DNA from: Clostridia bacterium
Lineage (GTDB): Bacteria; Bacillota; Clostridia; Christensenellales; CAG-138
Assembly (NCBI GenBank): GCA_017428025.1
Contig: JAFRRO010000028.1
Span: forward strand, 3,304 to 67,303
DNA: 64,000 nucleotides
Direction of reading: 5' to 3'
Shown here: positions 1 to 64,000 of the stretch, one piece after another
How the letters are laid out: each line of letters begins with the position of its first letter
Position numbering within the stretch: the first letter of the stretch is position 1
Made by a program: the position numbers and the translations under genes
The notes under the pieces: generated by a model
Told to the model about the DNA's origin: nothing
The model's database searches: none
Seen by the model: only the letters and a program-made list of their open reading frames with translations

Positions 1-1
1 T

Positions 2-139
2 ATGAACGACTTCGGCGCGATGAACGCCGTGTATCAGGAGCTGTTCGGCACCGAAAACTGCCCCGCACGCGCCGCGATCGAGGTGCGCCGCCTGCCGAAG
101 GACGCGCTGGTGGAGATCGAAGCGATCGCGCTCCGCTGA
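2..139 (+). CDS. RidA/YjgF-family deaminase, C-terminal fragment (5' end lies outside the window)
   Basis: The frame is open from the window edge to TGA at 137-139. The translation ...[38 protein letters not shown] matches the conserved RidA C-terminus. Confidence 0.75.
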
Positions 140-186
140 GCGGATCGCCGCCCGCGGACAGACAAGAAAGAAGGAGGAACGCCTGC

Positions 187-1035
187 ATGTACCGGATCGT
201 AAGCAAACAACCCCTGAACCCGACCGTCACGCAGATGGAGATCGAAGCGCCGCTTGTCGCGAACAAGGCGCTGCCCGGTCAGTTCATCATCCTGCGCGTG
301 GACGAGGAGGGCGAACGCATTCCCCTGACCGTTGCGGGCACGGACAAGGCGCGCGGCACGGTCAAGATCATTTTCCAGATCGTCGGCGCGACGACCGAGC
401 TTCTGAACCATAAGGAGGCGGGCGAATTCCTGCAGGATTTCGTCGGACCGCTCGGCGTACCGACGCACACCGAGGGTGTCAGAAAGGTCTGCATCGTCGG
501 CGGCGGCGTGGGCTGCGCGATCGCAATGCCCGTGGCGCAGGAGTTTCACCGGCTCGGCGCAGAGGTCACCTCGATCATCGGCTTCCGCAGCAGGGACCTG
601 CTGATCCTCGAGGACGAATTCCGCGCCTGTTCGGACCGGCTGATCGTCATGACCGACGACGGCAGCTATGCGCGCCACGGCAACGTCACCGTTCCGCTCA
701 AAGAAATGCTCGAAGCGGGGGAGACGTTTGACATGATCATCACGATCGGACCGTTGATCATGATGAAGTTTGTGACGCTGACCGCAAAGCCGTTCGGCGT
801 GCCGGTCACGGTGTCGATGAACCCGATCATGATCGACGGCACCGGCATGTGCGGCGGCTGCCGCCTGACGCTCATCGAGGACGGCAGACGCGTCACGAAG
901 TTCGCCTGCGTCGACGGACCGGACTTCGACGGATACAAGGTCGATTTCGACGAGGCGATGAGCCGCGGCAGAATGTACGCGGACTATGAACGGCACGCAT
1001 ACGAGGAGACCTGCAATCTCTTCAGACACGCGTAA
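187..1035 (+). CDS. nfnA: NfnA-like ferredoxin-NADP+ oxidoreductase small subunit (PyrK/sulfide dehydrogenase beta-like, FAD plus 2Fe-2S)
   Basis: 282 aa with an FNR-like fold pattern. The C-terminal cluster GTGMCGGCRL...FACVDGP is present. It sits directly upstream of the GltD-like partner, with an SD (GGAGGA) before the ATG. Confidence 0.85.
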   Translation: MYRIVSKQPLNPTVTQMEIEAPLVANKALPGQFIILRVDEEGERIPLTVAGTDKARGTVKIIFQIVGATTELLNHKEAGEFLQDFVGPLGVPTHTEGVRKVCIVGGGVGCAIAMPVAQEFHRLGAEVTSIIGFRSRDLLILEDEFRACSDRLIVMTDDGSYARHGNVTVPLKEMLEAGETFDMIITIGPLIMMKFVTLTAKPFGVPVTVSMNPIMIDGTGMCGGCRLTLIEDGRRVTKFACVDGPDFDGYKVDFDEAMSRGRMYADYERHAYEETCNLFRHA

Positions 1036-1049
1036 AGGAGGGACACGCC

Positions 1050-2456
1050 ATGGCACTGAATCCCAAAAAACACGAAATGCCGACGCAGGCGCCCGAAGTG
1101 CGCGCGCACAATTTCAAGGAGGTTGCGCTCGGCTATCCGGTCGAGATCGCGATCGAGGAAGCCAACCGCTGCCTGAACTGCAAAAACCGTCCGTGCGTCG
1201 CCGGCTGTCCGGTCAACGTCGATATCCCGGGCTTCATCATGAAGATCAAGACCGGCGATTTCGAAGGCGCGTATCAGGTCATCAACGAGACGTCTTCCCT
1301 GCCCGCCGTCTGCGGACGCGTCTGTCCGCAGGAAACGCAGTGCGAAAGCAAGTGCTCGATGGGCATCAGGTTTGAGCCGGTCGGCATCGGCAGGCTCGAA
1401 CGCTTTGTCGCCGATTGGCACAACGCGCACGCGACGGAAAAAGCCGCTGCGCCCGAACCGAACGGACACAAGGTCGCGATCGTGGGCTCGGGACCTTCGG
1501 GACTGACCTGCGCGGGCGATCTTGCAAAGAAGGGCTATTCGGTCTCGGTGTTCGAGGCGCTGCACACCGCGGGCGGCGTGCTCATCTACGGCATACCGGA
1601 ATTCCGTCTGCCGAAGCGCATCGTCGCAAAGGAAGTCGAAACGCTCAAAGAGCTCGGCGTGGACATCGAAACGAACGTCGTCATCGGCAAGACGCTGACG
1701 ATCGACGAGCTGTTCGAAATGGGCTACGAAGCCGTGTTCATCGGCTCCGGCGCGGGGCTTCCGAACTTTATGAACATTCCGGGCGAATCCCTGAAGGGCG
1801 TCTACTCCGCAAACGAATTCCTGACGCGCTCGAATCTCATGAAAGCGTACCTTGACGATCCCAAAACGCCGATCCAGAAAGGCGGCAAGGTCGCTGTGGT
1901 CGGCGGCGGCAACGTCGCAATGGACGCGGCGCGCACCGCGCTGCGGCTCGGCGCGGAGCATGTGTACATCGTCTACCGCCGTTCGATGGACGAGCTTCCG
2001 GCAAGGCGCGAAGAGGTTGAGCACGCGATGGAGGAAGGCATCGACTTCCGGCTTCTGAACAACCCCGTGGAGATCCTCGGATACCGGAATCCCGACGATC
2101 CGCGCGATCCGAAAAACGGCTTTGTCACCGGCATGCGCTGCATCCGCATGGAGCTCGGCGAACCCGACGCAAAGGGACGCCGCCGTCCGGTTCCGATCCC
2201 CGGCAGCGAATTCACGCTCGATGTGGATACGGTCGTCATCGCGATCGGCACAAGCCCGAACCCGCTGATCAAGAACACGACCGCGGGCCTCGAAGTCAAT
2301 TCCCACGGCGGCATCATCGTCAGCGAGGACGGTCTGACTTCCCGCAAGAACGTCTATGCGGGCGGCGACGCCGTCACCGGCGCGGCAACGGTCATCTCCG
2401 CCATGGGCGCAGGCAAGATCGCCGCAAAAGCGATCGACGAGGCGCTGCGGCAATAA
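1050..2456 (+). CDS. nfnB: NfnB-like NADPH-dependent oxidoreductase (GltD/glutamate synthase small-chain family, 2x[4Fe-4S] plus FAD)
   Basis: 468 aa. It has the N-terminal Cys clusters CLNCKNRPCVAGCP and CGRVCPQETQCESKC, and the dinucleotide folds GSGPSGL and VVGGGNVAMD. It is paired with the nfnA-like gene. Confidence 0.9.
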   Translation: MALNPKKHEMPTQAPEVRAHNFKEVALGYPVEIAIEEANRCLNCKNRPCVAGCPVNVDIPGFIMKIKTGDFEGAYQVINETSSLPAVCGRVCPQETQCESKCSMGIRFEPVGIGRLERFVADWHNAHATEKAAAPEPNGHKVAIVGSGPSGLTCAGDLAKKGYSVSVFEALHTAGGVLIYGIPEFRLPKRIVAKEVETLKELGVDIETNVVIGKTLTIDELFEMGYEAVFIGSGAGLPNFMNIPGESLKGVYSANEFLTRSNLMKAYLDDPKTPIQKGGKVAVVGGGNVAMDAARTALRLGAEHVYIVYRRSMDELPARREEVEHAMEEGIDFRLLNNPVEILGYRNPDDPRDPKNGFVTGMRCIRMELGEPDAKGRRRPVPIPGSEFTLDVDTVVIAIGTSPNPLIKNTTAGLEVNSHGGIIVSEDGLTSRKNVYAGGDAVTGAATVISAMGAGKIAAKAIDEALRQ

Positions 2457-2473
2457 TACAGGCATTAAAAAAA

Positions 2474-2499
2474 GGGACAGTCCCGATCGGGGCTGTCCC
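2474..2499. terminator. Bidirectional intrinsic terminator between nfnB (+) and pckA (-)
   Basis: GGGACAGTCCCGA/TCGGGGCTGTCCC forms a 13-bp stem. It is flanked by an A-run (2467-2473) and a T-rich tail. Confidence 0.8.
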
Positions 2500-2512
2500 T
2501 TATCTGTTGCCG

Positions 2513-4111
2513 TTATGCTTTCGGACCTGCGTTCTTGATCGCTTCGGGCATGTCGGGGTACTTCTTTTCGAAGTTTTGCTGGAACATGCCGGCAAGCTTC
2601 TTCGCCTGCGCGTCGTAGGCTTCCTTGTCCGCCCAGAGGTTTCTCGGGTTCATGATCTCCGCGGGCACATCCGCGCCGGGCACGAACGCCGGAACGTCGA
2701 GGTTGAACACGTCGTTGTGCGTAAACGGCACGTTTTCCTTCGCATACGCGTCGTTCAGAGCCGCCGTGATCATCGCGCGGGTATAGCGCAGCTTCATGCG
2801 CGGGTTCTTCGATCCGTCCGGATTGACTGCGGGACCGGAAACCCAGCCGGTGTTGACGAGATAGACCTTGGTGTTGTACTTCTCGATGCGCTCGCCGAGC
2901 ATGCCCGCGTAGACCGAAGCGCGCAGCGGCATGAACGGCTCGCCGAACAGCGTGGAGAACGTCGGAACCGGCTCGTTGATGCCGATTTCGGTGCCCGCGA
3001 CCTTCGAGGTGAAGCCGGTGACGAACTGATACATCGCCGCTTCCTTCGAAAGCAGGGAGATCGGCGGGAGCACGCCGAACGAGTCGCAGGTCAAAAAGAT
3101 CACGACCTTCGGAATGCCGCCGATGCCGGGGATCGCGGCGTTCGGGATGTATTCGACCGGATAGCCGACGCGGCTGTTGATCGCAAGCGACGGATCGGAA
3201 TAGTCCGGCTCGCGCTTGTCGTTGACGACGACGTTTTCGACCAGCGCGCCGAAGCGGATCGCGTGATAAATCTCCGGCTGCTCCTCCTCGACGAGGTCGA
3301 TGCACTTTGCGTAGCAGCCGCCCTCGATGTTGAAGATGCCCTCGTCGTCCCAGCCGTGCTCGTCGTCGCCGATCAGCATGCGGTTCGGGTCGGCGGACAG
3401 CGTCGTTTTGCCGGTACCGGAAAGTCCGAAGAACACCGCGGTTTCTTTCGTTTCGGGATCCATGTTCGCCGAGCAGTGCATCGGAAGCGTGCCCTCCAAA
3501 GGCAGCACGAAGTTCATGGTGGAGAACACGGACTTTTTGATCTCGCCCGCGTACTGGCTGCCCGCAACGAGGATCATGTGCGCTTCATAGTCGATCATGA
3601 TCGCCGCTTCGGAGCGCGTACCGTCGATCTCGGGGCTGCACTTGAAGCCCGGGCACGCGATCAGCGTGTAATCCGGCTCGCCGAAGGACGCCAGCTCCTC
3701 CGCCGTCGGACGAACGAGCAGGTCGCGGATGAACAGCGCTTCGCTTGCATACTCGCAGATGACGCGGAACTTCTTGGCGTATTTCTTGTCCGCACCGGCA
3801 AAGCCGTCGAACACAAACACGTCGCGGCCCTGCAGATACGCAACCATCTTGGACTTGATGGCGTCGAACTTTTCACGCTTGACCGGCACATTGACCTTGC
3901 CCCACGCGATCAGATCGTGTACGCCCTCGCTGTCCACGATGAACTTGTCCTGCGCGCTTCTTCCGGTGTATTTGCCGGTCTTGACGAGCAGCGCGCCGTT
4001 GTCCATGATGACGCCTTCCTTGCGTTCCAGCGCATGCTCATACAGCTCCGGAACCGTCAGATTGCGGTAAACCGCCTTGGGATGGATGATACCGAGATGT
4101 TCGAGATTCAT
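2513..4111 (-). CDS. pckA: Phosphoenolpyruvate carboxykinase (ATP)
   Basis: 532 aa with the kinase-1a motif GLSGTGKTTLS and IGDDEHGW. The full length resembles ATP-PEPCK. Confidence 0.95.
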   Translation of the reverse strand: MNLEHLGIIHPKAVYRNLTVPELYEHALERKEGVIMDNGALLVKTGKYTGRSAQDKFIVDSEGVHDLIAWGKVNVPVKREKFDAIKSKMVAYLQGRDVFVFDGFAGADKKYAKKFRVICEYASEALFIRDLLVRPTAEELASFGEPDYTLIACPGFKCSPEIDGTRSEAAIMIDYEAHMILVAGSQYAGEIKKSVFSTMNFVLPLEGTLPMHCSANMDPETKETAVFFGLSGTGKTTLSADPNRMLIGDDEHGWDDEGIFNIEGGCYAKCIDLVEEEQPEIYHAIRFGALVENVVVNDKREPDYSDPSLAINSRVGYPVEYIPNAAIPGIGGIPKVVIFLTCDSFGVLPPISLLSKEAAMYQFVTGFTSKVAGTEIGINEPVPTFSTLFGEPFMPLRASVYAGMLGERIEKYNTKVYLVNTGWVSGPAVNPDGSKNPRMKLRYTRAMITAALNDAYAKENVPFTHNDVFNLDVPAFVPGADVPAEIMNPRNLWADKEAYDAQAKKLAGMFQQNFEKKYPDMPEAIKNAGPKA

Positions 4112-4332
4112 TTCGTTCGCTCCTTTATAAGATAATCTTTGCGGGGATCGCAGGATGCCGTCCCATTCCTCCCCATCATAATTTCAGTATACTCCTCCCC
4201 GCGCCCGATTGCAAGCACAATTCATGACCGCAAGGCGCAATTCGTGACGGCTTCGCCGTAAATTCATTGATCCGCGAAAAGCTGTCGCTTTTCTGCGTGT
4301 ACTCCTCATCCGCCTTCGCTGACGCTTCGGCA

Positions 4333-4398
4333 CCTTCCCCGCATCAGGGGGAAGGCTTTTGGCTGCGCGTACACAGCGGCTTCCCCTTGAGGAAGCTG
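4333..4398. repeat. Intergenic double-hairpin element (CCTTCCCC-N7-GGGGAAGG and GCTTCC-N6-GGAAGC)
   Basis: Two perfect short stems lie at 4333-4355 and 4379-4396 in the pckA upstream spacer. The spurious translation (..SPHQGEGF..LSTQLTDEV) resembles a recurrent intergenic repeat I recall from high-GC Clostridia, which I have not verified. Confidence 0.4.
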
Positions 4399-4453
4399 TC
4401 AACGCAGTTGACTGATGAGGTGTATCCCTGCGCCGCAAGGCAATTCGTTCCGC

Positions 4454-5017
4454 TCATCGTCCGCCGAACAGCTTCGCGTACCAAAGAAGAACTGTGAGCA
4501 GAACGGACAGCGCCGGAATGCCGACCGCGTTCAAAATCACCGTCAGCGCGCTTCTGTTTTCGATCTGTTGTTTCAGCGTTCCTTTGACCTTTGCGGCATA
4601 CTTCTTTCGGTTCCGGATTTGGTTGCCCCGGTAGAGCGTAAATCTGCGGGAAAAAAGCGCCGGAACCCATGAGAGAAGCGCGCAGATCGTCGACGCTCGG
4701 ACAGCAAACAACGTCCAATCCGACTTGAACCATAGATTTGCAATCGCCGCCGCGACAAGCAGAGCGGAAGAAACGAGGAATACCCAGAACTGTGTATAAT
4801 ATCCGATTGGCACGTCTTTGCGAATGTCCCAGAACAGCAGTTTTTTCATGCTCCCGTATCGCTCCGGAAAGCGAAACAGCTTCTTTGCGCTTCTCCTTCC
4901 GTGGACGAATTCGATATCGTCATGAAAGCGCACGTCGAATGCAATATAACACAGCGGAAGCATCAGCAGATACGCGATCAGCACGCCGACGGACGCCAGG
5001 ATATTGCGAATGATCAC
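4454..5017 (-). CDS. Hypothetical multi-pass membrane protein (187 aa)
   Basis: I trimmed the track ORF to the GTG at 5017, which is preceded by AAAGGAGA. Hydrophobic segments are evident, and it starts 14 nt after the upstream gene's stop. Confidence 0.6.
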   Translation of the reverse strand: MIIRNILASVGVLIAYLLMLPLCYIAFDVRFHDDIEFVHGRRSAKKLFRFPERYGSMKKLLFWDIRKDVPIGYYTQFWVFLVSSALLVAAAIANLWFKSDWTLFAVRASTICALLSWVPALFSRRFTLYRGNQIRNRKKYAAKVKGTLKQQIENRSALTVILNAVGIPALSVLLTVLLWYAKLFGGR

Positions 5018-5030
5018 AGGATTTCTCCTT

Positions 5031-5441
5031 TCATGAAACGGTCGGATTTCTATTGAGCCCGTTCCGGTAAAACAGGATGCGCAAAAGCACAACAACGATT
5101 GCTTTGCCGCCGCATACGGCGACCCAGATCCAAAGAAGCGGCAGCCGTTTCGAAACAATCGTGAACAGCAGAAACGCATCGGCAAGCAGTGCGACAACCG
5201 CATATCCGGTATAAAACCTTTGAATCCTCTGCGCCGTCTCCGCCGCTTTGCATTCCGCCGCGATCGGGGTAAGCGTGAGCCTGTCCCGAAGCGACAGTTC
5301 CTGCAGACGTTCCGTCCGTTTCTTCTTTCGGTCAGCCTTTCCGCAGCTGCCGAAACGCATCGCAAGCAGCACTCGACGGAAGCTGTACAGAACCAGTCCG
5401 TCGAGCAGCAGGACCGAAAGCATGAGCAAAGCTTGTTTCAA
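5031..5441 (-). CDS. Hypothetical membrane protein (136 aa)
   Basis: It has an N-terminal TM segment (LLMLSVLLLDGLVLY) and two C-terminal TM segments. It forms an operon with 4454-5017. Confidence 0.55.
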   Translation of the reverse strand: MKQALLMLSVLLLDGLVLYSFRRVLLAMRFGSCGKADRKKKRTERLQELSLRDRLTLTPIAAECKAAETAQRIQRFYTGYAVVALLADAFLLFTIVSKRLPLLWIWVAVCGGKAIVVVLLRILFYRNGLNRNPTVS

Positions 5442-5544
5442 GTTTAATACCTGTCCTTCCGTGTTCTCCGATCAAGAAACAAAACGGTTGTTTCCGAAAA
5501 AGGCGGGAATTGCCGTTTTGGAATCTTTTCTGTGATACCATTCT

Positions 5545-5576
5545 AACAAAAGGGACCGTGTCTGTAAACCGGTCCC
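5545..5576 (-). terminator. Intrinsic terminator downstream of the 5633-6526 gene
   Basis: The stem is GGGACCG-N11-CGGTCCC (5552-5576). On the minus strand it is followed by TTTTGTT. Confidence 0.7.
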
Positions 5577-5632
5577 GTTCGAAAATAGACTGTCGTATTC
5601 TGTGAAAAACGCGGAATTACGGCCGCCGCGCG

Positions 5633-6526
5633 TCACTCCTGCGCGATCTCCTGCTTGAGGCATTCGCGCATGTACAGGATGCAGTATTCCTCGAAGGATT
5701 CTTCGTCCTCGGCGCTCGAAAGGAGCGCGCGCAGGGCGCGGTAGGGGATCACGATGTCGCCGGTGCGGTCGAGACGGCTGTTGGTCGCCGCCATGTGCAT
5801 GATGACCTCGCGCATGTCCTTTGCGTTGTACGCCTCGAAAAAGGACTTGCTCGCCTTGTTGCGGTAGCGCTCGCGCGAACCGTTGTGCAGGACGCGCAGC
5901 ACGAACGCGATGCCGTAGGTCAGCGGCAGAAACGCCGAGAGCGAGATCCATTCCGGAGCGCGCGTGAGAAAGCCGTAGAAGTCGTTCCAGCCGCCGCGGT
6001 CCTCGCCGACGATCTTGACGAGCGTGTAGTAGACGCAGGCGTAGATGAACACGGGGATCAGGCAGAAGAACGTCGTCGTCCGCTTGATGCGAAGATCCTT
6101 CAGGACGAAGCAGAACGTGACGATGGACAGGATCGGGCAGAGCCCGTGCAGGAAGAAGCGCGAGCCGGTGAAGATCAGCACAAAGCCCTTGACCGGCGCG
6201 AGCACGAACAGCGAAATCAGAAACGTCAGCGACAGCGCGGTCGTCGCAACGAACAGCACGATCACGAGCCAGTCCGGCAGGCGGAAATACTGCCTGCGGA
6301 TGCCGTCGATCGCGTACGGAACGACCAGAAACATCGAGACGCCCATCAGGATGTTGGAATTGACGGTGAACATGCAGAACGTCCGGATCCCCATGTGGTC
6401 GAAGTTCTCGTCGTACAGCGTCGTGAGATTCATGACGACGCCGACGCACACGCAGATCACGACCGCCGCCGAAAACAGCAGCGTTATCACGCATTTGCTC
6501 CGATTGATCTTTTGAATACGGTTCAT
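5633..6526 (-). CDS. Multi-pass membrane protein with a cytoplasmic C-terminal tail; paralog of 48853-49788 (possibly Pr6Pr/FAR-17a-like)
   Basis: I chose the ATG at 6526 because it has GGGAGGA/GGGGGA upstream. It shares motifs with the second copy: PYA(I/V)DG(I/L)R, LP(D/R)W, LH..CP(I/L)LSI and GED.GGW.D. Confidence 0.7.
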   Translation of the reverse strand: MNRIQKINRSKCVITLLFSAAVVICVCVGVVMNLTTLYDENFDHMGIRTFCMFTVNSNILMGVSMFLVVPYAIDGIRRQYFRLPDWLVIVLFVATTALSLTFLISLFVLAPVKGFVLIFTGSRFFLHGLCPILSIVTFCFVLKDLRIKRTTTFFCLIPVFIYACVYYTLVKIVGEDRGGWNDFYGFLTRAPEWISLSAFLPLTYGIAFVLRVLHNGSRERYRNKASKSFFEAYNAKDMREVIMHMAATNSRLDRTGDIVIPYRALRALLSSAEDEESFEEYCILYMRECLKQEIAQE

Positions 6527-6683
6527 ATCGATCCCCCGATCCTCCCGATAGTGCGGCAGTTCCATCCATTTACCATAGTATATAAATCGGCGTCTGCTGT
6601 CAAGTGGCGGGTGAACTTCGCGAATCGGCGCGGATTGTGAAGTTTGAGTGGCAATTTGCCAAGACCTGTGTTATAATGGTAGT

Positions 6684-7955
6684 ATGAAAAGAGTTTGGTG
6701 TCTGCTGCTGATCGCATTCGTCTTGCTCGGCTGCGTAGGGGAGGACGCGCCGGTTGTTCTGATGCCTTCGCCCGTTGCGGAGGCAACGCCCGTCGAAACA
6801 CAGGCGTCCGCCGCGCCTGCGCCGACGCCCGCGCCGACCGCCGTCCCGACCGCAGCGCCGACCGAAGCGCCGACCGCGACGCCGACGCCGTCGTTTGAGG
6901 ACCGGCTGCGGACGTACATCGACACGATGACGGTCGAGGAAAAGATCGGGCAGCTCTGCATGTTCGGCTTCTCCGGCACGCGGGAGATCAGCTCGGAGTT
7001 CAAGGCGATCCTCCGGGAATACCGCATCGGCAACGTGATCCTCTACGGGCAGAACATGGCGCGCACCAATTCGGACGGCGGCTTTTCGCAATGCCGGAAG
7101 CTCAGCGACAGCGTGCGAAAGGCGAGCGACAGCGAAATCCCGCTTTTGATCAGCACCGACGTCGAAGGCGGCAGCGTGACGCGCTTCAAATGGAAGAAAT
7201 CGCTTTCAAGCGCGCGAACGCTCGGCAAGAAGAACGACACGGACCTTGCCGAGGAGCAGTTCCGCTACATTGCGGAAGGGCTTTTGTCCGCCGGCATCAA
7301 CACCGACCTTGCGCCGTGTCTCGACGTGTGCAGGGAACCGGAGGACAGCTTCCTCGGCAAGCGCATCATCTCCGCGGATGCGGAGCGCGCGGCGCGCATC
7401 GGCGTCGCCTGCATCGAAGGACTGCACGACGGCGGGTGCCTGTCGATCGTCAAGCACTTCCCCGGTCACGGCGCGACGAACACCGATTCGCACGAGTCGA
7501 CGCCGACGGTCAACAAATCGCTCGACGCCCTGTCGCTCTATGAGCTTGTGCCGTTCGCCGAAGGCCTGAAATCCGCGGACGGCGTCATGGTGGCGCACAT
7601 CCGGTATCCGAAGATCGACGAGGAGCACATCGCAAGCCAGTCGGAGGTGTTCATCACCGAGATTCTGCGCGAATCGTTCGGCTTCGACGGCATCGTCATG
7701 AGCGACGATTTCCGCATGGCGGGGCTCCGCAAACAGACGTCGCCGAAGGACGGCGCCGTGCAGTTCATTCTGGCGGGCGGCGATCTCATTCTGTGCGGGG
7801 CGAATCACACATACCAGAAGCAGATTCTGGCGGGACTGTACGCCGCGGTCGAAGACGGAACGATCTCGGAAGCGCGGCTCAACGAAAGCGTATACCGGAT
7901 CCTCTCGGCGAAGATTCGCGTCACGGGATGGGATCCGTTTGAAAATGAGGATTGA
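6684..7955 (+). CDS. Glycoside hydrolase family 3 beta-N-acetylhexosaminidase (NagZ-like) lipoprotein
   Basis: It has a lipobox signal peptide (MKRVWCLLLIAFVLLGC), a Pro/Thr/Ala linker and the GH3 motif KHFPGHG. The ATG at 6684 is preferred over the GTG at 6648. Confidence 0.88.
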   Translation: MKRVWCLLLIAFVLLGCVGEDAPVVLMPSPVAEATPVETQASAAPAPTPAPTAVPTAAPTEAPTATPTPSFEDRLRTYIDTMTVEEKIGQLCMFGFSGTREISSEFKAILREYRIGNVILYGQNMARTNSDGGFSQCRKLSDSVRKASDSEIPLLISTDVEGGSVTRFKWKKSLSSARTLGKKNDTDLAEEQFRYIAEGLLSAGINTDLAPCLDVCREPEDSFLGKRIISADAERAARIGVACIEGLHDGGCLSIVKHFPGHGATNTDSHESTPTVNKSLDALSLYELVPFAEGLKSADGVMVAHIRYPKIDEEHIASQSEVFITEILRESFGFDGIVMSDDFRMAGLRKQTSPKDGAVQFILAGGDLILCGANHTYQKQILAGLYAAVEDGTISEARLNESVYRILSAKIRVTGWDPFENED

Positions 7956-7966
7956 GGGAGAAACAA

Positions 7967-9454
7967 ATGGCAAGGATCGGATTTGACAACGACAAATACA
8001 TCTCGATGCAGTCGCAGAAGATTCTCGAACGCATCGAAAAGTTCGGGGACAAGCTGTATCTGGAATTCGGCGGCAAGCTCTTCGACGACTACCACGCCTC
8101 GCGCGTGCTGCCGGGCTTCGCGCCGGACAGCAAGATCCGCATGCTCGAACAGCTCAGGGACAGCGCCGAGATCATCATCGCGATCCACGCGGGCGACATC
8201 GAGCACAACAAGGTGCGCAACGATCTGGACATCGCCTACGACCGCGAGGTTCTGCGGCTGATCGACGCGTTCCGGAGCAAGGGGCTGCTCGTTTCGGGCG
8301 TGGTCATCACGCGGTATCACAATCAGGCGGCGGTCGATGCGTTCCAGGAAAAGCTCGAACGCCTCGGCGTCAAGGTGTATCTGCACTATCCGATCGCGGG
8401 ATATCCGCAAAATCCGTCGCTGATCCTGAGTCCGGAGGGGTTCGGAAAGAATCAGTTCGTGGAAACGACGCGTCCGCTCGTCGTCGTCACCGCGCCCGGT
8501 CCCGGCAGCGGCAAGCTTGCGGTGTGCCTCTCGCAGGTCTATCAGGAGTACACGCGCGGCGTGCGCGCGGGCTACGCGAAGTTCGAAACGTTCCCGATCT
8601 GGAACCTGCCGGTTACGCATCCGGTCAACCTCGCCTATGAAGCGGCGACGACCGACCTCGACGACGTGAACATGATCGATCCGTTCCATCTCGAAGCGTA
8701 CGGCAAGATGACGACGAACTACAACCGCGACGTCGAATCCTTCCCGGTGCTCAATACGATGTTCGAGCATATCTACGGCACCTCGCCGTACAAATCGCCG
8801 ACCGATATGGGCGTCAATATGGCGGGCTTCTGCATCACCGACGAAGAAGCGGTGCGCAAAGCCGCGTGCAGCGAAATCATCCGCCGCTATTACAACGCGG
8901 CGTGCGCGTACAAGCGCGGTCTGATCGGACGCGAGCAGATCGACAAGGCGGAGTTCATCATGACACGCGCGGGCGTGACGGTCGCCGACCGTCCGGTCGT
9001 GGCGGCGGCTCTGGCGCGCGCCAGGGAAACCGACGGTCCCGCCATGGCGATCGAGCTTGAGGACGGCACGATCGTAACCGGCAAGAACGGCACCATGATG
9101 GGCGCCGCGGCGGGCGCGCTGATGAACGCCATGAAGGCGCTCGCCGGCATTCAGTCCGACATCGATCTCATCGCGCCGATCGTGCTTCAGCCGATCCGCG
9201 AGCTCAAAACCAATCATTTCGGCAGCGAAAACCCGCTGCTGCACAGCGACGAACTGCTGTATGCGCTTTGCATCTGCGCAACCACCAACCCGACCGCCGC
9301 GCGCGCCATGAAGGCGCTCGACGCGCTCAAGGGACTCGAGGCGCATTCGAGCGTGATGCTCGCTCGCGTGGATCTCGAGGTCTACCGCCGTCTCGGTCTG
9401 AACCTGACCTGCGAACCGCAGCGCAGGACCAACCGGCTGTTCGACAAGAACTGA
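7967..9454 (+). CDS. DUF1846 (UPF0371) family protein
   Basis: The N-terminus MARIGFDNDKYISMQSQKILERI..LYLEFGGKLFDDYHASRVLPGF is typical of UPF0371. GAGGGAG precedes the ATG at 7967. Confidence 0.85.
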   Translation: MARIGFDNDKYISMQSQKILERIEKFGDKLYLEFGGKLFDDYHASRVLPGFAPDSKIRMLEQLRDSAEIIIAIHAGDIEHNKVRNDLDIAYDREVLRLIDAFRSKGLLVSGVVITRYHNQAAVDAFQEKLERLGVKVYLHYPIAGYPQNPSLILSPEGFGKNQFVETTRPLVVVTAPGPGSGKLAVCLSQVYQEYTRGVRAGYAKFETFPIWNLPVTHPVNLAYEAATTDLDDVNMIDPFHLEAYGKMTTNYNRDVESFPVLNTMFEHIYGTSPYKSPTDMGVNMAGFCITDEEAVRKAACSEIIRRYYNAACAYKRGLIGREQIDKAEFIMTRAGVTVADRPVVAAALARARETDGPAMAIELEDGTIVTGKNGTMMGAAAGALMNAMKALAGIQSDIDLIAPIVLQPIRELKTNHFGSENPLLHSDELLYALCICATTNPTAARAMKALDALKGLEAHSSVMLARVDLEVYRRLGLNLTCEPQRRTNRLFDKN

Positions 9455-9461
9455 TCCTGCA

Positions 9462-10496
9462 ATGAAGCGCGCGTTCTGCATCTTTCTGTTGCTTTTGCTG
9501 CTGACCGGCTGCGCCGAGCCTGCGCTCGCGCCGGTCGCTTCGGCGACCGACGAACCGGACACGATCGTGGTGGTCCGGACCGAAGCGCCGACGCGCGAAC
9601 CGACCGCCGCGCCGACCGATACGCCGAAGCCGACCGAGACGCCCGTGCCGACCGACACGCCGGAGCCGACCGAAGCGCCGACGCCGACGCCCGAACCGGA
9701 ACCTTTCCGGCTGCGCGCGATTCCCGACGGCATGCGGCCGCGGCAGGGATATCAGATCACCGGACTTGCGGGCGTGCTGTTCTGCGGGGCAAAGCAGACC
9801 TATGCCGCGTACGGCGCGTTCGGCAAGGCGGAGCCCGCGTTCTATCCGTGCGACGAAACCGGCGCGGTGGAACCGTACGCGGAACCGATCGAAACCGTGA
9901 TGATGGTGCCGAACTATACGCCGACCGACGCGCCGGAGAAGGACGGCGAAGCGCTGCTCGTGGTGTATCTCGGTTCGCAGTGCGTTGTCTCCTACGAGGG
10001 ACAGGACGGCGAATGGGTGGTGCAGCGCATCATGATCTGCTCGACCGGACGCAGAAAGCACGAGACGCCGAAGGGCAATTACAAGATCTCCAACCGTTAC
10101 GACTACAAGATCCTCGGCACCGGCGAAACGAACTGCTACGGCTTCTGGGCGAGCCGGTTCAGCCATCACCTTCTGTTCCACTCGGTGCCGATCAGCGTGG
10201 AGGCGGGGCGCGACAAGGACAAGGCGCACCGGATGTGCGACATGCACAAATACGAAAAGCTCGGCACCGTCGCGTCCGACGGATGCGTCAGGCTGACCGT
10301 GATCGACGCGAAATGGATCTATGACTGGTCCGAAACCCGCAAGGTCGCGGTGCGCATCGTCGGCGATTCCGGACCGACGCCCGAAAAGCCGCCCGCCGTG
10401 ATCTGGGAGGAGCCGTACACCGACAAAAACGGCTACGGCTGGGATCCGACCGATCCCGATCCGGACAATCCGTACCTGCAGAAAAACGAAGAATAA
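9462..10496 (+). CDS. L,D-transpeptidase (YkuD-domain) lipoprotein
   Basis: It has a lipobox (LLLTGC), a long (E/A)PT-rich linker, and a conserved His followed by SDGCVRL (catalytic Cys motif) near the C-terminus. Confidence 0.8.
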   Translation: MKRAFCIFLLLLLLTGCAEPALAPVASATDEPDTIVVVRTEAPTREPTAAPTDTPKPTETPVPTDTPEPTEAPTPTPEPEPFRLRAIPDGMRPRQGYQITGLAGVLFCGAKQTYAAYGAFGKAEPAFYPCDETGAVEPYAEPIETVMMVPNYTPTDAPEKDGEALLVVYLGSQCVVSYEGQDGEWVVQRIMICSTGRRKHETPKGNYKISNRYDYKILGTGETNCYGFWASRFSHHLLFHSVPISVEAGRDKDKAHRMCDMHKYEKLGTVASDGCVRLTVIDAKWIYDWSETRKVAVRIVGDSGPTPEKPPAVIWEEPYTDKNGYGWDPTDPDPDNPYLQKNEE

Positions 10497-10525
10497 AACT
10501 TCCTTCATTTCTTCTAAGGAGCATT

Positions 10526-12250
10526 ATGGGAAAGCTCAGGGCATATATCCGGCCGTACATTCTCTATATCGCTTTCACCATGCTGGTTAAGCTCGGCGGC
10601 GCGGTCGCTGAGCTTTTTGTGCCTTATTTTATGGAACGCATCCTGCGCGAAGGCGTGGTTCCCGGACAGCAGAACCGCATCCTGATTTACGGCGGCGCGA
10701 TGCTGCTGTGCGCCGCCGTCTGCCTTGCGCTGAACATCACGGCGAACCGCATGTCGGCGCAGAGCTCCGGCAAGATCACGCGGAAGATTCGTTTCGATCT
10801 CTTTGAAAAGCTGAACACGCTGTCCGCGCGGCAGATGGACGAGCTCACGCTGCCGTCCGCCGAATCGCGGCTCACGAGCGACACCTATCGCGTCAACGAA
10901 TTCCTTGCCCGCGGGCAGCGGCTCGGCATCCGCGCTCCGATCCTGCTGGTCGGCGGCGTCTTTATGATGCTGACGATGGACGCGAAGCTGGCGCTCGTGC
11001 TTGTCGCGCTGCTGCCGATCATCGCGCTGACCGTGTGGATCATCACGAAAAAGAGCATTCCGCTCTATACGAAGGAGCAGGGCGAGCTCGACGACATGGT
11101 GCGCGTGGTGCAGGAGAACGTGACCGGCGTGCGCGTCATCAAGGCGCTGAGCAAGACGGACTATGAGCGCGAGCGGTTCGCCCGCGTCAACGAGGCACTG
11201 TGCGCCACCGACACGAAGGCGGGCGCCGTGACGGCGATCAACAATCCCGTTGCCTCGCTGGTGCTGAACCTCGGTCTGACGGCGGTCGTCGTGGTCGGCG
11301 CGTACCGCGTGCTCGGCGGAACGACCGGCGCTTCGGTCATCGTCGCGTTTCTGCAGTACTTCATCATGATTCTGAACGCCATGCTCGGCGTCACGCGCAT
11401 CTTCATCATGGCGTCGCGCGCGCAGGCATCCGCGCTGCGCGTGGCGCACGTACTGGAGCTCAAAAAGGACCTCGAACCGCGCGAAGCTTCAAACGAACCG
11501 GAGCCGGAAGCGCCGCATATCGCGTTTTCGGACGTCTCCTTCTCCTACACCGGCATCGGCGAAAACCTGTCGCATCTCTCGTTTGCGCTGAAACGCGGAC
11601 AGACGCTCGGCATCCTGGGCGCGACGGGCTCCGGCAAGAGCACGGTCGTGAACCTTCTGATGCGCATTTACGACGTCGATTCCGGTTCCGTCCGCATCGA
11701 CGGACGCGACGTGCGGGAGTATGAGAAGAACACGCTGTCCGCGAAGTTCGGCGTCGTATTCCAGAACGATTTCATCCACGAGGGCACGATCCGCGACAAC
11801 ATCCGCTTCTTCCGCGACATCCCGGACGAGGCGATCGAGCGCGCGGCGGTCGACGCGCAGGCGGCGGAGTTCATCGCCGAAAAGGACGGCGGCATGGACG
11901 CGGCGGTGTCGATCCGCGGAAACAACCTGTCCGGCGGGCAGAAGCAGCGGCTTCTGATCGCGCGGGCGCTGGCGGGCGATCCCGAGATCCTGATCCTCGA
12001 CGACGCATCGTCCGCGCTCGACTATCGCACCGACGCGGCGCTTCGAAAGGCGCTTCGCGCGCGCGGCGCGGTCACGACGATTCTGATTGCGCAGCGCATC
12101 TCCTCGGTCCGGCACGCCGATCTGATCCTCGTCTTTGCGGACGGCAGGGTGATCGGCGCGGGCAAACACGACGAGCTGCTCGAAACGTGCGCCGAATACC
12201 GGCTCATTGCGGAGTCCCAGATGGGCACCGGAGAGGAGGCGGACGCATGA
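10526..12250 (+). CDS. ABC exporter, fused permease/ATPase (heterodimer partner 1)
   Basis: It has six N-terminal TM helices, Walker A GATGSGKST, signature LSGGQKQR and Walker B ILILDDA. Confidence 0.9.
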   Translation: MGKLRAYIRPYILYIAFTMLVKLGGAVAELFVPYFMERILREGVVPGQQNRILIYGGAMLLCAAVCLALNITANRMSAQSSGKITRKIRFDLFEKLNTLSARQMDELTLPSAESRLTSDTYRVNEFLARGQRLGIRAPILLVGGVFMMLTMDAKLALVLVALLPIIALTVWIITKKSIPLYTKEQGELDDMVRVVQENVTGVRVIKALSKTDYERERFARVNEALCATDTKAGAVTAINNPVASLVLNLGLTAVVVVGAYRVLGGTTGASVIVAFLQYFIMILNAMLGVTRIFIMASRAQASALRVAHVLELKKDLEPREASNEPEPEAPHIAFSDVSFSYTGIGENLSHLSFALKRGQTLGILGATGSGKSTVVNLLMRIYDVDSGSVRIDGRDVREYEKNTLSAKFGVVFQNDFIHEGTIRDNIRFFRDIPDEAIERAAVDAQAAEFIAEKDGGMDAAVSIRGNNLSGGQKQRLLIARALAGDPEILILDDASSALDYRTDAALRKALRARGAVTTILIAQRISSVRHADLILVFADGRVIGAGKHDELLETCAEYRLIAESQMGTGEEADA

Positions 12251-14022
12251 AGCGGAACGAAACCTCCCGATCCTCGCTGAAACACCGCGGCAGGCTTCTG
12301 AAGCGCATGTGGCAGTACATGGGCAGAAACCGGCTGATGATCGTGCTTGCGGTGCTGCTTTCCGCGGCGTCGTCACTGCTGTCGCTGTACGGTCCCAAGC
12401 TGTCCGGTCAGGCGATCAACGCGATCACCGATCCGAACGGCATCGATTTCAAGGTCGTTTTGACCTGCGCCGCATGGATGGCGGGCTGCTACATTCTGTC
12501 GGCGGGATTCTCCTATCTGCTGCAGTACGTGATGATCCGGCTTTCGCGCCGCGTTGCCAAACAGATGCGGCACGACATCTTCGAAAACCTCACGCGGCTG
12601 CCGGTCGCGTACTTCGACAACCGCCAGGTCGGCGACATCGTCAGCGTCATCACCTACGACGTCGACACGGTCAACCAGTCGCTGGCGGCGGACGCGCTGC
12701 AGATTCTGCAGAGCACGATCACCGTCGTCGTCTCGCTCGTCATGATGCTCTCGATCGCGCCGGTTCTGGTGCCGGTGTTCGCGGTGACGATCCCGATCAC
12801 GATCCTGTTCACGCGATGGCTTGCCAACCGCGTGCGTCCGATGTTCCGCTTCCGCAGCAAGAAGCTCGGCGAGCTGAACGGCTTTGTCGAGGAGATGCTC
12901 GGCGGGCAGAAGACCGTACGCGCCTACGGACGCGAGGACGCGGTGCAGGAACGCTTTGAGGAAAAGAACGTCGAGGCCGTCAACGCCTATACGCGCGCCG
13001 AAGCGAACGGCACCGTCACCGGTCCTTCGGTCAACTTCATCAACAACGTGTCGCTGGCGCTCGTGTGCGTGATCGGCTCGTGGCTGTTCCTGAAGGGCCG
13101 CATCCGGCTCGGCGATCTGTCGAGCTTCGTGCAGTATTCGCGCAAGTTCTCCGGTCCGATCAACGAGGTCGCAAACATCATCGCCGAGCTGCAGAGCGCG
13201 TTCGCGGCGGCGGAGCGCGTGTTTGCGCTGATCGACGCGGAACCGGAAGCCGCCGACGCGGCGGACGCGAAGGAGCTTGCCGACGTGCGCGGAGAGGTCG
13301 AGATCGACCGCGTGAACTTCTCCTATGACAAGGTCCGCCCGATCATCACAAACTTCAGCCTCGAAGCGCCGCCCGGCTCGCTGATCGCGATCGTCGGACC
13401 GACCGGCGCGGGCAAGACGACGATCATCAACCTTCTGATGCGCTTCTACGACGTCGACAAGGGCGAGATCCGCGTCGATCAACAGCCGATCCGCTCGCTT
13501 ACGCGCGCGTCGCTTCGAAAGGCGTACGCGATGGTGCTGCAGGATACGTGGCTGTTCTCCGGAACGATCTTCGACAACATCGCCTACGGCAAGAAGGACG
13601 CGACCGAAGCGGAGGTCGTCGCCGCGGCGAAGGCGGCGCACATCCACAGCTACATTTCACGCCTCAAGGACGGGTATCAGACCGTGCTGTACGACAACGG
13701 CGCGGGCATTTCGAAGGGACAGAAGCAGCTGCTGACGATCGCGCGGGCGATGCTTCTGGACGCGAACATGCTGATCCTCGACGAAGCGACGTCGAACGTC
13801 GACACGCGCACCGAGCAGCATATCCAGGCGGCGATGCGCGAACTGATGAAGAACAAGACCTGCTTTGTGATTGCGCACCGCCTTTCGACGATCCGCAACG
13901 CGGACAACATCCTCGTCATGCGCGGCGGACAGGTCGTGGAGCAGGGTACGCACGATCAGCTGATGCAGCGGCCGAGCTTCTATCGCGAGCTCTACCGCGC
14001 GCAGTTCGAAAGCGCGGAATAA
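12247..14022 (+). CDS. ABC exporter, fused permease/ATPase (heterodimer partner 2)
   Basis: The ATG at 12247 overlaps the upstream stop (ATGA). It has Walker A GPTGAGKTT, signature ISKGQKQL and Walker B MLILDEA. Confidence 0.9.
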   Translation: MKRNETSRSSLKHRGRLLKRMWQYMGRNRLMIVLAVLLSAASSLLSLYGPKLSGQAINAITDPNGIDFKVVLTCAAWMAGCYILSAGFSYLLQYVMIRLSRRVAKQMRHDIFENLTRLPVAYFDNRQVGDIVSVITYDVDTVNQSLAADALQILQSTITVVVSLVMMLSIAPVLVPVFAVTIPITILFTRWLANRVRPMFRFRSKKLGELNGFVEEMLGGQKTVRAYGREDAVQERFEEKNVEAVNAYTRAEANGTVTGPSVNFINNVSLALVCVIGSWLFLKGRIRLGDLSSFVQYSRKFSGPINEVANIIAELQSAFAAAERVFALIDAEPEAADAADAKELADVRGEVEIDRVNFSYDKVRPIITNFSLEAPPGSLIAIVGPTGAGKTTIINLLMRFYDVDKGEIRVDQQPIRSLTRASLRKAYAMVLQDTWLFSGTIFDNIAYGKKDATEAEVVAAAKAAHIHSYISRLKDGYQTVLYDNGAGISKGQKQLLTIARAMLLDANMLILDEATSNVDTRTEQHIQAAMRELMKNKTCFVIAHRLSTIRNADNILVMRGGQVVEQGTHDQLMQRPSFYRELYRAQFESAE

Positions 14023-14088
14023 TTGCTTGCAACAGATACGCGAAGCATGCTATGCTATTATATATTATTATGATAAGGGGGTAGTAAA

Positions 14089-14721
14089 ATGTATTGTCAA
14101 AAATGCGGTAAGCCGCTGCAGGACGGCGCCTCGTTCTGTATCGGCTGCGGCGCTCCGGTCGATCTGCCGGACGTCAAGCCTGACGTTGTCCGGTCGAAAA
14201 AACATGCGAGCCTGACGGTCCCTATGATCTTTGCGGCGATCACTATGACGCTGTTTCTGGTCAGTTGGATCGGCAGTCTGTCAAGCGTGTCCTATTTCTT
14301 CAGTCATATGCGTGAGGTGCCGGTCTTTGCGCTGTTTGCGATTGACAACATCGTATATGTGCCGATCTGGATCGTCGGTTCACTGTGCATCTTCCTGTTC
14401 TGCCTGACCGAACGGAAGAGCGGCAAAACGACGCTCCTCGGGATCGGCTGTCTGATCCTTGCATTTGTCTGCGCCTATTCGCTTCTGTACCGTCTGGTCT
14501 ATATCGTCATCGTACTGGCGGCGGACGGCGTCAGCCCTACGGAAGCGTTCCGTATGTCGTTCACCGTCAAGGGATCTCTCCGTCAGCTTCTCTGCAGCGC
14601 CGGCGCGGTTCTGTTCCTGATCGAGGCGATCTCGGCGTTCAAGGGCAAGGTCAATAAGATCATCGGGATTCTTGCAGCATGCGTCGTTCTGGCGCTTGCA
14701 CTGCTTACCATTACGTTTTGA
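14089..14721 (+). CDS. Zinc-ribbon-domain membrane protein
   Basis: It has an N-terminal MYCQKCGKPL..CIGCGAP zinc ribbon followed by about five hydrophobic helices. The SD is AAGGGGG. Confidence 0.75.
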   Translation: MYCQKCGKPLQDGASFCIGCGAPVDLPDVKPDVVRSKKHASLTVPMIFAAITMTLFLVSWIGSLSSVSYFFSHMREVPVFALFAIDNIVYVPIWIVGSLCIFLFCLTERKSGKTTLLGIGCLILAFVCAYSLLYRLVYIVIVLAADGVSPTEAFRMSFTVKGSLRQLLCSAGAVLFLIEAISAFKGKVNKIIGILAACVVLALALLTITF

Positions 14722-14734
14722 GGAGGCAACCATC

Positions 14735-14845
14735 ATGAATTACTCTTTTTCCTGGGTAAACTTCGCGGAGTGTCTTGCCCTTGCCTTTCTGGGCGTGTCG
14801 CTCCTTCTGATCACAATTCTCCGCAAATCCACAAAAAAGGACTGA
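14735..14845 (+). CDS. Candidate 36-aa single-TM micro-protein (not in the ORF track)
   Basis: GAGGAGG lies 7 nt upstream of the ATG at 14735. The translation is MNYSFSWVNFAECLALAFLGVSLLLITILRKSTKKD, and it starts 13 nt after the upstream stop. Confidence 0.4.
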   Translation: MNYSFSWVNFAECLALAFLGVSLLLITILRKSTKKD

Positions 14846-14982
14846 ACCTGCAAGCGAAAAACTGACCGGACTGCCGTAAAGGCAGGCGGAAGAGGCGTTT
14901 TGTCAATCATTGAATACAAGAAAAAGTGCGATCTGCAGAATCATTGCTGATCGCACTTTCCGACTTAACAAGGAATGACGCA

Positions 14983-15026
14983 AAAACCATGCGCCGGTGC
15001 GGCTGCACCGGCGCTCTCTTTCTTTC
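14983..15026. terminator. Terminator hairpin downstream of the LRR gene
   Basis: GCGCCGGTGC-ggct-GCACCGGCGC (14991-15014) is a perfect 10-bp stem. It has an A-run on one side and a T-rich run on the other. Confidence 0.75.
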
Positions 15027-15029
15027 GGA

Positions 15030-16178
15030 TCAGGCATCGGACCAGTTATAGGAGATCTCGAACGGATAGCCGTTGTTGATCATGTCGTCGATCGCCAGCG
15101 AGGCGTCGTTGTCGCCCTGCTCCAGCACGATCTTACGAAGATGCGAACAGGTCTGGAGATTGTAGTAGTCGTGAAACAGAATCGGGCATTTGCCGATGTC
15201 GAGCTTCTTCAGCGCGGGGAACTGATCGAAGTAGGAGATGTCGCTGATGTTCGTGCGGTTGACGCGAAGCTGCGTCAGCTTCTTCAGCGCGGTCAGCGGC
15301 TTGACGTTCTTCAGCTTGCTGTTGCGTCCGATGTGCAGGAACGTCAGTTTCGTCAGGCTCGTCAGCGGCTGCACGTCCGTGATCTTCTTGAGATCGTAGA
15401 GATAGAGCGTCTCCAGATTCGTCAGATAGCCGATCGGCTCGAGGTCCTCATCCTCCAGCGGGTTGTCGCCGAGGTTCAGATACGTCAGCTTCTTGAGCGC
15501 GGCGAGCGCGGTCGTATCGCTGATGTTGTTGTGCACGAGGTTCAAGGAGCGCAGTTCGGTCAGGTCCTCGAGCCAGTCGATGTTCTTGATCGCGTTGCCG
15601 CCGCCCGCGCCGCAGCTCGACAGCTGAAGCTTGCGCAGCTTCGTGAGATCGCCGAGCGGCGTGTAGTCGTCCATGTAGCAGTAATCGAGAATCAGCTCTT
15701 CGAGGTCGGGGCACAGCTCGACCAGATCCTTGACCTCATCCTTCTTGATGTGCTTCAGCTTGTTCTTCTTGCCGTTGATGCCGAGGCTCTTGCCGTTGAT
15801 CTTCGTTGTGCCGGTCTTGATCTTCTTGCCGCCGAACGTGAACGAATCCGGCTTCTTGGTTGCCTTCGGCGCTTCGGTGGGCTTCGGCGTCGGCTCCTCG
15901 GTCGGTTCCGGCGTTGCGGTCGGTTCCGGCAGTTCGGGATTCGGCGTAATGATCAGCGGCGTCGGCTCCTCCGTCGGCGCCTCCGTCGGCGGTTCCGTCA
16001 CGACCGGCGACGGCGTGGCTTCCGCTGCCGGCGCTTCCGCCGGTACGCAGCGAACGATGTCCAGATGCAGCAGCACCAGGAACGAGATCACCAGAGTCAT
16101 CAGAATGATCGTACAGCAAAGCACGAGAATCAACCAGAGCGGGACGCCGGCGATGCCGGACTTCTTGGACTTATCCAT
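15030..16178 (-). CDS. Membrane-anchored leucine-rich-repeat (internalin-like) surface protein
   Basis: It has an N-terminal TM anchor and a PT/E-rich linker. About 10 LRR units (L..L..L.L..N.I.D) follow. AGGAGG precedes the ATG. Confidence 0.8.
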   Translation of the reverse strand: MDKSKKSGIAGVPLWLILVLCCTIILMTLVISFLVLLHLDIVRCVPAEAPAAEATPSPVVTEPPTEAPTEEPTPLIITPNPELPEPTATPEPTEEPTPKPTEAPKATKKPDSFTFGGKKIKTGTTKINGKSLGINGKKNKLKHIKKDEVKDLVELCPDLEELILDYCYMDDYTPLGDLTKLRKLQLSSCGAGGGNAIKNIDWLEDLTELRSLNLVHNNISDTTALAALKKLTYLNLGDNPLEDEDLEPIGYLTNLETLYLYDLKKITDVQPLTSLTKLTFLHIGRNSKLKNVKPLTALKKLTQLRVNRTNISDISYFDQFPALKKLDIGKCPILFHDYYNLQTCSHLRKIVLEQGDNDASLAIDDMINNGYPFEISYNWSDA

Positions 16179-16211
16179 GGAATCCTCCTTTGTTCGATCG
16201 GTCGATGGGAA

Positions 16212-16976
16212 CTAAAACACCAGCTGGAACAGCAGCAGACCGGCGGCGAGACTCGCCGCGTTTGCCGCGAGCGTGAACAGCAGCACAAACCATCTCTTGC
16301 GCTGCGGATATTTGCAGCGGTAGAACAGGTATTCCACCAGCACAACGACCGCTTCCAGAACGACCAGCGCGATCCAGTAGCCGACGCTGCCCGTCAAGCC
16401 GCTCAGGATCAGCAGCACGATGTTCATCGGAATGTTCGTGATGAGATTCGCGATGATGATATAGCGGAACGGCTTCATTTTGAAGCACAGACCGACGAGG
16501 AATTCGATGAGAATCGTCAGCGCAAACGCTGCAAGGATCTCCAGAAGCAGCATCAGCAGGAACAGAAACACATCGCCGATGCAGGTCGTATCCAGCGATC
16601 CGGTGCGGTCCGTCAGCACGTTCGTTTTGCCGTCGTAACGGTAGACGCCGTTCGGTGTGATCGGCAGCGTATTGGACTGCACGACCGTACCGTCCGGCCG
16701 CGTGATCTCGAGATAGAACTGTGTATCGCTGTCCGAACGCCGGAAGTATTCATTGGCATCCTCGCGCTGCACGGTGCGCGCTCCGTATATCGTGTCCGGA
16801 TGAAAGACGCCGTCCTCTCCGGCAAACATTGCGTTCATCACGGTTCCGACTTCCACATTGCGGCATTGAATTTTGACGCTCAGCGGATCGGGCGCCGGCG
16901 CGTTGGCGCTTGCCGCCTGCGGTATCGCCAGCAGCACGCAAAGCAGCAGAAGAAGAATGATGCTCCGTTTCTTCAT
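16212..16976 (-). CDS. Hypothetical secreted-domain plus 4-5 TM membrane protein
   Basis: A signal peptide (MKKRSIILLLLLCVLLAIPQAASA) is followed by a soluble domain of about 110 aa and a hydrophobic C-terminal half. Confidence 0.65.
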   Translation of the reverse strand: MKKRSIILLLLLCVLLAIPQAASANAPAPDPLSVKIQCRNVEVGTVMNAMFAGEDGVFHPDTIYGARTVQREDANEYFRRSDSDTQFYLEITRPDGTVVQSNTLPITPNGVYRYDGKTNVLTDRTGSLDTTCIGDVFLFLLMLLLEILAAFALTILIEFLVGLCFKMKPFRYIIIANLITNIPMNIVLLILSGLTGSVGYWIALVVLEAVVVLVEYLFYRCKYPQRKRWFVLLFTLAANAASLAAGLLLFQLVF

Positions 16977-17167
16977 TGCGATTTCCCCCTATAATATGAT
17001 TGATTATACCATAGCGCAAGCGAAGTTGTCCATCGAATGTCCGCAGGGTTTACAAAATATCATATAAAACCGCCTGTTTCGCAGATGCGCCGCGTGTGCG
17101 GCGGCGAAAAATATATCCTTGCTGTCCCATAAAAGGACTTTCCATTTTCCGGTACTTCTGGTATACT

Positions 17168-17190
17168 TGTTATATTCGAACATACGTTCG
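17168..17190 (+). promoter_or_regulatory. Extended -10 promoter (TGtTATATT) immediately followed by a perfect LexA/Cheo box CGAACATACGTTCG
   Basis: TG at 17168-17169 and TATATT at 17171-17176. CGAAC-N4-GTTCG at 17177-17190 matches the Firmicute LexA consensus exactly. It lies 28 nt upstream of the ATG at 17218. Confidence 0.7.
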
Positions 17191-17217
17191 ATTATTCCGC
17201 ATGAAAGGAGCAGGAGA

Positions 17218-17601
17218 ATGGATTTGAAAGAATGGAAGAAGCTTGCGGAACAGGAAGTGTACCGGTATCGGGACAATCAGGCGTATGTGCGCGGCGTTCT
17301 GGACGGCGGCGGCAGCAGCGACAACATCAAGCTTAAGCAGCGCGCCCGCTGGGTGCTTGCGGTGGACTATGTGAAGGAGTATCTGAAACGGACCGATCCG
17401 CAGAAAGCCGCGGTGTTTTCGCAGCTGTTCGGGCTCGACCGTCCGCTTCGCCGTGCCGAAGAACGCCGCTCGATCGTTTCGCTGAGCATGGAACGGAACA
17501 TATCGCCGACCACGCTGTACAAATGGAAGTCGGAGATGCTGTCTCTCGTACTGCTCGCCGCCGCGCAGACCGGCGCGCTGCGATTGTACTCCATCGATTA
17601 A
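17218..17601 (+). CDS. Small HTH protein resembling phage late-gene activators (RinA/ArpU / sigma-70 region-4-like)
   Basis: 127 aa with GGAG 7 nt upstream of the ATG. The C-terminal HTH-like segment is VSLSMERNISPTTLYKWKSEML. The family assignment is from pattern memory only. Confidence 0.55.
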   Translation: MDLKEWKKLAEQEVYRYRDNQAYVRGVLDGGGSSDNIKLKQRARWVLAVDYVKEYLKRTDPQKAAVFSQLFGLDRPLRRAEERRSIVSLSMERNISPTTLYKWKSEMLSLVLLAAAQTGALRLYSID

Positions 17602-17609
17602 GAGGAAAG

Positions 17610-17634
17610 AGGGTGCGGCTTTCGCACCCTTTTC
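17610..17634 (+). terminator. Intrinsic terminator
   Basis: AGGGTGCG-gcttt-CGCACCCT is followed by TTTCC. Confidence 0.7.
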
Positions 17635-17810
17635 CATATCCGCACGATCGGTTAACCTTTCATCCGCGTGCATGGAAAACATGCAATATACAATCCTTAA
17701 ACCGAGAACATACGTCGTTTTGCGTGTAATTCCGTTAATCTTTGAACGATTTATGAATTATTCATTGAGTATTCAACCCGCCTATACCGCATATGCAGGG
17801 CAGGAAAATC

Positions 17811-17881
17811 GGTGGATAACTCCGAAAAATCCGACGATACGTGCCTCCGATTGTGGATAACTGTGTGGACGATGTGGAAAT
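17811..17881. promoter_or_regulatory. Cluster of DnaA-box-like motifs
   Basis: TGTGGATAA (17852-17860) is the perfect reverse complement of TTATCCACA. GGTGGATAA (17811-17819) has 1 mismatch. TGTGGACGA (17864-17872) and TGTGGAAAT (17873-17881) have 2 mismatches each. All four are in the same orientation. Confidence 0.5.
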
Positions 17882-18063
17882 GTATGCGATTATACACCCG
17901 CATTTGAAGGAATGAATATTCAACCGCACCGTGCAGTCCTGTCGAAAACCGCCGAATCGCGGGGACTTGCGCGGTTCGCCGCCGGATCCCCTCTATGCAT
18001 GAAGGTTTCCGGTCGATGAATAAGCGGTATGCTCCTCCGCTGCAACCGGTTTGCAAACAAAAA

Positions 18064-18085
18064 AGAGCCGTCGCGCGACGGCTCT
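18064..18085. terminator. Bidirectional terminator
   Basis: AGAGCCGTCG-CG-CGACGGCTCT has an A-run upstream and a T-run downstream. Confidence 0.8.
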
Positions 18086-18102
18086 TTTCTTCATTTTTAC
18101 AG

Positions 18103-18843
18103 TCACTCCATGATCAGCCGCAGCCTGCCCTGCGATTCGATCAGCGTGCCGATGCGCAGGGTGAACGTCAGCCCGAACGTGCCGGTTTCGAGATCGGCGT
18201 CGCGCTCGGCGCGATAGAGCACATAGGCATCATCCTCCTCGGCAAGCGCGAGGAAGCCGTTCTGCAGCTGAAAATCGGACAGCACCGAGGCGTGCGTGTC
18301 AAAGTCGAACCAACCGACCTTGGCGCACTGGTCCTCGTTCGCGCCGAAATGGTACGTATACAGCAGGTCCGGCGCGTCGTCCCAGTCGAAATCGGTCAGG
18401 ATCACGTCGAGCACGCCCTTGCCGTCCGTGCCTTCGCCGAGGCGGTAGTATTCGCCGTCCTCGCACACGTACGAGCAGCCGAGGTCGATGCTGCGGATCA
18501 CCGTGAATCCCTCCGCGCCTTCCGGCGTCAGATCGAGCCAGCGCGTCGGATCGGAGAGCACCTCGCTGTAGTCCTCAAGGTGTCCGTCGTTGAGATCGAG
18601 TTTGTCGAGCGGCGGCGCAATGTCCAAATGCTTTTCCGCTTCGTAGAGGCGGTTCGGCAGCGGCGTCGGCTCCGGCGTCGCGGTCGGCTCCGGCGTGCCG
18701 TTCGGCTTTGCGCCGCTTGCGCAGCGCTGGATGCGGTAGGTGCCGTAGATCGCGCCCGCGAGCAGCAGCAGCGCTATCAGGATGCAGACGACGACGAACG
18801 CGCCTTTTCCGACGACTTTCTTCCATTTGGATTGCTGTTCCAT
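18103..18843 (-). CDS. Hypothetical membrane-anchored extracytoplasmic protein
   Basis: It has an N-terminal TM anchor (AFVVVCILIALLLLAGAIY), a short PT linker and an acidic soluble domain. Its ATG overlaps the upstream stop by 1 nt. Confidence 0.65.
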   Translation of the reverse strand: MEQQSKWKKVVGKGAFVVVCILIALLLLAGAIYGTYRIQRCASGAKPNGTPEPTATPEPTPLPNRLYEAEKHLDIAPPLDKLDLNDGHLEDYSEVLSDPTRWLDLTPEGAEGFTVIRSIDLGCSYVCEDGEYYRLGEGTDGKGVLDVILTDFDWDDAPDLLYTYHFGANEDQCAKVGWFDFDTHASVLSDFQLQNGFLALAEEDDAYVLYRAERDADLETGTFGLTFTLRIGTLIESQGRLRLIME

Positions 18844-19487
18844 CAGTATTCCTCCAAGGCCCGAATTGCCCCGCTCAGCGCTTCGTACAGGCGCGCCAGA
18901 TGGATTCCGTCGATCAGACGGTGATTGACCTGCACGGTGTACGAAAGCGTCTTTCTGCCCTTCTCATCCGTTGTAAACCTGCCCCACATGATGCGCGGGG
19001 TGCTGTCGGTGTTGTCGAGCGGAAACTCCTGCGAAATGTGTGTGTAGTCGATCCACGGCAGCGACGAGAGATACACGTCGTGCCCCGCCGCGTCCGCTTC
19101 CGCCGTGGGGACCGGCGACGTGTTTGCCGCTTCCGCCGCTTTGCAGCGCGCCGCGAAGTCGACCGGCGATTCGCCGTCCCTCCATTCGACGCCGCAGATG
19201 CCGAACAGCTCGTCGTCCCACGAATACGTATAGGAAGGATTGCGGTGATCGAGAAGGTATACGTCCTCGCCGCGCAGCTCGTAGCGGAACGCCTCGACGC
19301 CGTTGAGCGCCTTCATCGTCACCCAGATCATTGCCGCGTAAAACGACACGCCGCGCGCGTTCGCCCATGCGGCGACGTCCGTGACGTCAAGCCGCTGCGT
19401 GAGGCTGTAAAACGGCACTTCGAGCCGCGCAAACAGTCGGTCGTGCGCGTTCCTGCGCCAGTCTTTCCGGTCGATTTTCCGTTCCAT
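18843..19487 (-). CDS. CatA-like (chloramphenicol acetyltransferase family) O-acetyltransferase
   Basis: I trimmed to the ATG at 19487 (214 aa). The architecture is CAT-like, with the C-terminal catalytic-His motif VQVNHRLIDGIH (compare HHAVCDGFH). Confidence 0.7.
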   Translation of the reverse strand: MERKIDRKDWRRNAHDRLFARLEVPFYSLTQRLDVTDVAAWANARGVSFYAAMIWVTMKALNGVEAFRYELRGEDVYLLDHRNPSYTYSWDDELFGICGVEWRDGESPVDFAARCKAAEAANTSPVPTAEADAAGHDVYLSSLPWIDYTHISQEFPLDNTDSTPRIMWGRFTTDEKGRKTLSYTVQVNHRLIDGIHLARLYEALSGAIRALEEY

Positions 19488-19489
19488 CT

Positions 19490-20200
19490 TCAGAATACGC
19501 GCCGTGCGAACACGAACGCCTCCTCCCAGTAGTTTGTGCGGATCTTTGCCGTGATCACCTTGCCCTCGCCCGAGGACGGATAGATCATTCTGCCGTCGCC
19601 GAGATAGATCGTCACGCAGTTGACCGCGTCGTTGCCCGGCGTCCGGAAGAAGCAGAGATCGCCGCGTTCGAGATCGTCCATCGACTCGACGATCGGCCAC
19701 TCGCTCATCTCCGAATAGCCCTTGCTCGTCTTGTGCCGCACCTTGACGCCCGCTTCGTTCAGGCAGTAATACACGAATCCGCCCGGATCGAAGCCGGTTT
19801 CCTCGCTCGTGCCGCCGCGGTGATACGGTAGGTCGAGAAGCGCCTTTGCCGTTTCGCAGAACGCTTTCGCCTTCGCGCGGTCCGATTTCGGCACCGGCGT
19901 CGGCTCCTCCGTCGGCGCTGCGGTCGGGACGTCGGTCGGTTCCGGCGTCGGTTCCTCCGTCGGGATCGCGGTCGGCGCTTCGGTGGGCGCGGCGGTCGGC
20001 GCTTCGATCGGCTGCGCCGAAACGACAGCTTCCTCCGTCGGCGTCTCCGTTGCGGAGGACGCCGGCGTCGGCTTTTCGATCTCCCCGATGATTTGTATTT
20101 TATCCCGCTCCGGATCGGAGTTGACGATCTGCGGCGACGCGCAGCCGAGCAGCAGCAGGGCAGCCAATCCGAACGCGATGACGGTCCGTTTTCGATTCAT
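19490..20200 (-). CDS. NlpC/P60-domain lipoprotein, with catalytic residues substituted
   Basis: It has a lipobox (LLLLGC), a long PT/E/A linker and an NlpC/P60 domain. GFDPGGFVYY stands in place of GFDCSG, and NCVTIYLGDG in place of SHVGIY. Confidence 0.75.
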   Translation of the reverse strand: MNRKRTVIAFGLAALLLLGCASPQIVNSDPERDKIQIIGEIEKPTPASSATETPTEEAVVSAQPIEAPTAAPTEAPTAIPTEEPTPEPTDVPTAAPTEEPTPVPKSDRAKAKAFCETAKALLDLPYHRGGTSEETGFDPGGFVYYCLNEAGVKVRHKTSKGYSEMSEWPIVESMDDLERGDLCFFRTPGNDAVNCVTIYLGDGRMIYPSSGEGKVITAKIRTNYWEEAFVFARRVF

Positions 20201-20319
20201 ACGGATACACCTCCGTTCTTGTAATGTATCATGATTATAAAAACAAGATGTCACCGAACCGTAAACGGAGTGTGAACAATTCGTGTGTAACGCCCCAAAA
20301 CACAGAAATGTCACAAATC

Positions 20320-20348
20320 AAATGCAAAAAACGGGGCGCGCGCCCCGT
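20320..20348 (-). terminator. Terminator downstream of thiT
   Basis: ACGGGGCGC/GCGCCCCGT is a palindromic stem (20331-20348). On the minus strand it is followed by TTTTTTG. Confidence 0.8.
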
Positions 20349-20360
20349 TTTGTCCGTCGT

Positions 20361-20963
20361 TTATGCGGCTTTGTCGTCCGCCTTCGCGAGCTGTTCGCCG
20401 CGGAAGTACTTCTCCAGCGGCTTGTAGATCAGCATGGCGACAAGCTCGGTCACGACCAGCTCCGCAAGCATGTACCAGCCGTTGTACAGCGCCGAATAGA
20501 TCCACGGGCTCGTCATCTTCATGCCCATGAACTCCTCGGGCATCCAGACGCCCCAGATCCATGCGCCGCTGATGAGGTGGCAGCAGAAGCGCAGCGCGAA
20601 GGTCACGAGAATGCCGAGCGCAACCGCCTTGCGGTCCTTGCCGAAGATGCCGGACAGTCCGATGACCGTGTAGGCGATCACATAGTCCAGCAGCACGATG
20701 CCCGCGCCCATCAGGAAGCTTGTCGCATAGCCCACGTTGTCCAGGCCGAGGATCATCTGAATGAGGCTGTAGGTGAACGCCGTCAGAACGCCCCATTTCC
20801 AGCCGTAGCGATGGCTGATCAGAATGAGCGGCAGCATGCTGACGATCGTGATTCCGCCGCCGAACGGCAGATCGATCTTGACAATGCTGCACACGGTTGC
20901 GACCGCGATCATCAATGCGCTCTCCACGAGCTGCAACGCCGTGGTTTTCTGTTTCTTTTCCAT
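20361..20963 (-). CDS. thiT: Energy-coupling-factor transporter S component for thiamine (ThiT)
   Basis: 200 aa from the ATG at 20963, with a GGGAGGG SD. It has six TM segments and the typical ThiT N-terminus (LVESALMIAVATV..LPFGG). A TPP riboswitch lies directly upstream. Confidence 0.85.
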   Translation of the reverse strand: MEKKQKTTALQLVESALMIAVATVCSIVKIDLPFGGGITIVSMLPLILISHRYGWKWGVLTAFTYSLIQMILGLDNVGYATSFLMGAGIVLLDYVIAYTVIGLSGIFGKDRKAVALGILVTFALRFCCHLISGAWIWGVWMPEEFMGMKMTSPWIYSALYNGWYMLAELVVTELVAMLIYKPLEKYFRGEQLAKADDKAA

Positions 20964-20975
20964 GGTTCCCTCCCG

Positions 20976-21105
20976 AAATAAAATAAGATGCCGTCCGTGT
21001 CGGGACAGCATCAAAAGCTTATGGTTACGCTTCCTACGATGGCATGACCCAACAGGTTCCAAGGGTGCTTCTCAGCCGAAGTGTTCGGCGCCCCTGCGTC
21101 GGGAC
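20976..21105 (-). promoter_or_regulatory. TPP (THI-box) riboswitch with terminator expression platform
   Basis: The minus-strand RNA reads GACGCAGGGGCGCC..CUGAGAAGCACCCUUGGAACCUGUUGGGUCAUGCCAUCGUAGGAAGCGU (aptamer about 21027-21100). It is followed by the hairpin GAUGCUGUCC..GGACGGCAUC and UUAUUUUAUUU (20976-21012). Confidence 0.9.
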
Positions 21106-21106
21106 T

Positions 21107-21135
21107 ATCATAACAAAAGCGACCGGTTTCGTCAA
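21107..21135 (-). promoter_or_regulatory. Sigma-A-type promoter for the riboswitch-thiT transcript
   Basis: On the minus strand: TTGACG (21135-21130), a 17-nt spacer, then TATGAT (21112-21107). Confidence 0.6.
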
Positions 21136-21677
21136 GGCTCCTGCGTAAAAATCGTGAATTTCCGGATGCGCACGCGCACCACGCCGAGAATCGACTCCGT
21201 ATCGAGACAGCCGATCCCGCGGTTGCGGCTGTCCTCGCCGAAATTGCGGTCGTCCGACAGCACAAAGACCTTGCCCTCCGGCACGCGCGTACGCGAAATG
21301 TCGAGCGGCGCGGTCGGCGTATAGCGGTGCTCGTCGAGCCCGTAGCGTCCGTCGATGATCAGAATGCCGTCCTTCGCCTCGATCGATTCGCCGGAGAGCG
21401 CCACGACGCGCTTGATCAGAAGATTCCCCTCCGCGTCGCGAAACGCCACCATGTCCCCGCGTTTCAGGTCGTAGAAATGCTTGTAGAGCCGGTCGTAGAA
21501 CACGGTATCGCCCTTTTCGAGCGTCGGCACCATCGATTCGTCCGCCACATACACCGGCGAGAACCAGCCGAACAGGATGAGCAGGACGAGCGCAAGCCCG
21601 ATGATCCCCGCAAAGATCCAGCGGAGCACATTCTGCGTGCGGTGTTCTGTTCGGAATCGGACGGATCGGGTTTCCAT
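21132..21677 (-). CDS. lepB: Signal peptidase I (S26 family)
   Basis: It has the SMVPTL catalytic-Ser box, a conserved Lys region and GDNR-like LSDDRNFGEDSR. An N-terminal TM anchor is present. Confidence 0.88.
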   Translation of the reverse strand: METRSVRFRTEHRTQNVLRWIFAGIIGLALVLLILFGWFSPVYVADESMVPTLEKGDTVFYDRLYKHFYDLKRGDMVAFRDAEGNLLIKRVVALSGESIEAKDGILIIDGRYGLDEHRYTPTAPLDISRTRVPEGKVFVLSDDRNFGEDSRNRGIGCLDTESILGVVRVRIRKFTIFTQEP

Positions 21678-21683
21678 GGGCGA

Positions 21684-22292
21684 TTACGGTTTGCGGATGC
21701 GGTCGAACGGATAGATGACGCCTCGCACCTTGCCGATGATGCGGCAGAACGGGATCGGTCCGACGGCCTCGTTGCGCGAATCGATGCTGACCGCGCGGTT
21801 GTCGCCGAGCACAAAGACGCAGCCGTCCGGCACGACCTGTTTTTCGATCTCCTGATAGCCGGTACGCGTGTCGATCAGATACGGCTCGTCGAGCTTCTTG
21901 CCGTTGACATAGACCTTGCCGGAGATCGTTTCGATCGTGTCGCCGCCGACCGCCGCCACGCGCTTGACGCGGGAATTGTAGCTCTTGTTGACCTGTTCGT
22001 AGTACGCTTCGGGATAGTAGCAGATGATGATATCGCCGCGCTGCGGCATGCGGCACACATAGGCGAGACGGTCGACGAACATAATCTCGTTCTCCTGCAG
22101 CGTGTCGAGCATCGACGTCCCGTCCACGCGCACCGGATCGAACGCGACCGCGCGGATCGCAAACACGATCGCCATCACGAGCAGCAGGTACAGCAAGAAG
22201 TCGAGCACACGCCACGACATGCCGCCTTCCATGTTTTCATTCCGTTTTTCCGCCTGCCGTCTCAGCTTGGCGATCGGTTGTATGATGGTCAT
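21684..22292 (-). CDS. lepB: Signal peptidase I (second, tandem copy)
   Basis: The ATG at 22292 overlaps the DUF951 stop (ATGA). It has the motifs GTSMLDTL and LGDNRAVSIDSR. Confidence 0.85.
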   Translation of the reverse strand: MTIIQPIAKLRRQAEKRNENMEGGMSWRVLDFLLYLLLVMAIVFAIRAVAFDPVRVDGTSMLDTLQENEIMFVDRLAYVCRMPQRGDIIICYYPEAYYEQVNKSYNSRVKRVAAVGGDTIETISGKVYVNGKKLDEPYLIDTRTGYQEIEKQVVPDGCVFVLGDNRAVSIDSRNEAVGPIPFCRIIGKVRGVIYPFDRIRKP

Positions 22293-22486
22293 TCGTTCGT
22301 CTCTTTCGTGATGATCTGTTTTGCGGATTTCAAAAAATCGAGCCGATCGAGCATGACGACGCGCCCGCAGCCGAGGCAGCGGATCTTGACATCCGCGCCG
22401 ACGCGGGTGATCGTCCACGTGTCCGTGCCGCAGGCGTGCGGCTTTTTCATGCGAACCGTGTCGCCGAGTTCAAAATGATCGATCAT
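22289..22486 (-). CDS. DUF951 family small protein
   Basis: 65 aa. GDTVRMKKPHACGTDTWTITRVGADVKIRCLGCGRVVM matches the DUF951 pattern, which I recall from memory. Confidence 0.75.
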   Translation of the reverse strand: MIDHFELGDTVRMKKPHACGTDTWTITRVGADVKIRCLGCGRVVMLDRLDFLKSAKQIITKETNE

Positions 22487-23367
22487 TGCTCTCCCTGAAA
22501 ACGGATATAGCTGTCCGCCGCCTCCGCAATCTGTCCCGCTTTCTCCTCGTGCATCCAGTGTCCCGTGTTGCGGATGCTGTGATAGATGCTCATCGGCAGG
22601 TCCTCCCGCAGCTCAAACAGCCGGTCGATCGGCTGCAGCTTGTCCGAATCGCCCCAGATGATGAAAAACTCGCGCTCATGCGCCTTGATCTCTTCGAGCG
22701 CGTATTCCTCGTCGAAATTGCGGATCGCGTACATGATCGCCTGCCGCGCCGCAAAGCTGTCGCAGGTTTTGTAGTACTGCGCGACGACGTCCTTGGTGCA
22801 GATCGTACCGTCGTAATAGAACAGCGGCAGATACGCCTCGAAATCCTTCTGGCTGTACAGCTCGCGATACAGAAAGCCGAGCGGGCGCTCGAGCCGCCGG
22901 ATCTTTTTCGGCATCTTGTCGGTGACGCCGCCGGGCGTCAGTGCGATGATCTTCATGAAGCGATCGGGGTACCGGACCGCGGCGAGCATCGCGTAGAGCG
23001 CGCCCATCGTCACGCCGAGCACATGCGTCTTTTTGAGTTCGAGCGCATCGAGGCACTTTACGAGGATATCCGCCATCTCGTTCATCGAATAGTTCAGCGA
23101 ATACGGATGATCCGAGTATCCGAAGCCCGGCAGGTCGATCGCGATCACGCAGTAGTTTTCCGCAAGAATCGGCATCAGCTTGCGCCAGGTGTAGATCGAC
23201 TGTCCGACCGAATGCACCAGAAGAAGCGGCTCCCCTCTGCCCATCGTCAGATAGTGCACGCGGCACGGCTCCGGCTTCTGCTTTGCGCCTTCGAAGCCCG
23301 GCAGCTCGATGGAAAAGAAGTCGCCGATCAGATCGGAATTGACGATCGGTTTGTTTTTCTGCTTCAT
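22483..23367 (-). CDS. Alpha/beta-fold hydrolase
   Basis: 294 aa with the HSVGQS nucleophile-elbow-like motif (GxSxG variant), C-terminal His (GHWMH) and typical length. Confidence 0.8.
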   Translation of the reverse strand: MKQKNKPIVNSDLIGDFFSIELPGFEGAKQKPEPCRVHYLTMGRGEPLLLVHSVGQSIYTWRKLMPILAENYCVIAIDLPGFGYSDHPYSLNYSMNEMADILVKCLDALELKKTHVLGVTMGALYAMLAAVRYPDRFMKIIALTPGGVTDKMPKKIRRLERPLGFLYRELYSQKDFEAYLPLFYYDGTICTKDVVAQYYKTCDSFAARQAIMYAIRNFDEEYALEEIKAHEREFFIIWGDSDKLQPIDRLFELREDLPMSIYHSIRNTGHWMHEEKAGQIAEAADSYIRFQGEQ

Positions 23368-23588
23368 AGAACACCTCGTAAGTCAGTTTGATTATAGCGC
23401 GCCGCCGCAGCGGATGCAAGAAAAGGGCAAAAACTTTTCTTTTCGTACATATTTTTGTGACATCTCTGCGACATCTCCCTGTTATCATGTGCACAGGAAC
23501 GGTTTTTTTGCAAACTCTGTCACATTTTTGCGTCGGCGAACGCTTTCTTTTATGAACATGTTCGAATGAAACCGAAGGAGGTGCGGCT

Positions 23589-24137
23589 TTGAAACACTGG
23601 TCACGGCTTTTGAAAAGCGATCCGGAGCGCGGCATCCGCGCGCTGCTGGACGCGCACGGCGGTCTTGTGTATTTCACCGTACGAAGGATCTTAAAGGGCT
23701 ATCCCGAAGACGACATCGAGGAATGCGTTTCCGATGTGTTCCTGTATCTGTACCGGAATCGCGACCGGCTCGACCTCGAAGACGACGCGATGAAGGCGTA
23801 TCTTCAAAAGGCCGCAACGCACCGCGCGCTCGATCACAAGCGCAGGATTGCGCGCATCCCGACGCCGGTCGAGGATCCGGTCTGGGACGCGGGCGCTGCG
23901 GACAGAAGCGCCGAAGAGCTGGCGCTTTCGAGAATCGAGCGCGAGGAGCTGATCGGCGCGATCGTATCGCTCGGCGATCCGGACGCAACGATCCTGATCG
24001 CCAAATACTTCATCGGCATGAAAGGCGGAGAGATCGCCGCCATGCTGCACATGAAGGAAAACACCGTCGTGTCGCGCGCGGCGCGCGCCCTGAAACGACT
24101 GAGAATCCAACTGAAAGGAGCGGAAAACCATGGCTGA
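23589..24137 (+). CDS. ECF-type RNA polymerase sigma-70 family factor
   Basis: TTG start with AGGAGG 8 nt upstream. It has region 2 (VSDVFLYLYRN) and a region 4 HTH (EIAAMLHMKENTVVSRAARALKRLR). Confidence 0.85.
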   Translation: MKHWSRLLKSDPERGIRALLDAHGGLVYFTVRRILKGYPEDDIEECVSDVFLYLYRNRDRLDLEDDAMKAYLQKAATHRALDHKRRIARIPTPVEDPVWDAGAADRSAEELALSRIEREELIGAIVSLGDPDATILIAKYFIGMKGGEIAAMLHMKENTVVSRAARALKRLRIQLKGAENHG

Positions 24138-25641
24138 CGTTCTGGAAAACAAGCTGTCTTTGGCAACGGAGCCGGAAGCCGCCGTTCTGATGGAACGGTT
24201 CGATCCGGAATATCATATGAACGAGCGCGTGCGGGCACGCATCGCCGCCCGTCTCAATCAAACCGTACGGGAGGAGCGGACGTCCGAACGGCGCACGCTG
24301 CGCTTCCCGTGGAAAAAGGCGCTGGTCGCCGTCGCCGCCTGCGCCGCAATCTATCTGACGCTCGGCTTCACCGTGCCGGGCGTGGCGGACGCGCTCTATC
24401 GCGTGTTTCATCCGGATTATCGCAGCGACCAATACTTTGCGACTCCGCCCGAGCAGCGCGAGCCGATCCCGGACATCGCGGAATCCGTCGCCCGCTTTGC
24501 GGCAAAGGACGTCGAAGCACGCACGGAGCTTTTGGGCGAATACACGAATCTCACGCGCTACGACGAAGGCTATAACGAACTGGCGCACGATTCGTCCCAT
24601 CGCGTCGCGCGCGGACTGCCGCCCTATCGTGCCGAAGACTATGCATATCTCAAGGATATCCGGCCCGAAGTGCGCGAGGTCTACTATGACGGCTCGCATC
24701 TGTTTGTCAATGTGTTCCTTGCCTGCGACGATCCGGAGGCGTTTCTCGCCGACCGGTACGGCGGTACGCACCGGCACAGTCTGGAGATCAACACGTTCGG
24801 CGTCACGTTCCTGACAATCGACGGCGAACGGCGGGACACGACCTGGCTGCCGACGCGCGCCGACGAGAGCGTGACCGAACGGAACGGGCAAAAAGGGCTC
24901 TGGTATACAACGTCGATCGGGCTCGATACGCCGCTGCCCGACGGGCTCTGCGAATTGACGCTGCTCTACTACATCTATGACTGTGACGTCGACGATATGG
25001 CGTCGACCGGAAACGTGGCGCGCGTGGTGCATACCGTTTCGTTCGATACGTCCGCGGGCAACCGCTACGCCGGCGACACGTTTGAAGCGACATTCTCGGG
25101 CTCCGCGCCGATGACGCTCTTTGACGTTGATGAAAACGGCGAGGAAACAGCTATCCGCAACCGCATGGTTTCCTTCGACGGTCTCAGGATGCGCTTTGCC
25201 GTGCGGTATCTGCCGAGCGGCTTGCAGATCGAAGGCGAGATCGTCGAAACGCCGCGGGACTGGACGGAAGCGGAGCGATCCTCGCTCGACGGCTTCTTCC
25301 TCTCCGCGATGGTCTTTGACGCGGAATGCGGCGGCGAGACCTTCACCGTGCCGTATTGGGAGATCCGCCGCGACGGCGGCAAGTGGATCTTCGAACTGCC
25401 GGTCTTCCCGTCCGAATACCGGGATGCGGGCACGATCGTGCTGATCCCGCGCATCCGGTATCTGAGCCGGTTTGACTACGTGATCGACAACGACGACGAT
25501 CCGATGCAGCCGATCAAGGGCACGACGATTCTGGAGCTCGGCGCCGAGCCGGTCGCAATGCCCGATCACACGAGATGGACGATTCTCGACACGCCGCTGT
25601 CGGAAACGCGCATCGAAATTCCGCTGCCGAAGGACGAATAA
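24130..25641 (+). CDS. Putative anti-sigma factor / single-pass membrane protein with large extracytoplasmic domain
   Basis: It overlaps the sigma gene by 8 nt. A cytoplasmic N-terminus of about 60 aa is followed by one TM segment (ALVAVAACAAIYLTLGF) and about 420 aa outside. Confidence 0.55.
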   Translation: MADVLENKLSLATEPEAAVLMERFDPEYHMNERVRARIAARLNQTVREERTSERRTLRFPWKKALVAVAACAAIYLTLGFTVPGVADALYRVFHPDYRSDQYFATPPEQREPIPDIAESVARFAAKDVEARTELLGEYTNLTRYDEGYNELAHDSSHRVARGLPPYRAEDYAYLKDIRPEVREVYYDGSHLFVNVFLACDDPEAFLADRYGGTHRHSLEINTFGVTFLTIDGERRDTTWLPTRADESVTERNGQKGLWYTTSIGLDTPLPDGLCELTLLYYIYDCDVDDMASTGNVARVVHTVSFDTSAGNRYAGDTFEATFSGSAPMTLFDVDENGEETAIRNRMVSFDGLRMRFAVRYLPSGLQIEGEIVETPRDWTEAERSSLDGFFLSAMVFDAECGGETFTVPYWEIRRDGGKWIFELPVFPSEYRDAGTIVLIPRIRYLSRFDYVIDNDDDPMQPIKGTTILELGAEPVAMPDHTRWTILDTPLSETRIEIPLPKDE

Positions 25642-25655
25642 AAGAGGTGTGCGCG

Positions 25656-26966
25656 ATGAAAAAACTGCTTGCTCTGCTCTGCCTTTTGCTGCTGCTTGCC
25701 TGCGTGCCGACGCCCAAAACGGAAGCGGTCGTTTATCGCGGCGACGACGCGACGCCGAACCCAGAAAGCGTCGAGCGCGCCGACCTTTCGGCGATCCCCG
25801 AACACCTGAACCTGACGAGCGAACCGCAAAAGGGCGTCACCCTGCAGTTCGACGCGGATGTCGAAATCGACCGGAACGGCACGTTTCCGGTTTTAGAGGT
25901 GCACGCGCTCGATACCGTCACCGATCCCGCGTTCTGCGAACGCCTCCTCTCGCTGCTCTGTCCCGACGGCAAGCTCTATGAGCGCTGGCAGCCGACCAAA
26001 GCGGAGCTCAAGGAGGAGCTGCTTGCCGCAACCGCCTATGACGGACGCTGGGGCTCGATCTTTGAGATGGAGGACATGCCGGAGATTCTGAAATACTTCG
26101 AAGAGACCTATCGCACCGCGCCCGATGAGCCGCAGCGCACGGCGGTCGATCCCCGAAACGGTTTTCTGCCGAATCACAGCTATTATATCGAACGACCGGA
26201 CGGCGGCACGGCGTTTCTGACCTTCCCTTCGGAACGGAACGGCGGCACATGGATCGACGACTCCCGCATGAGTTACTGCACCGAGGATTTCATTCAGGAG
26301 GGCGATCCGCCGCTCGACGAACCGCCAATCTCCGAACAAGCAGCGATCGCGCAGGCGGACGCGCTTCTTGCGTCGCTCGGCGTCGAATGCACGTCGCTTT
26401 TGTGTACCGAACGCGGCTTCGGCTGGCGGCTGTACGACCGCACGGAAAGCGTTTGGATGTGCACCTATGTGCGCAGGATCGGCACGACTGACTCGAACGA
26501 TCAGCACCGGGTGTTCGGATATCAGTATCCGCGCGACGCCGCCACCGCGCTCGGCGCGCCGTGGGAGGGCGTGGAGTACATCCGCGTCACGGTCGGAAGC
26601 AAAGGCGTATGCAAGGTCTGGTGGTCTGGGCTTTGCGAAACGACCGCAGTCACGGAACCCGATGCGCCGCTCTGCGATTTCGATCTGATCCTTGCGCGCT
26701 TTCAGGAGCAGCTCGGCTACCGGTACGCGATGCCCGAGGGCGGCGTGACCGTTTCGATCGAAAAGCTGAAGCTGACCTACGGTGTCGTCAGCGAAAAGGA
26801 CCGGCGCGGGTACGGACTTTATATCCCGATGTGGGAACTATGTTACCGGACGGACACGGACGATCAGGCAGGCTTTTGGAAGATCTATCTGTCCGCGCTC
26901 GACGGCTCGACCGTCGAACCGCGCATCACGACCGACAGCCTGCTTCGCGAATCGCAGAACCCGTAA
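25656..26966 (+). CDS. Hypothetical lipoprotein (436 aa) co-transcribed with the sigma/anti-sigma pair
   Basis: It has a lipobox (LLLLLACVPTP). The ATG at 25656 is preceded by AAGAGG. Confidence 0.65.
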   Translation: MKKLLALLCLLLLLACVPTPKTEAVVYRGDDATPNPESVERADLSAIPEHLNLTSEPQKGVTLQFDADVEIDRNGTFPVLEVHALDTVTDPAFCERLLSLLCPDGKLYERWQPTKAELKEELLAATAYDGRWGSIFEMEDMPEILKYFEETYRTAPDEPQRTAVDPRNGFLPNHSYYIERPDGGTAFLTFPSERNGGTWIDDSRMSYCTEDFIQEGDPPLDEPPISEQAAIAQADALLASLGVECTSLLCTERGFGWRLYDRTESVWMCTYVRRIGTTDSNDQHRVFGYQYPRDAATALGAPWEGVEYIRVTVGSKGVCKVWWSGLCETTAVTEPDAPLCDFDLILARFQEQLGYRYAMPEGGVTVSIEKLKLTYGVVSEKDRRGYGLYIPMWELCYRTDTDDQAGFWKIYLSALDGSTVEPRITTDSLLRESQNP

Positions 26967-26975
26967 ACGCAAAAA

Positions 26976-26999
26976 ACGGACCGCAGAGGTCCGTTTTTT
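26976..26999. terminator. Bidirectional terminator
   Basis: AAAAAACGGACC-gcaga-GGTCCGTTTTTT. Confidence 0.85.
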
Positions 27000-27012
27000 C
27001 ATCCCAAAGAGT

Positions 27013-27726
27013 TTATCTGCGCCGTGAGCCCTGCGCGATCGAGAACAGGCGCAGGACGGTGACGAACGAGCCGAGCGCGGCGAGCACATAGGTGAGCGCG
27101 GCGGCGCGCAGCATCTTCTTCGCGCCGGGCAGTTCGTCGTCGGTCAGATACCCGCCGGCGGTCAGCATGTCGAGCCCGCGGCGCGAGGCGTTGAACTCGA
27201 CCGGCAGGGTGACGAGCTGGAACAGCAGCACCGCCACGTACAGCACGACGCCGGTCATTGCGATATAGTAGCCGACGTTGCCCGCGCCCGCGGCAAAGAT
27301 CGAAAGCAGCAAGCCGCCGACCACCAGGAACGGTCCGATCCGGCTGCCGAGATTCGCCGCCGGCAGGATCACGCTTCTCAGCTTCATCGGCGCATAGCCT
27401 TCGTTGTATTGCAGAACGTGCCCGATCTCGTGTGCGGCGACGGCGTAGGCGGAGACGGAATTGGAATGATAGACCGCCTCGGACAGCCCGACGACCTGGC
27501 TTCTCGGATCGAAATGGTCGGTCAGCTCTCCGGCGACCGGCTGCACCGGAAGCGTCAGTCCGTTCTGCCGCAGCAGCTCCTGCGCAAGCTGCGCGCCGTA
27601 GATTCCGCGAAAAGCGGGCGACTGCGCGTACTTGCGGAACACCCGCTGCACGTGCGACTGCGCAACGAGCGAAAGAATCATGATCGCGATTGCGATAAAA
27701 TAATACAGATAACCTTCCATACGCAT
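27013..27726 (-). CDS. YugP-like putative neutral zinc metallopeptidase (membrane)
   Basis: It has the HEIGHVLQ zinc motif and N- and C-terminal TM segments. The start at 27726 or 27720 is uncertain. Confidence 0.8.
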   Translation of the reverse strand: MRMEGYLYYFIAIAIMILSLVAQSHVQRVFRKYAQSPAFRGIYGAQLAQELLRQNGLTLPVQPVAGELTDHFDPRSQVVGLSEAVYHSNSVSAYAVAAHEIGHVLQYNEGYAPMKLRSVILPAANLGSRIGPFLVVGGLLLSIFAAGAGNVGYYIAMTGVVLYVAVLLFQLVTLPVEFNASRRGLDMLTAGGYLTDDELPGAKKMLRAAALTYVLAALGSFVTVLRLFSIAQGSRRR

Positions 27727-27755
27727 ATTATACCGAAATCCTCTTACAAATACCA

Positions 27756-27783
27756 TTGCAAAACGTGAAAAATATGTTATAAT
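27756..27783 (+). promoter_or_regulatory. asnS promoter
   Basis: TTGCAA (27756-27761), a 16-nt spacer, then the extended -10 TGtTATAAT (27775-27783). Confidence 0.7.
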
Positions 27784-27836
27784 TCTCTGTACAAATTGCG
27801 AAAAAGAGCAGGTTAATCCCCTCAGGAGGCAGGTTT

Positions 27837-29219
27837 ATGCAATACTTGAAGCTTAAGGACATCCAGAAGGCGCCGGAATCCTACGTCGGCGCGATCACCG
27901 TCTGCGGTTGGGTACGCACCGCGCGCGAAGGCAAATCGGTCGGCTTTATCGAGCTCAACGACGGCACCTCGTTCCGCCCCGTGCAGATCGTCTATGAGAA
28001 CGACGAACGCAAGCTCGGCAAGGGCATCACGACCGGCTGCGCCATCGTCGTCGACGGCGAACTGGTGCTGACGCCGGACGCGCCGCAGCCGTTTGAGATC
28101 CACGCAAACGCGATCACGATCGAAGGCGAATGCCCCTCGGACTATCCGATGCAGAAGAAGCGCCACACGCTCGAGTATCTGCGCACGATGCAGACGCTCC
28201 GTCCGCGCACGAACACCTTCCTTGCGACGTTCCGCGTGCGCTCGGTCGTGGCGGCGGCGATCCACGAGTTCTTCCAGGACCGCGGCTTCGTCTATGTGCA
28301 CACGCCGATCCTGACGAACGCCGACTGCGAAGGCCGCGGCGAGATGTTCCAGGTCACGACGCTCGATCTCGAAAACCTGCCGCGCACCGAGGACGGCAAG
28401 GTGGACTATTCGCAGGACTTCTTCAAAAAGCCGGTGCATCTTTCCGGTTCCGGTCAGCTGTACGGCGAAGCGTTTGCGCTGGCGTTCCGCGACATCTACA
28501 CCTTCGGTCCGACGTTCCGCGCCGAGTATTCCTTCACCGCGCGCCACGCGAGCGAGTTCTGGATGATTGAGCCGGAGATGGCGTTCTGCGATCTCGAGGG
28601 CGATATGGACGTTGCCGAAGCGATGGTCAAATACATCATCCAGACGGTGCTCGACCGCTGCCCCGCCGAGATGGAATTCTTCAACAAGTTCGTCGACAAG
28701 GGACTCTTTGACCGGCTGCACAACGTGCTGCACAACGAATTCCGCCGCCTGACCTACACCGAGGCGATCGAGATCCTCAAGAATTCCGGCGAGCCGTTCG
28801 AATATCCGGTCGAATGGGGCGTCGATCTGCAGAGCGAGCACGAACGCTATCTGACCGAAAAGGTCTTCGGCAAGCCCGTGTTCCTCACCGACTATCCGAA
28901 GGACATCAAATCGTTCTACATGCGCCAGAACGACGACGGCAAGACCGTCGCGGCGGCGGACCTGCTGGTGCCGGGCGTCGGCGAGATCGTCGGCGGCAGC
29001 CAGCGCGAGGAGCGCTACGACGTGCTCGACGCGCGCTGCAAGGAGCTCGGCATGGACATGCGCGAGTACCAGTGGTTCCTCGACCTCAGAAAGTACGGCG
29101 GCGTCAAGCACGCGGGCTTCGGCCTCGGCTTCGAGCGCATGGTGATGTACCTCACCGGCATGCAGAACATCCGCGACGTCCTGCCCTTCCCTCGCACCGC
29201 CGCAAACCTCGAAATGTAA
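27837..29219 (+). CDS. asnS: Asparagine--tRNA ligase
   Basis: 460 aa. It has an N-terminal OB fold ([23 protein letters not shown]) and the class II motifs FRAE and GFGLGFERM. Confidence 0.93.
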
Positions 29220-29233
29220 ACAACAACGCAAAA

Positions 29234-29265
29234 GCCGCCCGCAGGGGCGGCTTTTCTCGTTTTTT
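29234..29265 (+). terminator. asnS intrinsic terminator
   Basis: GCCGCCC-gcag-GGGCGGC is followed by TTTTCTCGTTTTT. The T-tract overlaps the stop codon (29264-29266) of the last phage-module gene on the opposite strand. Confidence 0.85.
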
Positions 29266-30091
29266 AGGCGGCGGGAAACTGCGCCATCAGCTGCTCGAAC
29301 GCGGCGCGTCCGAGGCTGCTGCGGATCTGCGCATACGACTGCGCGTAGGCGCCTTCGCCGGCATAGAACTGTCTGCGCTGTTCGGGCGAAAGTCGGGACA
29401 GCAGGTTCGCAGCCGTGCGGTAGTCGACGTCCGTACTTTCGGCGGGCTGCGCGCCGGACATCATCGCGTCGATCAGCGGATACCTTCCGTCCTGCGCTTC
29501 ACTCTGCGCGCCTGCACGGCCGCCGCCGGAGCGGTGATACGCGCTGTACAGCGCCTGTGCCGCCGCTGCCGCCTTTTCGCGGGCACGGTTGATCTGCTCC
29601 GCGTTGAATTTGTCGACGTCGATCTTCTGTTCCTGCTGCGCGCGCATCGCGTCATACAGCTGTCCGGCGAGCGTCGATGCGTAATCGCTTTCGAGATCGT
29701 CGACGTCCTGCGCTTCGCTGCGGAACGCGCGGTCCTTGACGTCGGTCACATAGGTGCTCGTGCCCATGCCGCGCGCCAGCGCGTCGGCGTCGAGCTCCGC
29801 GTTCTGCCGCTCGGTCCGCTCTTGCCGCGAGCGGATCGCCTGTTCGTACGCCGGACGCAGCCAGTTCGAGATCGTGTCGCGCAGCACGTCCTCGTCGAGC
29901 GGCGTGAACGACACGGTTTCCGGCAGATACGTCTTGAGCATCTCCGAAAAGATCGATTCGAACGACGGCGCGTCGCTGCCGCTGCCGCCGCCCGATCCGC
30001 CCGTCTGTGTCCGCCCGCTCTGCCTGCGCGTCAGCGGATCCTTGATCGGCGGTGTCAAAAGTCTGATGGGTGGGATTCGTACCATTCTCAT
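29264..30091 (-). CDS. Phage-module hypothetical protein (275 aa; Gly-rich N-terminus, Ala/Gln-rich helical body)
   Basis: Its ATG overlaps the upstream stop (ATGA). No recognisable motif was found. Confidence 0.6.
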   Translation of the reverse strand: MRMVRIPPIRLLTPPIKDPLTRRQSGRTQTGGSGGGSGSDAPSFESIFSEMLKTYLPETVSFTPLDEDVLRDTISNWLRPAYEQAIRSRQERTERQNAELDADALARGMGTSTYVTDVKDRAFRSEAQDVDDLESDYASTLAGQLYDAMRAQQEQKIDVDKFNAEQINRAREKAAAAAQALYSAYHRSGGGRAGAQSEAQDGRYPLIDAMMSGAQPAESTDVDYRTAANLLSRLSPEQRRQFYAGEGAYAQSYAQIRSSLGRAAFEQLMAQFPAA

Positions 30092-30285
30092 TCTCCTTCC
30101 GTAAGTTCGGCAAGTGCCGATTCGAGTTCCGAGAGCTTGCTGTACAGAAGCTCCAGGTTCTGGTTCAGATTGTTTTCGTTCTGAGCGACGCTGCTGTCGT
30201 ATGCGTCCCGATCCTCGTCTTTTTGGGGCATTCTACCGAGATAGATCGGAAACAGCGCCTGCATGCCGGTCGGGATGTATGCCAT
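30088..30285 (-). CDS. Phage-module small protein (65 aa, C-terminal coiled-coil)
   Basis: AAAGGAGG precedes the ATG at 30285. It is coupled to the downstream gene. Confidence 0.55.
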   Translation of the reverse strand: MAYIPTGMQALFPIYLGRMPQKDEDRDAYDSSVAQNENNLNQNLELLYSKLSELESALAELTEGE

Positions 30286-30296
30286 ACGCGCCTCCT

Positions 30297-31727
30297 TTAC
30301 ACCGGACGGCGCTGCACGTCAAAGAGCAGCGACGCCTTCGCGTCCAGACGCATCGGCTGTCCGTTCACGTTCGAGAACGACAGGCGGAACACGCGCCCGA
30401 CGCCGCGCAGCGGGATCTCCGTCACCGAATGCGGCGTATCGGAGAAATGCGCCTGCGTCTGATATGCGCCGCCGTTTGTCAGCACGCGCACCAGCACGTC
30501 CCCCTCGCCGCTTGCGGTCAGCATCAGCAGCGTCTTGTTCGCTTCCTTGTGCCCGAAATCCTGCACCGGCATGTCCCACCACGCCTCGATCCGGTCGCCG
30601 TCGTAGTCGGGACTGTCGTCGAACCGCACCAGCTTGCCCGTCGACGTCAGCGCATACAGCTCGCCGGACAGCGACTGGATATCCGCAAGCAGGAATCCGG
30701 TGCGGAGCATATAGGTCCCGCGCAGAAGGTCGTATTCGATCATCGTGTCCGCGTACGAAACGACGTCGCAGGAGCGAAACGCGAAGTACAGCCGGTCGCC
30801 GCACGCCGCGGATACCGTCCCGTCGAGCTTCGCTTCCTTCAGAAGCGGCAGCAGCGCAGCGGCATTCGCCGGACGGCGCACCGTTTGCCCGTCGTAGCAG
30901 CAAAGCCCGCCGTCGGACAGAAAATACAGCCGGTCCGTGTATCGCACGATCGCCGTATGCACCGGCATCTCGTACGCCGCGTCGATCGCGGTGATGCGGA
31001 AATTCGACGGACGGTCGCCGAGCAGGCGGAACACGTTGTTTCTCGTGAAGATCAGCAGCTGATTCGACAGCGCCGCCAGTCCGGTGATCGGATCGTCGCT
31101 GACGCCGATATCCACAAACCCGCCGGAGACGTTCTCGCTCGCGGGATCCTGCCGCCAGTCGTCGATGCCGCGGTCCGCGCCGGGCGCTTTGCTCCAGTAG
31201 AGGCGGCTCGGCGCAAGCATGTTGCCCGCCGCAAACAGCCGTCCGAAGTACAGTTCCGCGCAGCTGACCGGCACATCGCTGAGCTTTTCCGCCGAGCCGA
31301 ACGGCGTGATTTCGTGCGTCAGCGGGTTGTAGAGGATCGGCTGCCCGTTGCCGTACACGATCAGCAGGCGGTCCCGGCTCTCGATGCGGACCGGCAGAAA
31401 ATCGATCCGATCCGCCGAAAGCTCGTTCGCAAACGTGTGGATCTGCCGCCATTCACGCTGCGCCGAGCGGTAGTAGTACAGCGCATCCCGCGACACGGCG
31501 AGATACCGCACGCCCTGCTCGGTCGGATACAGAAACATGCGCAGCAGCGGCGTCTGTGCGGAAAGGATGCCCGAAGCCGCGCGGGAAAACCCGCCCGCCG
31601 TGCGAAGATCGCCGGAACGCGTGTCCATGTTGCACGCGTCGGGGCTCTGATCCGCGCTCATCAGCGCTTCCGAAAGGTCCATGCGCACGCCGGAGAACGC
31701 GGGCAGCATGCCGTAGGTATATGCCAT
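30297..31727 (-). CDS. Phage-module structural protein of unknown role (476 aa, repetitive beta-rich pattern)
   Basis: GGAGGG precedes the ATG. Its size and position after the connector-like gene suggest a neck or tail-hub component, but this is an inference only. Confidence 0.6.
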   Translation of the reverse strand: MAYTYGMLPAFSGVRMDLSEALMSADQSPDACNMDTRSGDLRTAGGFSRAASGILSAQTPLLRMFLYPTEQGVRYLAVSRDALYYYRSAQREWRQIHTFANELSADRIDFLPVRIESRDRLLIVYGNGQPILYNPLTHEITPFGSAEKLSDVPVSCAELYFGRLFAAGNMLAPSRLYWSKAPGADRGIDDWRQDPASENVSGGFVDIGVSDDPITGLAALSNQLLIFTRNNVFRLLGDRPSNFRITAIDAAYEMPVHTAIVRYTDRLYFLSDGGLCCYDGQTVRRPANAAALLPLLKEAKLDGTVSAACGDRLYFAFRSCDVVSYADTMIEYDLLRGTYMLRTGFLLADIQSLSGELYALTSTGKLVRFDDSPDYDGDRIEAWWDMPVQDFGHKEANKTLLMLTASGEGDVLVRVLTNGGAYQTQAHFSDTPHSVTEIPLRGVGRVFRLSFSNVNGQPMRLDAKASLLFDVQRRPV

Positions 31728-31739
31728 ACGCGTCCCTCC

Positions 31740-32294
31740 TCAATACCGGTTCAGGATCGCATAGCCCGCGGGCTCGTCCATGTCCATCCGGAGTCTGCGC
31801 TTGCGCCGTTCGTACAGCGCCATGACCGTGTTCGCGTGGTTCAGTCCCTGCGCGTCGTTGTGCATCTCGAACCGCGCCACCATGTACAGCACGATCAGCG
31901 GATGGCAGGCGGACGGCAGCTCCGGCACGTCGGTCGGCTGCGACAGCGCGTTCGGCAGATACCGGTAGACCACGTGGACCGGACCGTCCTGTACGCCCTT
32001 CAGATGCAGCATCATAGTATTCGGTCCGTAATAGAACGGCATGCGCAGTCCGCCGCGCTCCACGCCGAGCACCTTGGAAACGGTGCGCGGCAGCGTCGCA
32101 AGATCGATCGTCCCGTTTGCGATCGCCGCCGGATCGCGCCGCCACGGGCGCAGGGATCTCGTGAGATCGTCGATCGCGTCGTTCGCAAAGCCGGTCAGCT
32201 TCTCCCGCCACAGCGGCAGCGCCGCCGTGTCCGACGGATGCTCGAGCTCGGCAAGCGCCAGATTGATCAGTTCCGTGAGCGTCATGCCGATCAC
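31740..32294 (-). CDS. Putative head-tail connector/adaptor protein (184 aa)
   Basis: It sits after the capsid gene. The N-terminal helix (LTELINLALAELEH) resembles gp6-type connectors. The start is GTG at 32294 or ATG at 32285. Confidence 0.5.
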   Translation of the reverse strand: MIGMTLTELINLALAELEHPSDTAALPLWREKLTGFANDAIDDLTRSLRPWRRDPAAIANGTIDLATLPRTVSKVLGVERGGLRMPFYYGPNTMMLHLKGVQDGPVHVVYRYLPNALSQPTDVPELPSACHPLIVLYMVARFEMHNDAQGLNHANTVMALYERRKRRLRMDMDEPAGYAILNRY

Positions 32295-32545
32295 CCGATC
32301 TTTCTGCCGCCGACGTCCCTGTACGCCGAGACCATGCGCGCGCCTTCCTGCAGCGCGGCGCGGCTTTCGCGGATCACCGCCGCGATCCTTTTGGGCACCT
32401 CCACGACCTTATCCGTCGGAATCCGGAAGGCGACGCCGTTGACCGCCCCTTCCAGGAACGGACCGACGGACTCGCTCGGCAGGTAGATCGAAACGGTCGG
32501 TTCCTTCTGTTCGTTTACATTCGTTTTCTTGCTTTCTTCCTTCAT
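32291..32545 (-). CDS. Phage-module small protein (84 aa)
   Basis: It has a good SD (GGAGAAAGGAGAA) and lies directly downstream of the capsid gene. Confidence 0.55.
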   Translation of the reverse strand: MKEESKKTNVNEQKEPTVSIYLPSESVGPFLEGAVNGVAFRIPTDKVVEVPKRIAAVIRESRAALQEGARMVSAYRDVGGRKIG

Positions 32546-32626
32546 GCGGTTTCTCCTTTCTCCTTGCGTCGTCGGCGCAACCCGTCGGGCCGCCCGTACC
32601 GGCGGCCCGTATCGTCCTTTCGGCCC

Positions 32627-33823
32627 TTACTCGCTGACGCCGTGCTCGATGCGCACGATCCAGAGCGGGTTCAGAACCTTTGCCGCGTATGCCGCGACCT
32701 TCGCGCCGACCGTCGAACGCTGGTTGAGCGGATCTGCGCTGCCTTCGGAGCCGCAGGGCTTGATGATCGTCTCGATCGTGCCGGAGCCGTCGATGTCGAT
32801 GACGCCGTACGCGTCCGCGCCGAACACCAGCGTTGCGTGGACGTCCGCCTGCTTGTGCGTGCCGGATTCCTCGCCTGCGTCGGTCGTGTAGACCGGATCG
32901 TTGATGCGATACGTGATCGCCGTGTCGATCGTGAGGACGTTGGTCTCCGCGTTGTACGCCGTGATCTCGTATTCGGAACCGTTGATCGTGATGACGTTGC
33001 CCGCAACCAGATACGCCTTTTCACGGTCGCTCGGGACGGTCTTGAGCTCGATGCTGTTCGTATTCGTGCCCGCCGTCTTGGCGCGGTTGTAGAAGGACTG
33101 GCGATAGACCTTCGCCTCGGTCGCTTCGACGAATACGACGCCGAACAGACGCCCGATCTCGCCGGAATAGATCTGCTCCGCATTGCTGTACTTGGAAACA
33201 TCCTGCCAGAGCGGATCGTTCTGCAGATCGTAGGTCGCGTCGGGCGAGCAGATGCAGACGAAGTGCGGACGGCGCACGCTGCCGTCTGACGCGGTGTTGA
33301 ACATGCGCGCCTTGTTCTTCTTGAGCGTGCGGACCGCCTTGCGGATCTCGGTCACGGTCAGAACGTCTTCGGAGCCGATTTCGCTGCGGTCCTCCTTGCC
33401 GTTCGCGTACTGCACGTTGGTCGTCGCGCACATCGCGTCGCGCGTTACCCACTCGATGACGGTGCCGAGCTGTTCGCCCAGAAGCTCCGCGGAGTCGGCG
33501 ATCACCTCGTCGTATGCGGTCATGTCGAGCAGATCGGAGATCTCGACGTACGCGCCGTACTGCGCGACCTCGGCTTCGACCTTGGACTGCGAAAGCACCT
33601 GTCCCGCGGGCGTGATGCCCTCCTCGAGCGTCAGGCTCGCGACGTCGGGCGTGAACAGATCGTACTTGCGGAACTCCACGCGCTTGCCGCCGTGACGCGG
33701 AATGCTGCGTTTCTGTCCGAACTCTGCGTGCACGAGCCGCGTCTTGGCGGTTTCGAGCAGCTTCTTGTCATAGAATTGCTTATTGAAATAAGCGGTGTTG
33801 GCTGTGTTGATCGTCGTGTTCAT
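32627..33823 (-). CDS. Major capsid protein, N4-gp56 family
   Basis: YFNKQFYDKKLLETAKTRLVHAEFGQKRSIPRHGGKRVEFRKY...LEEGITPAG...QYGAYVEISD matches the N-terminal signature of this family as I recall it. The SD is AAAGGAGA. Confidence 0.8.
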   Translation of the reverse strand: MNTTINTANTAYFNKQFYDKKLLETAKTRLVHAEFGQKRSIPRHGGKRVEFRKYDLFTPDVASLTLEEGITPAGQVLSQSKVEAEVAQYGAYVEISDLLDMTAYDEVIADSAELLGEQLGTVIEWVTRDAMCATTNVQYANGKEDRSEIGSEDVLTVTEIRKAVRTLKKNKARMFNTASDGSVRRPHFVCICSPDATYDLQNDPLWQDVSKYSNAEQIYSGEIGRLFGVVFVEATEAKVYRQSFYNRAKTAGTNTNSIELKTVPSDREKAYLVAGNVITINGSEYEITAYNAETNVLTIDTAITYRINDPVYTTDAGEESGTHKQADVHATLVFGADAYGVIDIDGSGTIETIIKPCGSEGSADPLNQRSTVGAKVAAYAAKVLNPLWIVRIEHGVSE

Positions 33824-33841
33824 GAATTCGATTCTCCTTTC

Positions 33842-34261
33842 TCAGATGTGGACGCGTCTGCCGTTTCTTGCGGCGTTGCGGTACTGCTGTTCGAGCGCGC
33901 GGAACGATTCGCCGGACATCGCCATGTAGTTCGGCGTCGCCGAGACGGCGCGGTCGGTGCGCTGGCTTTTCGGCAGGGCCCTCTGCGCCTGCATCTTTTC
34001 GCCGAGATGCGCCTTTGCGTTCTGTTCGGCTTCCTCCGCACGGCGCTCCGCCGCATAGATGCGGACGGCCGCCTTCGGTTCGAACTCCCTGAGAAGCTCC
34101 GCAAACGCGCGGTCCTTCACGGCTGCCGCGAGATCAAAGCCCCCCGGCAGCGCGCCTTCGCGCTCCATTTCGACCAGTGCGTTCGCCGCTTCGACAAAGG
34201 GATTTTCCTCCCGTTCGACCGGTTCCGGCGCGGTCTCTGCCTGTTGTTTTCTGAAGATCAT
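33842..34261 (-). CDS. Putative scaffolding protein (139 aa, acidic/helical)
   Basis: It lies between the portal and capsid genes. Its ATG at 34261 overlaps the portal stop (ATGA), and the sequence is Ala/Glu-rich. Confidence 0.5.
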   Translation of the reverse strand: MIFRKQQAETAPEPVEREENPFVEAANALVEMEREGALPGGFDLAAAVKDRAFAELLREFEPKAAVRIYAAERRAEEAEQNAKAHLGEKMQAQRALPKSQRTDRAVSATPNYMAMSGESFRALEQQYRNAARNGRRVHI

Positions 34262-35877
34262 GTGTTGCCTCCAAACCATTTGTTTTTCTTTTTCTGCTGC
34301 GGGAACAGCGGTTCCGCCGCCGCTTCCGCTTCCCGGATGTGCTTCAGCACCTGCTCCTTGCCCTCAAAGACCATCAGCTCGATCGCCTGTTCGCGGTCGA
34401 CCGCGCCCATGGAAAGCAGCTTGAGCATCAGCTCGTTCTGTGCGTCCGAGGCGAAACGGCTGCGCTTGACCGCCTTGATCGAGATCGCAAACTCGATCGG
34501 CAGCTCCACGCCGCCCGGCGCGGTCCGGTTCATCAGCTCGCTGTCGAAGAGTACCTCCTTCGGCTGCCCGTCGACGGTGATCGTGACCGGACGGAGGAAG
34601 CAGTTGAACTCGCGCTCGGTCTCGATCTCCATGCGCACCGCCTGACGGAACGCCTCGTGCATCTGCTCGGTCGCCATGCGGGCGCGCTTGGTGCTCATCT
34701 CCTGCAGCGCTTCGATCGCGCGCGCCGCGGTCACGCCGCTTGTGACGTTTCCGCGCGAGCTTTCGTTGGCGCCGCTCTCCTCTTTGATGTCCTCGCGGAT
34801 CGCGCGGATATAGGAGAGCAGATAGTTCGGCAGCGGCGGCGTGGAAAACCACGTCACGCCGTTGAGGCTCTCGCCGGTGTGCACGTCCTTGGACCAGTCG
34901 CGAAGATCGTCCGGATCGAAGCCGGACGCGTCGGTAACCAGCAGCTTGTTGCGCGAGGCGAGCAGAGCGTTTTTCAGCACGAGTTGATCGAGCTTGTCCG
35001 CGTAGCGCTGCTGCGTGCCGAACAGATCGATGATCCCGAAGCCGAGGGCGCTTCCCTTACGCGGGTAGAGCGTCGTCAGTACGAACGGGTACTGACCGTG
35101 TGCAAAATAGCCCTCCGGCTTCACGTCGCGGCTGTCCTCGAGCACCGTCCCGCCCGAGAGGATCGCCATGTGTACGCGATACGTCTCGGTCTTCGCGTCG
35201 AACTCGCGCCACCAGTATTCGAGCAGCAGGCGCGCTTCCTTCGGATCGGGCGAGAGGATCTCGTCGGTCATCAGCTCCGCCGCGTCAACGGGTTGTTCGT
35301 CGATCCGCGCGGCAGTGTCGGGATAGTGCGCTTCGATCCACTCCTTCGAGCGCAGCGCCAGCTTAAAGACCGCACGCCCGTCCTGCAGGTCGGTCACCAT
35401 CGGATCGAACAGGATGTTGCGGATGTCGACGCGCCTCAGGTATGCGCCGCCGAGCCCGCCGTTCTGCGCGCCGTCGTAGCCGACCTCCTGCACGCAGTAG
35501 CCGCCGACCAGCAGATCGTGGATCAGCATGCGGTACTCCACGGGATAGGACGCCGCATCGTGGTTGCGCCGCACGACCGCCTCCACCACGCGGGCGATGA
35601 AGACGTCGGACGCGTTTTCGGGCGTGATGACCGCTTCCGGCACCTGGTCCATCAGATCCGCGGTGATGTTCTCGATCGTCGACTGCAGGATCGGCGTCAC
35701 GGGACGCGGCTCGTTCGGATCGGTCACCGGCACGTCGTACCAGTGCTCGCCGCGATACATGCGCTCGTTGTGCTCCTGCCGCCGCCATTCTCCGGCATAG
35801 GCGTTGCGGAACTCGTTGAACAGCGTCATCGCCCGCTCCGCCAGCTGCCGCTTCGTATCGGATTTTCTGTAATTCAT
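34258..35877 (-). CDS. Phage portal protein
   Basis: 539 aa, immediately downstream of TerL. The N-terminal pattern (ERMYRGEHW...TPILQSTIENITADL) is typical of portal proteins. Confidence 0.75.
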   Translation of the reverse strand: MNYRKSDTKRQLAERAMTLFNEFRNAYAGEWRRQEHNERMYRGEHWYDVPVTDPNEPRPVTPILQSTIENITADLMDQVPEAVITPENASDVFIARVVEAVVRRNHDAASYPVEYRMLIHDLLVGGYCVQEVGYDGAQNGGLGGAYLRRVDIRNILFDPMVTDLQDGRAVFKLALRSKEWIEAHYPDTAARIDEQPVDAAELMTDEILSPDPKEARLLLEYWWREFDAKTETYRVHMAILSGGTVLEDSRDVKPEGYFAHGQYPFVLTTLYPRKGSALGFGIIDLFGTQQRYADKLDQLVLKNALLASRNKLLVTDASGFDPDDLRDWSKDVHTGESLNGVTWFSTPPLPNYLLSYIRAIREDIKEESGANESSRGNVTSGVTAARAIEALQEMSTKRARMATEQMHEAFRQAVRMEIETEREFNCFLRPVTITVDGQPKEVLFDSELMNRTAPGGVELPIEFAISIKAVKRSRFASDAQNELMLKLLSMGAVDREQAIELMVFEGKEQVLKHIREAEAAAEPLFPQQKKKNKWFGGNT

Positions 35878-35901
35878 ATCGTTTTCCTTTCCTTTTTCGT
35901 G

Positions 35902-37233
35902 CTATATCCCGCAGAATCCCGTCAAAGCCGGCTTCGCGGTCGAAAGCGGGTCATAGCGTCTTGCCGGGGTTTGCGGCTTCGGTTCGTTCGCCCGCGGGCG
36001 GGACATCAGCCCGTATCGCAGCGCTTCCGGCGCGTGGTCCTCGCAGGCGTCGGAGACGTCCTCCGGAACGTGCGCGTCGTAGGTCAGCGCGGGCAGGGTG
36101 CGGATGAGATTGCCGCAGTTCTCGAAGATCAGCAGATTCGGCGCGCCGTCCTCCCGGACCGCGAGATTTTCGCGCACGCGCTGCCAGCCCGGGATGCGCG
36201 CATGGTCCGCCGGAATCAGCGGCACGCCGTTTTTCGCGAACACCTCCGCGATGCAGGTCCCCTCCGCGCCCTTCAGCCCGCGCTGCTGCCACGCGTCCGG
36301 CGAAGCGACGGTGTAGGCGATGCGCTCGCCCGCCGAAAGCGTGCGCACCCGCTTTGCGATCTCGCTCGACAGCGTCTTACGAAGATACAGTTCCCGGTAC
36401 ACATACAGCCTGCCTTCCGGCGCCACCGCGAACCAGAGCACGCAGCACGGATCGTTGTAGCCCCAATCCATTGCGCGAAAGCGCTTCCACTCCTTCGGGA
36501 GTTCCGTTGGCTTCACGACGTGTATGCTGCGGTCGAATTCCTGAAAATACTGTCCCTCGAGCACATCCCAGTTGCCGTCGAGATATGCCTTGCGCAGATG
36601 TTCGGGAAGGTTTCGGAGCGTTTCGAGGTACTGCGGGTTCCGGGCGAGCAGAACCGGATTGTCCGTCACCCTCGCCGGAATGAACACATAGTCCTCCGCG
36701 CGCTCGCTGTTGCGGTAGTTCCGGTCGATGAACAGGCGCTTCACCCACGCGTGTCCCACCCCGCCGGGGTTGCAGGTGTAGTACATCCGCGGAGAGAAAT
36801 CGCTGCGCACCGAGCGGTTGCAGGTCGTCAGAAACTGCATCTGCGATTCGGTGAAATGCGTCGCCTCCTCGAGTCCGACGACGTCGTATTCCTGTCCCTG
36901 ATACTGGAACACATCGGCTTCGCGGTCGCAGTAACCGAGCTTGATGCGGCTGCCGTTCGGAAAGAGGAAGGCGCGCTGCGTGCTTTGGTAGTCGACCGCG
37001 CCGTACAGTTCCTTCTGCAGCGGCAGAACGTGGTTCTCATAGAGCTCCGGCAGCGTGCGGCGCAGAAGCAGCAGCCGAAGTCCCGGATAGCGAAAGGCAA
37101 GGAGCACGAACTTTCTGCGCATCGCCCACGACTTGCCGCCGCCGCGCGCGCCGCCGTAGGCAATGTGCCGTGCTTCGGCAAGGAAGAACGCCTCCTGTTT
37201 CGGGTTCGGCGTGCCCGAAAGCGTCAGGATCAT
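35902..37233 (-). CDS. Phage terminase large subunit
   Basis: It has the Walker A motif YGGARGGGKSW near the N-terminus and a C-terminal nuclease-like half. Its ATG overlaps the TerS-like stop. Confidence 0.88.
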   Translation of the reverse strand: MILTLSGTPNPKQEAFFLAEARHIAYGGARGGGKSWAMRRKFVLLAFRYPGLRLLLLRRTLPELYENHVLPLQKELYGAVDYQSTQRAFLFPNGSRIKLGYCDREADVFQYQGQEYDVVGLEEATHFTESQMQFLTTCNRSVRSDFSPRMYYTCNPGGVGHAWVKRLFIDRNYRNSERAEDYVFIPARVTDNPVLLARNPQYLETLRNLPEHLRKAYLDGNWDVLEGQYFQEFDRSIHVVKPTELPKEWKRFRAMDWGYNDPCCVLWFAVAPEGRLYVYRELYLRKTLSSEIAKRVRTLSAGERIAYTVASPDAWQQRGLKGAEGTCIAEVFAKNGVPLIPADHARIPGWQRVRENLAVREDGAPNLLIFENCGNLIRTLPALTYDAHVPEDVSDACEDHAPEALRYGLMSRPRANEPKPQTPARRYDPLSTAKPALTGFCGI

Positions 37234-37544
37234 TTCGCGTACCTTAAAAGCGGCTCGTCCATCGTAACGTGCATCGCCGGCGCGTCGCCGCTCTCCGCCG
37301 AAGTCCCGATCGATCGAAGGACCTCCAGCGCGACCTGATAGGTCAGCTCGCCGAGCAGCGCGCGCTCCTGCGTGTACGCCGCCACCTTGAGAACCGCATC
37401 GAACAGCAGCCGGTCTTTCGCCGTGCGGCGCGGTTCGCGGCAGACTTTGACAAGCGCTTCGGGCGGCAGCTTCGCCGCCCTTGCCAGGCCGAACAGGGTG
37501 TAGGGGATCTGTCTCTCTACCGGTTTTGTCAAGGGATATTTCAA
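37230..37544 (-). CDS. Terminase small subunit-like (gp3-type) protein, probably 5'-truncated
   Basis: IPYTLFGLARAAKLPPEAL resembles the TerS HTH. The only start is a TTG with no SD, and the G+C-rich sequence ends abruptly at about 37545. An in-frame stop lies 6 codons upstream. Confidence 0.5.
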   Translation of the reverse strand: MKYPLTKPVERQIPYTLFGLARAAKLPPEALVKVCREPRRTAKDRLLFDAVLKVAAYTQERALLGELTYQVALEVLRSIGTSAESGDAPAMHVTMDEPLLRYAK

Positions 37545-37671
37545 AAAATAAGTAGATGGTTTTTAGTGATGCCGAATATCTTTTATGACTGGAAGCAGCG
37601 CTTAAGCAACCAAAACGTTCCGATTATTTTGATGTCTTACCGTTATACACTTATTCTGCCGTTGATAAAAA

Positions 37672-37738
37672 TCGGCGATAATCGGCGATAAAAAAGTAGC
37701 GATAATTGAAAATAGCGATATTAAAGTAGCGATAAAAA
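37672..37738. repeat. Five direct GCGATA(A/T) iterons
   Basis: GCGATAA occurs at 37675, 37685, 37699 and 37729, and GCGATAT at 37715. The first two form the tandem TCGGCGATAA x2. The context is AT-rich. Confidence 0.7.
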
Positions 37739-37808
37739 AGAAAGAAAAATCACATCATTCCCGATACAGGTAAAAATTATATAATGTGGAACAGATTTGT
37801 CCTTATTT

Positions 37809-37835
37809 CACTTCATCCCAACTTGGGATGAAGTG
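37809..37835. repeat. Perfect 12-bp palindrome (CACTTCATCCCA-act-TGGGATGAAGTG)
   Basis: Read directly from the sequence. No T-run follows on either strand, so it is not an obvious terminator. Confidence 0.7.
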
Positions 37836-37927
37836 TCTCCGGAAAACATCCGGATATGATTAACACATAAGAAATCGTATGCGTTTCAGTTATTTAAAGT
37901 TAACATATATAAGGAAACTTTGAATCC

Positions 37928-38101
37928 AACGGATGAAATGTCGGGTATGAAGGGCAGAAAAGCGATTGCCGAAAATCCCAGTAAATATGCAAAAAGTGCC
38001 TAATTATCTGGGTTTTTGGCGTTTTTCATTTGGTTCAATCTGTTCAAAAAACCATAGAAATACACTCGTTTATGATCAGAGTGTTGTCAAAAATGTTGTC
38101 A
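37928..38101 (+). repeat. Island repeat, copy 1 (174 bp)
   Basis: By hand alignment it is roughly 85 percent identical to 44600-44773. The last 35 nt (38067-38101) are identical and contain the tandem TGTTGTCA-aaaa-TGTTGTCA. Confidence 0.8.
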
Positions 38102-38187
38102 AAATTTGCCTTCAAACATCCTGTTTCGCCCTCTTGATTGTTTGCAAAACAGCGAATCTCATTTAACCAACATTTTTGTCGAATCTA

Positions 38188-38216
38188 TTGACATGTAGGT
38201 TATGACGAATTATACT
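38188..38216 (+). promoter_or_regulatory. Consensus-like promoter
   Basis: TTGACA (38188-38193), a 17-nt spacer, then TATACT (38211-38216). It lies upstream of the 38236 gene. Confidence 0.65.
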
Positions 38217-38235
38217 ATTCGTGGAGGAAGATGAT

Positions 38236-38532
38236 ATGTCTGCTGTTGATGAATTGATACTCGAAGAAGCGGAACGGCTTAAACGGATTCGCACGGCAAA
38301 GCTGCGTGATTTTGACATGCTTCCAAAAGGAAGCATCCGTAAAAAGAGGATCAACGGTCGTGAGTATCATTATCTTCAGTGGCGAGACGGGAAACGTATA
38401 CGGTGCAAGTACATTCCGGCGGATGAACTGGAAGCTGTTTCCAACCGCATCGATCGCCGCAACAATCTGAAAAACGAGATTGCAGCGATCAACGCCGATC
38501 TATCAAAATTGCAAAGGATCATAAAAGCATGA
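38236..38532 (+). CDS. Hypothetical small protein (98 aa) of mobile-element type
   Basis: GGAGGA lies 6 nt upstream of the ATG at 38236. The pattern GSIRKKRINGREYHYLQWRDGKRIRCKYI followed by a coiled coil recurs in element-borne small proteins as I recall, but I cannot name the family. Confidence 0.6.
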   Translation: MSAVDELILEEAERLKRIRTAKLRDFDMLPKGSIRKKRINGREYHYLQWRDGKRIRCKYIPADELEAVSNRIDRRNNLKNEIAAINADLSKLQRIIKA

Positions 38533-38712
38533 CGAGCATTCAACAAAAAGAATTCTTGGATTTTATTACTCTGTTCGTTTTCGTTTTCTATTGCCTTTCG
38601 GTTCTCGTTGTCAGACTCCGCAATCCATATGAACGATCGATTCGTCCACGACATTGATGATCAGCGTTTTATGCATCCAGGGTATCAGAGAAAGAAGAAC
38701 ACATTCTAAACT

Positions 38713-38992
38713 CTTTATCCAGCTCAACGGCGGCACCATCTCCATCAACAGCAAAGATGACGGCATCAACGCCGCCCAGAAGTCCAGCGCGTACCGGGCG
38801 AAGGCGGAGATCAACGGCGGCGACATCACCGTGGTCATGGCCTCCGGTGATACGGACGCTATCGACTCCAACGGCGACCTCATTATCAACGGCGGCACCA
38901 TCATCGTCAACGGCCAGCAGATCAACTATATCCCCAACCAGATGATGGGCGGCGGTCGAGGCGGCATGGGCGGCTGGGGCAGGCGCGGTTAA
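38713..38992 (+). pseudogene. C-terminal fragment of a carbohydrate-binding-domain (parallel-beta-repeat) secreted protein
   Basis: Only the final repeats are present (LNGGTISINSKDDGINAA..INGGDITV..INGGTIIVNG). There is no signal peptide or N-terminal body. It is a G+C-rich patch inside the AT-richer island. Confidence 0.55.
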
Positions 38993-39008
38993 CAAACATT
39001 TAAAAAAC

Positions 39009-39356
39009 GTGCTTACTGTAGAAAAGCTGAAAGCCTTTGGCGCGAATACGGCGGAGGGCGTCGCGCGCTGCGTCAATAACGAGGCGTTTTATCTGCGCAT
39101 GGTGAGTAAGGCTATGTCAGATGCCAATTATGGAAAACTCGAGGCGGCGATCCATGTGGGGGCCAAGGCTCCCGCGTTTGAAGCGGCTCATGCCCTGAAA
39201 GGCGTTCTAGGTAATCTTTCCTTGACGCCGATCCTGGAGCCGGTTATGGAGATCACGGAGCTGCTCCGCTCCCGGGCCGACGCAAATGCAAATTATGAAG
39301 CGATCCTCGAAAGGATCCTGATGAAAAAAAGAGAACTGGATCTGCTGGCACAGTAA
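39009..39356 (+). CDS. Hpt (histidine phosphotransfer) domain protein
   Basis: 115 aa with a GTG start. The phospho-His motif is AAHALKGVLGNLSL. Confidence 0.8.
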   Translation: MLTVEKLKAFGANTAEGVARCVNNEAFYLRMVSKAMSDANYGKLEAAIHVGAKAPAFEAAHALKGVLGNLSLTPILEPVMEITELLRSRADANANYEAILERILMKKRELDLLAQ

Positions 39357-39393
39357 TAGAAAGCGTTTTGAAGAAGCAAACACATAAGGACAA

Positions 39394-39442
39394 GGATCGT
39401 GGATGAGAGTTTGGGTATCTCTCCCATCCACGATCCATTTTT
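39394..39442 (+). terminator. Intrinsic terminator after the Hpt gene
   Basis: GGATCGTGGATGAGAG...CTCTCCCATCCACGATCC forms a long stem and is followed by ATTTTT. Confidence 0.8.
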
Positions 39443-39633
39443 ACTGCTTCGGAACCTACACTTCTTCTGTTTTCCGCTCGTTAATACTAATACCTGACTA
39501 AAAGAAGATTTCGCCCTGCCTTTGGCTCACTCCGGTCAACGATGCGTTTAGGCATCCCCTCCCTACGTTCACATTCGGCAGAATGAAAAATGTCTCGGCA
39601 ATCTTGCCTCCCTTTTATCAGGTCTTAATATTA

Positions 39634-40563
39634 TTATTTTTGCCGGTCACGATAGGTTTCAACGATACCGCGCAGCAAATCAAGGTGTTCGTAATTCTTG
39701 AGATAAACGATATTGATTTCTCTCATCATGCTGAAATTTTCGATTGTCAGCAGCGACAGGCGCCCGCGGCGAAGCTCGCTCATACACGCGCTCTTTGCCA
39801 GCACCGAAACACCGAAACCGCCACGGATCAGATCCTTGATCGTTGCAATGCTGTCAATTTCCATGACAATATTGAAATCATTGATGCTGAGATTTTGACT
39901 TTCAAGCGATGCCACGAGCAAATTGCGGGTGTTCGAATTTGGCAGACGCAGGATCAGCTTTTCTTTTTTCAACTGGTCGATTGTGACAGTTCCCTGCCCG
40001 GCAAGCGTGTGATCTGGTGGAACCGCCAACACAAGACAATCGGTGTCCAACATCATGCAACCCAGCGCAGGATCGTTAACCCTACCTTCAACGAATGCGA
40101 AATCCAACTCGAAATTACGCAGCATTGCATATAGATTACTTGATGTGTTCGTGATGATTTTCAGACTTAACTTATCAAATCGGTTCACATACGAAGCAAG
40201 TGCGTTTATAATAGCGCTGCTCTCAGCGGTATGTGTAATACCGACCGTCAATGAATGAATCTGTTCACGCTCGCTCTTTAGCGTTTGTTCAAGATTGCGT
40301 TGAAGAGCGACCATGCTTCTTGCAAAATGAACAACGATCTCGCCCTCGTGTGTGAGTTGAAGGCGATTATGTGAATGATCAAAAATCTGCACGCCGAGTG
40401 AGCTTTCGATCTGCCGAATGTGCTGGCTGACTGCCGGTTGTGACAATGAAAGAACAGCAGCTGCTTTGGTATAGCTGCCCATTTCGACAACCTTCAAGAG
40501 AGTAATAATACGAACATCTATCAATTTTTCTTCCTCCGTAATACTATCATATCCCTTTTTCAT
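39634..40563 (-). CDS. LysR-family transcriptional regulator
   Basis: It has an N-terminal wHTH (GSYTKAAAVLSLSQPAVSQHIRQIE) and a LysR substrate-binding domain of the expected length (309 aa). Confidence 0.9.
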   Translation of the reverse strand: MKKGYDSITEEEKLIDVRIITLLKVVEMGSYTKAAAVLSLSQPAVSQHIRQIESSLGVQIFDHSHNRLQLTHEGEIVVHFARSMVALQRNLEQTLKSEREQIHSLTVGITHTAESSAIINALASYVNRFDKLSLKIITNTSSNLYAMLRNFELDFAFVEGRVNDPALGCMMLDTDCLVLAVPPDHTLAGQGTVTIDQLKKEKLILRLPNSNTRNLLVASLESQNLSINDFNIVMEIDSIATIKDLIRGGFGVSVLAKSACMSELRRGRLSLLTIENFSMMREINIVYLKNYEHLDLLRGIVETYRDRQK

Positions 40564-40632
40564 TTATAATGCAACGAACTGCTGTATACAAATACTCTTA
40601 TCTGCTTTTTGACTTCGCGGTGTCGCTGCGGA

Positions 40633-41004
40633 TTAATCGGGATCTATAAGGTCAAAATCAGAATCTGATAAACGAGAAAAGCAGATATCTACACAACCAT
40701 ACTCTGTCAAACCGGCTTTCAGTTCCAGTGGAATCTCATCTGAATTCAATTCGATCAAAAAGCGGCGAACAGACATACCGTTATAGTCACTTCCGTATAG
40801 AAATCGATAGCGACGAGTATAGCGCGAAAGTAATGAAAAAACGGATTTATCGGGTAGATGGCAATCGGAACAATTGCATCGGTAATACAGATAACGCATT
40901 TTGGCTGAACGGCGGTCGATTCGACGGTATAACAAAGCAAGTACAATTAAGAGACATATGGACACAGCTAAACAGCAAATTGGGAGGGCAAGGGATTTAA
41001 GCAT
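40633..41004 (-). CDS. Hypothetical membrane-anchored protein (123 aa)
   Basis: It has an N-terminal TM segment and a Cys-rich stretch (YYRCNCSDCH). It lies between the MATE and LysR genes. Confidence 0.5.
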   Translation of the reverse strand: MLKSLALPICCLAVSICLLIVLALLYRRIDRRSAKMRYLYYRCNCSDCHLPDKSVFSLLSRYTRRYRFLYGSDYNGMSVRRFLIELNSDEIPLELKAGLTEYGCVDICFSRLSDSDFDLIDPD

Positions 41005-41016
41005 GGGTAAGCTCCT

Positions 41017-42408
41017 TTAGATATATGATAGGGGAACTTGAGCATAGGCGGCGGCAAGGCGTTTGCGAATAAATGCTGTATACATTACATTGGCGACGAC
41101 GCAGCATATTAAGTCGGCAATTGGCGTAGCCATAACGATACCGTAGACAGGTAGCATAAGGCTGATAATAAACATCAGCGGAATATCAACAATGCCCTTT
41201 CGAAGAATTGCAAGCAGGAAAGATTTTCCTCCGTCGCCTGTCGCTTGGAAGAACGAAATCAACACATATGCGCTGGCAGAGAATGGGCCGCCAATGCAAA
41301 GAATTCGCAGAAATATGATGCCGAATTCAAGTGATACAGACTCCGAATGAATAAAAATCCCAATCAAAGGTCTTGCAAACAGTAAACTGACGATCATGCA
41401 TAGCAAGGCGGTTACAACCGCTATGAAATGTGAAGTGCGCACACAATCTCGCATTCGGTTAATATTCTTGGAGGCATAGTTATAGCCGATCAGAGGCAGA
41501 GAACCCTGGGCAATACCGCGCACAATGCAGTGCGCCAGCATATTGACCTTTTTAGCGACACCGATGCCTGTTTGCGCCGAGAGCCCAGACAAGGACATTA
41601 ACTTGTCAAGGATCGCATAGGAAATGTTTTCAAACAACGTCATGATGAATGCCGGTAATCCAGCCGTCAGGATCCTTACGGGGATTCTGTTGGACAGCAT
41701 TGCCTTTGTTGGAACAAATCTGAGAACTGTATGCTTTCGGATGCAGATCAATATAATTATGAAATATAGCAACGATATCATGTTTGCAAGCGTCGTAGCG
41801 ATCGCGGCGCCGAGTGCCTCATTCCCCGCTGGCAGAAGAACGAACATAAACAGCGGATCAAAAACAATATTCAACACACCGCCGAGCGCAATTCCAACAG
41901 CGGCATGAACGGACCGCCCTTCGGAACGAATCAAGTGGGACAGCAACACGCCGGTTGCCGTTACGATCCCGCCGGCAACAACCGTACACAGCATATAAGC
42001 GACAGCGTTGTTGTGTACCGCAGGATTGGTTCCGCCGAGAAGATCGACAAACCAATCGATGCTGATCCAAGCAAAGGCAGAGTAGAACAGTGTCATACCA
42101 ATACAGCCCCACAGGGCGAACGCCGATGCCATATGTGCTTGAGTACGGTTTTCCGCGCCGAGTGCTCTGGCTATAACGCTTGCGCCGCCGACGCCGAACA
42201 AATTTGAGATTGCCGAAAGGAACATGAAAGATGGCATACATACCGTTACAGCAGTCATCATAGCATCATTGCCGGTAAGACCAACAAAAAAAGTATCTGC
42301 CATATTATATATGACAAGGATAATCTGCCCAATGACGGTAGGGAAGGCCAGACGAAAGATGGCTTTTGTCACGCTACAGGTTTCAAAAAGCTCTTTTTCG
42401 TTTCGCAT
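41017..42408 (-). CDS. MATE-family efflux transporter
   Basis: I trimmed to the ATG at 42408 (463 aa). It has 12 TM segments and a typical MATE N-terminus (AIFRLAFPTVIGQIILVIYNMADTFFVG). Confidence 0.9.
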   Translation of the reverse strand: MRNEKELFETCSVTKAIFRLAFPTVIGQIILVIYNMADTFFVGLTGNDAMMTAVTVCMPSFMFLSAISNLFGVGGASVIARALGAENRTQAHMASAFALWGCIGMTLFYSAFAWISIDWFVDLLGGTNPAVHNNAVAYMLCTVVAGGIVTATGVLLSHLIRSEGRSVHAAVGIALGGVLNIVFDPLFMFVLLPAGNEALGAAIATTLANMISLLYFIIILICIRKHTVLRFVPTKAMLSNRIPVRILTAGLPAFIMTLFENISYAILDKLMSLSGLSAQTGIGVAKKVNMLAHCIVRGIAQGSLPLIGYNYASKNINRMRDCVRTSHFIAVVTALLCMIVSLLFARPLIGIFIHSESVSLEFGIIFLRILCIGGPFSASAYVLISFFQATGDGGKSFLLAILRKGIVDIPLMFIISLMLPVYGIVMATPIADLICCVVANVMYTAFIRKRLAAAYAQVPLSYI

Positions 42409-42832
42409 TTCGTGCCTTGCCTCCGTGAAGATCTGTTTGTTTTGAGATGTTGCACTTATTGTAATGGGCAGCCCCTGATAATGCAAATCAGGATTCTGAA
42501 GAGCGTCATAAGTTTTTATTATTGAATATGAGAGGAGTTGTCAAGAATACGATAAAAGCAGTAATAATGAATGATTTACCCTATCACAATTCGTAATAGG
42601 CTATAAAGAAAATCAAATACGCGCTGACTACGGCAATAGGTTCCGAGCGGCTGGTCCGATATAACTACTATACATAGGCACGGAGACGCGGCACTATGCG
42701 TTCACGGACCACACAAGAGGATAGCAAAGTAGGCGCGTCGGCAGGAAAGAGACAATACGAATCATCTTGTCCGCAGAAGACACGACGAGCCGGAACGGTG
42801 ATCCCGTTTACGCTTTCCTGCTGTCTCTATTA

Positions 42833-43183
42833 TTAGTTCAATGTTGCTTTTGCCTGTTCAGCGCACTCCATGAATCGTTCTATCACGCTCCACTGGTAGG
42901 AGCTTTCTTTGTAACCAAATCGGATCGGGTATTCGGATATCTTTCCCAGGGAAAAAGCATCATAGAGCTTTTTTGCTTTTCGGTCAACATCGCTTGTACG
43001 ATGTTTTTCGGACAAAAGCACCCTCCAACGCCATTGACGCAAAGCTTTAGCCTGCCTCTTTTTCCCCATGATGTAGAGCAACCCTTCAAAAGCGTAGCCA
43101 ACTTGGCCACATTTTTCATCGTTCCAGATTATAGGTGCGAGATCGTTGTTTTTGCTGTTCCTTGACTGGGTGCTTGAGCGCAT
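42833..43183 (-). CDS. Hypothetical protein downstream of the relaxase (start uncertain: 43183 or 43069)
   Basis: The ORF overlaps the relaxase 3' end by 68 nt if the first ATG is used. No motif was recognised. Confidence 0.4.
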   Translation of the reverse strand: MRSSTQSRNSKNNDLAPIIWNDEKCGQVGYAFEGLLYIMGKKRQAKALRQWRWRVLLSEKHRTSDVDRKAKKLYDAFSLGKISEYPIRFGYKESSYQWSVIERFMECAEQAKATLN

Positions 43184-44429
43184 ACTCTGCCCGGAGCTCC
43201 GCTTTGAGAAGGTTTAACAGGCGGGGTGTGTCTCGCTGGATGCGTTGGAGGCGCTTGATCCGCTGGCGCAGGGGCTGGATCTGGCGGGTGATCTCGGCCC
43301 GGTCCTGGCGGTTCTCGGCCAGGACCTGGGGATCGGTCTTGTGTCGGATGCGGTTGCGGACTTTGTTACGCTGCTGGTCCAGGGCGGTGATCTGGGCTTC
43401 GGTGCGCTGGATCTCCTTGCCTATGTCGTCGATGGAGTGGAGCCCGTTGTCCTTGAGGAACCGGTAGTCGGCATGGAACTGCGCCACGTTCTGGGGCTCG
43501 TGGCGCAGCTCCGCCGTCAGGATGACCTCTTTGGTGAAATGAGTTGCCAGCTCGATCAGGGCCAGCAGTATTGCCAGGATGGCGTCGGCCAGGATCACCG
43601 CCGTATCGTGGGTGTGGTTGGCCTCATAGATCAGTTCGTCCATGATCTTCTCCACGGGGGACCGGGTATCGTTCTTCGGCTGGTGGTGTGGGCGGGACCG
43701 TTCCTTGTATGCCTGAGACAGCGGCATCCGGGAGATGCGGGTATGCTCCATCTCCATCACGACCTGTAGGAGCACCCCGCTTTTGCTGATATGGGGCCTG
43801 TGATCCTGGACCCGATAGCGGAATTCCGGGTCCGCCTCGTTCCGGTCCCATTGCTCATACATGACTTCATCCGTAAAGCCCAAACGGTTCAAACGCACCG
43901 CTCGTTGCCAGTTCTCGGCTTTCACGGACATGCGGACGGGGTCGATGGAATAGCCCTTGGCTTCCAATTGCCGGATAAACGTATCCCAGTCTATGCTATA
44001 TCGTAGGCAGTAGTCGATGTCTTGTTTCAACTGCTCCCGGTGGGTGGGCTTGCCGTCTCGCTGGCTCTTCCAGTAAGCCTGTCGACTCTGGCCGCCGTAG
44101 AAGGGGGCGTCGATCAGGACAGAGAGTCCGCGTTCCTTGCAGATGGCGTCCGAGATCTCCCGCAGGTCATGGTGCTGCTCTATGCTGTTCCTGTACTTGT
44201 GCCCGTCCCGGAAGGAGACGGAGTTCACTATAAAATGATTGTGCAGATTATCCGTATTCAGGTGGGTGGTGACCAAGACCTGGAAATCCTTGCCCCACAT
44301 GCGGCGGGCGGTCTCCAGGCCGATCTCATGGGCCTGCTCCGGCGTGACCTCGCCGGTTTTGAAGGACTGATACCCGTGATACGCAACAACCTTGCCGCGC
44401 TCACCGTATTTTCGCTTGACCGCCATCAT
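43116..44429 (-). CDS. Relaxase/mobilisation nuclease domain protein (main frame; N-terminus displaced by a frameshift)
   Basis: It has YHGYQSFKTGEVTPEQAHEIG and the histidine triad region TTHLNTDNLHNHFIVN. Relaxase-like sequence (SPEKTDEKKYVSGVNC) continues upstream of the annotated ATG in the same frame, with no start codon there. Confidence 0.8.
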   Translation of the reverse strand: MMAVKRKYGERGKVVAYHGYQSFKTGEVTPEQAHEIGLETARRMWGKDFQVLVTTHLNTDNLHNHFIVNSVSFRDGHKYRNSIEQHHDLREISDAICKERGLSVLIDAPFYGGQSRQAYWKSQRDGKPTHREQLKQDIDYCLRYSIDWDTFIRQLEAKGYSIDPVRMSVKAENWQRAVRLNRLGFTDEVMYEQWDRNEADPEFRYRVQDHRPHISKSGVLLQVVMEMEHTRISRMPLSQAYKERSRPHHQPKNDTRSPVEKIMDELIYEANHTHDTAVILADAILAILLALIELATHFTKEVILTAELRHEPQNVAQFHADYRFLKDNGLHSIDDIGKEIQRTEAQITALDQQRNKVRNRIRHKTDPQVLAENRQDRAEITRQIQPLRQRIKRLQRIQRDTPRLLNLLKAELRAEYALKHPVKEQQKQRSRTYNLER

Positions 44430-44566
44430 CTCCTCATACGCAAATGCCGCCGAACAATTGACGCCGGAAACATATTTCTTTTCGTCGGTCTTCTCCGGCG
44501 ACGCGGCAAAGCCGCGTATACGAACGGACGCTGCGCGCCCGTTCTCGCTGCCCCGGCCGCGGACAT
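44426..44566 (-). pseudogene. Probable relaxase N-terminal segment in a different frame (46-aa ORF)
   Basis: GGGAGG lies 8 nt upstream of the ATG at 44566. MSAAGAARTGAQRPFVYAAL fits the motif-I region (G....Y) of relaxases. It joins the relaxase frame after a 1-nt shift near 44495-44515. Confidence 0.5.
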
Positions 44567-44599
44567 AAAAATGACCTCCCGTAGCGGCGATCCGATTCG

Positions 44600-44773
44600 A
44601 ACGGATGACAGGTCGGGTATGAAGGGCAGAAATGTGATTGCCGAAAAAACCCGTAAATACGCAAAAAGCACCTAAATACCTGAGGTTTCGGCGTTTTTCA
44701 TTTGGTTCAATCCGTTCAAAAAGTCATAGAAAAACAATCGTTTATGATCAGAGTGTTGTCAAAAATGTTGTCA
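44600..44773 (+). repeat. Island repeat, copy 2 (174 bp)
   Basis: This is a direct repeat of 37928-38101. It lies immediately upstream (in the minus sense) of the relaxase start. Confidence 0.8.
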
Positions 44774-45080
44774 GTTTCTCGTGTTCAGGCATTTGTTTTG
44801 AGTAGAAAGCAAATGAAGAAACCGGCTGTTAATGAAAAAAGCGCAAGCCCAATATTGCTTGCATCAATGTGACGTTTTCACCCGGAATCGAATTGCTCTT
44901 TTTGGTAATATACCACAATATCTTGTTATAAGCAATTCAGTTCTGTACTACATATGGAATATTTGATCCAATATGTCCATAGAAAAAAGATAAACTGTGT
45001 CCACTTCGTGTCCCGAATGCCGGGGTTGTTTTTCATATGATCATCCAAAGTAGATCAGACACGGAACGGGGAGATTCTGC

Positions 45081-45941
45081 TTACCGCAAACCGCAGTATT
45101 CCAGACTTTTGTTCCAAAGCTCATCCCTGTTCCCTTCGCTGTAGGAAAGCTCGGACGATTTCTTTATGCTCGTGCTCCTGTCAAAGTACTGTCCGGATAC
45201 GCCGTCAAACCGGCTGTCCACGGCGATCTGCGCCAGCGCGTCGGAAGACGTCCCCAGCTCTCCGTAGCGATCCGGCATGGTGGTCTTTACAACCAGCGCT
45301 CTTGCCTTGTCCGTATGTCCGCCGGAGAAGTTGGTCGCTGCCATAAAGCCGGGATTGAAAGAGTTGACGGATATTGACGAGCCCTGCTTCTTCAGCAACT
45401 CATCCAGTTTCAGCGTAAAATAGATCGCGCAAAGCTTGGAATAGGAATACCGCCGCCGATCTATCATCGCCTCATGCGCCAGATATCCCACGCCCTTCCA
45501 CTCGATGCCTCCGGGCGGGTTGTGCATATCGCTGCTTACGTTAATAATTCGTCCGTTCGGCGCCATATGCGGAAGGAGTAGCTGCGTCAGCAGAAAATGC
45601 CCCAGATAGTTGGTGGCAAAGACAACCTCAAAGCCTTCCTCCGTCGTTCCGCTGTCACGCATGGGAGAGATCCCGGCGTTGTTGATCAGCACGTCCACCG
45701 TGCCGTATGCTTTTATGTAATTGTTCGCAAATTCTCTTACGGAGGACAGGAGAGAGGTATCGAGCCGCAGAGTTTCAACCGCATCATTCCCCGTCGCGGC
45801 AATGATATCCGCTTTTGCCTGCGCCGCCTTTGCATCATTCCTGCAGGCAAGGATCACTCTGTATTCCTTGCTTGCGGCGATCTTCTTTGCCGTTTCAAAT
45901 CCGAGACCGGAGTTGGCTCCGGTGATGACAACAGTTTTCAC
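45081..45941 (-). CDS. Short-chain dehydrogenase/reductase (SDR) family oxidoreductase
   Basis: GTG start with AAGGA upstream. It has the cofactor motif TGANSGLG, NNAG, and the catalytic YSYSK (YxxxK). Confidence 0.88.
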   Translation of the reverse strand: MKTVVITGANSGLGFETAKKIAASKEYRVILACRNDAKAAQAKADIIAATGNDAVETLRLDTSLLSSVREFANNYIKAYGTVDVLINNAGISPMRDSGTTEEGFEVVFATNYLGHFLLTQLLLPHMAPNGRIINVSSDMHNPPGGIEWKGVGYLAHEAMIDRRRYSYSKLCAIYFTLKLDELLKKQGSSISVNSFNPGFMAATNFSGGHTDKARALVVKTTMPDRYGELGTSSDALAQIAVDSRFDGVSGQYFDRSTSIKKSSELSYSEGNRDELWNKSLEYCGLR

Positions 45942-45995
45942 GTTTTACCATCCTTTCTGCAACAGCGCTGCAGGAAATCGTCCCTCAGCGCTGTT

Positions 45996-46817
45996 CACAT
46001 ATACGACTCGATCGGGCCGGACGCGGTTCGTGCGGCGAAAAGCGCCCGCTGGATCTGCGCTGCCCGCGCCGGCGTCAATACGCTGTGCGATGCGTCCCTC
46101 TATCGGAATCCGGATTGCATCCTGTCCAATTCCTGCGGCGCGTACGGCGTCACGGTTGCGGAGCACACCGTCATGCTGCTGCGGCGGCGGCGGCAGCCGG
46201 AAAACGACGCCGCCCTCCGCGCGGGCGGGTGGAAGCCGGAACAGAAACAGATTATGACGGTATCCGGCAGCCGGATCACCGTGCTCGGGACGGGTGATCT
46301 CGGCAGCCGCTTTGCAGAGCGGATCCGTGCGTTCCATCCGAAAAAGCTGCTCGGCGTCCGCAAAAATCCGGAAAAAGAAAATCCGCTGTTCGATGAAATC
46401 CGCGGAATTTCCGAGCTCGAACAAGTTCTGCCGGAGACGGATATCCTCGTAATGTGCCTCCCGGACACCAAAGAAACGGCCGGACTGATGTCCGCCGAGC
46501 GGATCGCGCTGCTTCCGAAGGAGAGCTGTCTCATCAACGTCGGTCGCGGCACCGCTGTGGACCAGTCCGCTCTTTTGAGCGCACTGTCTTCAGGGCGGCT
46601 CAACGGCGCAGCGCTGGATGTCGTCGATCCGGAACCGCCCGCGTCGGATGATCCGGTTCGGCACACCGACAGCCTGATCCTCACGCCGCACGTCGCAGGA
46701 AACACCAATAATCGCCTTTCGATAGACAACCTGATCGATCTATTCTGCGCCGAGTTCGAGCGCTACGTTTCCGGCAAACCGCTTCTGCATCGGATCGACC
46801 GCAAAAGAGGGTACTGA
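45996..46817 (+). pseudogene. D-isomer-specific 2-hydroxyacid dehydrogenase, 5'-truncated
   Basis: Homology begins at ..ARWICAARAGVNTL and runs through the NAD-binding domain (VLGTGDLG, GRGTAVDQ, PHVAG). The N-terminal catalytic-domain part (roughly 60-70 aa) is missing. The first in-frame ATG is at 46173. Confidence 0.55.
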
Positions 46818-46860
46818 CGCCATATTTGAATGCGGGAAAACAGACAAAACGCGGAGGGTA

Positions 46861-46990
46861 TACGCGTGTAATCCCGTGATTTCCGGACAGATTGAACCAA
46901 AAGAAAAACGCCGAAAACCCGGGCATTCTGCCGCTTATCGCAAAACTGCCGGGATTTTTGGCAGTTTTGCGCTTTACAGCCGACCTGCCG
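46861..46990 (-). repeat. Island-repeat-related element, copy 3 (inverted, diverged, G+C-richer)
   Basis: The reverse complement aligns with copies 1 and 2. The core is GGCGTTTTTC(A/T)TTTGGTTCAATC, and the imperfect stem is preserved by a compensatory change. It lies in the convergent spacer after the L,D-transpeptidase-like gene. Confidence 0.6.
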
Positions 46991-47006
46991 TCACTTAAGG
47001 GGAACG

Positions 47007-47774
47007 TTATCTTTCGACGGGCCAGACGCCGGAAGGCCAATCCGCGCCGCCGGAGAGGGCGTCGTAGGTATCAATCACCACGACCGTGTCCGCGTCGACG
47101 CGCCGCATGACAAACCGCATATGGTCCTCCGGGATGGCGACGCAGCCGCCGGTATACGGCTTGACCGGACCGAAGCAGTGCAGAAAGATCGCGGAGCCGA
47201 GACCCGGCGTGCCTTCTTCGTTGTAACTGATGTTCAGACAGTACCGGTAGTGATAGACGTAGTCGATGATATGCTCGGAGTCGCCGCTTTCGATATCGAG
47301 ACCCGGCAGATCTTTGAGATCGACGAGCTCGTTATAGCGGTACCCCTCGCGCGGATCGCCCGACCAATAGGTATCGTTGTCCACCTTGACGTAGGGGATC
47401 AATGAGCCCGGATCGTCGGCAATGCCGAAGGCCCGATTGAAGCGAAACACGCCGACCGGCGTCTTGGCGTCGCCCTCGCGCGTTTTGCCGAGACCGTTCC
47501 TGCCGATGAAGCCCGGCGTCGTCATGACCATGTGCCAGCTTCCGTCGCTCTGCTTTTCGTGCAGCGAGATCCACGCGTCCGTCGCGTCCTCCGATAACGC
47601 CGCGACGACAAAGATCTGCTTTGCGTCCTTCGCGGCTTCCAGCATCGCGACCCACGCCGGCGAAGCGACGTCGATCCCCTGATACTCCGCGGTATTCGCT
47701 GCCTGCCTGGCGCATCCGATCAGCAAAAGACAAAGAAACAGGCACGCCGCGAGAAAACAAACGGTTCTTTTCAT
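47007..47774 (-). CDS. L,D-transpeptidase-family (YkuD-like) lipoprotein
   Basis: The ATG at 47774 follows AGGAG. It has a lipobox (LLLIGC), and a conserved His followed by the catalytic Cys motif: GSAIFLHC...TGGCVAI. Confidence 0.75.
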   Translation of the reverse strand: MKRTVCFLAACLFLCLLLIGCARQAANTAEYQGIDVASPAWVAMLEAAKDAKQIFVVAALSEDATDAWISLHEKQSDGSWHMVMTTPGFIGRNGLGKTREGDAKTPVGVFRFNRAFGIADDPGSLIPYVKVDNDTYWSGDPREGYRYNELVDLKDLPGLDIESGDSEHIIDYVYHYRYCLNISYNEEGTPGLGSAIFLHCFGPVKPYTGGCVAIPEDHMRFVMRRVDADTVVVIDTYDALSGGADWPSGVWPVER

Positions 47775-47854
47775 ACGATACTCCTGTGTACGGTTTCCGA
47801 TTCGTATTTCTTTCCGAAGACCCCTTCGGACGTAACGAACGTATATCACAACCC

Positions 47855-47935
47855 GTCCAACAAATGTCCAACAGCCGCGTAGATTTCGATTCAATACATG
47901 GAAATCCGGCAAAATGTGTTGGACATTTGTTGGAC
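47855..47935. promoter_or_regulatory. 19-bp perfect inverted repeat (GTCCAACAAATGTCCAACA ... TGTTGGACATTTGTTGGAC) in a divergent promoter region
   Basis: The arms are 47855-47873 and 47917-47935, with a 43-nt spacer. Each arm is a tandem of TGTTGGACA. It lies between divergent genes starting at 47774 (-) and 47988 (+). Confidence 0.65.
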
Positions 47936-47987
47936 AGGATTTGTTATATTATAATGATTTTATAAGGAATCCGGGAAAGGAATAAAA

Positions 47988-48788
47988 ATGAGGAACAAAC
48001 GAATTGCAATCCTTCTCATTTGCGCGCTGCTGATCGGCACGGGGCTTTTCGGCTGCGCAAAGGCCGAACCGCAGCGGATCGGCATCGTTTCGGCGATGGA
48101 CAACGAGGTCGCGCTGCTGCTGAAAGAGGCGAAGATCGACCGCGTGGACACCTTCGGCGGCGTGGATTTTCACGTGGGAACGCTGCAGGGACAGCCGGTC
48201 GTGATCATGCGCTCCGGCATCGGCAAGGTGCTTTCCGCATCCGCGCTGACGGCAATGCTGAACCGCTATTCGATCTCCGAGGTGATCTTCACCGGCATTG
48301 CGGGCGGCGTCGGCGACGAAACGCGGGTGCTCGATCAGGTGATTGCCACGCGCCTCGTGCAGCATGATTACGGCACGATGACGAACGACGGCTTTGTGTG
48401 GGCGAACGGCGTGACCGACGGGGAAGCGGGCGAAAAGGATTACTATTTCTGCGATTCCGCTCTTGTGGATCTTGCGTACAATTGCGCCGTCGAGGTGATC
48501 GGAAAGGAGCACGTCTTCAAGGGTACGATCGCGACCGGCGATCAGTTTGTCGCGTCCGAAGCATACGTGAAGACGCTGCAAACGCAGTTCGACGCCATCG
48601 CCTGCGAAATGGAGGGGGCTTCGATCGCGGCGGTCTGCACGCAGTATCGGGTCCCGTTCGTGGTGATCCGCTGCATGTCGGACAAGGCGGACGGCAACGC
48701 GCACGACAGCGTGGAAAATATGGGCGATCTTGCCGCGGACAATTCAAGCCGGATCGTCATGCGGATGCTCGACGCCATGGGTCGGTAA
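47988..48788 (+). CDS. mtnN: 5'-methylthioadenosine/S-adenosylhomocysteine nucleosidase with lipoprotein signal peptide
   Basis: It has a lipobox (IGTGLFGCA) followed by a full Pfs/MTAN domain (IGIVSAMDNE..., FTGIAGG, CEMEGASIA, SDKAD). Confidence 0.85.
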   Translation: MRNKRIAILLICALLIGTGLFGCAKAEPQRIGIVSAMDNEVALLLKEAKIDRVDTFGGVDFHVGTLQGQPVVIMRSGIGKVLSASALTAMLNRYSISEVIFTGIAGGVGDETRVLDQVIATRLVQHDYGTMTNDGFVWANGVTDGEAGEKDYYFCDSALVDLAYNCAVEVIGKEHVFKGTIATGDQFVASEAYVKTLQTQFDAIACEMEGASIAAVCTQYRVPFVVIRCMSDKADGNAHDSVENMGDLAADNSSRIVMRMLDAMGR

Positions 48789-48852
48789 ACCCGAAGCCTG
48801 CGCACAAAACAGGCGGTCGGCATACGAATACGCGATTAACAGGAGGCAGCCA

Positions 48853-49788
48853 ATGAAACAGAAAAAGAAATCGGATGCTTTGTGCATCAACAGGATCCGG
48901 TGCATCCTTGCGATCATCGCTTGCTCGTTGCTCTGCATTCTGGTCTTTTTTGGAGTGTGCATCCAATTACTGGATGAACCGAACCCCGAGATCCAGGAGG
49001 TCGGATGGAAAACCTATCACCTTTTTACGATCCTGTCAAACATGCTGATGGCCGGGGCGACCGCGATGTGTATTCCGTACGCGGTGGACGGCTTGCGCAA
49101 TCATAATTATCACCTGCCGCGGTGGTACGTTGACCTGATGTTTACGGGAACCGTCGGCGTTGCCGTGACGTTTTTGGTCGCGGCTGCGGTTCTTTCGCCC
49201 GCGGCGGGCTTTTACCGCGTGATGATCTGGAAAAACAACCTGTATCTGCATACGATCTGCCCGCTGCTGTCCATCCTGCTGTTTCTCTTTGTCAATTCCG
49301 ACCATAAGATCCGGTTCGGAAGCACCTTTATCGCGGTGATTCCCGTCACGGCATACGCGCTGGTTTATCTTGTCATGGTGTTTGTGATCGGCGAAGACGC
49401 GGGCGGATGGAGAGACCATTACCAGATCCGGACCATCGCGGATCATCTGCCGCTGCCGGTCATCCTGCTTCTCATGTGCGGCATTAGCTTCGGACTGGCG
49501 ACGCTTCTGCGCGTCATCCATAACGCGATCCACAGCCGCAGAAAGGCCGATCTGGAACGATACTACCAGACGGCGGACGCCTTTGACCGTCCGGATATTC
49601 ACTCTGCGATCAAAGCGCTGGCAGATACGGATCGCCTTCATGATACGGACGGTGAATTGATCGTGCCGCGCCGTATTCTGAACATGATGGAGAAAAAATA
49701 CAAGAGCGGCCTTTCCGCCGGGGAACTGTGCGATCTGTATATCAAGGCGTTTTACTGCGAAGAACCGGAGAAAGATCATGAGCAGTGA
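48853..49788 (+). CDS. Multi-pass membrane protein, paralog of 5633-6526
   Basis: AGGAGG precedes the ATG at 48853. It shares motifs with the first copy (see that entry). Confidence 0.7.
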   Translation: MKQKKKSDALCINRIRCILAIIACSLLCILVFFGVCIQLLDEPNPEIQEVGWKTYHLFTILSNMLMAGATAMCIPYAVDGLRNHNYHLPRWYVDLMFTGTVGVAVTFLVAAAVLSPAAGFYRVMIWKNNLYLHTICPLLSILLFLFVNSDHKIRFGSTFIAVIPVTAYALVYLVMVFVIGEDAGGWRDHYQIRTIADHLPLPVILLLMCGISFGLATLLRVIHNAIHSRRKADLERYYQTADAFDRPDIHSAIKALADTDRLHDTDGELIVPRRILNMMEKKYKSGLSAGELCDLYIKAFYCEEPEKDHEQ

Positions 49789-50584
49789 GTATACGTATTA
49801 CAGAGACGGCTTTTTCGGATACGGACCAGACGGGACCTTCCGCGCCTACACGCTGATGCACTTTATGCCGATCCTCGTTACCGTCGGGCTGTTGATCCTC
49901 GTATGGTACGGGAGACGTCGGCTGAGAGAATGGAAGGGAGAGACCCATCTTCGGTTTCTTCTTTCGTTTGCCATGTTTGTGATGGAGTTCAGCTATTTCT
50001 GCTGGCTGCTGTACGTCGGGGACGACAGCGGGAAAAACCTGATGATGGCAAAGCTTCCCCTCCACGTCTGCGATATGGGATTGATCTGCTGTATGTTTAT
50101 GGTGCCGTCAAAAAATCGCACGCTTTTCGGCATCAATTTCTTCATTACCCTGTTCGGCGCAACACTTTCCTGTATCGTTCCGCAGACGGTGCTGACAAAC
50201 GTCGGTCCTATGCACTATCGGTATTACCAGTTTTTCGGCGAACACCTGATCCCCATTTTCGGAACGGTTTATATGATGACGGTTCATGGAATGAGACCGC
50301 GTTACCGGGATATCTGGATCAGCGTCGGCGTTCTTTCGGCAATGCTCGTTCCGAGCCTTGCGCTGAACGAAGCTTACCCCGGTTCGGACTATCTGTTTTT
50401 GAAGCTGGATCTGCCGCTGCTTCCGGACGATCAGTATCTGCGGGCCGGGATCTACGCGGTGCTGATCACCGCCGTATTCCATGTGATGTGGCTTCTCTGG
50501 CGGCTGTATCTGCGCGGCAGAGAAAAAAGAGCGGGAGGGAACCGTAAAGCGAGACGATCGGGGATACCGGAAACAGATTCTTGA
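49778..50584 (+). CDS. YwaF/TIGR02206-like integral membrane protein
   Basis: 268 aa with about 7 TM segments. It has an LPLHVCD motif typical of this family, which I recall from memory. It overlaps the upstream gene by 11 nt. Confidence 0.65.
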   Translation: MSSEYTYYRDGFFGYGPDGTFRAYTLMHFMPILVTVGLLILVWYGRRRLREWKGETHLRFLLSFAMFVMEFSYFCWLLYVGDDSGKNLMMAKLPLHVCDMGLICCMFMVPSKNRTLFGINFFITLFGATLSCIVPQTVLTNVGPMHYRYYQFFGEHLIPIFGTVYMMTVHGMRPRYRDIWISVGVLSAMLVPSLALNEAYPGSDYLFLKLDLPLLPDDQYLRAGIYAVLITAVFHVMWLLWRLYLRGREKRAGGNRKARRSGIPETDS

Positions 50585-50605
50585 AGCCGGAGGATGGCAG
50601 GTTTG

Positions 50606-53605
50606 ATGAAACAAAAAACGAAGCGTAAAGGATTGGCGGTTCTCTGCATCGCGGCAGGTCTGTTCCTGCTGCTCGGCTGCGCAAAACCCGGCAGCGAGCC
50701 GATCACCTCGCTGGAACAGTTGGGTGAGGCGGGCAGAAAGATCGGCGTGCAGGGCGACATGATGGAGTTTGACATGCTGAAGCGCGATTACCCGAACGCC
50801 GAGGTTCTGGCTTACAACGATTGTACCGCGGCGTACGAGGACGTTGCAAAAGGTCGCCTCGACGCGTTCGTATACGCAAGGCGTGAAATGGAATTTGCGC
50901 TTGCGAACGGAACGAAAGGCGTTCGTCTTCTGGACGAAAATTACAGCGTTAATACCGTTGCGGTCGGCATTTCTCCGAAAGCGGCCGTCACGGACCTGCA
51001 GGGCAGGATCAACGCGTTTCTTGCGGAGTGCAGAGCGGACGGCACGCTCGACGATATGTATCTGAGATGGGTGATAAACGGCGACGAGACGATGCCGGAC
51101 ATTGCCGTGCCGGAGAATCCTTCGACGCACCTCAGAGTCGGCACCGCGGGTACAGCCTTGCCGTATTCCTACTTCGCCGGAACGGAGCTTGCGGGTTACG
51201 ACATCGAGCTTGCGTACCGCTTTGCCGCGTGGCTCAATGCGGACGTGGAGTTTAAAATCTACGATTTCGGCGGCATCGTTGCGGCGGCACAGAGCGGCGA
51301 CGTGGACTGCATTATGTCCAACCTCTATATCACGCCGGAGAAAGCGGAAGCGATCCCGTTTTCCGATCCGCTGTTCGACGTCGAGATCACGGCGATGGTG
51401 CGCGACGACGGCACAGCGCAAGGATCCGCAAGCGGCACGGTGCGTTGGCAGGACTATAACGGCAAAAAGCTCGGCGTGCTCGTGGGGCCTTTGATGGAGG
51501 ACGCGGCAAAGGCATTCTTTCCCGACAGCGAATATCTGCTCTTCGACAGCTATCCGGACTGCGTGACCGCGCTTCTCGCCGGAAAGATCGACGGCTTTTT
51601 GGGCGACGAGCCGGGGGTGAAATCGATCCGCGCGGAGCAGCCCAAGGTCGATTACATTCATGAAAGCCTGACCGAAAACAACTACAGCTTTGCGTTTCGC
51701 AAGGACGATCAAAAAAGCGCCGCGCTCTGCAGGGAGTTCAACGCGTTTTTGAAAAAGTGCTGGGAAGACGGCACGATGGAGGAGCTCGACGTCTGGTTCG
51801 GCGTCGACGAAGCGAAAAAGACGGTCGATATGTCGGGCCTTTCCGGCGAAAACGGTACCATCCGGGTCGTCACGACGTCTACCGATATGCCGTGGTCGTA
51901 CATCAAGGACGGCAAACACGTCGGCTACGACATCGATCTCGTCGTGCGCTTCTGCCGGGATCGCGGCTACGCTCTGGAGATCGGGGACGTGGACTTTGCG
52001 GGCAGGATCCCCGCGATCCAATCCGGCAAATACGATTTTACCACCGATATGAACGTGACGCCGGAGCGCATGGAGCAGGTGCTCTTTTCCGATCCGACCA
52101 GTCACGGCGGGATCGTGCTTGCGGTTCGCGCGTCCGATCTTGCGGCGTCGATCCAGCCTGAATCCGCGGCGGAATACAGCGAGTATTCCGACTTGAGCGG
52201 CAAAAGAGTATCCATGCTCACCGGCGCGCCGTTTGAGGAGCTAGTACGCAGCAAGGTACCGGATGTGGGAGAGTTTTCTTATTTCAACAGCGCCCCAGAT
52301 ACGATCCTGGCTCTGAAATCCGGGAAGACGGATGCGTTTTTGACCAATAACGCGGTGGGGGCATTGGCTGTGAATCGAAACCCCGAGCTTGCGCTGTTTC
52401 CGCAGGACCTGGACACCAGCGCTTTCGGCATCGCCTTTGCAAAGGGCGACCCGGCGCGGGATATGTGGCAGGCGGCGTATGATGCGATATCGGAAGAAAC
52501 GAAGAATGCGCTGTGGGAAAAATGGACGGGCTCGGACGACAGCGTCAAGCTTCTCCCTGAGCAGGACTGGCCCGGCAGTAACGGCACGGTGCAGGCGGCC
52601 GTATGCGATTCGCTTGAGCCAATGAGCTATATGGGCAATGGCGGACAGCTCATAGGGTTCGATATCGAGATGATTCTGCTGATGGCAAAGGAGCTGGACG
52701 TCCATGTGGAGTTCACCGGCATGGAGTTTTCCGCGATCATGTCGTCGGTACAGGCGGGCAAGGCACTGCTCGGCGCGGGCTCCATCATCGCCACGGATGA
52801 GCGAAAGCAGTCTGTTGATTTCGTAGAATACTACCCTGCGGCGTTCGTATTGGTAGTGCGGGCTTTCAGGATTGAGACCGGCGGGAGCTTCCTGTCCGCG
52901 ATCGCTGACAGTTTCCAAAAGACCTTTATCCGTGAAAACCGCTGGAAGCTCTTTTTGAAAGGGATCGGCACGACGATGCTGATCACCGTGCTGTCGGTCC
53001 TGTTCGGAACGATCCTCGGCTTTGCGGTGTTCATGCTCTGCCGAAACGGCAACCCGGCTGCAAATTTCATCACACGGTTTTTCGTGTGGCTCGTGCAGGG
53101 CATGCCGGCGGTCGTGCTCTTAATGATCCTCTATTACATCATCTTCGGCAGGGTCAATATCTCCGGCGCGGCGGTGTCTGTGGTGGGCTTTACGCTCGTG
53201 TTCGGCTCCGCGGTCTTCGGAATGCTGCGCGTAGGCGTCGGCGCGATCGATAAAGGACAGCTCGAAGCGGCGTATACCCTGGGCTATACGAACCGCAAAG
53301 CGTTCTTCCGCATCATACTGCCGCAGGCGCTCCCGCATTTCATGCCCGCGTATAAGGGCGAGATCACCGCGCTGATCAAGGCGACCGCCGTGGTCGGCTA
53401 CGTCGCCGTGCAGGACCTTACCAAAATGGGCGACATCGTGCGAAGCCGTACCTACGAGGCGTTCTTCCCGCTGATCGCCGTCGCGATCATCTACTTCATC
53501 CTTGCGGCGATCCTGACCTTCCTTGTGAACCGGATCGAGATCCGCATCGATCCGCGCCGCAGATCGAAACAGCAGATCCTGAAGGGGGTGAAGACCGATG
53601 ATTGA
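50606..53605 (+). CDS. Amino-acid ABC importer: lipid-anchored multi-substrate-binding-domain region fused to the permease
   Basis: It has a lipobox (FLLLGC) and about 735 aa of SBP_bac_3-like sequence. The C-terminal polar-amino-acid permease carries the EAA loop (EAAYTLGYTNRKAFFRIILPQA). Confidence 0.88.
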   Translation: MKQKTKRKGLAVLCIAAGLFLLLGCAKPGSEPITSLEQLGEAGRKIGVQGDMMEFDMLKRDYPNAEVLAYNDCTAAYEDVAKGRLDAFVYARREMEFALANGTKGVRLLDENYSVNTVAVGISPKAAVTDLQGRINAFLAECRADGTLDDMYLRWVINGDETMPDIAVPENPSTHLRVGTAGTALPYSYFAGTELAGYDIELAYRFAAWLNADVEFKIYDFGGIVAAAQSGDVDCIMSNLYITPEKAEAIPFSDPLFDVEITAMVRDDGTAQGSASGTVRWQDYNGKKLGVLVGPLMEDAAKAFFPDSEYLLFDSYPDCVTALLAGKIDGFLGDEPGVKSIRAEQPKVDYIHESLTENNYSFAFRKDDQKSAALCREFNAFLKKCWEDGTMEELDVWFGVDEAKKTVDMSGLSGENGTIRVVTTSTDMPWSYIKDGKHVGYDIDLVVRFCRDRGYALEIGDVDFAGRIPAIQSGKYDFTTDMNVTPERMEQVLFSDPTSHGGIVLAVRASDLAASIQPESAAEYSEYSDLSGKRVSMLTGAPFEELVRSKVPDVGEFSYFNSAPDTILALKSGKTDAFLTNNAVGALAVNRNPELALFPQDLDTSAFGIAFAKGDPARDMWQAAYDAISEETKNALWEKWTGSDDSVKLLPEQDWPGSNGTVQAAVCDSLEPMSYMGNGGQLIGFDIEMILLMAKELDVHVEFTGMEFSAIMSSVQAGKALLGAGSIIATDERKQSVDFVEYYPAAFVLVVRAFRIETGGSFLSAIADSFQKTFIRENRWKLFLKGIGTTMLITVLSVLFGTILGFAVFMLCRNGNPAANFITRFFVWLVQGMPAVVLLMILYYIIFGRVNISGAAVSVVGFTLVFGSAVFGMLRVGVGAIDKGQLEAAYTLGYTNRKAFFRIILPQALPHFMPAYKGEITALIKATAVVGYVAVQDLTKMGDIVRSRTYEAFFPLIAVAIIYFILAAILTFLVNRIEIRIDPRRRSKQQILKGVKTDD

Positions 53606-54695
53606 ACTTTTGCATCTTCAAAAGAAGTATGAAAACGCAACGCCGCTTGAGGACGTGAACGCGGTGATCAACGACGGCGACGTGATCTCGATCATCGGGC
53701 CGTCCGGCGCGGGCAAGTCGACGCTGATCCGCTGCATCAACATGCTCGAACGTCCGACAAGCGGAAAGATCCTTTTGGACGGCGTGGACATCACCGCGCC
53801 GAAGTACGATCTGACGCAGGCGCGGCGCAGGATGGGCATGGTGTTCCAGTCGTTCAATCTGTTCGGACATCTGACGGTCATCGAAAACCTGATGCTTGCG
53901 CCGATGGATCTTCTGAAGAAATCCAGGCAGGAGGCGTATGACGCCGGCGTCGCGCTCTTAAAGCGCGTCGGACTTTCGGGACGCGAGTTTCAATATCCCG
54001 AGCAGCTTTCCGGCGGGCAGAAGCAGCGCGTGGCGATCGCAAGAACGCTCGCGATGGACCCGGACGTGATCCTGCTTGACGAGCCGACGAGCGCTTTGGA
54101 CCCGACGATGGTCGGCGAGGTGCAGGCGGTCATCCGCGACCTTGCAAAGACCGGCAGGACCATGCTGATCGTAACGCACGAAATGAACTTTGCGAGAGCG
54201 ATCAGCAATCGCGTCTTCTACATGGATCAGGGCGGCATCTGCGAGGACGGCACGCCGGAACAGATCTTCGATCATCCCGAAAAGGAGCTGACGCGGCGCT
54301 TTATCCAAAAGCTCAAGGTTCTGGAGCTTACCGTCGACAGCCGCGACTTCGACTTTATCGGCGCGGGCGCCGAGATCGACCGCTACTGTATGCAGAACGA
54401 CATTCCGTCGCGCACGAAGTACCGCATCCGCCTCGCGATCGAGGAGCTCGTGCAGCAAATGCTGCTGCCGGTTTCGGACCGCACGCCGATCCGGGTCACC
54501 GTAGAGTATGCCGAAGCCGGGCAGACGGCGACGGTCACCGTCGCGTACGGCGGCGAACGCTTCGATCCCCGGGAGGGCGAAAACGAGCTCTCGTACCGCA
54601 TTCTCTCGCGCAGCGTGGAGGAGCTGACCTATCGCTTCGACCCTGCGCGGGCGGACGCCAACACCGTCCGCGTGCGGATCTCGGAAAAGCAGTAA
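53598..54695 (+). CDS. Amino-acid ABC transporter ATP-binding protein with a ~120-aa C-terminal extension
   Basis: It has Walker A GPSGAGKST, signature LSGGQKQR and Walker B ILLDEPTS within the first ~245 aa. Its 8-nt overlap with the permease gene suggests translational coupling. Confidence 0.9.
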   Translation: MIELLHLQKKYENATPLEDVNAVINDGDVISIIGPSGAGKSTLIRCINMLERPTSGKILLDGVDITAPKYDLTQARRRMGMVFQSFNLFGHLTVIENLMLAPMDLLKKSRQEAYDAGVALLKRVGLSGREFQYPEQLSGGQKQRVAIARTLAMDPDVILLDEPTSALDPTMVGEVQAVIRDLAKTGRTMLIVTHEMNFARAISNRVFYMDQGGICEDGTPEQIFDHPEKELTRRFIQKLKVLELTVDSRDFDFIGAGAEIDRYCMQNDIPSRTKYRIRLAIEELVQQMLLPVSDRTPIRVTVEYAEAGQTATVTVAYGGERFDPREGENELSYRILSRSVEELTYRFDPARADANTVRVRISEKQ

Positions 54696-54772
54696 AGCGC
54701 GGAACGGCACACCGTTTGCCGGACGTGTGAGAGAATGCCGCGCAGAGTTATACGCAAGAAAGGATTACGTAC

Positions 54773-56143
54773 ATGAAACCGGTTTCGCAAAAAACAACCC
54801 GCGGATTGCTGATCGCCGTATCGCTGCTGCTCATATGTGTCCTTGCTGTACAGTGCCTGTTCTGGGCGGGCGCCTTTGCGCCGAAGACGCAGCGGGCGCA
54901 GACTTCGGCAGCCGTCGAAGCCGTCGGCAATCTTTCCCGCGAAGGGTATCGATTGGAGCAGGTCGTGATTTTGAGCCGTCACAACATCCGTTCGCCTCTG
55001 AGCGGCAGCGGCTCGGCGCTCGGCACGATCACGCCGCACGAGTGGTTCGCATGGTCGTCCGATCCGAGCGAGCTCTCGCTGCGCGGCGGTGTTCTGGAAA
55101 CCGAGATGGGGCAGTATTTCCGCAAATGGCTCGAAGCCGAGGGCTTGTTCCCCGAAAATTATCATCCGGAGGACGGGGCGGTCCGCATCTATGCAAACGC
55201 GAAGCAGCGCACGATCGCGACCGCGCAGTATTTCGTATCGGGACTGCTGCCGACCGCGAACACGGAGATCGAGACGCATGCGGAGTACGACACGATGGAT
55301 CCGGTCTTTACGCCGCAGCTGACCTTTGTTTCGCCCGGATACAACGCGGACGCCGAAGCGCAGATCTTCGAGCTGTACGGCGACACGATCAAGGGACTTT
55401 CGGACAACTATGCACTGATCGCCGACGTGATCGACATGGAGCAGTCCGAGGCGTACAGGAACGGAACGCAGGCGGCGTTTACTACGGACGATTCCAAACT
55501 CTCGCTGGAGCTTTTTAAGGAGCCGTCCGTGAAGGGGTCGCTGAAGACGGCGTGCTCGGTGGCCGACGCGCTTGTGCTGCAATACTTCGAGCAGCCGGAC
55601 GACGGCAAAGCTGCGTTCGGACACACGCTGACGTTTGAACAATGGAAGCAGATCTCCGAGGTCAAGGACGTCTACGGCGACGTACTGTTTACCGCGCCGC
55701 TGATCGCCGCCAACGTGGCGCATCCGCTGCTGCAGGAGATCGAATCGGAGCTTTTGACCTCCGGCAGAGAATTCACCTTCCTTTGCGGACACGACTCCAA
55801 CGTCGGAAGCGTTCTTGCGGCTCTCGGCGCCGAACCGTACGAGCTGCCCGGCGCGATCGAAAAGACGCCGATCGGCTGCAAGCTCGTATTCTGCCGCTGG
55901 GTCGGACCGGACGGCAGCCGGTACTGTACCGTCGATCTCGTCTATGAAACGACGGAACAGCTGAAAAGCGCAACCCTTCTCGATCTCGAATCGCATCCCG
56001 CAATCGTGCCGCTGCGGTTTTCCGGCATCACGCCGAACGCGGACGGGCTGTATGCGGAACGGGATTTTATGAACCTGCTCCGCGGCAGCATCAACGAATA
56101 CGATCGCATCCTCGACGCATACGCGCTGGACGAAGCGGCATAA
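54773..56143 (+). CDS. Secreted histidine acid phosphatase (branch 2; AppA/Agp-like)
   Basis: It has a signal peptide, the catalytic RHNIRSP (RHGxRxP) motif and the downstream GHDSN (HD) motif. Confidence 0.85.
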   Translation: MKPVSQKTTRGLLIAVSLLLICVLAVQCLFWAGAFAPKTQRAQTSAAVEAVGNLSREGYRLEQVVILSRHNIRSPLSGSGSALGTITPHEWFAWSSDPSELSLRGGVLETEMGQYFRKWLEAEGLFPENYHPEDGAVRIYANAKQRTIATAQYFVSGLLPTANTEIETHAEYDTMDPVFTPQLTFVSPGYNADAEAQIFELYGDTIKGLSDNYALIADVIDMEQSEAYRNGTQAAFTTDDSKLSLELFKEPSVKGSLKTACSVADALVLQYFEQPDDGKAAFGHTLTFEQWKQISEVKDVYGDVLFTAPLIAANVAHPLLQEIESELLTSGREFTFLCGHDSNVGSVLAALGAEPYELPGAIEKTPIGCKLVFCRWVGPDGSRYCTVDLVYETTEQLKSATLLDLESHPAIVPLRFSGITPNADGLYAERDFMNLLRGSINEYDRILDAYALDEAA

Positions 56144-56171
56144 ACCATACGGGTAAAGAAAGGCGCATCCC

Positions 56172-56840
56172 ATGACAGACAGCAGCGCTGCAAAGAAGAA
56201 AGGTTCCATCTTTTTGCACGAATATTTTATGGCGGCGGCGTGCTTCCTTGCCGTTGCCGCAAGCCTCGGCTCTCTGATCTTCGGCTTTAAGGACGGGAAC
56301 TCCTTCGCGATATTCGGCATCCTGACAAAGCTTGTCACGGCGGTCGCCATGTACCTCGCGTTTCGGTTCTATAAATGGGACGTCGCAAAGGGACTGATGG
56401 GCGGGATCCTGTTCTGCATGCTGTATCAGGAGGCGCATCTGGCGCTCGGAGAACTGTGGGGAGAGCAGGATTTCGACGCCTATCTTACGGCAGGCGTGCA
56501 GGGGAGCCTGTACCTCGCCGCTGCCGGCATGACGTTTCTCATGACGGTCATCATCACGGTCAATCACTTCTTTATCAGCTATGCGTCGCACGGCAATCCG
56601 AAAAACGTGATCCTGAACCGCATCGCCATCGTCTTTAAGCTTGCGGTCTATCTTTTGCTGTTCGCGGTCATCGGCAGGCTCGGGTTTCCCGCGGCGGAGC
56701 TTTGGAGAAACGCGCTGCAGTACGTGACGGATATTGCGCTGCTCCTGCTGCTCGTCAGCACGGAATCGCAGTTCGATTCCTTCAACGCGCTGCGTCGGGA
56801 GCTGCTGAAAGAGAAACGGGAAGCGAGGAAAGCAAGATGA
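56172..56840 (+). CDS. Hypothetical multi-pass membrane protein
   Basis: 222 aa with about six hydrophobic helices. Its stop overlaps the next ATG (ATGA). Confidence 0.65.
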   Translation: MTDSSAAKKKGSIFLHEYFMAAACFLAVAASLGSLIFGFKDGNSFAIFGILTKLVTAVAMYLAFRFYKWDVAKGLMGGILFCMLYQEAHLALGELWGEQDFDAYLTAGVQGSLYLAAAGMTFLMTVIITVNHFFISYASHGNPKNVILNRIAIVFKLAVYLLLFAVIGRLGFPAAELWRNALQYVTDIALLLLLVSTESQFDSFNALRRELLKEKREARKAR

Positions 56841-57811
56841 GCATCAAAGAACGCCTGTCCGGAATCTGGCTGATCGCCATGACCCTGCTGTCCCTTTGCG
56901 CGTATACCGTCTTCTTCGTGGCGCAGATGTGGCTGAACGTTCTGCACGCCGCATACCTGACCCTGGCGATTCTCGAGATCGTCACGCTGATCGTGTATCT
57001 GTGGGGACCGGAGAAGCTGAAACGCAAACCGCTTCGCGTGCTGTACCGCATCCTGTACGCATCCTCGTTTTTCGTGATCCCCGCGTTTATCTTCATCTTC
57101 ATGGGGCTCGTATCCCAGTATCACGTGAAGATCCCGGACAGCATCGACGCCTCGGACATGCAGGCGGAGGAAATCCTTCCGGCGGAGGAGACCGTCGTCT
57201 ACAATACCGGCACGGTGTACGTCATCTTCCCCAGGTATTCCGAGGTCGGCCTTGCGTGCGGGACGCGCCCGTCCAAATCGGACGGATCCGTCACGTGGTG
57301 CAGCGGCGCGGCGTTTCAGCATACGGTGAGCTTAAGCTTTACGCAGGAAAACGTGGAGGGCGATCATGCCGTAAACGGCGTGCTCTATGAAAGCCCGTAC
57401 AACAAGGACAGCTTTGCGGCGTTTACGTTCGCCGACGGCCGCTTTTCCTTCGAGTTTGACGACCCGAGGAAAGCGATCAGGGACGCGGCGGACGCCGGCG
57501 GGAGTGGGTTTATGCAGTACGGGCTGATCAGGGACGGAGAGATCGTCATGCGCTTTGACCGGCCGCGGGCGCGCTGCTACCGGACGCTTGCGGAGCTGAA
57601 CGGGCATCTTTGCATCATCGATTCCGTCAACATGCTGCATTTCGAGGCGTTTTTAGAGGAGCTGCAGCGCCTCGGCGTGACCAACGCGCTGTATATGGAC
57701 ATGGGCGCGGGATGGAACTATTCTTGGTATCGGAACGCGGCGGACCGTGTCGTGACGCTGTTCGGGCTTCCGGTGCCGTGGTCGCACAACTGGATCGTCT
57801 TCCGACAATGA
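56837..57811 (+). CDS. Membrane-anchored protein, possibly phosphodiester glycosidase (DUF2233/NAGPA-like)
   Basis: I trimmed to the ATG at 56837. It has three N-terminal TM segments. The C-terminal pattern ...NALYMDMGAGWNYSWYRN is reminiscent of that family, but this is a low-confidence recollection. Confidence 0.6.
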   Translation: MSIKERLSGIWLIAMTLLSLCAYTVFFVAQMWLNVLHAAYLTLAILEIVTLIVYLWGPEKLKRKPLRVLYRILYASSFFVIPAFIFIFMGLVSQYHVKIPDSIDASDMQAEEILPAEETVVYNTGTVYVIFPRYSEVGLACGTRPSKSDGSVTWCSGAAFQHTVSLSFTQENVEGDHAVNGVLYESPYNKDSFAAFTFADGRFSFEFDDPRKAIRDAADAGGSGFMQYGLIRDGEIVMRFDRPRARCYRTLAELNGHLCIIDSVNMLHFEAFLEELQRLGVTNALYMDMGAGWNYSWYRNAADRVVTLFGLPVPWSHNWIVFRQ

Positions 57812-57909
57812 GCGGACGCCGCCGCGTCAATGCGCCGACCGCGCCTGAAACAGTTTGAAGGATCTCCGGAACGAAACACGATCCCGATCAAAAACAGGAG
57901 GACAGGGCA

Positions 57910-59415
57910 ATGCTTTACGAAAGAAACATCATGCGTTCCGATATGATCCGCTGCGCGCTGTGCCACGACGCGCCGTGTTCCGACGTTTGCAAAGCGTGCG
58001 ATCCCGCGGCGCTTTTGCGCAGCATTTGGTTCGACAACGAGCAAGCCGCGGCGCTGCGGTTTCCGGCGTCCGATCCCTGCATCGTTTGCGGCGCGCCCTG
58101 CGAAGCCGCGTGCGTGCGAAGCGGCGAGGTTCCGATCCGTTCGCTTTTGACGCGCCTGCATGAGGAGGTGCGCCCGTATCTGGACGAACCGATGCCGAAG
58201 GACGCTTCGATCCTCGAAACGGAGCTTTGCGGCATCCCGCTCGAAAACCCGTTTCTGCTGTCCTCGTCGGTCGTGGCAAGCACCTACGATATGTGCGCCC
58301 GCGCGTTTGAAGCGGGCTGGGCGGGCGCTTGCTTCAAAACGATCTGCTCCTTCGATATCCATGAGGCGTCGCCGCGCTTTTCCGCGATCACCGGCGACAA
58401 CGGCAGCATCATCGGATTCAAGAACATCGAGCAGCTTTCCGACCACAGCGTCGCCGAGAACATGGAGATCTTCCGGCGTCTCAAGCGGAATTATCCGACC
58501 AAATTCATTCTTGCCTCGATCATGGGGCAGAACGACGCGGAGTGGGAGGAGCTCAGCCGGCTTTGCGAGGAGAACGGCGTGGACGCAATCGAGCTGAATT
58601 TCTCCTGCCCGAACATGATGGATGAAGGGCTCGGCTCGGACATCGGACAGGTGCCGGAGCTCGTCGAGCGCTTTACCGCGGCGGCACGGCGCGGAACGAA
58701 GCTGCCGATCCTTGCAAAGCTTACACCGAACGAGGCGCGCATGAGCCCTGCGGCAGAGGCGGCAAAGCACGGCGGCGCGGACGGCATTGCGGCGATCAAC
58801 ACGATCAAAAGCATCGTCGGCGTCAACCCGCACACCTACGTTTCCTCGCCTGCGGTGCGCGGCAGATCCGCGGTCGGCGGATACAGCGGCAACGCGGTCA
58901 AGCCGATCGCGCTGCGCTTCATTGCGGAGCTCGGGCAGAATCAAAACCTGTCCGGCATGCACGTCTCGGGCATGGGCGGGATCGAGACGTGGCGCGACGC
59001 GCTGGAGTTCATTCTGCTCGGCGCGGGCAGTCTGCAGGTAACCACGGCCGTCATGCAGTACGGCTACCGCATCATCGACGATCTCAAATCGGGCCTTGCG
59101 TATTACCTAAAGGCAAAGGGCTTCGCAAACGTTCGCGAAGCGCAGGGGCTTGCGCTGGATTCCGTAAGCAGTACCACGGACGTTCTGGAGCGCGATACGG
59201 TGGTCTTTCCGAAGTTTCACCGTGAGAAGTGCATCGGCTGCGGACGGTGCGTCGTCTCCTGCGCGGACGGCGGACATCAGGCGCTGCGGCTCGATGAAAC
59301 CCGCAGACCCGTTCTGAACGGAAGCAAATGCGTGGGCTGCCATCTCTGCCTGCTGGTCTGCCCGAACGGCGCGATCTCGTCCTCGCGCAAGCGGATCGAC
59401 CGGCGGGAAATCTGA
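57910..59415 (+). CDS. Dihydropyrimidine/dihydroorotate dehydrogenase-like flavoprotein (PreA-type) with Fe-S domains
   Basis: It has a class-1 DHOD-like TIM-barrel core (LNFSCPN, GGYSG), C-terminal 2x[4Fe-4S] (CIGCGRCVVSC, CVGCHLCLLVCP) and an N-terminal Cys-rich extension. Confidence 0.85.
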   Translation: MLYERNIMRSDMIRCALCHDAPCSDVCKACDPAALLRSIWFDNEQAAALRFPASDPCIVCGAPCEAACVRSGEVPIRSLLTRLHEEVRPYLDEPMPKDASILETELCGIPLENPFLLSSSVVASTYDMCARAFEAGWAGACFKTICSFDIHEASPRFSAITGDNGSIIGFKNIEQLSDHSVAENMEIFRRLKRNYPTKFILASIMGQNDAEWEELSRLCEENGVDAIELNFSCPNMMDEGLGSDIGQVPELVERFTAAARRGTKLPILAKLTPNEARMSPAAEAAKHGGADGIAAINTIKSIVGVNPHTYVSSPAVRGRSAVGGYSGNAVKPIALRFIAELGQNQNLSGMHVSGMGGIETWRDALEFILLGAGSLQVTTAVMQYGYRIIDDLKSGLAYYLKAKGFANVREAQGLALDSVSSTTDVLERDTVVFPKFHREKCIGCGRCVVSCADGGHQALRLDETRRPVLNGSKCVGCHLCLLVCPNGAISSSRKRIDRREI

Positions 59416-59440
59416 TCATCCGGGAGGGAGTAGAAATCAC

Positions 59441-60571
59441 ATGAAAAAGAGCATTTCGGCAATTTTGCTGATCGGATGCCTTCTGCTCGGCACGATCGGC
59501 TGCAAAAACGAACCGTCCGACCCCGTGCCGCAGGCGACGGACCGCGCGATCCTGCATGAAGAGGAGTTCGGCGGCGTTTATATCGATCTTACGATCGAGG
59601 CGTTCAATCAGCTCGGCTTTGCATACGGCGACGCGGTCGACGTGACGTTTTCAAACGGGTATTCCCTTTCGGGAATTCCGTATTACAACGGGTACTATAC
59701 GCTGACCGGCGAACCGCTCGTCGTCGCGTATCCGGGCTATCCCTACGTCAAGGTCTGCGTCAACAACGGCGACGATCTCTATACGCGCGCGCAGCTGCGC
59801 GAAACCGACACGGCAACGATCACGCGATCCGAACGCGGCGCGTTTTCCGACGTTCAGAACGCAAGGGACATTCACTATCGGGACGAGCGTGAACGGTTTT
59901 CAAGCGACGCCGTCTTCGCCAATTTCCGAAGCGTGCAGGTCGGAAATCTCAGGGAGAACACGCTGTACCGCGCGGCGTCTCCGTGTGACAATCAGCATAA
60001 CCGCGCGCCGTACGTCGACGCGCTGTGCGGGGAAGCCGGCGTCCGCTGCATCGTGAACCTTGCCGATACGGAGGAGAAGATACGGAATTACGTTGCGGCG
60101 GCAGATTTCAACTCGCCGCATTTTCTGTCGCTGTATAACGGCGGCGACGTGCTTCTGCTGACGCTGAACATGAATTACAGCTCCGAGGATTTCCGCGCGA
60201 AGGTCGCAAACGGACTGATCGCCATGACGGAGCACGAGGGGCCGTATCTCATCCACTGCACGGAGGGAAAGGATCGCACCGGCTTCGTCTGCATGCTTCT
60301 TGAAATGCTCTGCGGCGCAAGCTATGACGAGATCGTCGGCGACTACATGATCACCTACGCCAACTACTACGGAATTACAAGGGAGACCGACGCAAAGCGC
60401 TATGACGTGATCGCGGAAAGCGTTTTTCTTCCGATGCTGAACAGCGTGATCGGCAACGGCGCGGTCGATCCGGGAACCGCGGATCTTTCCGTATACGCGG
60501 AGAGGTTCCTTCAGAACGCCGGCATGACGGAAGCGCAGATCGCCGCGCTGAAAGCGGCGCTGACGGAATAA
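59441..60571 (+). CDS. Lipoprotein with C-terminal tyrosine/dual-specificity phosphatase domain
   Basis: It has a lipobox (LLLGTIGC). The CX5R active site is HCTEGKDRTG. The N-terminal ~130-aa domain is unassigned. Confidence 0.75.
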   Translation: MKKSISAILLIGCLLLGTIGCKNEPSDPVPQATDRAILHEEEFGGVYIDLTIEAFNQLGFAYGDAVDVTFSNGYSLSGIPYYNGYYTLTGEPLVVAYPGYPYVKVCVNNGDDLYTRAQLRETDTATITRSERGAFSDVQNARDIHYRDERERFSSDAVFANFRSVQVGNLRENTLYRAASPCDNQHNRAPYVDALCGEAGVRCIVNLADTEEKIRNYVAAADFNSPHFLSLYNGGDVLLLTLNMNYSSEDFRAKVANGLIAMTEHEGPYLIHCTEGKDRTGFVCMLLEMLCGASYDEIVGDYMITYANYYGITRETDAKRYDVIAESVFLPMLNSVIGNGAVDPGTADLSVYAERFLQNAGMTEAQIAALKAALTE

Positions 60572-60614
60572 GAACGGAATACCGCAGAAGCCAGACGGGA
60601 GAGAGGAGTCAGAA

Positions 60615-61265
60615 ATGAGTAAGAACGCGCTGCCAACCGACGCATCCGGGTTTGTCGTGCTGTCCGAGTTTGTTCCGCATATCATACAGGAGATCCGGTA
60701 TCATTCCACCTATAATTTTATCGGCGAACGGATCGACGGGTACGAGGAGCCGATCGCGCTGCTGACGGTCGAAGCGGCAAGAGCGCTGAAATCCGTCTGC
60801 AACGAGCTGTTCGTGCAGGGCTATCGGCTCAAGGTGTTCGACGCCTACCGGCCGGTATCGGCGGTCAGGCAATTCATTCTTTGGGGGATCGAGGACACGG
60901 ATATCCGCATGAAGCCGTACTTTTATCCGGATCTCGAGAAACAGGAGCTATTTGCAAAAGGCTACATTGCAAAGCGGTCGAGCCACAGCCGCGGCAGCGC
61001 GATCGACCTGACGCTGCTCGACATGAAAACGGGCAGGGAGGTCGACATGGGAAGCCCCTTCGACCTGTTCAGCGAGGTATCGCATCCGGATTACCGCGGC
61101 GTCACCGAAGCGCAGTTTGAAAACCGCATGATGCTTCGCCGCGCAATGGTGCGCAACGGATTTCTGCCGCTCGATTGCGAATGGTGGCACTTCGTTCTCA
61201 AGGACGAGCCGTACCCGGATACGTATTTTACCTTCCCGGTTTCCGCCGCCAGCTTAAGGCAGTGA
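60615..61265 (+). CDS. D-alanyl-D-alanine dipeptidase (VanX/DdpX-like, peptidase M15D)
   Basis: It has the zinc ligand motifs SHSRGSAIDL and EWWHF, and is 216 aa long. Confidence 0.85.
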   Translation: MSKNALPTDASGFVVLSEFVPHIIQEIRYHSTYNFIGERIDGYEEPIALLTVEAARALKSVCNELFVQGYRLKVFDAYRPVSAVRQFILWGIEDTDIRMKPYFYPDLEKQELFAKGYIAKRSSHSRGSAIDLTLLDMKTGREVDMGSPFDLFSEVSHPDYRGVTEAQFENRMMLRRAMVRNGFLPLDCEWWHFVLKDEPYPDTYFTFPVSAASLRQ

Positions 61266-61312
61266 TCAGGGAACAGAGCGTGTTACAAACACCCCCCTCG
61301 GCGTAACACAAA

Positions 61313-61345
61313 GGGGACGGCAGCCGTCCCCCCTGTGTTCTTGTG
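61313..61345. terminator. Terminator hairpin between convergent genes
   Basis: GGGGACGG-cag-CCGTCCCC is followed by a T-rich stretch. Confidence 0.7.
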
Positions 61346-61386
61346 TTCTTGCTGTGCGGCGGAGCCGTGCCGCCGCGGGCTTTCGG

Positions 61387-63558
61387 TCAGGCCGTCGGAT
61401 CCTGCGGTCCGAGGTAGTGGAGACAGACCATCGTCAGATCGTCAAACTGCTCCGCGTCGCCGACGAAGGCGTCGACGTGCGCGCGGACGTTTCGCAGAAG
61501 CGCTTCCGGCGACGCGTCCTGCTGCTCATTCAGCGCGGCAACCATTCGTTCCGTGCCGAAGAGCCTGCCGTCGGCGTCCGTCGCCTCCGGAACGCCGTCG
61601 GTGTAGACGAACAGCTTCGTGCCGGGCAAAAGCGTAAGCTCATATTCCTTATAGCGCATGCCGTCCATGCCGCCGATGATAAAGCCGTGCTTGTCGCGGT
61701 ACAGCTCGAAATCGCCGTCCGGCGTTTTCAGCACGGGGTATTCGTGTCCGGCGTTGGAGCAGGTCAGTTTGCCGGTGGAAATCTCCAGAATGCCGAGCCA
61801 GACGGTGACGAACATCTGCTCGCGGTTGTTCTGACAGATCTGGTGATTGACGGCCTCGAGGACGTCGGCGGGACGCATGCCGGTCATGGCGTAGTTCTGC
61901 ACGAGGATCTTCGAACCCATCATGAACAGCGCGGCGGGAATGCCCTTGCCGGACACGTCCGCGATCACGATGCCGAGATGATCGTCGTCGACCAGGAAGA
62001 AATCATAGAAATCGCCGCCGACCTCCTTTGCCGGGTCCATGCTCGCATAGATATCGAATTCGGTCCGATCCGGATACGGCGGGAAGATGCTCGGCAGCAT
62101 ATCCGCCTGAATGCGCGTCGCAAGCGCCAGCTCCGTGCTGATGCGCTCCTTTTCCGCGGTGATCGCGGTGATGTCCTGAATATACTTCCGGATCTTTTTT
62201 GAAAGATCGGCAAACGACTCGGCAAGCACCTCGATCTCGTCGTTCGTGCGGTATCGATCCTGCATTTCGAACGGCTGTCCGGTCTGTCCGCATCGGGTGA
62301 TATCCTCGGTCATCTGCCGGATCGGTTTGACCATGCGGTTGACCGCGAGCATGGCGGCGCCGTTGCCGATCAGAAACGCGACCGCGAGCAGCAGAATGCC
62401 GATCAGGTTCGTTTTTGCGGACTCCTTCTGAAACGTCGCGCTCGCGGTTTCGTTGATCCCGTCGTATGCGGATAGAAGCGCCTGCTCCGGCTGCTCGGTC
62501 AGGCTTTTCTCCACGACGTTCACGACCGCCCAGCCGACGGTCGGCACGGGAGAGCCCACCATATAGTATTCCGTTCCGTCGACGGACACGGTCCTCAGAC
62601 CCGTCGACCCGCGCAGCGCGGCTTCGATAAACGATGCAAGCGTTTCGTTGTCGGAGGAGCGCAGATCCTTCGCTTCGCTTTGCAGCGTGACCTTGAAGAT
62701 CCCGTCCGCTTCGGGGCCGAGGATCACCTGACCGCGGTCGTTGATCAGGTAGGAGTACGCGCCCTGCCCGGAGGACTCGATAAAGTCGCTGACGCTCGAG
62801 AGCACGACGTCGATCCCGGCGACACCGACGATCTCGCCGTTCAGATGAACCGGCGCGGAGCATGTAATGAGGAGCTTTCCGGAAAACGCGTCGCGCGTGA
62901 TGCCGGTAAAATACAAATCGTCCGATCGAAGCGCGCCGAGAAACCACGGACGCTCCGTAACCGGGAACGGGATCGGCTCACCGGATTCGGTGAGCTTGAT
63001 CCCTGCCTTGTCGTCGACGCAAAGATCGGTGCCGTCCTTCAATCCGATATAGCAGCCGTCGATCTTCTGCGAGTTCCGATGCATGGCGATCATCGGGGTG
63101 GAGAGATGCGCAAGGTAGCCGAGGTATTCGGATTTCCTGTAATCCACGCCCTTCTCAAAGAGCACGAACGCGGAGGACGTTCCGTCGTTTGCGGCGTCCG
63201 GCAGCGCGACCGGCAGCGGGGAGAGGCTGCCGCGGTTTTCCAGGATGCCTTCCGCCATCGTTTGCAGCATACGCGTATTGCTGATGACCTCGGCAAAATC
63301 GTTGTCGGCAAGGGTCGCCTGAAGCTCCGTGGACGAAACGAGCGAGCCCTCGATGACCTGATGCATCGTGGCTTTGGACGTCTCGGAGATGGCGTTCTGC
63401 TGTTCGACGCGCGTTTCGGAAACGACGTTTAAAAGCAAACGGTTCTGGTAGACCGTAATGCCGGCGAACATGGCCGCCAGCAGAAGAAGCATCAAAGCGA
63501 CGAGCAGGATCGCCCTCTTCTGCAAGCCGCCGAACGTAATGCCCAATATCTTTTTCAT
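61387..63558 (-). CDS. Sensor PP2C (SpoIIE/RsbU-type) serine phosphatase with extracytoplasmic Cache-like domain and HAMP
   Basis: The order is an N-terminal TM segment, a ~300-aa periplasmic domain, a second TM segment, HAMP, then the PP2C motifs (GGDFYD, VIADVSGKG, DG). Confidence 0.88.
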   Translation of the reverse strand: MKKILGITFGGLQKRAILLVALMLLLLAAMFAGITVYQNRLLLNVVSETRVEQQNAISETSKATMHQVIEGSLVSSTELQATLADNDFAEVISNTRMLQTMAEGILENRGSLSPLPVALPDAANDGTSSAFVLFEKGVDYRKSEYLGYLAHLSTPMIAMHRNSQKIDGCYIGLKDGTDLCVDDKAGIKLTESGEPIPFPVTERPWFLGALRSDDLYFTGITRDAFSGKLLITCSAPVHLNGEIVGVAGIDVVLSSVSDFIESSGQGAYSYLINDRGQVILGPEADGIFKVTLQSEAKDLRSSDNETLASFIEAALRGSTGLRTVSVDGTEYYMVGSPVPTVGWAVVNVVEKSLTEQPEQALLSAYDGINETASATFQKESAKTNLIGILLLAVAFLIGNGAAMLAVNRMVKPIRQMTEDITRCGQTGQPFEMQDRYRTNDEIEVLAESFADLSKKIRKYIQDITAITAEKERISTELALATRIQADMLPSIFPPYPDRTEFDIYASMDPAKEVGGDFYDFFLVDDDHLGIVIADVSGKGIPAALFMMGSKILVQNYAMTGMRPADVLEAVNHQICQNNREQMFVTVWLGILEISTGKLTCSNAGHEYPVLKTPDGDFELYRDKHGFIIGGMDGMRYKEYELTLLPGTKLFVYTDGVPEATDADGRLFGTERMVAALNEQQDASPEALLRNVRAHVDAFVGDAEQFDDLTMVCLHYLGPQDPTA

Positions 63559-63633
63559 GCCGGTTCCCTCCGTTTATGACCGTTCCGATCTCGCTGTCAA
63601 TGTATTGCGGATCGTATCAATGCGCAACCGAAA

Positions 63634-64000
63634 TCAGTTGACGTATCCGAGCTCAACGTAGAGCGGATAGTATTCGTCGTACAGCCCGCAGCACGCGTCC
63701 ATGCCCATGTTGGTGCTGAAGGCTTTTTGCAGGACCTCCTGCCAGCTTCCGTATTTTTCAAACAGCTCGTCCGGCGTCGGTCCGTCCTCGTGCCCGTACG
63801 CTTCCAGATTGCTTTTCTTCAGCGTTTCGAGCCCTTCCGGATCGTTCTCGTATGCCGCAAGGCGCAGCCGGTTGCGCTCGGTCGAGACGGCGCGCGCCAT
63901 CTCCTCCATTGTCGCGCCGTCCGCGCGCATCGCGTAAAGAATGTCCATCATCGTGTGCATGGATTCATGATATGTCCTGCGCTCTTCCTTTGCGCCGGCG
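63634..64000 (-). CDS. Hypothetical protein, C-terminal part (5' end lies outside the window)
   Basis: The frame stays open upstream of the first Met to the window edge (..AKEERRTYHESMHTMMD..). No motif was recognised. Confidence 0.5.
   Translation of the reverse strand, partial: AGAKEERRTYHESMHTMMDILYAMRADGATMEEMARAVSTERNRLRLAAYENDPEGLETLKKSNLEAYGHEDGPTPDELFEKYGSWQEVLQKAFSTNMGMDACCGLYDEYYPLYVELGYVN

Follow-up and report, generated by a model that had tools for sequence, protein, structure and literature searches.

The locus analysed here raises a simple question: what is the role of a lone gene that codes for a small protein resembling the activators of phage late operons, and whose promoter is overlapped by a match to the LexA operator of Firmicutes? 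The original prediction, made for a 64-kb stretch of DNA (the window, meaning the whole stretch that was analysed), held that the operator is perfect and placed to block RNA polymerase, that the 127-aa product resembles the RinA/ArpU/sigma-region-4 class, that the gene is an orphan with no phage gene beside it and, speculatively, that its product may act upon a head-only phage module some 12 kb away. The answer that we favour, and judge to be probable though well short of assured, is that the gene is a stand-alone member of the SOS regulon and its product a damage-gated, second-tier regulator of phage ancestry that has been kept by the host.

The predicted LexA operator and its conservation

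The exact sequence CGAAC-N4-GTTCG occurs once in the window, as CGAACATACGTTCG at 17177-17190, and the claim of a perfect box, with zero mismatches to this consensus, is confirmed. The box lies in a 240-nt intergenic region, with 27 nt between its end and the ATG of the 127-aa gene. A lone exact box in 64 kb is not significant by itself: dinucleotide-preserving shuffles of the window hold 0.34 exact matches on average, one or more such matches appear in 27 of 100 shuffles (a chance of about one in four), and the ten matches with no more than one mismatch to the Cheo consensus stand against 6.1 expected. Neither lexA nor recA is present in the window. It is the position of the box and its conservation, and not the count in a single window, that make it convincing. 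A repeat of GAACATACGT at 17706-17715 was considered as a second LexA site and set aside as a chance match, falling as it does in a variable, AT-rich stretch that is unconserved in orthologues.

The position of the box can be read from the layout of the promoter and gene, which comprises the following features (coordinates are those of the window):

17123-17138, + strand: conserved motif TGTCCCATAAAAGGAC (GTCC-N8-GGAC), just 5′ of the -35 position and nearly invariant in orthologous promoters
17139-17167, + strand: promoter from a promoter scan, with a weak -35-like TTTCCA (17139-17144), a 17-nt spacer and an extended -10, TGgTATACT (17159-17167)
17168-17176, + strand: second, overlapping -10-like element, TGtTATATT, species-specific and missing from orthologous promoters
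17177-17190, + strand: predicted LexA (Cheo/SOS) box CGAACATACGTTCG, covering the expected transcription start; assigned by its match to CGAAC-N4-GTTCG and by conservation in orthologues
17205-17210, + strand: ribosome-binding site AAGGAG, 7 nt before the ATG; GAAAGGAG is conserved in orthologues
17218-17601, + strand: gene for a basic, all-helical HTH protein of 127 aa (open reading frame of 127 codons and a stop)
17610-17636, + strand: likely terminator, a GC-rich hairpin GGGTGCG-N5-CGCACCC followed by TTTTCC; a terminator scan flags the hairpin at 17610-17630

Whichever of the two -10 elements is chosen, the expected transcription start falls under the box. The original prediction had taken TGtTATATT as the -10, and this element does abut the box; the -10 that is conserved in orthologues, however, is the neighbouring TGgTATACT, 9 nt upstream, the form TGnTATACT being invariant across orthologous promoters. 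The proposal that the box sits where it would block polymerase survives this correction: the box overlaps the promoter start, its arms are conserved in orthologues, and it has the look of a functional, if predicted, LexA operator. At the far end of the gene, equivalent hairpins are found directly 3′ of the orthologues. With what is likely to be its own terminator, the gene is therefore probably monocistronic.

A word-based search yielded 15 relatives with at least 50% identity to the 127-aa protein, none of them with a Pfam domain. The contigs of these relatives, together with a scan of one genome per GTDB species, provided 25 orthologous loci (20 distinct sequences), all from metagenome-assembled genomes of uncultured Clostridia, Clostridiales or Christensenellales, mostly of rumen and gut, and with protein identities ranging from 69% down to 38%. 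In all 25 a box stands about 40 nt before the start codon: it is exact in 24 and has TGAAC as one arm in the remaining locus. That substitution apart, the arms never change, whereas both the 4-nt spacer and the flanks do. The promoters share a single order at every locus – CTGTCCCATAAAAGGaC, some 20 nt, TGnTATACT, 8-9 nt, CGAAC-N4-GTTCG, ribosome-binding site.

A profile search of 1.84 billion representatives enlarged the family to 90 proteins (E<=1e-3), most of which are 140-190 aa in length, the HTH being set off from the N-terminal helices by a longer insert. Loci of a distant subfamily (about 35% identity to the window protein) were taken from a metagenome scan, and here the operator is again evident: the one-mismatch form CGTACAAACGTTCG lies 3 nt after TATAAT or TACAAT in 20 loci, the exact box is found in two and CAAACATATGTTTG in one, and two additional distant members carry one-mismatch boxes just after their -10. 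A recognisable box was not found at two distant-subfamily loci (L064 and L065). One-mismatch or exact boxes are present in 24 of the 28 distant-subfamily loci scored, against a chance expectation, for a box with no more than one mismatch, of about one per thousand such 30-nt windows, and we conclude that the family as a whole has conserved the operator. Phylogenetic footprinting both confirms and strengthens the operator, whose assignment to LexA is a prediction. On that assignment the SOS regulon of uncultured Clostridia from gut and rumen would gain a clear-cut new member in this family, whose operator is among the most consistently conserved.

A chromosomal gene with phage relatives

A central issue is whether the gene belongs to a phage or to its host. 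In its own species and in relatives the gene is flanked on one side by a divergent pair coding for a membrane protein and an LRR protein, and on the other by genes for CAT, NlpC/P60, a thiamine transporter and signal peptidases; in the distant subfamily the neighbours are starch synthase, LPG-synthase C, a VCA0040-like protein and YgjP. No phage-like genes lie within 10 kb on either side in any strain or species examined, which bears out the description of the gene as an orphan; the nearest terS-like gene is 20 kb off and on the opposite strand. Judged by these comparisons, this is a chromosomal gene, conserved and monocistronic, whose synteny with housekeeping genes is kept in both subfamilies.

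Viral genomes tell a consistent story: three scans of IMG/VR found the family to be nearly absent from viral contigs, with one weak match. There is nonetheless one member, P0227 (locus L081), that resides within a real prophage. Its gene follows directly on one for a Bro-N/ANT antirepressor-like protein in the early region, ahead of the replication genes, and a separate sigma70_r4 protein is encoded further downstream. The existence of this prophage-borne member, combined with the housekeeping synteny of the others, leads us to view the family as one with phage roots whose LexA-controlled members are host genes.

The protein itself is basic (pI 9.7). The original prediction placed it near the RinA, ArpU and sigma-region-4 class, and at the level of profiles this does not hold: at E<=10 the 127-aa protein matches none of the models for RinA, ArpU, DUF1492, DUF722, sigma70_r4 or phrog_36/phrog_248 in Pfam, PHROGs and NCBIfam. 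Pfam returns only a generic, sub-threshold HTH_Tnp_1 (E 0.0024, 18.5 bits against a cut-off of 24.1), and the family profile, compared with the sequences of the PDB, finds only the HTH of TetR (E 0.04). Membership of a named family cannot be demonstrated for the protein, and the family to which it belongs has no Pfam, NCBIfam or PHROG model.

Structure and the more distant relatives do point towards the proposed class. A confident AlphaFold model built on 67 family sequences (pLDDT 94, pTM 0.87) is all-helical, with six helices: a hairpin at the N-terminus is followed by a long helix and then by an HTH (86-118). The best meaningful matches found by Foldseek in the PDB are sigma region 4 domains – those of SigL (r4 in 3hug) and of sigma-28 (1rp3) – at a target-normalised TM of about 0.7, an rmsd of about 3 Å and E of about 1-1.5. 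Matches in BFVD are full-length phage proteins of 130-165 aa that are named transcriptional activator or regulator, DUF1492, sigma70 region 4 or ECF sigma (TM 0.65-0.70, E 6e-3 to 0.1). When 67 family members were scanned against PHROGs, six matched phrog_36 and three phrog_248; these are distant members only, and their matches, while weak (E 4e-6 to 3e-3), are co-linear over the full length. The same two families recognise RinA of phage 80alpha (taken from its GenBank record), with values of 7.7e-39 for phrog_36 and 6.4e-11 for phrog_248. An hhalign comparison of the family with the single RinA sequence aligned the HTH correctly, at a probability of 11.8%. What stands of the class assignment, then, is the fold and a remote homology traced through relatives; what falls is family membership by HMM. 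Our reading, held with moderate confidence, is that the protein probably works like, and descends from, the Ltr/RinA class. That it would bind DNA, and activate rather than repress, we infer from class resemblance only.

Proposed regulatory role and the FpGTA-I-like operon

LexA of Gram-positive bacteria binds its operator and represses, and it undergoes RecA-stimulated self-cleavage after DNA damage. Taken together with the promoter sequence, this suggests a straightforward scheme. LexA bound to the Cheo box, over the transcription start of the extended -10 promoter, would keep the gene off; DNA damage would bring about the RecA-stimulated self-cleavage of LexA and with it the monocistronic transcription of the gene. 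The product – a small, basic, helical protein, the C-terminal half of which is predicted to fold like sigma region 4 and like the DNA-binding domain of phage late activators – would then bind DNA and activate at least one promoter at some other site in the genome. The gene would belong to the SOS regulon of a clade of Clostridia from gut and rumen, conserved there by vertical descent, and its product would be a second-tier, damage-gated regulator of phage ancestry retained by the host.

The nearest known systems are the late activators of phages of Gram-positive bacteria, the Ltr superfamily, which comprises RinA, ArpU, LtrA/sigma70_r4, LtrB/DUF1492 and LtrC; these proteins, for which basic charge is a stated trait (PMC3753634), bind direct repeats upstream of terS and switch on the late operon (PMC3152322, PMC3753634). 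The 127-aa protein shares with them its small size and basic charge, an N-terminal helical part and a C-terminal HTH like that of sigma region 4 (at modest scores), distant relatives that match the PHROG families of RinA, and an expression that would ultimately depend upon damage – here predicted from the LexA box. It differs in that it has no direct HMM match to the superfamily, and its gene lies neither at the end of a phage early cluster nor upstream of terS, is under predicted direct repression by LexA and not a cI-type repressor, and is a conserved chromosomal gene as opposed to a phage gene.

SOS-gated activators of phage-derived particles are known from PrtR/PrtN of the pyocins, from Xre/Xpf of PBSX, and from RcGTA, with its LexA requirement and its activator GafA. 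The two-tier logic is the same: a damage signal leads to a small activator, which leads to a structural operon elsewhere (the operon step being hypothetical here). In those systems, though, the signal passes through a cleavable repressor other than LexA, or acts indirectly, whereas the present gene is predicted to be directly under LexA; and the link between activator and operon is proven there and speculative here. Closer in terms of the operator is operon I of SaPIs, which, in the work of Ubeda et al. (2007) as reported in PMC3753634, is directly repressed by LexA. On that account both carry a LexA box (a predicted one here) directly on a promoter that serves a phage-derived function, and neither lies in a complete prophage; they differ in that LexA controls packaging genes on a mobile island in the one and, in the other, would control a solitary regulator gene whose chromosomal site is fixed. 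Control of phage-derived functions by DNA damage is already familiar. The SOS, Ltr and gut SOS meta-regulon literature searched does not describe this family, nor was any conserved chromosomal gene for a phage-activator-like protein directly under LexA found there.

If the protein turns on promoters elsewhere, which might these be? The most obvious candidate is the phage-like module of the window:

29264-37544, - strand: ten-gene FpGTA-I-like operon, the candidate target; its 5′ end is truncated at 37518 in the window strain

The operon encodes, in order, a TerS-like protein, TerL, a portal, a 139-aa protein, an N4-gp56-type capsid, an 84-aa protein, an SU10 adaptor and proteins of 476, 65 and 273 aa. 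PHROG matches identify the terminase large subunit (35902-37233), the portal (34258-35877), the major head protein (32627-33823) and a virion structural protein (30297-31727). The ten-gene unit is found in at least five other genome contexts, with capsid, portal and TerL 70-89% identical; in these it has no integrase, replication or lysis genes, and the housekeeping neighbours are different in each species. FpGTA I of Faecalibacterium is likewise a ten-ORF operon, coding for a podovirus-like gene transfer agent in the order TerS-like protein (with no obvious DNA-binding domain), TerL, portal, scaffold, capsid and short-tailed-phage proteins (PMC12946183). FpGTA packages random host DNA of about 8.5 kb, and GTA-like packaging has been reported in Ruminococcaceae, Oscillospiraceae and Christensenellaceae (PMC12946183). 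Compared by published description, the ten ORFs of the window operon follow the same order as those of FpGTA I, and like FpGTA I the operon stands alone among housekeeping genes; its organism, by contrast, belongs to an unclassified Clostridia MAG lineage and not to Faecalibacterium prausnitzii. The original prediction had described a head-only module that has lost its control region. The promoter has indeed been lost, but in this strain only, and the module is a GTA-like operon, shared by many Clostridia, as opposed to debris. Homology to sister strains ends at 37518, where the operon promoter region and the first 45 or so codons of gene 1 have been replaced by a mobile element; the replacing DNA is low in GC and carries a relaxase fragment together with MatE and LysR genes. 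In strains L031, L033 and L034 the operon is intact, and the intact upstream region consists of a terminator followed by a promoter whose -10 is TATGAT or TATGCT and which lacks a good -35, and by a conserved leader, CAGCGAAAGGCAGGGAGGCA.

It is possible, although we think it unlikely, that the 127-aa protein is the trans-acting activator of this operon and that LexA gates the production of particles. Proteins of the Ltr/RinA class activate operons led by terS (PMC3152322, PMC3753634), and none of the copies of the present operon includes a regulator gene. Its conserved, insulated upstream region, in which a TATGAT or TATGCT -10 is paired with a poor -35, would fit dependence upon an activator; moreover, gene and operon are both conserved chromosomal traits of related Clostridia and are separated by just 12 kb here. 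No regulator of FpGTA was reported in the literature searched (including PMC12946183), and the 127-aa gene consequently has no known counterpart there.

Set against this are a number of observations. No LexA box was found upstream of the GTA-like operon in L031, L035 or L036, and a motif search found only ribosome-binding sites, the leader and A-runs to be common among the operon upstream regions and the regulator promoter. No convincing repeat or common motif emerged from six operon upstream regions; TGTCCCATAAAAGGAC, a single copy of which occurs in the window, has no second copy among the regions searched and is missing from the operon locus L031. A tblastn search for family members within 7-10 kb on either side of the operon found none at 17 other loci, and the chromosomal context of the operon differs from species to species. 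In the window strain, regulator gene and box have stayed intact although the operon is without its promoter and some 45 codons of gene 1. Finally, FpGTA particles were observed in late stationary phase and not after DNA damage (PMC12946183). Our estimate for the broader proposal is no higher: a LexA-gated, orphan Ltr-like activator could be the missing master switch of the FpGTA-type, podovirus-like GTAs of gut Clostridia, though we would not expect it. Were it so, DNA damage in one cell would cause random chromosomal DNA to be packaged and released across gut and rumen anaerobes. The 127-aa protein is in any event a concrete candidate regulator for GTAs of this type.

A different set of targets is suggested by P0227. 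The gene could be a domesticated regulator from a phage early region that acts upon resident prophages or mobile elements, for instance by helping or blocking their induction during the SOS response, with targets that vary among strains. The sole prophage-borne member does lie in an early region beside a Bro-N/ANT gene, and LexA-controlled, trans-acting phage factors – Tum of coliphage 186 and the antirepressors of Gifsy phages among them – are a known theme. SaPI operon I, as reported in PMC3753634, is a further instance. We nevertheless consider this improbable: that gene and operator are held at a fixed chromosomal site across deep divergence favours a conserved host target, and the family is nearly absent from IMG/VR. 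The host-kept, second-tier regulator remains our preferred reading, with promoters elsewhere in the genome as its predicted targets.

The adjoining DnaA-box element

One further feature of the locus requires comment, as it lies next to the gene and its conservation exceeds that of the coding sequence:

17679-18004, no strand assigned: ultraconserved, non-coding element of 326 bp, rich in DnaA boxes and neighbour of the gene, recognised by cross-species conservation

The element contains TTATCCACC at 17811 and a perfect TTATCCACA at 17852, exactly 41 nt apart, together with tandem TGTGGACGA and TGTGGAAAT, TTATGCACC, and several ATGCA and TGAATATTCA motifs. With no more than one mismatch, three to five DnaA boxes are found per element against 0.3 expected; with no more than two, eight to thirteen against about 3.2. 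It lies 80-400 nt 3′ of the gene in 19 of 21 distinct locus sequences (the window included) and is of near-constant length (326-328 nt). In most species the promoter of a lipoprotein or metallophosphatase gene, a gene that is missing in the window genome, follows directly on the element. No copy was found next to genes of the distant subfamily.

The possibility that the element is a structured RNA was considered and rejected: Rfam gave no match at E<=1, RNAalifold predicted about -14 kcal/mol over 330 nt with zero or one covarying pair on either strand, and local hairpins or duplexes are inconsistent between species. An element that functions at the level of DNA is therefore favoured. Nor does it hold a small ORF, as no frame is open across all species. 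The element looks like a cluster of DnaA boxes, and as such it may be an origin, a site that titrates DnaA, or a DnaA-regulated promoter region. There is no dnaA near the element, and neither gene orientation in the window (+ strand genes to the left, - strand genes to the right) nor GC skew is origin-like near 17.8 kb.

Responses to replication stress in B. subtilis combine LexA and DnaA, and so one might ask whether the protein acts upon the adjoining cluster (17679-18004), modulating the availability of DnaA, or the initiation of replication, during DNA damage. The adjacency in 19 of the 21 locus sequences, the constancy of length and the excess of DnaA boxes (three to five where 0.3 are expected) could be taken in this sense. 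We hold it to be very improbable: the distant subfamily keeps the LexA box with no such element nearby, so that the adjacency may be a matter of lineage synteny, the element could be the regulatory region of the lipoprotein or metallophosphatase gene, and none of its motifs recurs in the regulator promoter.

Least credible of all is the notion that the palindrome has nothing to do with LexA and is either a chance match or the site of some other dimeric repressor – the protein itself, for example – for while one exact match per 64 kb is common enough by chance, lexA lies outside the window with the LexA assignment in this clade predicted from sequence, and the left arm in the distant subfamily is consistently CGTAC and not CGAAC, the bases that are conserved are exactly the Cheo arms around a free 4-nt spacer, at a repressing position and at some 50 loci, and LexA of B. 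subtilis bound in vitro to sites predicted from gut Firmicute metagenomes (PMC3998124).

Phage structural genes as a candidate gene-transfer-agent operon

The phage structural genes that the original prediction described as a head module with a lost control region form a stand-alone operon, bordered at its 5′ end by DNA of lower GC content:

29264-37544, minus strand: stand-alone operon of ten genes (equivalent in sister strain L031: 6172-14560)
37518 to about 44500: low-GC DNA with a relaxase fragment, a MatE transporter and a LysR regulator

Many Clostridia genomes carry the operon, with proteins 70-89% identical; its chromosomal surroundings differ in each genome, and its organisation resembles that of FpGTA I of Faecalibacterium (PMC12946183). 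Judged from sequence, the operon is probably a gene-transfer-agent operon and not prophage debris.

Loss of the control region was borne out for the window strain: from 37518 onward, low-GC DNA (GC 0.46-0.52 versus about 0.60 elsewhere) has taken the place of the operon promoter and of ~45 codons at the start of gene 1. The module itself is a conserved ten-gene operon that is intact in sister strains; in L031, L033 and L034 the corresponding place holds CLIPPER and PhzF genes, and gene 1 is complete at 140 aa.

Between its NlpC/P60 and thiamine-transporter genes, a further sister strain, L030, carries a three-gene insertion (69, 273 and 223 aa) that lies 3 kb from the regulator (13118-15528; window equivalent about 20335-20385). 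The first two of these are similar in size to the operon's final two genes (65 and 273 aa).

Conserved non-coding DNA on either side of the regulator gene

Two features flank the gene for the 127-aa regulator:

17123-17138: TGTCCCATAAAAGGAC (GTCC-N8-GGAC), directly 5′ of the -35 position
17679-18004: non-coding element of 326 bp, conserved and rich in DnaA boxes

The upstream motif occurs once in the window and is nearly invariant in every orthologous promoter compared; the distant subfamily (regulator relatives of ~35% identity) has another conserved motif instead, TTGTACA...CCACA. The downstream element is constant in length across 19 loci and more conserved than the neighbouring regulator gene. 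Among its abundant DnaA boxes are TTATCCACC at 17811 and, spaced exactly 41 nt from it, a perfect TTATCCACA at 17852; TGTGGACGA and TGTGGAAAT stand in tandem. An Rfam search returned no match, and the species compared revealed neither a consensus RNA fold nor a conserved ORF. Candidate identities for the element are an origin, a DnaA-box cluster and a DnaA-regulated promoter region.

LexA-like boxes beyond the regulator promoter

A second copy of the LexA box core, the 10-mer GAACATACGT, lies 528 nt downstream (17706-17715). This copy is not conserved in orthologues and lies in a variable, AT-rich stretch; it is therefore probably due to chance.

In the distant subfamily (L040-L059) the left arm of the LexA-like box is consistently CGTAC, not CGAAC, and an additional conserved half-site, GCGAAC, lies between box and RBS (ATGCGAACACAGGAGG), about 20 nt 5′ of each start codon. 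The prophage carrying family member P0227 (L081) has an exact Cheo box, CGAACATCAGTTCG (7470-7483), directly 5′ of a 51-aa ORF, which may be a LexA-controlled antirepressor-type gene and is placed between the integrase and an HTH_3 repressor.

Follow-up and report, generated by a model that had tools for sequence, protein, structure and literature searches.

A block of ten phage-type genes in the DNA of a Clostridia bacterium (GCA_017428025.1), contained in a stretch of 64,000 nt that was analysed as a whole and is here called the window, raises the question whether it is the remainder of a prophage that was eroded from both sides, or a particle-forming module that was retained and domesticated by its host. 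The preliminary description of the locus, which was made from the sequence, put forward both possibilities and leaned towards the second. The analysis presented here points in the same direction. We consider the module, with a probability of about 0.7, to be the principal operon of a GTA-like element that derives from a podovirus and has been domesticated, i.e. the counterpart of operon I of FpGTA, the two-operon system (operons I and II) of Faecalibacterium prausnitzii (Nat Commun 2026;17:2046, PMC12946183).

Organization of the module

A reading of the open reading frames of the window bore out the existence, the coordinates (29264-37544) and the order of the ten minus-strand genes. The features of the module are listed below in the direction of transcription.

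37230..37544, minus strand: terS-like gene, 5'-truncated ('B-type'), 104 aa from a TTG (alignment with relatives, junction analysis)
35902..37233, minus strand: large terminase (TerL), 443 aa (phrog_979, 6e-56; PF03237 and PF04466)
34258..35877, minus strand: portal, P22/SU10 type, 539 aa (phrog_156, 2e-49; PF16510, 2e-24; PF23899)
33842..34261, minus strand: scaffold-like protein, 139 aa (position between portal and capsid protein)
32627..33823, minus strand: capsid protein (MCP), N4-gp56 family, 398 aa (TIGR04387, 252.6 bits; phrog_1357, 8e-69)
32546..32626, minus strand: spacer 3' of the capsid gene, 81 nt, G+C-rich hairpin, no T-tract (read from the sequence)
32291..32545, minus strand: small conserved protein, 84 aa (same position in all colinear loci, 71-92 aa)
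31740..32294, minus strand: SU10-type head-to-tail adaptor, 184 aa (PF24175 SU10_adaptor, 2.3e-11, 45 bits, cutoff 27)
30297..31727, minus strand: predicted tail nozzle (tail hub), beta-propeller, 476 aa (AF2 pLDDT 91.4, pTM 0.90, and Foldseek)
30088..30285, minus strand: 65-aa protein with a C-terminal coiled-coil-like segment (54-92% identity across loci)
29264..30091, minus strand: tenth gene, 275 aa, Ala/Gln/Glu-rich (conserved core NAELDADA.SRGMG.STYVTDVK)
29230..29266, no strand: hairpin terminator common to the convergent asnS and the module (hairpin 29230-29255, terminator on both strands)

Neighbouring genes overlap by 4 nt at four junctions, namely terS/terL (ATGA/GTGA type), portal/scaffold (with the 139-aa start at 34261), 84-aa/adaptor and 65-aa/275-aa, and are separated by 24 nt (terL to portal), 18 nt (scaffold to MCP), 12 nt (adaptor to the 476-aa gene) and 11 nt (476-aa to 65-aa gene) elsewhere. 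The overlaps described earlier therefore stand, but the upper limit of about 25 nt given for the gaps does not hold for the 81 nt that follow the capsid gene. This spacer contains a hairpin (GGGCCGCC-ggtac-GGCGGCCC) that may act to raise the share of capsid mRNA. SD-like motifs precede most starts, in line with the preliminary description; the TTG start of the window's terS has no SD. In the case of the scaffold-like gene, the start at 34261, which has a GGAGG SD, was picked from gene calls in related contigs (the other start, 34279, yields 145 aa); in the case of the adaptor, an alternative ATG at 32285 yields 181 aa, and the length is 179-185 aa in 52 loci. The module ends, as had been observed, at the terminator of asnS (plus strand, 27837-29219), its last stop codon (29264-29266) being located inside the T-tract of the hairpin.

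The absence of other phage functions from the window was likewise upheld: a Pfam scan of about 50 further ORFs, covering all but the smallest, turned up none for an integrase, a repressor, replication, a fibre, a holin or an endolysin. A comparison with GenBank phages recovered no near-identical DNA for the module.

Packaging, head and tail proteins

The family assignments proposed earlier for TerL, portal and N4-gp56-type capsid agree with the matches in Pfam, NCBIfam and PHROG. TerL has a length of 443-445 aa in 42 of 51 loci, and the portal matches both P22_portal and SU10_portal. The match of the MCP to TIGR04387 ('N4-gp56 family', cutoff 60 bits) falls in two stretches. The protein bears an insertion of some 80 aa (roughly residues 243-330) that is absent from the MCPs (319-330 aa) of two phage relatives, contigs L178 and L122; its AF2 model, made from a shallow alignment, has a pLDDT of 46. 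The terS-like protein has no match in Pfam, PHROG, NCBIfam or the PDB, and its putative role was assigned on the basis of its position and its 4-nt overlap with terL. The fourth, scaffold-like protein lacks Pfam and NCBIfam matches at E <= 0.01, including any to Prp-protease.

The module had been described as packaging-and-head-only, and possibly tail-less, which is incorrect, as the adaptor and the nozzle are encoded. Sequence profile searches against the PDB gave no useful match for the 476-aa protein; it was the fold search alone that identified it, with 9nwi_Y (the Pa223 tail; E 3.3e-24, TM 0.80) and P22 gp10 (8eap_D; E 1.1e-15), and further with 8zkk_O, SU10 and T7 gp12. Going by its predicted structure, the protein is a podovirus tail nozzle of the P22 gp10/T7 gp12 type. 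Its length is 474-479 aa in 51 of the 52 loci (one outlier has 284 aa) and likewise in nearly all homologues among the matches listed, down to 41% identity. The 65-aa protein is possibly a tail plug or a partner of the tenth protein, and the pairing of the two genes recurs in L178 (68 aa and 248 aa). The tenth protein, present in all loci with 208-334 aa, is probably a virion protein; it has no family or PDB match, and a PHROG scan of 20 of its homologues produced no consistent family.

Distribution, inheritance and selection

The preliminary description had suggested that the synteny of the region in related genomes be compared. The ten-gene short module is found in all of 23 same-species contigs, and a fuller prophage in none. 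An MCP relative is encoded in 125 stretches from species-representative genomes, of which 80 species loci were fetched. All ten genes are colinear in 52-56 of these loci, including the complete chromosomes OY771363.1 and OY776633.1. The carriers are gut and rumen Clostridia, most of which are labelled Clostridia or Christensenellales (host taxonomy being that of the submitters' labels). The size of the module is 7.7-8.6 kb across loci and 8.3 kb in the window. The Pfam-annotated flanks consist of housekeeping genes (proC/msrA, argS/serS, rpsB/tsf, cob genes), and integrase, repressor and replication genes were not seen in the flanks of the window and about eight related loci. In the loci annotated, no integrase, excisionase, regulatory module, replication initiator or att-like repeat lies within 10 kb on either side.

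A calculation of dN/dS, which had also been suggested, yielded medians well below 1, i.e. 0.15-0.32 for all ten genes (106 species pairs, NG86), with values of 0.146 for TerL, 0.25 for the 84-aa gene and 0.27 for the tenth gene. Changes within the species are mostly synonymous (26-33 codon differences are synonymous and 3-7 nonsynonymous; stop codons are absent), and gene lengths are conserved. Judged by these substitution patterns, all ten genes are under purifying selection. These data bear directly on the idea of an inert remnant without present function, in which only the middle of a podophage would have survived erosion from both sides. Such a remnant might have a truncated terS and lack lysis, fibre, integration and replication genes in its surroundings, as is seen in the window, and temperate phage relatives do exist. 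Random erosion, however, would not leave the same ten-gene set in more than 50 species with lengths, promoter and synteny conserved and dN/dS at 0.15-0.32, and the same-species contigs offer neither a fuller prophage at the site nor an excess of nonsynonymous change. We thus consider a remnant very improbable, and the preference for a domesticated module that had been voiced on the basis of intact reading frames is strengthened. The hallmarks of a decaying cryptic prophage (strain-variable content, pseudogenes, relaxed selection) were not found, the sole lesion being the replaced terS 5' end in the window's species and three others.

The downstream flanks (n=42) fall into 17 groups, and members of a module clade have flanking genes in common. 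Related species hold the module in the same neighbourhood of about 30 kb; the exact junctions differ between related hosts. In two comparisons, the few flank genes that are shared have about half the dS of the module, so exchange between lineages may occur. Taken together, the sequence comparisons indicate that the module is inherited mainly vertically. A GTA can be expected to be a chromosomal cluster of structural genes that is free of replication, integration and lysogeny-control genes, which is what the window and the flanks of about eight loci contain, and to be conserved lineage-wide by mainly vertical descent under purifying selection, which fits with the colinearity in more than 50 species and the monophyly of TerL.

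The truncated terS, mobile islands and the promoter

In intact relatives the terS product is 123-140 aa long, and its conserved N-terminus reads MNK..AIRAYFAACDATRER. The alignment with these relatives shows that the window's terS is without the conserved N-terminal ~30 residues, the only lesion in this copy of the module. At about the same point (past ~37.5 kb) the G+C content changes from ~0.63 in the module to 0.46-0.50. Two features describe the border:

37505..37545, minus strand: 'B-type' junction, at which other sequence takes the place of the native 5' end and promoter of terS (sequence common to four loci)
37546..44773, no strand: low-G+C island outside the module, at its border (island end with TATCGC(C/T) repeats)

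The B-type junction sequence is common to the window and the loci L034, L019 and L023; the islands upstream of it are of two unrelated types. A-type genomes of the window's own species part from the window sequence at 37518, and other genomes of that species retain the intact terS form. The loss of the terS start at the G+C boundary, which had been noted earlier, is a real truncation, but not one by erosion: the boundary is a junction with mobile low-G+C islands, and in four species it recurs at one and the same position of terS. A simple recent insertion was considered as the cause and rejected. The island contains a 6.5-kb insert flanked by direct repeats of 180 bp (37921-38100 and 44594-44773), and the cargo of this insert comprises DUF6788, Cthe_2159, Hpt, LysR, MATE and a 5'-truncated MobA/VirD2 relaxase (43116-44429, by Pfam).

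A promoter and leader region with a repeated TTGTGA(A/C)-like box is conserved in 26 species and missing from the window; a search of four related loci against Rfam gave no match. Since the island replaced both the TerS N-terminus and the native promoter, the window's copy may be impaired, i.e. silent, weakened or differently controlled.

The fibre/lysis block and split lineages

Homologues of fibre, holin and endolysin genes, which do not occur in the 64-kb window, are linked to the module in other lineages. A BppU_N fibre, NlpC/P60 and Phage_holin_4_1 are encoded downstream in 11 loci without an adjacent TerL and portal, and in L035 and L039 the block precedes terS; in L179 a lone fibre gene is located between thyA/folA and a pseudouridine synthase gene. 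The adjacency of TerS-TerL-portal has been lost in some lineages. The C-termini of the fibres vary widely (187-873 aa). A protein search with a fibre profile recovered mainly split-type lineages, and no hit was assignable to the window's species.

The linkage of lysis genes to the module in several lineages and the highly variable fibre C-termini could also fit a domesticated particle that does not transfer genes, i.e. one for PBSX-like killing, or a device for lysis and DNA release that packages but does not deliver, and the FpGTA authors keep a non-transfer function open for their own system (PMC12946183). Killing of the PBSX or tailocin type, however, needs contractile or long tails, neither of which the module encodes, and the strong constraint under which TerS, TerL and portal are kept suggests that DNA packaging is a step under selection. 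A particle of this kind seems unlikely to us, albeit less so than the other alternatives to GTA-like transfer.

Phage relatives and the origin of the module

In a neighbour-joining (NJ) tree without support values, 60 module TerLs are monophyletic, and their sister is the 39-kb IMG/VR contig L122. L122 and L178 represent podophages of ~39-40 kb in which the genes for TerS, TerL, portal, scaffold, MCP, a small protein, adaptor and nozzle are arranged as in the module. Their TerLs are 63-65% and their MCP cores 67-70% identical to those of the module, and their 68-aa and 248-aa genes are the counterparts of module genes 9 and 10. What sets the phages apart is an integrase, a repressor and an anti-restriction gene (all encoded by L178), a larger portal and nozzle, extra large virion proteins (159, 578 and 711 aa), and the presence of fibre and lysis genes within the one genome that they package. 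More distant podophage relatives are Bacillus phage Page and Paenibacillus phage API480. The tree suggests a single origin of the module, next to temperate podophages of ~40 kb. The IMG/VR contigs L165/L171 and L126/L176 were considered as possible FpGTA sequences and rejected, as in G+C content and gene-size layout they look phage-type and unlike ten-gene modules.

The related temperate podophages share habitats with the module's hosts, and they might act as helpers: a cf-PICI-like satellite with its own capsid could obtain fibres, lysis and induction from an L178/L122-type phage and package mainly itself. The 7.7-8.6 kb of the module is indeed similar to the 8.4-8.9 kb of host DNA held by the ~40 nm particles of FpGTA (PMC12946183), and both the differing junctions and the elevated dS would suit a mobile unit. 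Yet the annotated loci are devoid of integrase, excisionase, replication initiator and att-like repeats, the flanks are conserved within clades and the module has its own adaptor and nozzle; moreover, the cluster is split in some lineages, and self-packaging is incompatible with this. We rate a satellite as highly unlikely, only somewhat above an inert remnant.

A probable GTA-like module in Christensenellales-labelled Clostridia

If the module is a GTA-like operon, then by analogy with FpGTA and other GTAs it would be switched on in a subpopulation of cells, probably in late stationary phase, from its own promoter. TerS and TerL would fill small capsids with more or less random host DNA by a headful mechanism, in pieces too short for the whole system. 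The portal vertex would be closed and armed by the adaptor and the nozzle, probably together with the 65-aa and 275-aa proteins, and fibre and lysis genes located elsewhere would complete and release the particles.

The preliminary description considered such an element to be new for this lineage, which holds in so far as no locus has been described for the Christensenellales, and does not in so far as FpGTA has been published for Faecalibacterium. GTA-like packaging has been reported in Christensenellaceae, with sizes of 6.3 kb and 4.1 kb and no locus assigned (PMC12946183), and the module provides concrete candidate loci. A more specific version of our reading would be that the module is the genetic basis of that packaging, that it was domesticated apart from FpGTA, from a neighbouring podophage lineage, and that the terS 5' end is a specific target of mobile, partly defence-like islands, by which particle production is switched off or rewired; this combination we put forward tentatively, and it is rather doubtful. 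A separate domestication, if true, would imply that N4-gp56-type podophages were tamed convergently in two orders of Clostridia.

GTAs outside the Alphaproteobacteria are barely known, and the first report of a podovirus-like one dates from 2024-2026, in Faecalibacterium. With the module, this kind would reach another large group of Clostridia from gut and rumen, with MCP relatives in at least 125 species-representative genomes. If active, the particles would be a widespread means by which chromosomal genes move between members of anaerobic gut communities. The loci also offer natural variants for tests of which genes are needed, namely intact versus island-disrupted terS, fused versus split blocks of fibre/lysis and packaging genes, and wild phage relatives.

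Comparison with known systems

Capsid-forming PICIs, to which the module had been likened, are also compact chromosomal units that encode terminase, portal and capsid proteins of their own but lack tail fibres. The analogy fails at two points. An integrase, regulators, a replication module and att sites belong to cf-PICIs, and none of these was found in the window or the loci annotated; and cf-PICIs have no tail genes, whereas the module has adaptor and nozzle. RcGTA of the Alphaproteobacteria resembles the module in being a domesticated head-tail cluster without replication and integration genes, inherited vertically under purifying selection, with accessory fibre and lysis loci elsewhere and a TerS without recognisable DNA-binding domain. 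It differs in being siphovirus-derived, with a long tail, a tape measure and an HK97-type protease, and in belonging to another phylum and to unrelated protein families.

The strongest resemblance is to FpGTA. Operon I has ten ORFs (PMC12946183), and by the annotations and consecutive accessions (RCH50853 to RCH50844, an order of accessions and not a map) these run TerS, TerL, portal, x, MCP, x, x, nozzle, x, tenth, as in the module. In both systems the MCP is of the N4-gp56 type (RCH50849.1 in FpGTA) and the nozzle has the P22 gp10 fold (RCH50846.1, matched to PDB 8eap), and RCH50844.1, tenth by accession number, is the third most abundant particle protein (PMC12946183). Differences exist in the host order (Christensenellales-labelled MAGs for the module versus Oscillospirales for FpGTA), in size (8.3 kb versus 9.6-10.5 kb) and in the fourth gene, which is scaffold-like without a Prp-protease match in the module and is annotated as a Prp-type cysteine protease (RCH50850.1) in FpGTA (PMC12946183). 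Unlike FpGTA, some module lineages have fibre/lysis genes fused to the head-tail genes, or TerS-TerL-portal detached. Operon II encodes a BppU-like fibre, an RBP, a holin and an endolysin, and was undetected in 7 of 12 Faecalibacterium strains (PMC12946183); in relatives of the module, a block with BppU-type fibre, holin and endolysin genes lies next to the ten genes or apart from TerL and portal. At a higher level the two systems coincide, in that both are chromosomal and conserved across a host clade, have no reported integration or replication genes, and specify a podovirus-type particle, which for the module is predicted from its genes.

Gene content of the module

The ten minus-strand genes (window 29264-37544) are all present as claimed in the preliminary description, with small corrections only. 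The tight packing that was attributed to them consists of four 4-nt overlaps and of gaps of 11-24 nt, but does not extend to the capsid gene, which is followed by an 81-nt spacer that contains a G+C-rich hairpin. The module indeed ends at the asnS terminator, and on that side two further loci, present in all same-species contigs, separate it from the remaining chromosome:

23589-25641: ECF-type sigma factor gene with the gene of a 503-aa protein downstream
27013-27756: Zn_peptidase_2 gene
27837-29219, plus strand: asnS, convergent with the module
29230-29255, both directions: hairpin that reads as a terminator, with the last stop codon of the module within its T-tract

The G+C content of the module is ~0.63, and from ~37.5 kb to 43 kb it is 0.46-0.50. 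Pfam scans of ~50 other ORFs in the window returned housekeeping genes together with LysR, MATE, Hpt and a relaxase gene truncated at its 5' end; in line with the earlier reading, genes for an integrase, repressor, replication, fibre, holin or endolysin were not among them.

Five of the encoded proteins could be related to known families or folds, as follows (length, evidence).

TerL: 443 aa, phrog_979 at 6e-56 and PF03237
Portal: 539 aa, P22_portal and SU10_portal
Capsid protein: 398 aa, TIGR04387 'N4-gp56 family', 252.6 bits against a cutoff of 60
Adaptor: 184 aa, PF24175 SU10_adaptor, 2.3e-11
Nozzle: 476 aa, fold search (Foldseek on an AlphaFold2 model)

The terS-like, scaffold-like, 84-aa, 65-aa and 275-aa proteins had no family or solved-structure match. 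In the case of the 476-aa protein the PHROG matches were weak and a sequence search against the PDB gave none, yet the AlphaFold2 model, with 46 homologues as input, was confident (pLDDT 91.4, pTM 0.90). Its top Foldseek match was Pa223 9nwi_Y (E 3.3e-24, TM 0.80), with further matches to VP1, P22 gp10 8eap_D (1.1e-15), SU10 and T7 gp12, and the modelled fold places the protein among podovirus tail nozzles or hubs. The module had been called head-only, which does not hold in view of the SU10-type adaptor and the podovirus nozzle fold; with these two identified, it encodes a head plus short-tail core. The capsid protein (gene at 32627-33823) contains a variable, beta-rich insertion of ~80 aa (residues ~243-330), which is the sole confidently modelled part of its AlphaFold2 model (pLDDT 84-96) and is missing from the 319-330-aa major capsid proteins (MCPs) of related ~40-kb phage contigs.

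Conservation of the module across species

The exact capsid protein of the window was recovered on 23 contigs, which come from rumen metagenomes and two MAGs; each of the 23 carries just the ten genes, and in none is there a more complete prophage. Capsid homologues at 69-94% identity are numerous and many lie on contigs of at least 100 kb; in six contexts looked up, the same ten genes appeared each time next to differing housekeeping neighbours (flanks in relatives: proC/msrA/argS/serS; His_Phos_2/Peptidase_M15; amylase/rpsB/tsf; cob genes). When each species was represented by a single genome, a scan turned up 125 stretches with a gene for a capsid relative, 80 of which were fetched, and in 52-56 of these 80 loci all ten genes are colinear. 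The carriers include the complete chromosomes OY771363.1 and OY776633.1 and are named Clostridia, Christensenellales, Christensenellaceae, Christensenella sp., Ca. Pelethousia and Ca. Aphodomorpha, which are submitters' labels that NCBI taxonomy resolves no further. A single MAG, JAZNHI01, has two contigs that each carry a capsid gene of the family (77% and 74% identical to that of the window), for which two copies or two strains could account, as could an assembly break.

All ten genes have a median dN/dS in the range 0.15-0.32 (NG86, 106 species pairs). Protein lengths are tightly held, at 443-445 aa for TerL in most loci, 179-185 aa for the adaptor and 474-479 aa for the nozzle in all loci but one (outliers: TerL of 326 and 586 aa, nozzle of 284 aa). 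Genomes of the same species differ from the window at 26-33 synonymous and 3-7 nonsynonymous codons, with zero stops. The preliminary description had offered an eroded prophage as the simple reading; an intact set of the same genes in so many loci, these dN/dS ratios and the absence of a fuller prophage from the 23 contigs make that reading very unlikely.

The flanks, checked for synteny, group by module clade, with 42 downstream flanks falling into 17 groups and both flanks being common to eight Christensenellaceae-labelled loci. In two related loci, L015 and L059, the module is directly preceded upstream by genes whose counterparts in the window are 17-24 kb away from it (87-92% amino acid identity):

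47988-48788 and 56702-57811: PNP and a 369-aa protein, 87-89% identical to genes upstream of the L059 module
54773-56143 and 60615-61265: His_Phos_2 and Peptidase_M15, 91-92% identical to genes directly upstream of the L015 module

The overall pattern fits vertical inheritance of the locus, accompanied by rearrangement on a local scale. The module proteins of the L015 and L059 species are far more diverged from those of the window (41-86%), and because the module dS is about twice that of the shared flank genes in these comparisons, a degree of exchange among lineages, or a difference in codon constraint, may have contributed.

A terS gene disrupted by mobile islands

In 26 species the operon begins right behind a host terminator, at a conserved region (L003 6060-6215 aligned with 25 other loci); a search of four related loci gave no match in Rfam. 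The region comprises a TTGTGA(A/C)-like box, which frequently takes the form of direct or inverted repeats or of a palindrome, then ~35 nt further a second box, TGnTATGCT or TACAAT, and the leader CAGCGAAAGGCAGGGAGG, which precedes the start codon of an intact terS. This promoter and leader are missing from the window. Same-species genomes occur in two forms, one with the conserved promoter and a TerS-like protein of 129-140 aa (A-type) and one, to which the window belongs (B-type), that departs from it at ~37518-37545, where the promoter and the conserved N-terminal ~30 residues are gone and terS has a TTG start without Shine-Dalgarno sequence. The loss of the terS start where the G+C-rich sequence stops is thereby confirmed. 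On the simple reading it would be erosion, but the same junction recurs in three other species, with unrelated islands upstream:

Window 37505-37545
L034 6190-6270
L019 6230-6310
L023 6210-6290

Across the four species there are two unrelated low-G+C islands. That of L019 and L023 has genes for a Schlafen/AlbA_2 protein, an ECF sigma factor and DUF4367, and is 91-98% identical between the two, whereas their modules are merely 70-83% identical. As one junction is shared by four species next to unrelated islands, mobile islands appear to land repeatedly at a single spot in terS, which points to site-specific or repeated integration. Variation among B-type copies is still mostly synonymous.

In the window, 180-bp direct repeats (88% identical) enclose a 6.5-kb low-G+C element with DUF6788, Cthe_2159, Hpt, LysR, MATE and a 5'-truncated MobA/VirD2 relaxase as cargo; L034, where the repeat is present once, resembles the unoccupied site. 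At the island end beside terS, short repeats are clustered that look like iterons or recombinase arm sites:

37650-37740, minus strand: TATCGC(C/T) repeat cluster
37921-38100 and 44594-44773: the two 180-bp repeats

Dispersed fibre, lysis and packaging genes

In 11 loci the order scaffold, MCP, small gene, adaptor, nozzle, small gene and tenth gene is continued by a BppU_N fibre, two small genes, an NlpC/P60 endolysin and Phage_holin_4_1. No TerL or portal gene was found upstream of the cluster within at least 4.8 kb, and the flanks of these split-type loci are housekeeping genes, e.g. ksgA and ileS. In two other loci (L035, L039) the fibre/endolysin/holin block lies directly upstream of terS, and in three more (L089 11161-17155, L097 11235-14080, and L098) 3-6 kb of unrelated genes split the MCP from the small-gene/adaptor/nozzle block, with a homologue of the tenth gene directly after the capsid gene. 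The 64-kb window has no homologues of the fibre, endolysin or holin genes. Scattering of this kind cannot be reconciled with a genome that has to package itself, and it is the layout typical of GTAs. A lone BppU-like fibre gene (289 aa) was also seen at L179 10001-10870 (MAG GCA_963640685.1), flanked by thyA/folA on one side and the gene of a pseudouridine synthase on the other, with no other phage-like genes within 10 kb.

Relation to phages and to FpGTA

The closest isolated phages are podoviruses with an MCP identity of at most 40%, including Paenibacillus API480 and Bacillus Page; in these phages the structural module runs ~10 kb longer, with tail, fibre and lysis genes. Closer relatives are two IMG/VR contigs of ~39-40 kb, L178 and L122 (TerL 63-65%, MCP core 67-70%, portal 37-44% identical), which differ by a larger nozzle-like protein and have a 68-aa and 248-aa pair as counterparts of genes 9 and 10. 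L178, which in addition has integrase, repressor and anti-restriction genes, is a temperate podophage. In a neighbour-joining TerL tree without support values, 60 module TerLs form a single clade with L122 as sister, a result that is partly circular in that similarity had been used to count some short IMG/VR contigs as modules.

The GTA-like element FpGTA of Faecalibacterium is described in PMC12946183 (Nat Commun 2026, preprint 2024), the one paper in the library searched that mentions it. Its operon I has ten ORFs, and operon II, ~125 kb away in the sole complete genome examined, encodes a BppU-like fibre, an RBP, a holin and an endolysin; the particles measure ~40 nm and contain host DNA of 8.4-8.9 kb (PMC12946183). 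The same study reported GTA-like packaging of 6.3-kb and 4.1-kb fragments in Christensenellaceae (QANA01, HGM11616), for which it found no locus.

FpGTA operon I (PMC12946183), with positions deduced from consecutive accession numbers
Position 1: TerS without DNA-binding domain
Position 2: TerL, RCH50852
Position 3: portal, RCH50851
Position 4: RCH50850
Position 5: N4-gp56-family MCP, RCH50849
Position 8: nozzle, RCH50846, matched to 8eap
Position 10: RCH50844, very abundant in particles

The earlier alternative of a domesticated GTA-like element is well supported by the comparative evidence; particle production and DNA transfer by the module we infer. Compared by annotation and accession order, the module and FpGTA operon I agree at each matching position and in the families found there. 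With 8.3 kb the module is the smaller of the two; it also differs in a fourth protein without likeness to Prp and in its host group, which is not Faecalibacterium. By this analogy it is best classed as an FpGTA-type element from a new group of hosts, and the copy in the window carries an island-disrupted terS.

Follow-up and report, generated by a model that had tools for sequence, protein, structure and literature searches.

A low-G+C mosaic between two truncated genes

How did a low-G+C mosaic with three copies of one structured element come to lie between two broken genes? The window analysed here is a stretch of 64,000 nt from a Clostridia bacterium (GCA_017428025.1; GTDB lineage Bacillota; Clostridia; Christensenellales; CAG-138), corresponding to positions 3,304-67,303 on the forward strand of contig JAFRRO010000028.1. 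The original prediction placed an abrupt drop in G+C at 37545 and a recovery near 45996, with which windowed G+C agrees: the value falls from ~0.65 to 0.36 at 37545 and is back up at ~46000 (0.60-0.67 until 37499, 0.36 at 37500-38249, 0.40-0.58 within the island and 0.60-0.62 from 45750-46499). The boundaries are formed by two genes:

37230-37544, minus strand: left boundary, small ORF (TerS by position) upstream of and overlapping TerL, 5'-truncated by ~34 codons
46000-46817, plus strand: right boundary, 2-hydroxyacid dehydrogenase (Pfam 2-Hacid_dh_C), first 61 codons missing

Alignment with intact homologues in the related loci L042 and L001 showed that both genes lack their 5' ends, as predicted. 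The ~34 N-terminal codons missing from the small ORF are present in the L042 homologue, which starts MNKTAQRLKGAIGAYFAACD, and the same truncation upstream of TerL was observed in L003. The left gene had been described as TerS-like; its truncation stands, and the TerS label is positional because the small ORF has no match in Pfam or PHROG. L001 carries an intact 332-aa dehydrogenase relative to which the breakpoint lies at 46000, and from that position onward L001 is 97.8% identical to the window. Relatives with the same gene order and intact flanks, which had been named as evidence against an island, were not encountered; gene orders differ in L042, where the small ORF is intact, and in L001, where the dehydrogenase is.

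The predicted contents of the island (relaxase relic, MATE pump, LysR regulator, Hpt, SDR and a G+C-rich fragment) were matched by the Pfam results:

37545-37921: AT-rich flank A (G+C ~0.35), with five GCGATAA-type repeats at 37670-37749
38102-38575, plus strand: left end of an X-type element, with a promoter-like site at 38188-38216 and a 103-aa ORF at 38221-38532
38576-43115: mosaic cargo, comprising the Cthe_2159 fragment, Hpt, LysR, a 123-aa ORF, MatE and a 132-aa ORF
38654-38992: Cthe_2159 fragment, G+C-rich (Pfam)
39009-39356, plus strand: Hpt (Pfam)
39634-40563, minus strand: LysR (Pfam)
41017-42486, minus strand: MatE (Pfam)
43116-44495, minus strand: MobA/VirD2-type relaxase relic without ~46 N-terminal residues
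44774-45999: Y-type element remnant and SDR gene, its right end being the breakpoint inside the dehydrogenase gene
45081-45941, minus strand: SDR (Pfam)

Flank A is tied to the truncated small ORF and to repeat copy 1 in L003 too. The left end of the X-type element is 95-97% identical to L014, L020 and L035, where the repeat module described below precedes it as well, and its promoter-like site scored 11/12 in a promoter scan. The cargo at 38576-43115 found no match and no counterpart in a BLAST search against all fetched related loci. On the right, 44581-45457 is 98.6% identical to L064, and the first 240 nt are 91-96% identical to L003 and L018. The relaxase relic (PF03432 match at 43116-44429 on the minus strand, starting at profile position 30) aligns at 66.7% aa identity with residues 42-505 of a 504-aa relaxase encoded by L031, which is an IME with a tyrosine integrase, located at tRNA-Met. 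The 64-kb window contains no gene for a large serine recombinase or a tyrosine integrase, no tRNA and no tRNA 5' half. A functional IME was considered and rejected: with no integrase in the window and a relaxase that lacks residues 1-46, there are remnants only.

The repeats carry half of a tRNA-Met gene

Two 174-bp direct repeats, ~85% identical and sharing their last 35 nt, had been predicted, and were recovered as a 180-nt direct repeat (37922-38101 and 44594-44773, spacing 6672) with 88% identity and an identical final 36 nt. The third copy, described as diverged, inverted and G+C-richer, is real; a repeat search detected it at 46880-46963 with 71-75% identity, and nhmmer extended it to 46843-46996 (E=1e-38). 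The nhmmer profile found no fourth copy in the window, where the 22-mer GGCGTTTTTCNTTTGGTTCAAT occurs exactly three times versus none expected in shuffles. The parts of the copies are as follows:

37922-37951, minus strand: copy 1, decayed partial tRNA-Met 3' half (T loop to anticodon loop), 19/23 positions matching
37952-38101, plus strand: copy 1, module, with hairpin arms at 37968-37981 and 38008-38020, a T tract at 38021-38031, two GTTCAA repeats at 38033-38047 and two TGTTGTCA repeats at 38082-38101
44491-44580, minus strand: native tRNA-Met downstream region (B'), with homology to the flank that follows the tRNA in L015, L018, L030, L033 and L049
44581-44623, minus strand: copy 2, tRNA-Met(CAT) 3' half from anticodon loop to acceptor, the displaced half of a putative attR junction
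44624-44773, plus strand: copy 2, module, with a partly degraded stem and two TGTTGTCA repeats at 44754-44773
46843-46998, minus strand: copy 3, with a partial tRNA-like stretch at 46972-46998 and the module at 46843-46971

The left 30-46 nt of each repeat are the reverse complement of the 3' half of tRNA-Met(CAT), from the anticodon loop to the acceptor end. This half comprises the anticodon loop TTCATAC, the T arm ATCCG-TTCGAAT-CGGAT and the acceptor CGCCGCT followed by ACCA, and the intact gene in related loci is called tRNA-Met(CAT) by ARAGORN. All 43 positions of 44581-44623 are identical to intact tRNA-Met genes in 35 metagenome loci; copies 1 and 3 hold decayed forms of the half, and in copy 1 the similarity stops at the T loop. 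The tRNA-Met half, which identifies the integration target, had been missed in the original prediction.

Scanning metagenomes with the tRNA half yielded 49 loci, to which three loci with the half from a genome scan were added (L001, L002 and L004). Downstream of GGGTATGAA there are two classes only, the intact tRNA (38 loci) or the module (14 loci), while the tRNA half is flanked on the left by a native terminator hairpin, by the 3' end of a gene for a large serine recombinase or by the P' region of a tyrosine integrase. From these three left flanks and two right classes it follows that all four att configurations of one core (attB, attL, attR and attP-like/tandem) exist among the 52 loci. The arrangements seen in the metagenomes of rumen Clostridia/Christensenellales were an intact tRNA with its own native terminator, an integrase gene directly against an intact tRNA, a tRNA half with the ~150-bp module, and an integrase end, tRNA half and module all together. 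No single contig among the fetched loci has an integrase at one end of an element and a module at the other. Ordinary metabolic genes are frequent in the DNA right of modules, and some of the "elements" must therefore be very large, truncated or long fixed.

Judged from its flanks, copy 2 qualifies as a bona fide attR: on one side is DNA native to the region downstream of the tRNA (44491-44580), on the other element DNA. In B', 22 nt are deleted, and with them one half of the tRNA terminator as well as two CCA bases. Copy 1 adjoins a decayed tRNA half and a non-native flank. L003 combines the left flank of copy 1 with the module and the right flank of copy 2, and the switch from one copy to the other maps to an 18-nt stretch at the anticodon loop, where crossover would be expected. 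Copy 3 had been taken for a native att-like target; instead, it is an older diverged junction of the same type that predates the split from L001, where it is kept at ~98% between the same two convergent genes. It begins 9 nt past the YkuD stop codon, in the direction of YkuD, within the spacer between these genes.

Origin of the array

In our judgement, the repeats are very probably tRNA-Met attR-type junctions with ~150 bp of element end, and the island a decayed tandem accretion of mobilisable elements. The core of the earlier proposal, that related mobilisable elements accreted or decayed in tandem at an att-like site, is thus supported, the repeats being att-derived IME junctions. This is a familiar kind of genome scar and not a new system. 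Integration into tRNA-Met(CAT) would displace the 3' half of the gene, antisense on the repeat strand, and fuse it at the anticodon loop to the module. Successive elements entering the one tRNA site would produce tandem accretion, so that junctions would pile up as direct repeats. Later deletions may have removed the integrase genes, the relaxase 5' end, most of the cargo and the intact tRNA, which would leave an immobile mosaic at 37545-46000. Since there is no integrase or tRNA and only a truncated relaxase with cargo fragments, the island reads as a dead tandem array of tRNA-Met-specific IMEs, and since intact tRNA-Met lies outside the window, either the array was displaced from its target or the target was deleted. 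The wreck of an integration hotspot explains both the low-G+C mosaic and the two truncated genes, and annotators should not treat the 6.6-kb "unit" as an active element.

An origin by segmental duplication, or by unequal exchange between homologous copies of a 190-bp sequence, would involve no site-specific recombination and could make use of the 88% identity over 180 bp, and L003 could be a deletion product of the window arrangement. Such an origin is very unlikely, as the repeat boundary coincides with the anticodon loop and the tRNA 3' end, the same junction occurs in many unrelated metagenome flanks with integrase genes alongside, and the switch between L003 and the window is confined to an 18-nt interval. 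Equally, the conserved hairpin and T tract, with some compensatory changes, and the position of copy 3 in an intergenic spacer between convergent genes might suggest something unrelated to integration: a MITE or other dispersed intergenic repeat, or a gene for a small RNA that ends at its own terminator. Against this, every module copy found is joined to a tRNA-Met half, and the dispersed repeat unrelated to mobile elements that the original prediction had allowed for was thus not what we saw; only three copies occur in 64 kb, and an exact-core scan of 185,579 species genomes returned four contigs and one chance match in a coding region. Rfam gave no match to the module at E<=1, the module shows neither terminal inverted repeats nor target duplications, and an 18-codon ORF within it is not preserved in the diverged copy of L060, all of which makes an unrelated repeat or RNA gene highly improbable.

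The module and its hairpin

Outward from the core, the module consists of a terminator-like hairpin with a T tract, two GTTCAA repeats and two TGTTGTCA repeats. Its edges are sharp, with three different interiors (X, Y and Z) following the second TGTTGTCA. Pairing in the hairpin is kept in 83% of cells versus 31-49% in slid controls. The stem had been reported as kept in all three copies, which is accurate for the hairpin overall but not for copy 2, where the stem is degraded. The compensatory A:T to G:C change noted earlier is real; a single such change is thin evidence, because the three pairs changed on both sides are all in the copy-3 lineage.

An oriT, a recombination site or a terminator had been suggested as the function of the hairpin. 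A stem and T tract are present, the loop region is ~26 nt and a consensus terminator scan does not call the hairpin, which in relatives follows the recombinase gene and at copy 3 follows YkuD. TGTTGTCA has 58 occurrences across the fetched loci versus ~16 expected, concentrated in modules (two each) and beside the tyrosine integrase gene (three each). A terminator-like role for the hairpin, together with protein-binding repeats of an attP arm, would be the better readings of the module. An oriT nicked by the relaxase of the element is barely credible: structured inverted repeats are common at oriT sites and the relaxase relic lies ~170 nt from copy 2, but this closeness is the product of the deletion junction at 44491-44495. 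In the intact relatives L031, L057, L060 and L064, 2-8 kb separate the NikA and relaxase genes from the module or tRNA, and the module accompanies elements of two relaxase families (PF03432 and Mob_Pre).

Two integrases at one tRNA gene

Integrases of two types were found at tRNA-Met, a large serine recombinase of 489 aa, with final codons that run antisense to the tRNA, and a 376-aa tyrosine integrase followed by three TGTTGTCA repeats before the tRNA. Most likely, the module acts as the P arm of a lambda-type attP used by the tyrosine integrase. As in lambda-type systems, the block of identity begins in the anticodon loop and continues to the tRNA 3' end, the SAM-like domain of the integrase is preceded by an N-terminal extension, and the arms are predicted from the sequence to hold two and three repeats ~100-175 bp from the core (P arm two sites, P' arm three). 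Unlike in lambda-type attP, the two arms are known here from separate loci, and on its module side the anticodon loop has no clear inverted core-type sites beside it. Crossover by tyrosine integrases in the tRNA anticodon loop is attributed to Williams 2002, as cited in PMC3218068. L031/L061 is the one tyrosine-integrase element that comes with a long flank, and the 10 kb past its relaxase contain neither a module nor a tRNA half.

The junctions could alternatively be made by the large serine recombinase crossing over in the anticodon loop, with the module as the far end of its elements; the last 14 codons would then give the replacement tRNA half, and the hairpin and T tract would terminate the recombinase gene in the excised circle. 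The contiguity of recombinase gene, tRNA half and module in five independent lineages (L004, L010, L048, L064 and L060, the last with a diverged module) fits this, as do the position of the stop codon TGA in the anticodon loop, 2 nt from the identity boundary, and the start of the hairpin ~20 nt further on (in diverged form in L060). The module architecture is kept beside a recombinase only 61% identical, where both copies of the repeat have changed in concert to TGTCGTCA, and 18 recombinase-tRNA junctions revealed no second sequence class after the tRNA half. We nevertheless regard this explanation as rather doubtful. Arm sites are not used by serine recombinases, yet the 8-mer of the module is the triple repeat beside the tyrosine integrase, and across the family the change of sequence in the serine-recombinase C-termini falls in the T stem or T loop and not in the anticodon loop. 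Junctions formed by T-loop crossover would escape the search pattern, and the counting argument from the 18 junctions therefore falls.

The large serine recombinase probably crosses over in the T loop, as the change points in its C-termini suggest; a T-loop recombinase that forms tandem islands is already on record for tmRNA (PMC3146451). It could then enter any copy of the tRNA half, displaced ones included, and the frequent position of its gene immediately upstream of the module would be accounted for. As the 3' end of the recombinase ORF is the antisense of the tRNA 3' end, its C-terminal tail would differ between the excised and integrated states, and as the whole serine target would lie inside the displaced tRNA half, each tyrosine-type integration would make a new landing pad. 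We tentatively propose, at somewhat less than even confidence, that tRNA-Met of these rumen Clostridia is common to two unrelated integrases, the tyrosine integrase (anticodon loop) and a widespread family of large serine recombinases (T loop), and that tyrosine integrations seed mixed arrays.

Comparison with known systems

Tandem accretion of ICEs and IMEs, with remnants and cis-mobilisable elements, has been described at Firmicutes tRNA genes (PMC5704250, PMC12084326). Our array resembles these in the entry into the tRNA 3' part, which is restored by element-borne sequence, in the tRNA 3'-part direct repeats that mark borders, and in the decayed elements without integrase or relaxase carrying efflux and regulator cargo. 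It differs in having no intact tRNA or any integrase, in one inverted junction and in a conserved repeat that runs ~150 bp into the element arm.

The ssrA islands of Dehalococcoides owe their integration to the CcrB-like serine recombinase DsiB, with insertion inferred in the tmRNA T loop, and occur as tandem islands (PMC3146451). Common to both systems are a serine recombinase at a tRNA-like gene, tandem islands with repeated 3'-end fragments, a ParB-domain gene in the integration module and some islands without integration genes. In Dehalococcoides the target is tmRNA, the repeat is 20 bp and there is a second small recombinase, DsiA, whereas here tRNA-Met is the target, the 3' end of the tRNA is crossed in antisense by the recombinase ORF itself, and no recombinase gene is left in the window.

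If the T-loop specificity is true, these recombinases would be compact, naturally tRNA-directed integrases, and displaced tRNA halves that seed island accretion would have a concrete mechanism. Serine-recombinase integration into tRNA genes has been called rare (PMC3218068); the related loci point to a large uncharacterised serine recombinase family whose coding ends overlap tRNA-Met.

Repeats and the displaced tRNA-Met half

The repeat search and alignment bore out the direct repeat pair and the inverted third copy of the original prediction.

37922–38101, copy 1, direct repeat of 180 nt
44594–44773, copy 2, direct repeat of 180 nt, 88% identical to copy 1
46880–46963, copy 3, inverted, 71–75% complementary to each direct copy and extended to 46843–46996 by an nhmmer profile built from all copies

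The same profile detected no fourth copy in the window. The three-way alignment has an invariant core, GGCGTTTTTC(A/T)TTTGGTTCAATC, and the window has exactly three occurrences of this 22-mer core, shuffled sequence none. Scanning one genome per species for the core returned four rumen Clostridia/Christensenellales contigs and one chance in-gene match. In three of these four contigs, the left repeat boundary reads TGGTAGCGGCGATCCGATTCGAACGGATGACAGGTCGGGTATGAA, the reverse complement of which is a tRNA 3′ half with the following parts:

anticodon loop TTCATAC, anticodon-stem strand CCGAC, variable loop CTGTC
T arm ATCCG-TTCGAAT-CGGAT, acceptor strand CGCCGCT, discriminator A, then CCA

Neither the window nor L001–L004 (L numbers denote fetched related loci) yielded an ARAGORN call for a tRNA or tmRNA, and Rfam gave no family for the repeats at the gathering threshold or at E ≤ 1; both are silent at the tRNA half because its 5′ counterpart is lacking. 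An interpretation as a tmRNA or a whole tRNA was dropped, as there is no 5′ acceptor partner and the window does not contain the tRNA 5′ half.

A scan of metagenome contigs for the tRNA half gave 49 loci. Counted over these and the three genome-scan loci carrying the half (L001, L002, and L004), the sequence that follows ...GGGTATGAA is of just two classes in the 52 loci. In 38, it continues CCGACTACTCTGGCC... as an intact gene, tRNA-Met(CAT) according to ARAGORN, whose chromosomal neighbors in L012 are folD and glyA; in 14, it continues as the module of about 150 bp seen in the window. The right boundary of the module is sharp, with three unrelated interiors (X, Y, and Z) following the second TGTTGTCA 8-mer. 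The original interpretation, accretion or decay of related mobilisable elements at an att-like site, is supported and is sharpened by the finding of the tRNA-Met half.

At tRNA genes of Firmicutes, integrative elements are well known to accrete in tandem and to decay (PMC5704250, PMC12084326), and tandem serine-recombinase islands at a tRNA-like gene are known from Dehalococcoides (PMC3146451). The window feature is a new, dead example of this already known kind. Integration of serine recombinases into tRNA genes is reported to be rare (PMC3218068). Of the by-products, the most interesting is found outside the window: a large family of serine recombinases whose coding 3′ ends overlap tRNA-Met.

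Module layout and hairpin

The conserved stem with a compensatory change, claimed earlier, stands as regards pairing, as 83% of the cells of the long imperfect stem pair compared with 31–49% in slid controls. The hairpin structure is conserved, but covariation support is thin, since changes on both sides of the stem are all in the copy-3 lineage and the copy 2 stem is degraded. Read in repeat orientation, the features after the stem are GTTTTTCATTT, a pair of GTTCAA repeats, a short inverted repeat, and a pair of TGTTGTCA. A simple terminator scan did not call the module hairpin. A diverged module homologue in L060 (nhmmer E = 1.4e-5), next to a serine recombinase with just 61% identity, has the same layout, with both 8-mers altered in concert to TGTCGTCA, a joint change that argues for a role of the 8-mers as putative protein-binding sites. 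An 18-codon ORF, which starts from an ATG antisense to the anticodon and overlaps the serine recombinase stop codon, was dropped as a candidate; its length is kept in close copies and not in the L060 module.

Island composition and boundary genes

Windowed G+C confirmed the abrupt composition step that had been claimed, with 0.60–0.67 up to 37499, 0.36 at 37500–38249, 0.40–0.58 across the island, and about 0.60–0.62 from 45750. The predicted gene list was likewise recovered by Pfam:

left of the island: phage portal protein and TerL
inside the island: G+C-rich Cthe_2159 fragment, Hpt, LysR, and MatE
MobA/VirD2 relaxase, match beginning at profile position 30
SDR; 2-hydroxyacid dehydrogenase
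right of the island: YkuD and nucleoside phosphorylase

The 4.5 kb containing the Cthe_2159 fragment, Hpt, LysR, and MatE, which follow an X-type remnant, have no counterpart in any fetched locus, and neither the island nor the repeat matched plasmid and phage collections or viral contigs. The window lacks a serine recombinase gene, a tyrosine integrase gene, a tRNA, and folD-glyA synteny, the marker of the native tRNA-Met neighborhood in L012.

The left boundary gene, a small ORF upstream of TerL, is truncated at its 5′ end as predicted, being about 34 N-terminal codons short compared with L042, a locus with an undisrupted phage-like cluster 5 kb away from an intact, occupied tRNA-Met. Its "TerS-like" label reflects position alone, as neither Pfam nor PHROG gave a match for the ORF. 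The phage head-and-packaging cluster as a whole (30297–37544) encodes a virion protein, a major head protein (phrog_1357), a portal protein, TerL, and the small upstream ORF, and is kept in two other MAGs with about 78–80% nucleotide identity (L003, 166–6300; L042, 8460–13004); the L042 cluster is on the opposite side of tRNA-Met and in opposite orientation.

On the right, the 2-hydroxyacid dehydrogenase is truncated as claimed, 61 codons short compared with the intact gene of L001. This locus is 97.8% identical to the window, solely over 46000–47253, and in it the truncation affects YkuD rather than the dehydrogenase. In both genomes, the same pair of convergent genes encloses copy 3, which is therefore older than either rearrangement. 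It begins 9 nt past the YkuD stop codon and runs in the same direction as YkuD, a placement from which it may now serve as the YkuD terminator; such a role would account for the stem having been kept through three compensatory pair changes.

Attachment junctions in the window

Copy 2 matches the tRNA-Met half at 43/43 positions (44581–44623), and the adjoining 44491–44580 has homology to DNA downstream of the tRNA in five other loci. Judging by this match and by the native downstream DNA, copy 2 is a genuine attR; in the adjoining DNA, half of the tRNA terminator and two CCA bases have been lost through a 22-nt deletion. The relaxase gene lacks its first ~46 codons and is fused to the native tRNA-downstream DNA at 44491–44495; its closest relative found is the relaxase of the L031 tyrosine-integrase element (66.7% amino-acid identity).

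The copy 2 tRNA half, module, and 680 nt of right flank are 98.6% identical to L064, which carries an intact serine-recombinase element where the window has native flank and relaxase relic. L064 tracks the window to 45457 and then continues with window 56238 to 55405 inverted, the join being an 8-bp microhomology, CCGCCGCC (L064 10133–10140; window 45450–45457 and 56239–56246). An inversion in the window relative to L064 was dropped: the gene at 56172–56840 is intact in the window, and the rearrangement therefore belongs to L064, in whose lineage a 10.8-kb inversion has disrupted this gene.

The tRNA part of copy 1 is decayed, extending from T loop to anticodon loop only (19/23 positions); beyond it come an AT-rich flank and, next, the truncated ORF that precedes TerL. 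All three (ORF, flank, and decayed tRNA stretch) recur in L003 at about 78% identity overall, and there this copy-1-type left side leads into the copy 2 module variant and right flank, so that the window and L003 are one repeat unit apart. The switch between them falls within an 18-nt stretch at the anticodon loop, the place expected for a site-specific crossover. To the right of copy 1, only 470 nt of an X-type element are left, 95–97% identical to L014, L020, and L035, in which the sequence runs on into a nucleotidyltransferase and cargo.

The AT-rich flank, common to L003 only, also holds five iteron-like GCGATAA/GCGATAT repeats (37670–37749, between the truncated ORF and copy 1), which may be a replication-origin or operator remnant of another element.

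Attachment configurations in related loci

Left of the tRNA half, the loci have native tRNA terminator hairpins, which are native downstream DNA, or a serine recombinase 3′ end, or a tyrosine-integrase region. All four att configurations were seen:

empty sites
integrase-tRNA junctions (18 with serine recombinase, 7 with tyrosine integrase)
downstream flank, tRNA half, and module
integrase end, tRNA half, and module

The large serine recombinase (489 aa) has Resolvase, Recombinase, and Zn_ribbon_recom domains, and the last ~14 codons of its gene are antisense to the tRNA, with the stop TGA within the anticodon loop. The tyrosine-integrase region comprises, in order, a 376-aa gene, three TGTTGTCA with 11-nt spacing, two AAATGAGCACAA, a terminator, and the tRNA. 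Elements beside the integrases are mobilisable, not conjugative, and encode ParB with Mob_Pre and AAA_25 (L028, L042, and L064) or NikA, a PF03432 relaxase, and ParB (L031, L057, and L060). The search for a complete two-ended element recovered none: no second tRNA half was present within 10 kb in L058, L060, and L055, no module was present beyond the relaxase in L061 and L062, and the L064 contig stops inside cargo.

The tyrosine-integrase element of L031 also encodes a 1009-aa protein (4172–7201, minus strand) matching Pfam RdRP (PF05183, E = 3.5e-16), a cellular RNA-dependent RNA polymerase family that is odd for a bacterial mobile element. L002 has three CACACGAT(T/A)(A/G)CCCATCT repeats at ~19-nt spacing (7570–7640), ~200 nt from the tRNA end, which resemble arm-type sites for yet another integrase specificity at tRNA-Met.

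A conserved stretch of ~130 nt containing three hairpins occurs downstream of tRNA-Met, in the ~170 nt next to the gene in L015, L018, L026, L030, L033, and L049, and in the window at 44491–44580. Its stems vary between loci yet stay paired, it is preceded by an 18-nt tRNA 3′-end remnant broken in the T loop, and no Rfam family matches it credibly. A miniature element is one possible reading, the far end of a T-loop-targeting element another.

Which integrase made the junctions

Whether a tyrosine integrase or a serine recombinase made the junctions is not settled. The module 8-mer is that of the triple repeat beside the tyrosine integrase gene, and its 58 occurrences over the fetched loci (about 16 expected) are nearly all in modules or beside the tyrosine integrase; the two module and three integrase-side copies are candidate arm sites of a lambda-like arrangement. 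Tyrosine integrases typically cross over in the anticodon loop, and the relaxase relic belongs to the tyrosine-type backbone, which also counts for a tyrosine integrase. That the serine recombinase made the junctions is favored by its gene abutting tRNA half and module in five lineages and by there being no other sequence class after the tRNA half.

Among 120 homologues of the L004 serine recombinase (P0001–P0120), many have their stop codon in the T loop and a terminal peptide that is antisense to the T stem and acceptor of the tRNA, others keep the reading frame on to the anticodon loop, and a conserved alternative tail, GCGG[TS]QH.[LF]PEILF, starts right after the T stem. Endings include ...AAIRFERMTGRV, ...GFEPTTSGL, and ...GCGGRI, and P0002 departs from its 89%-identical relative just after the T-loop codons. 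These changes of tail at the T stem and T loop point to a probable crossover of the serine recombinase in the T loop, matching the inference drawn for the serine recombinase behind the tmRNA islands in Dehalococcoides (PMC3146451). This would account for the absence of serine-type junctions in a search needing T loop plus anticodon arm. As a T-loop target lies wholly within the displaced tRNA half, serine-recombinase elements could enter tyrosine-type attR junctions, which would account for the adjacency of recombinase and module. This combined model, in which tyrosine-type junctions were later entered by T-loop serine elements, is the one we prefer, with chances that are roughly even; its main caveat is that the only tyrosine-type element with a long flank has no module within 10 kb past the relaxase.

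L058 differs in that its recombinase gene overlaps another tRNA-Met.

Other features of the window

Stretches of 15227–20284 are weakly similar, with 67–85% identity, to DNA 0.3–8 kb off the 5′ side of tRNA-Met in many loci, and the spacer at 14721–15030, corresponding to the tRNA-side spacer elsewhere, has no tRNA; either the tRNA was lost here or the resemblance is paralogous. A TPP riboswitch (RF00059, 61.5 bits; 21014–21105, minus strand) is the sole Rfam family at gathering score in the window. The Cthe_2159 fragment (38724–38914) has internal repeats of the form TCAACGGCGGCACCATC... with a 75–87-nt period, consistent with a fragment of a putative beta-helix repeat protein. Between YkuD and the phosphorylase gene, a 32-nt inverted repeat (47842–47948, 88% complementary) has two TGTTGGACA copies per arm, giving four operator-like sites that resemble the module's TGTTGTCA and are not identical to it.
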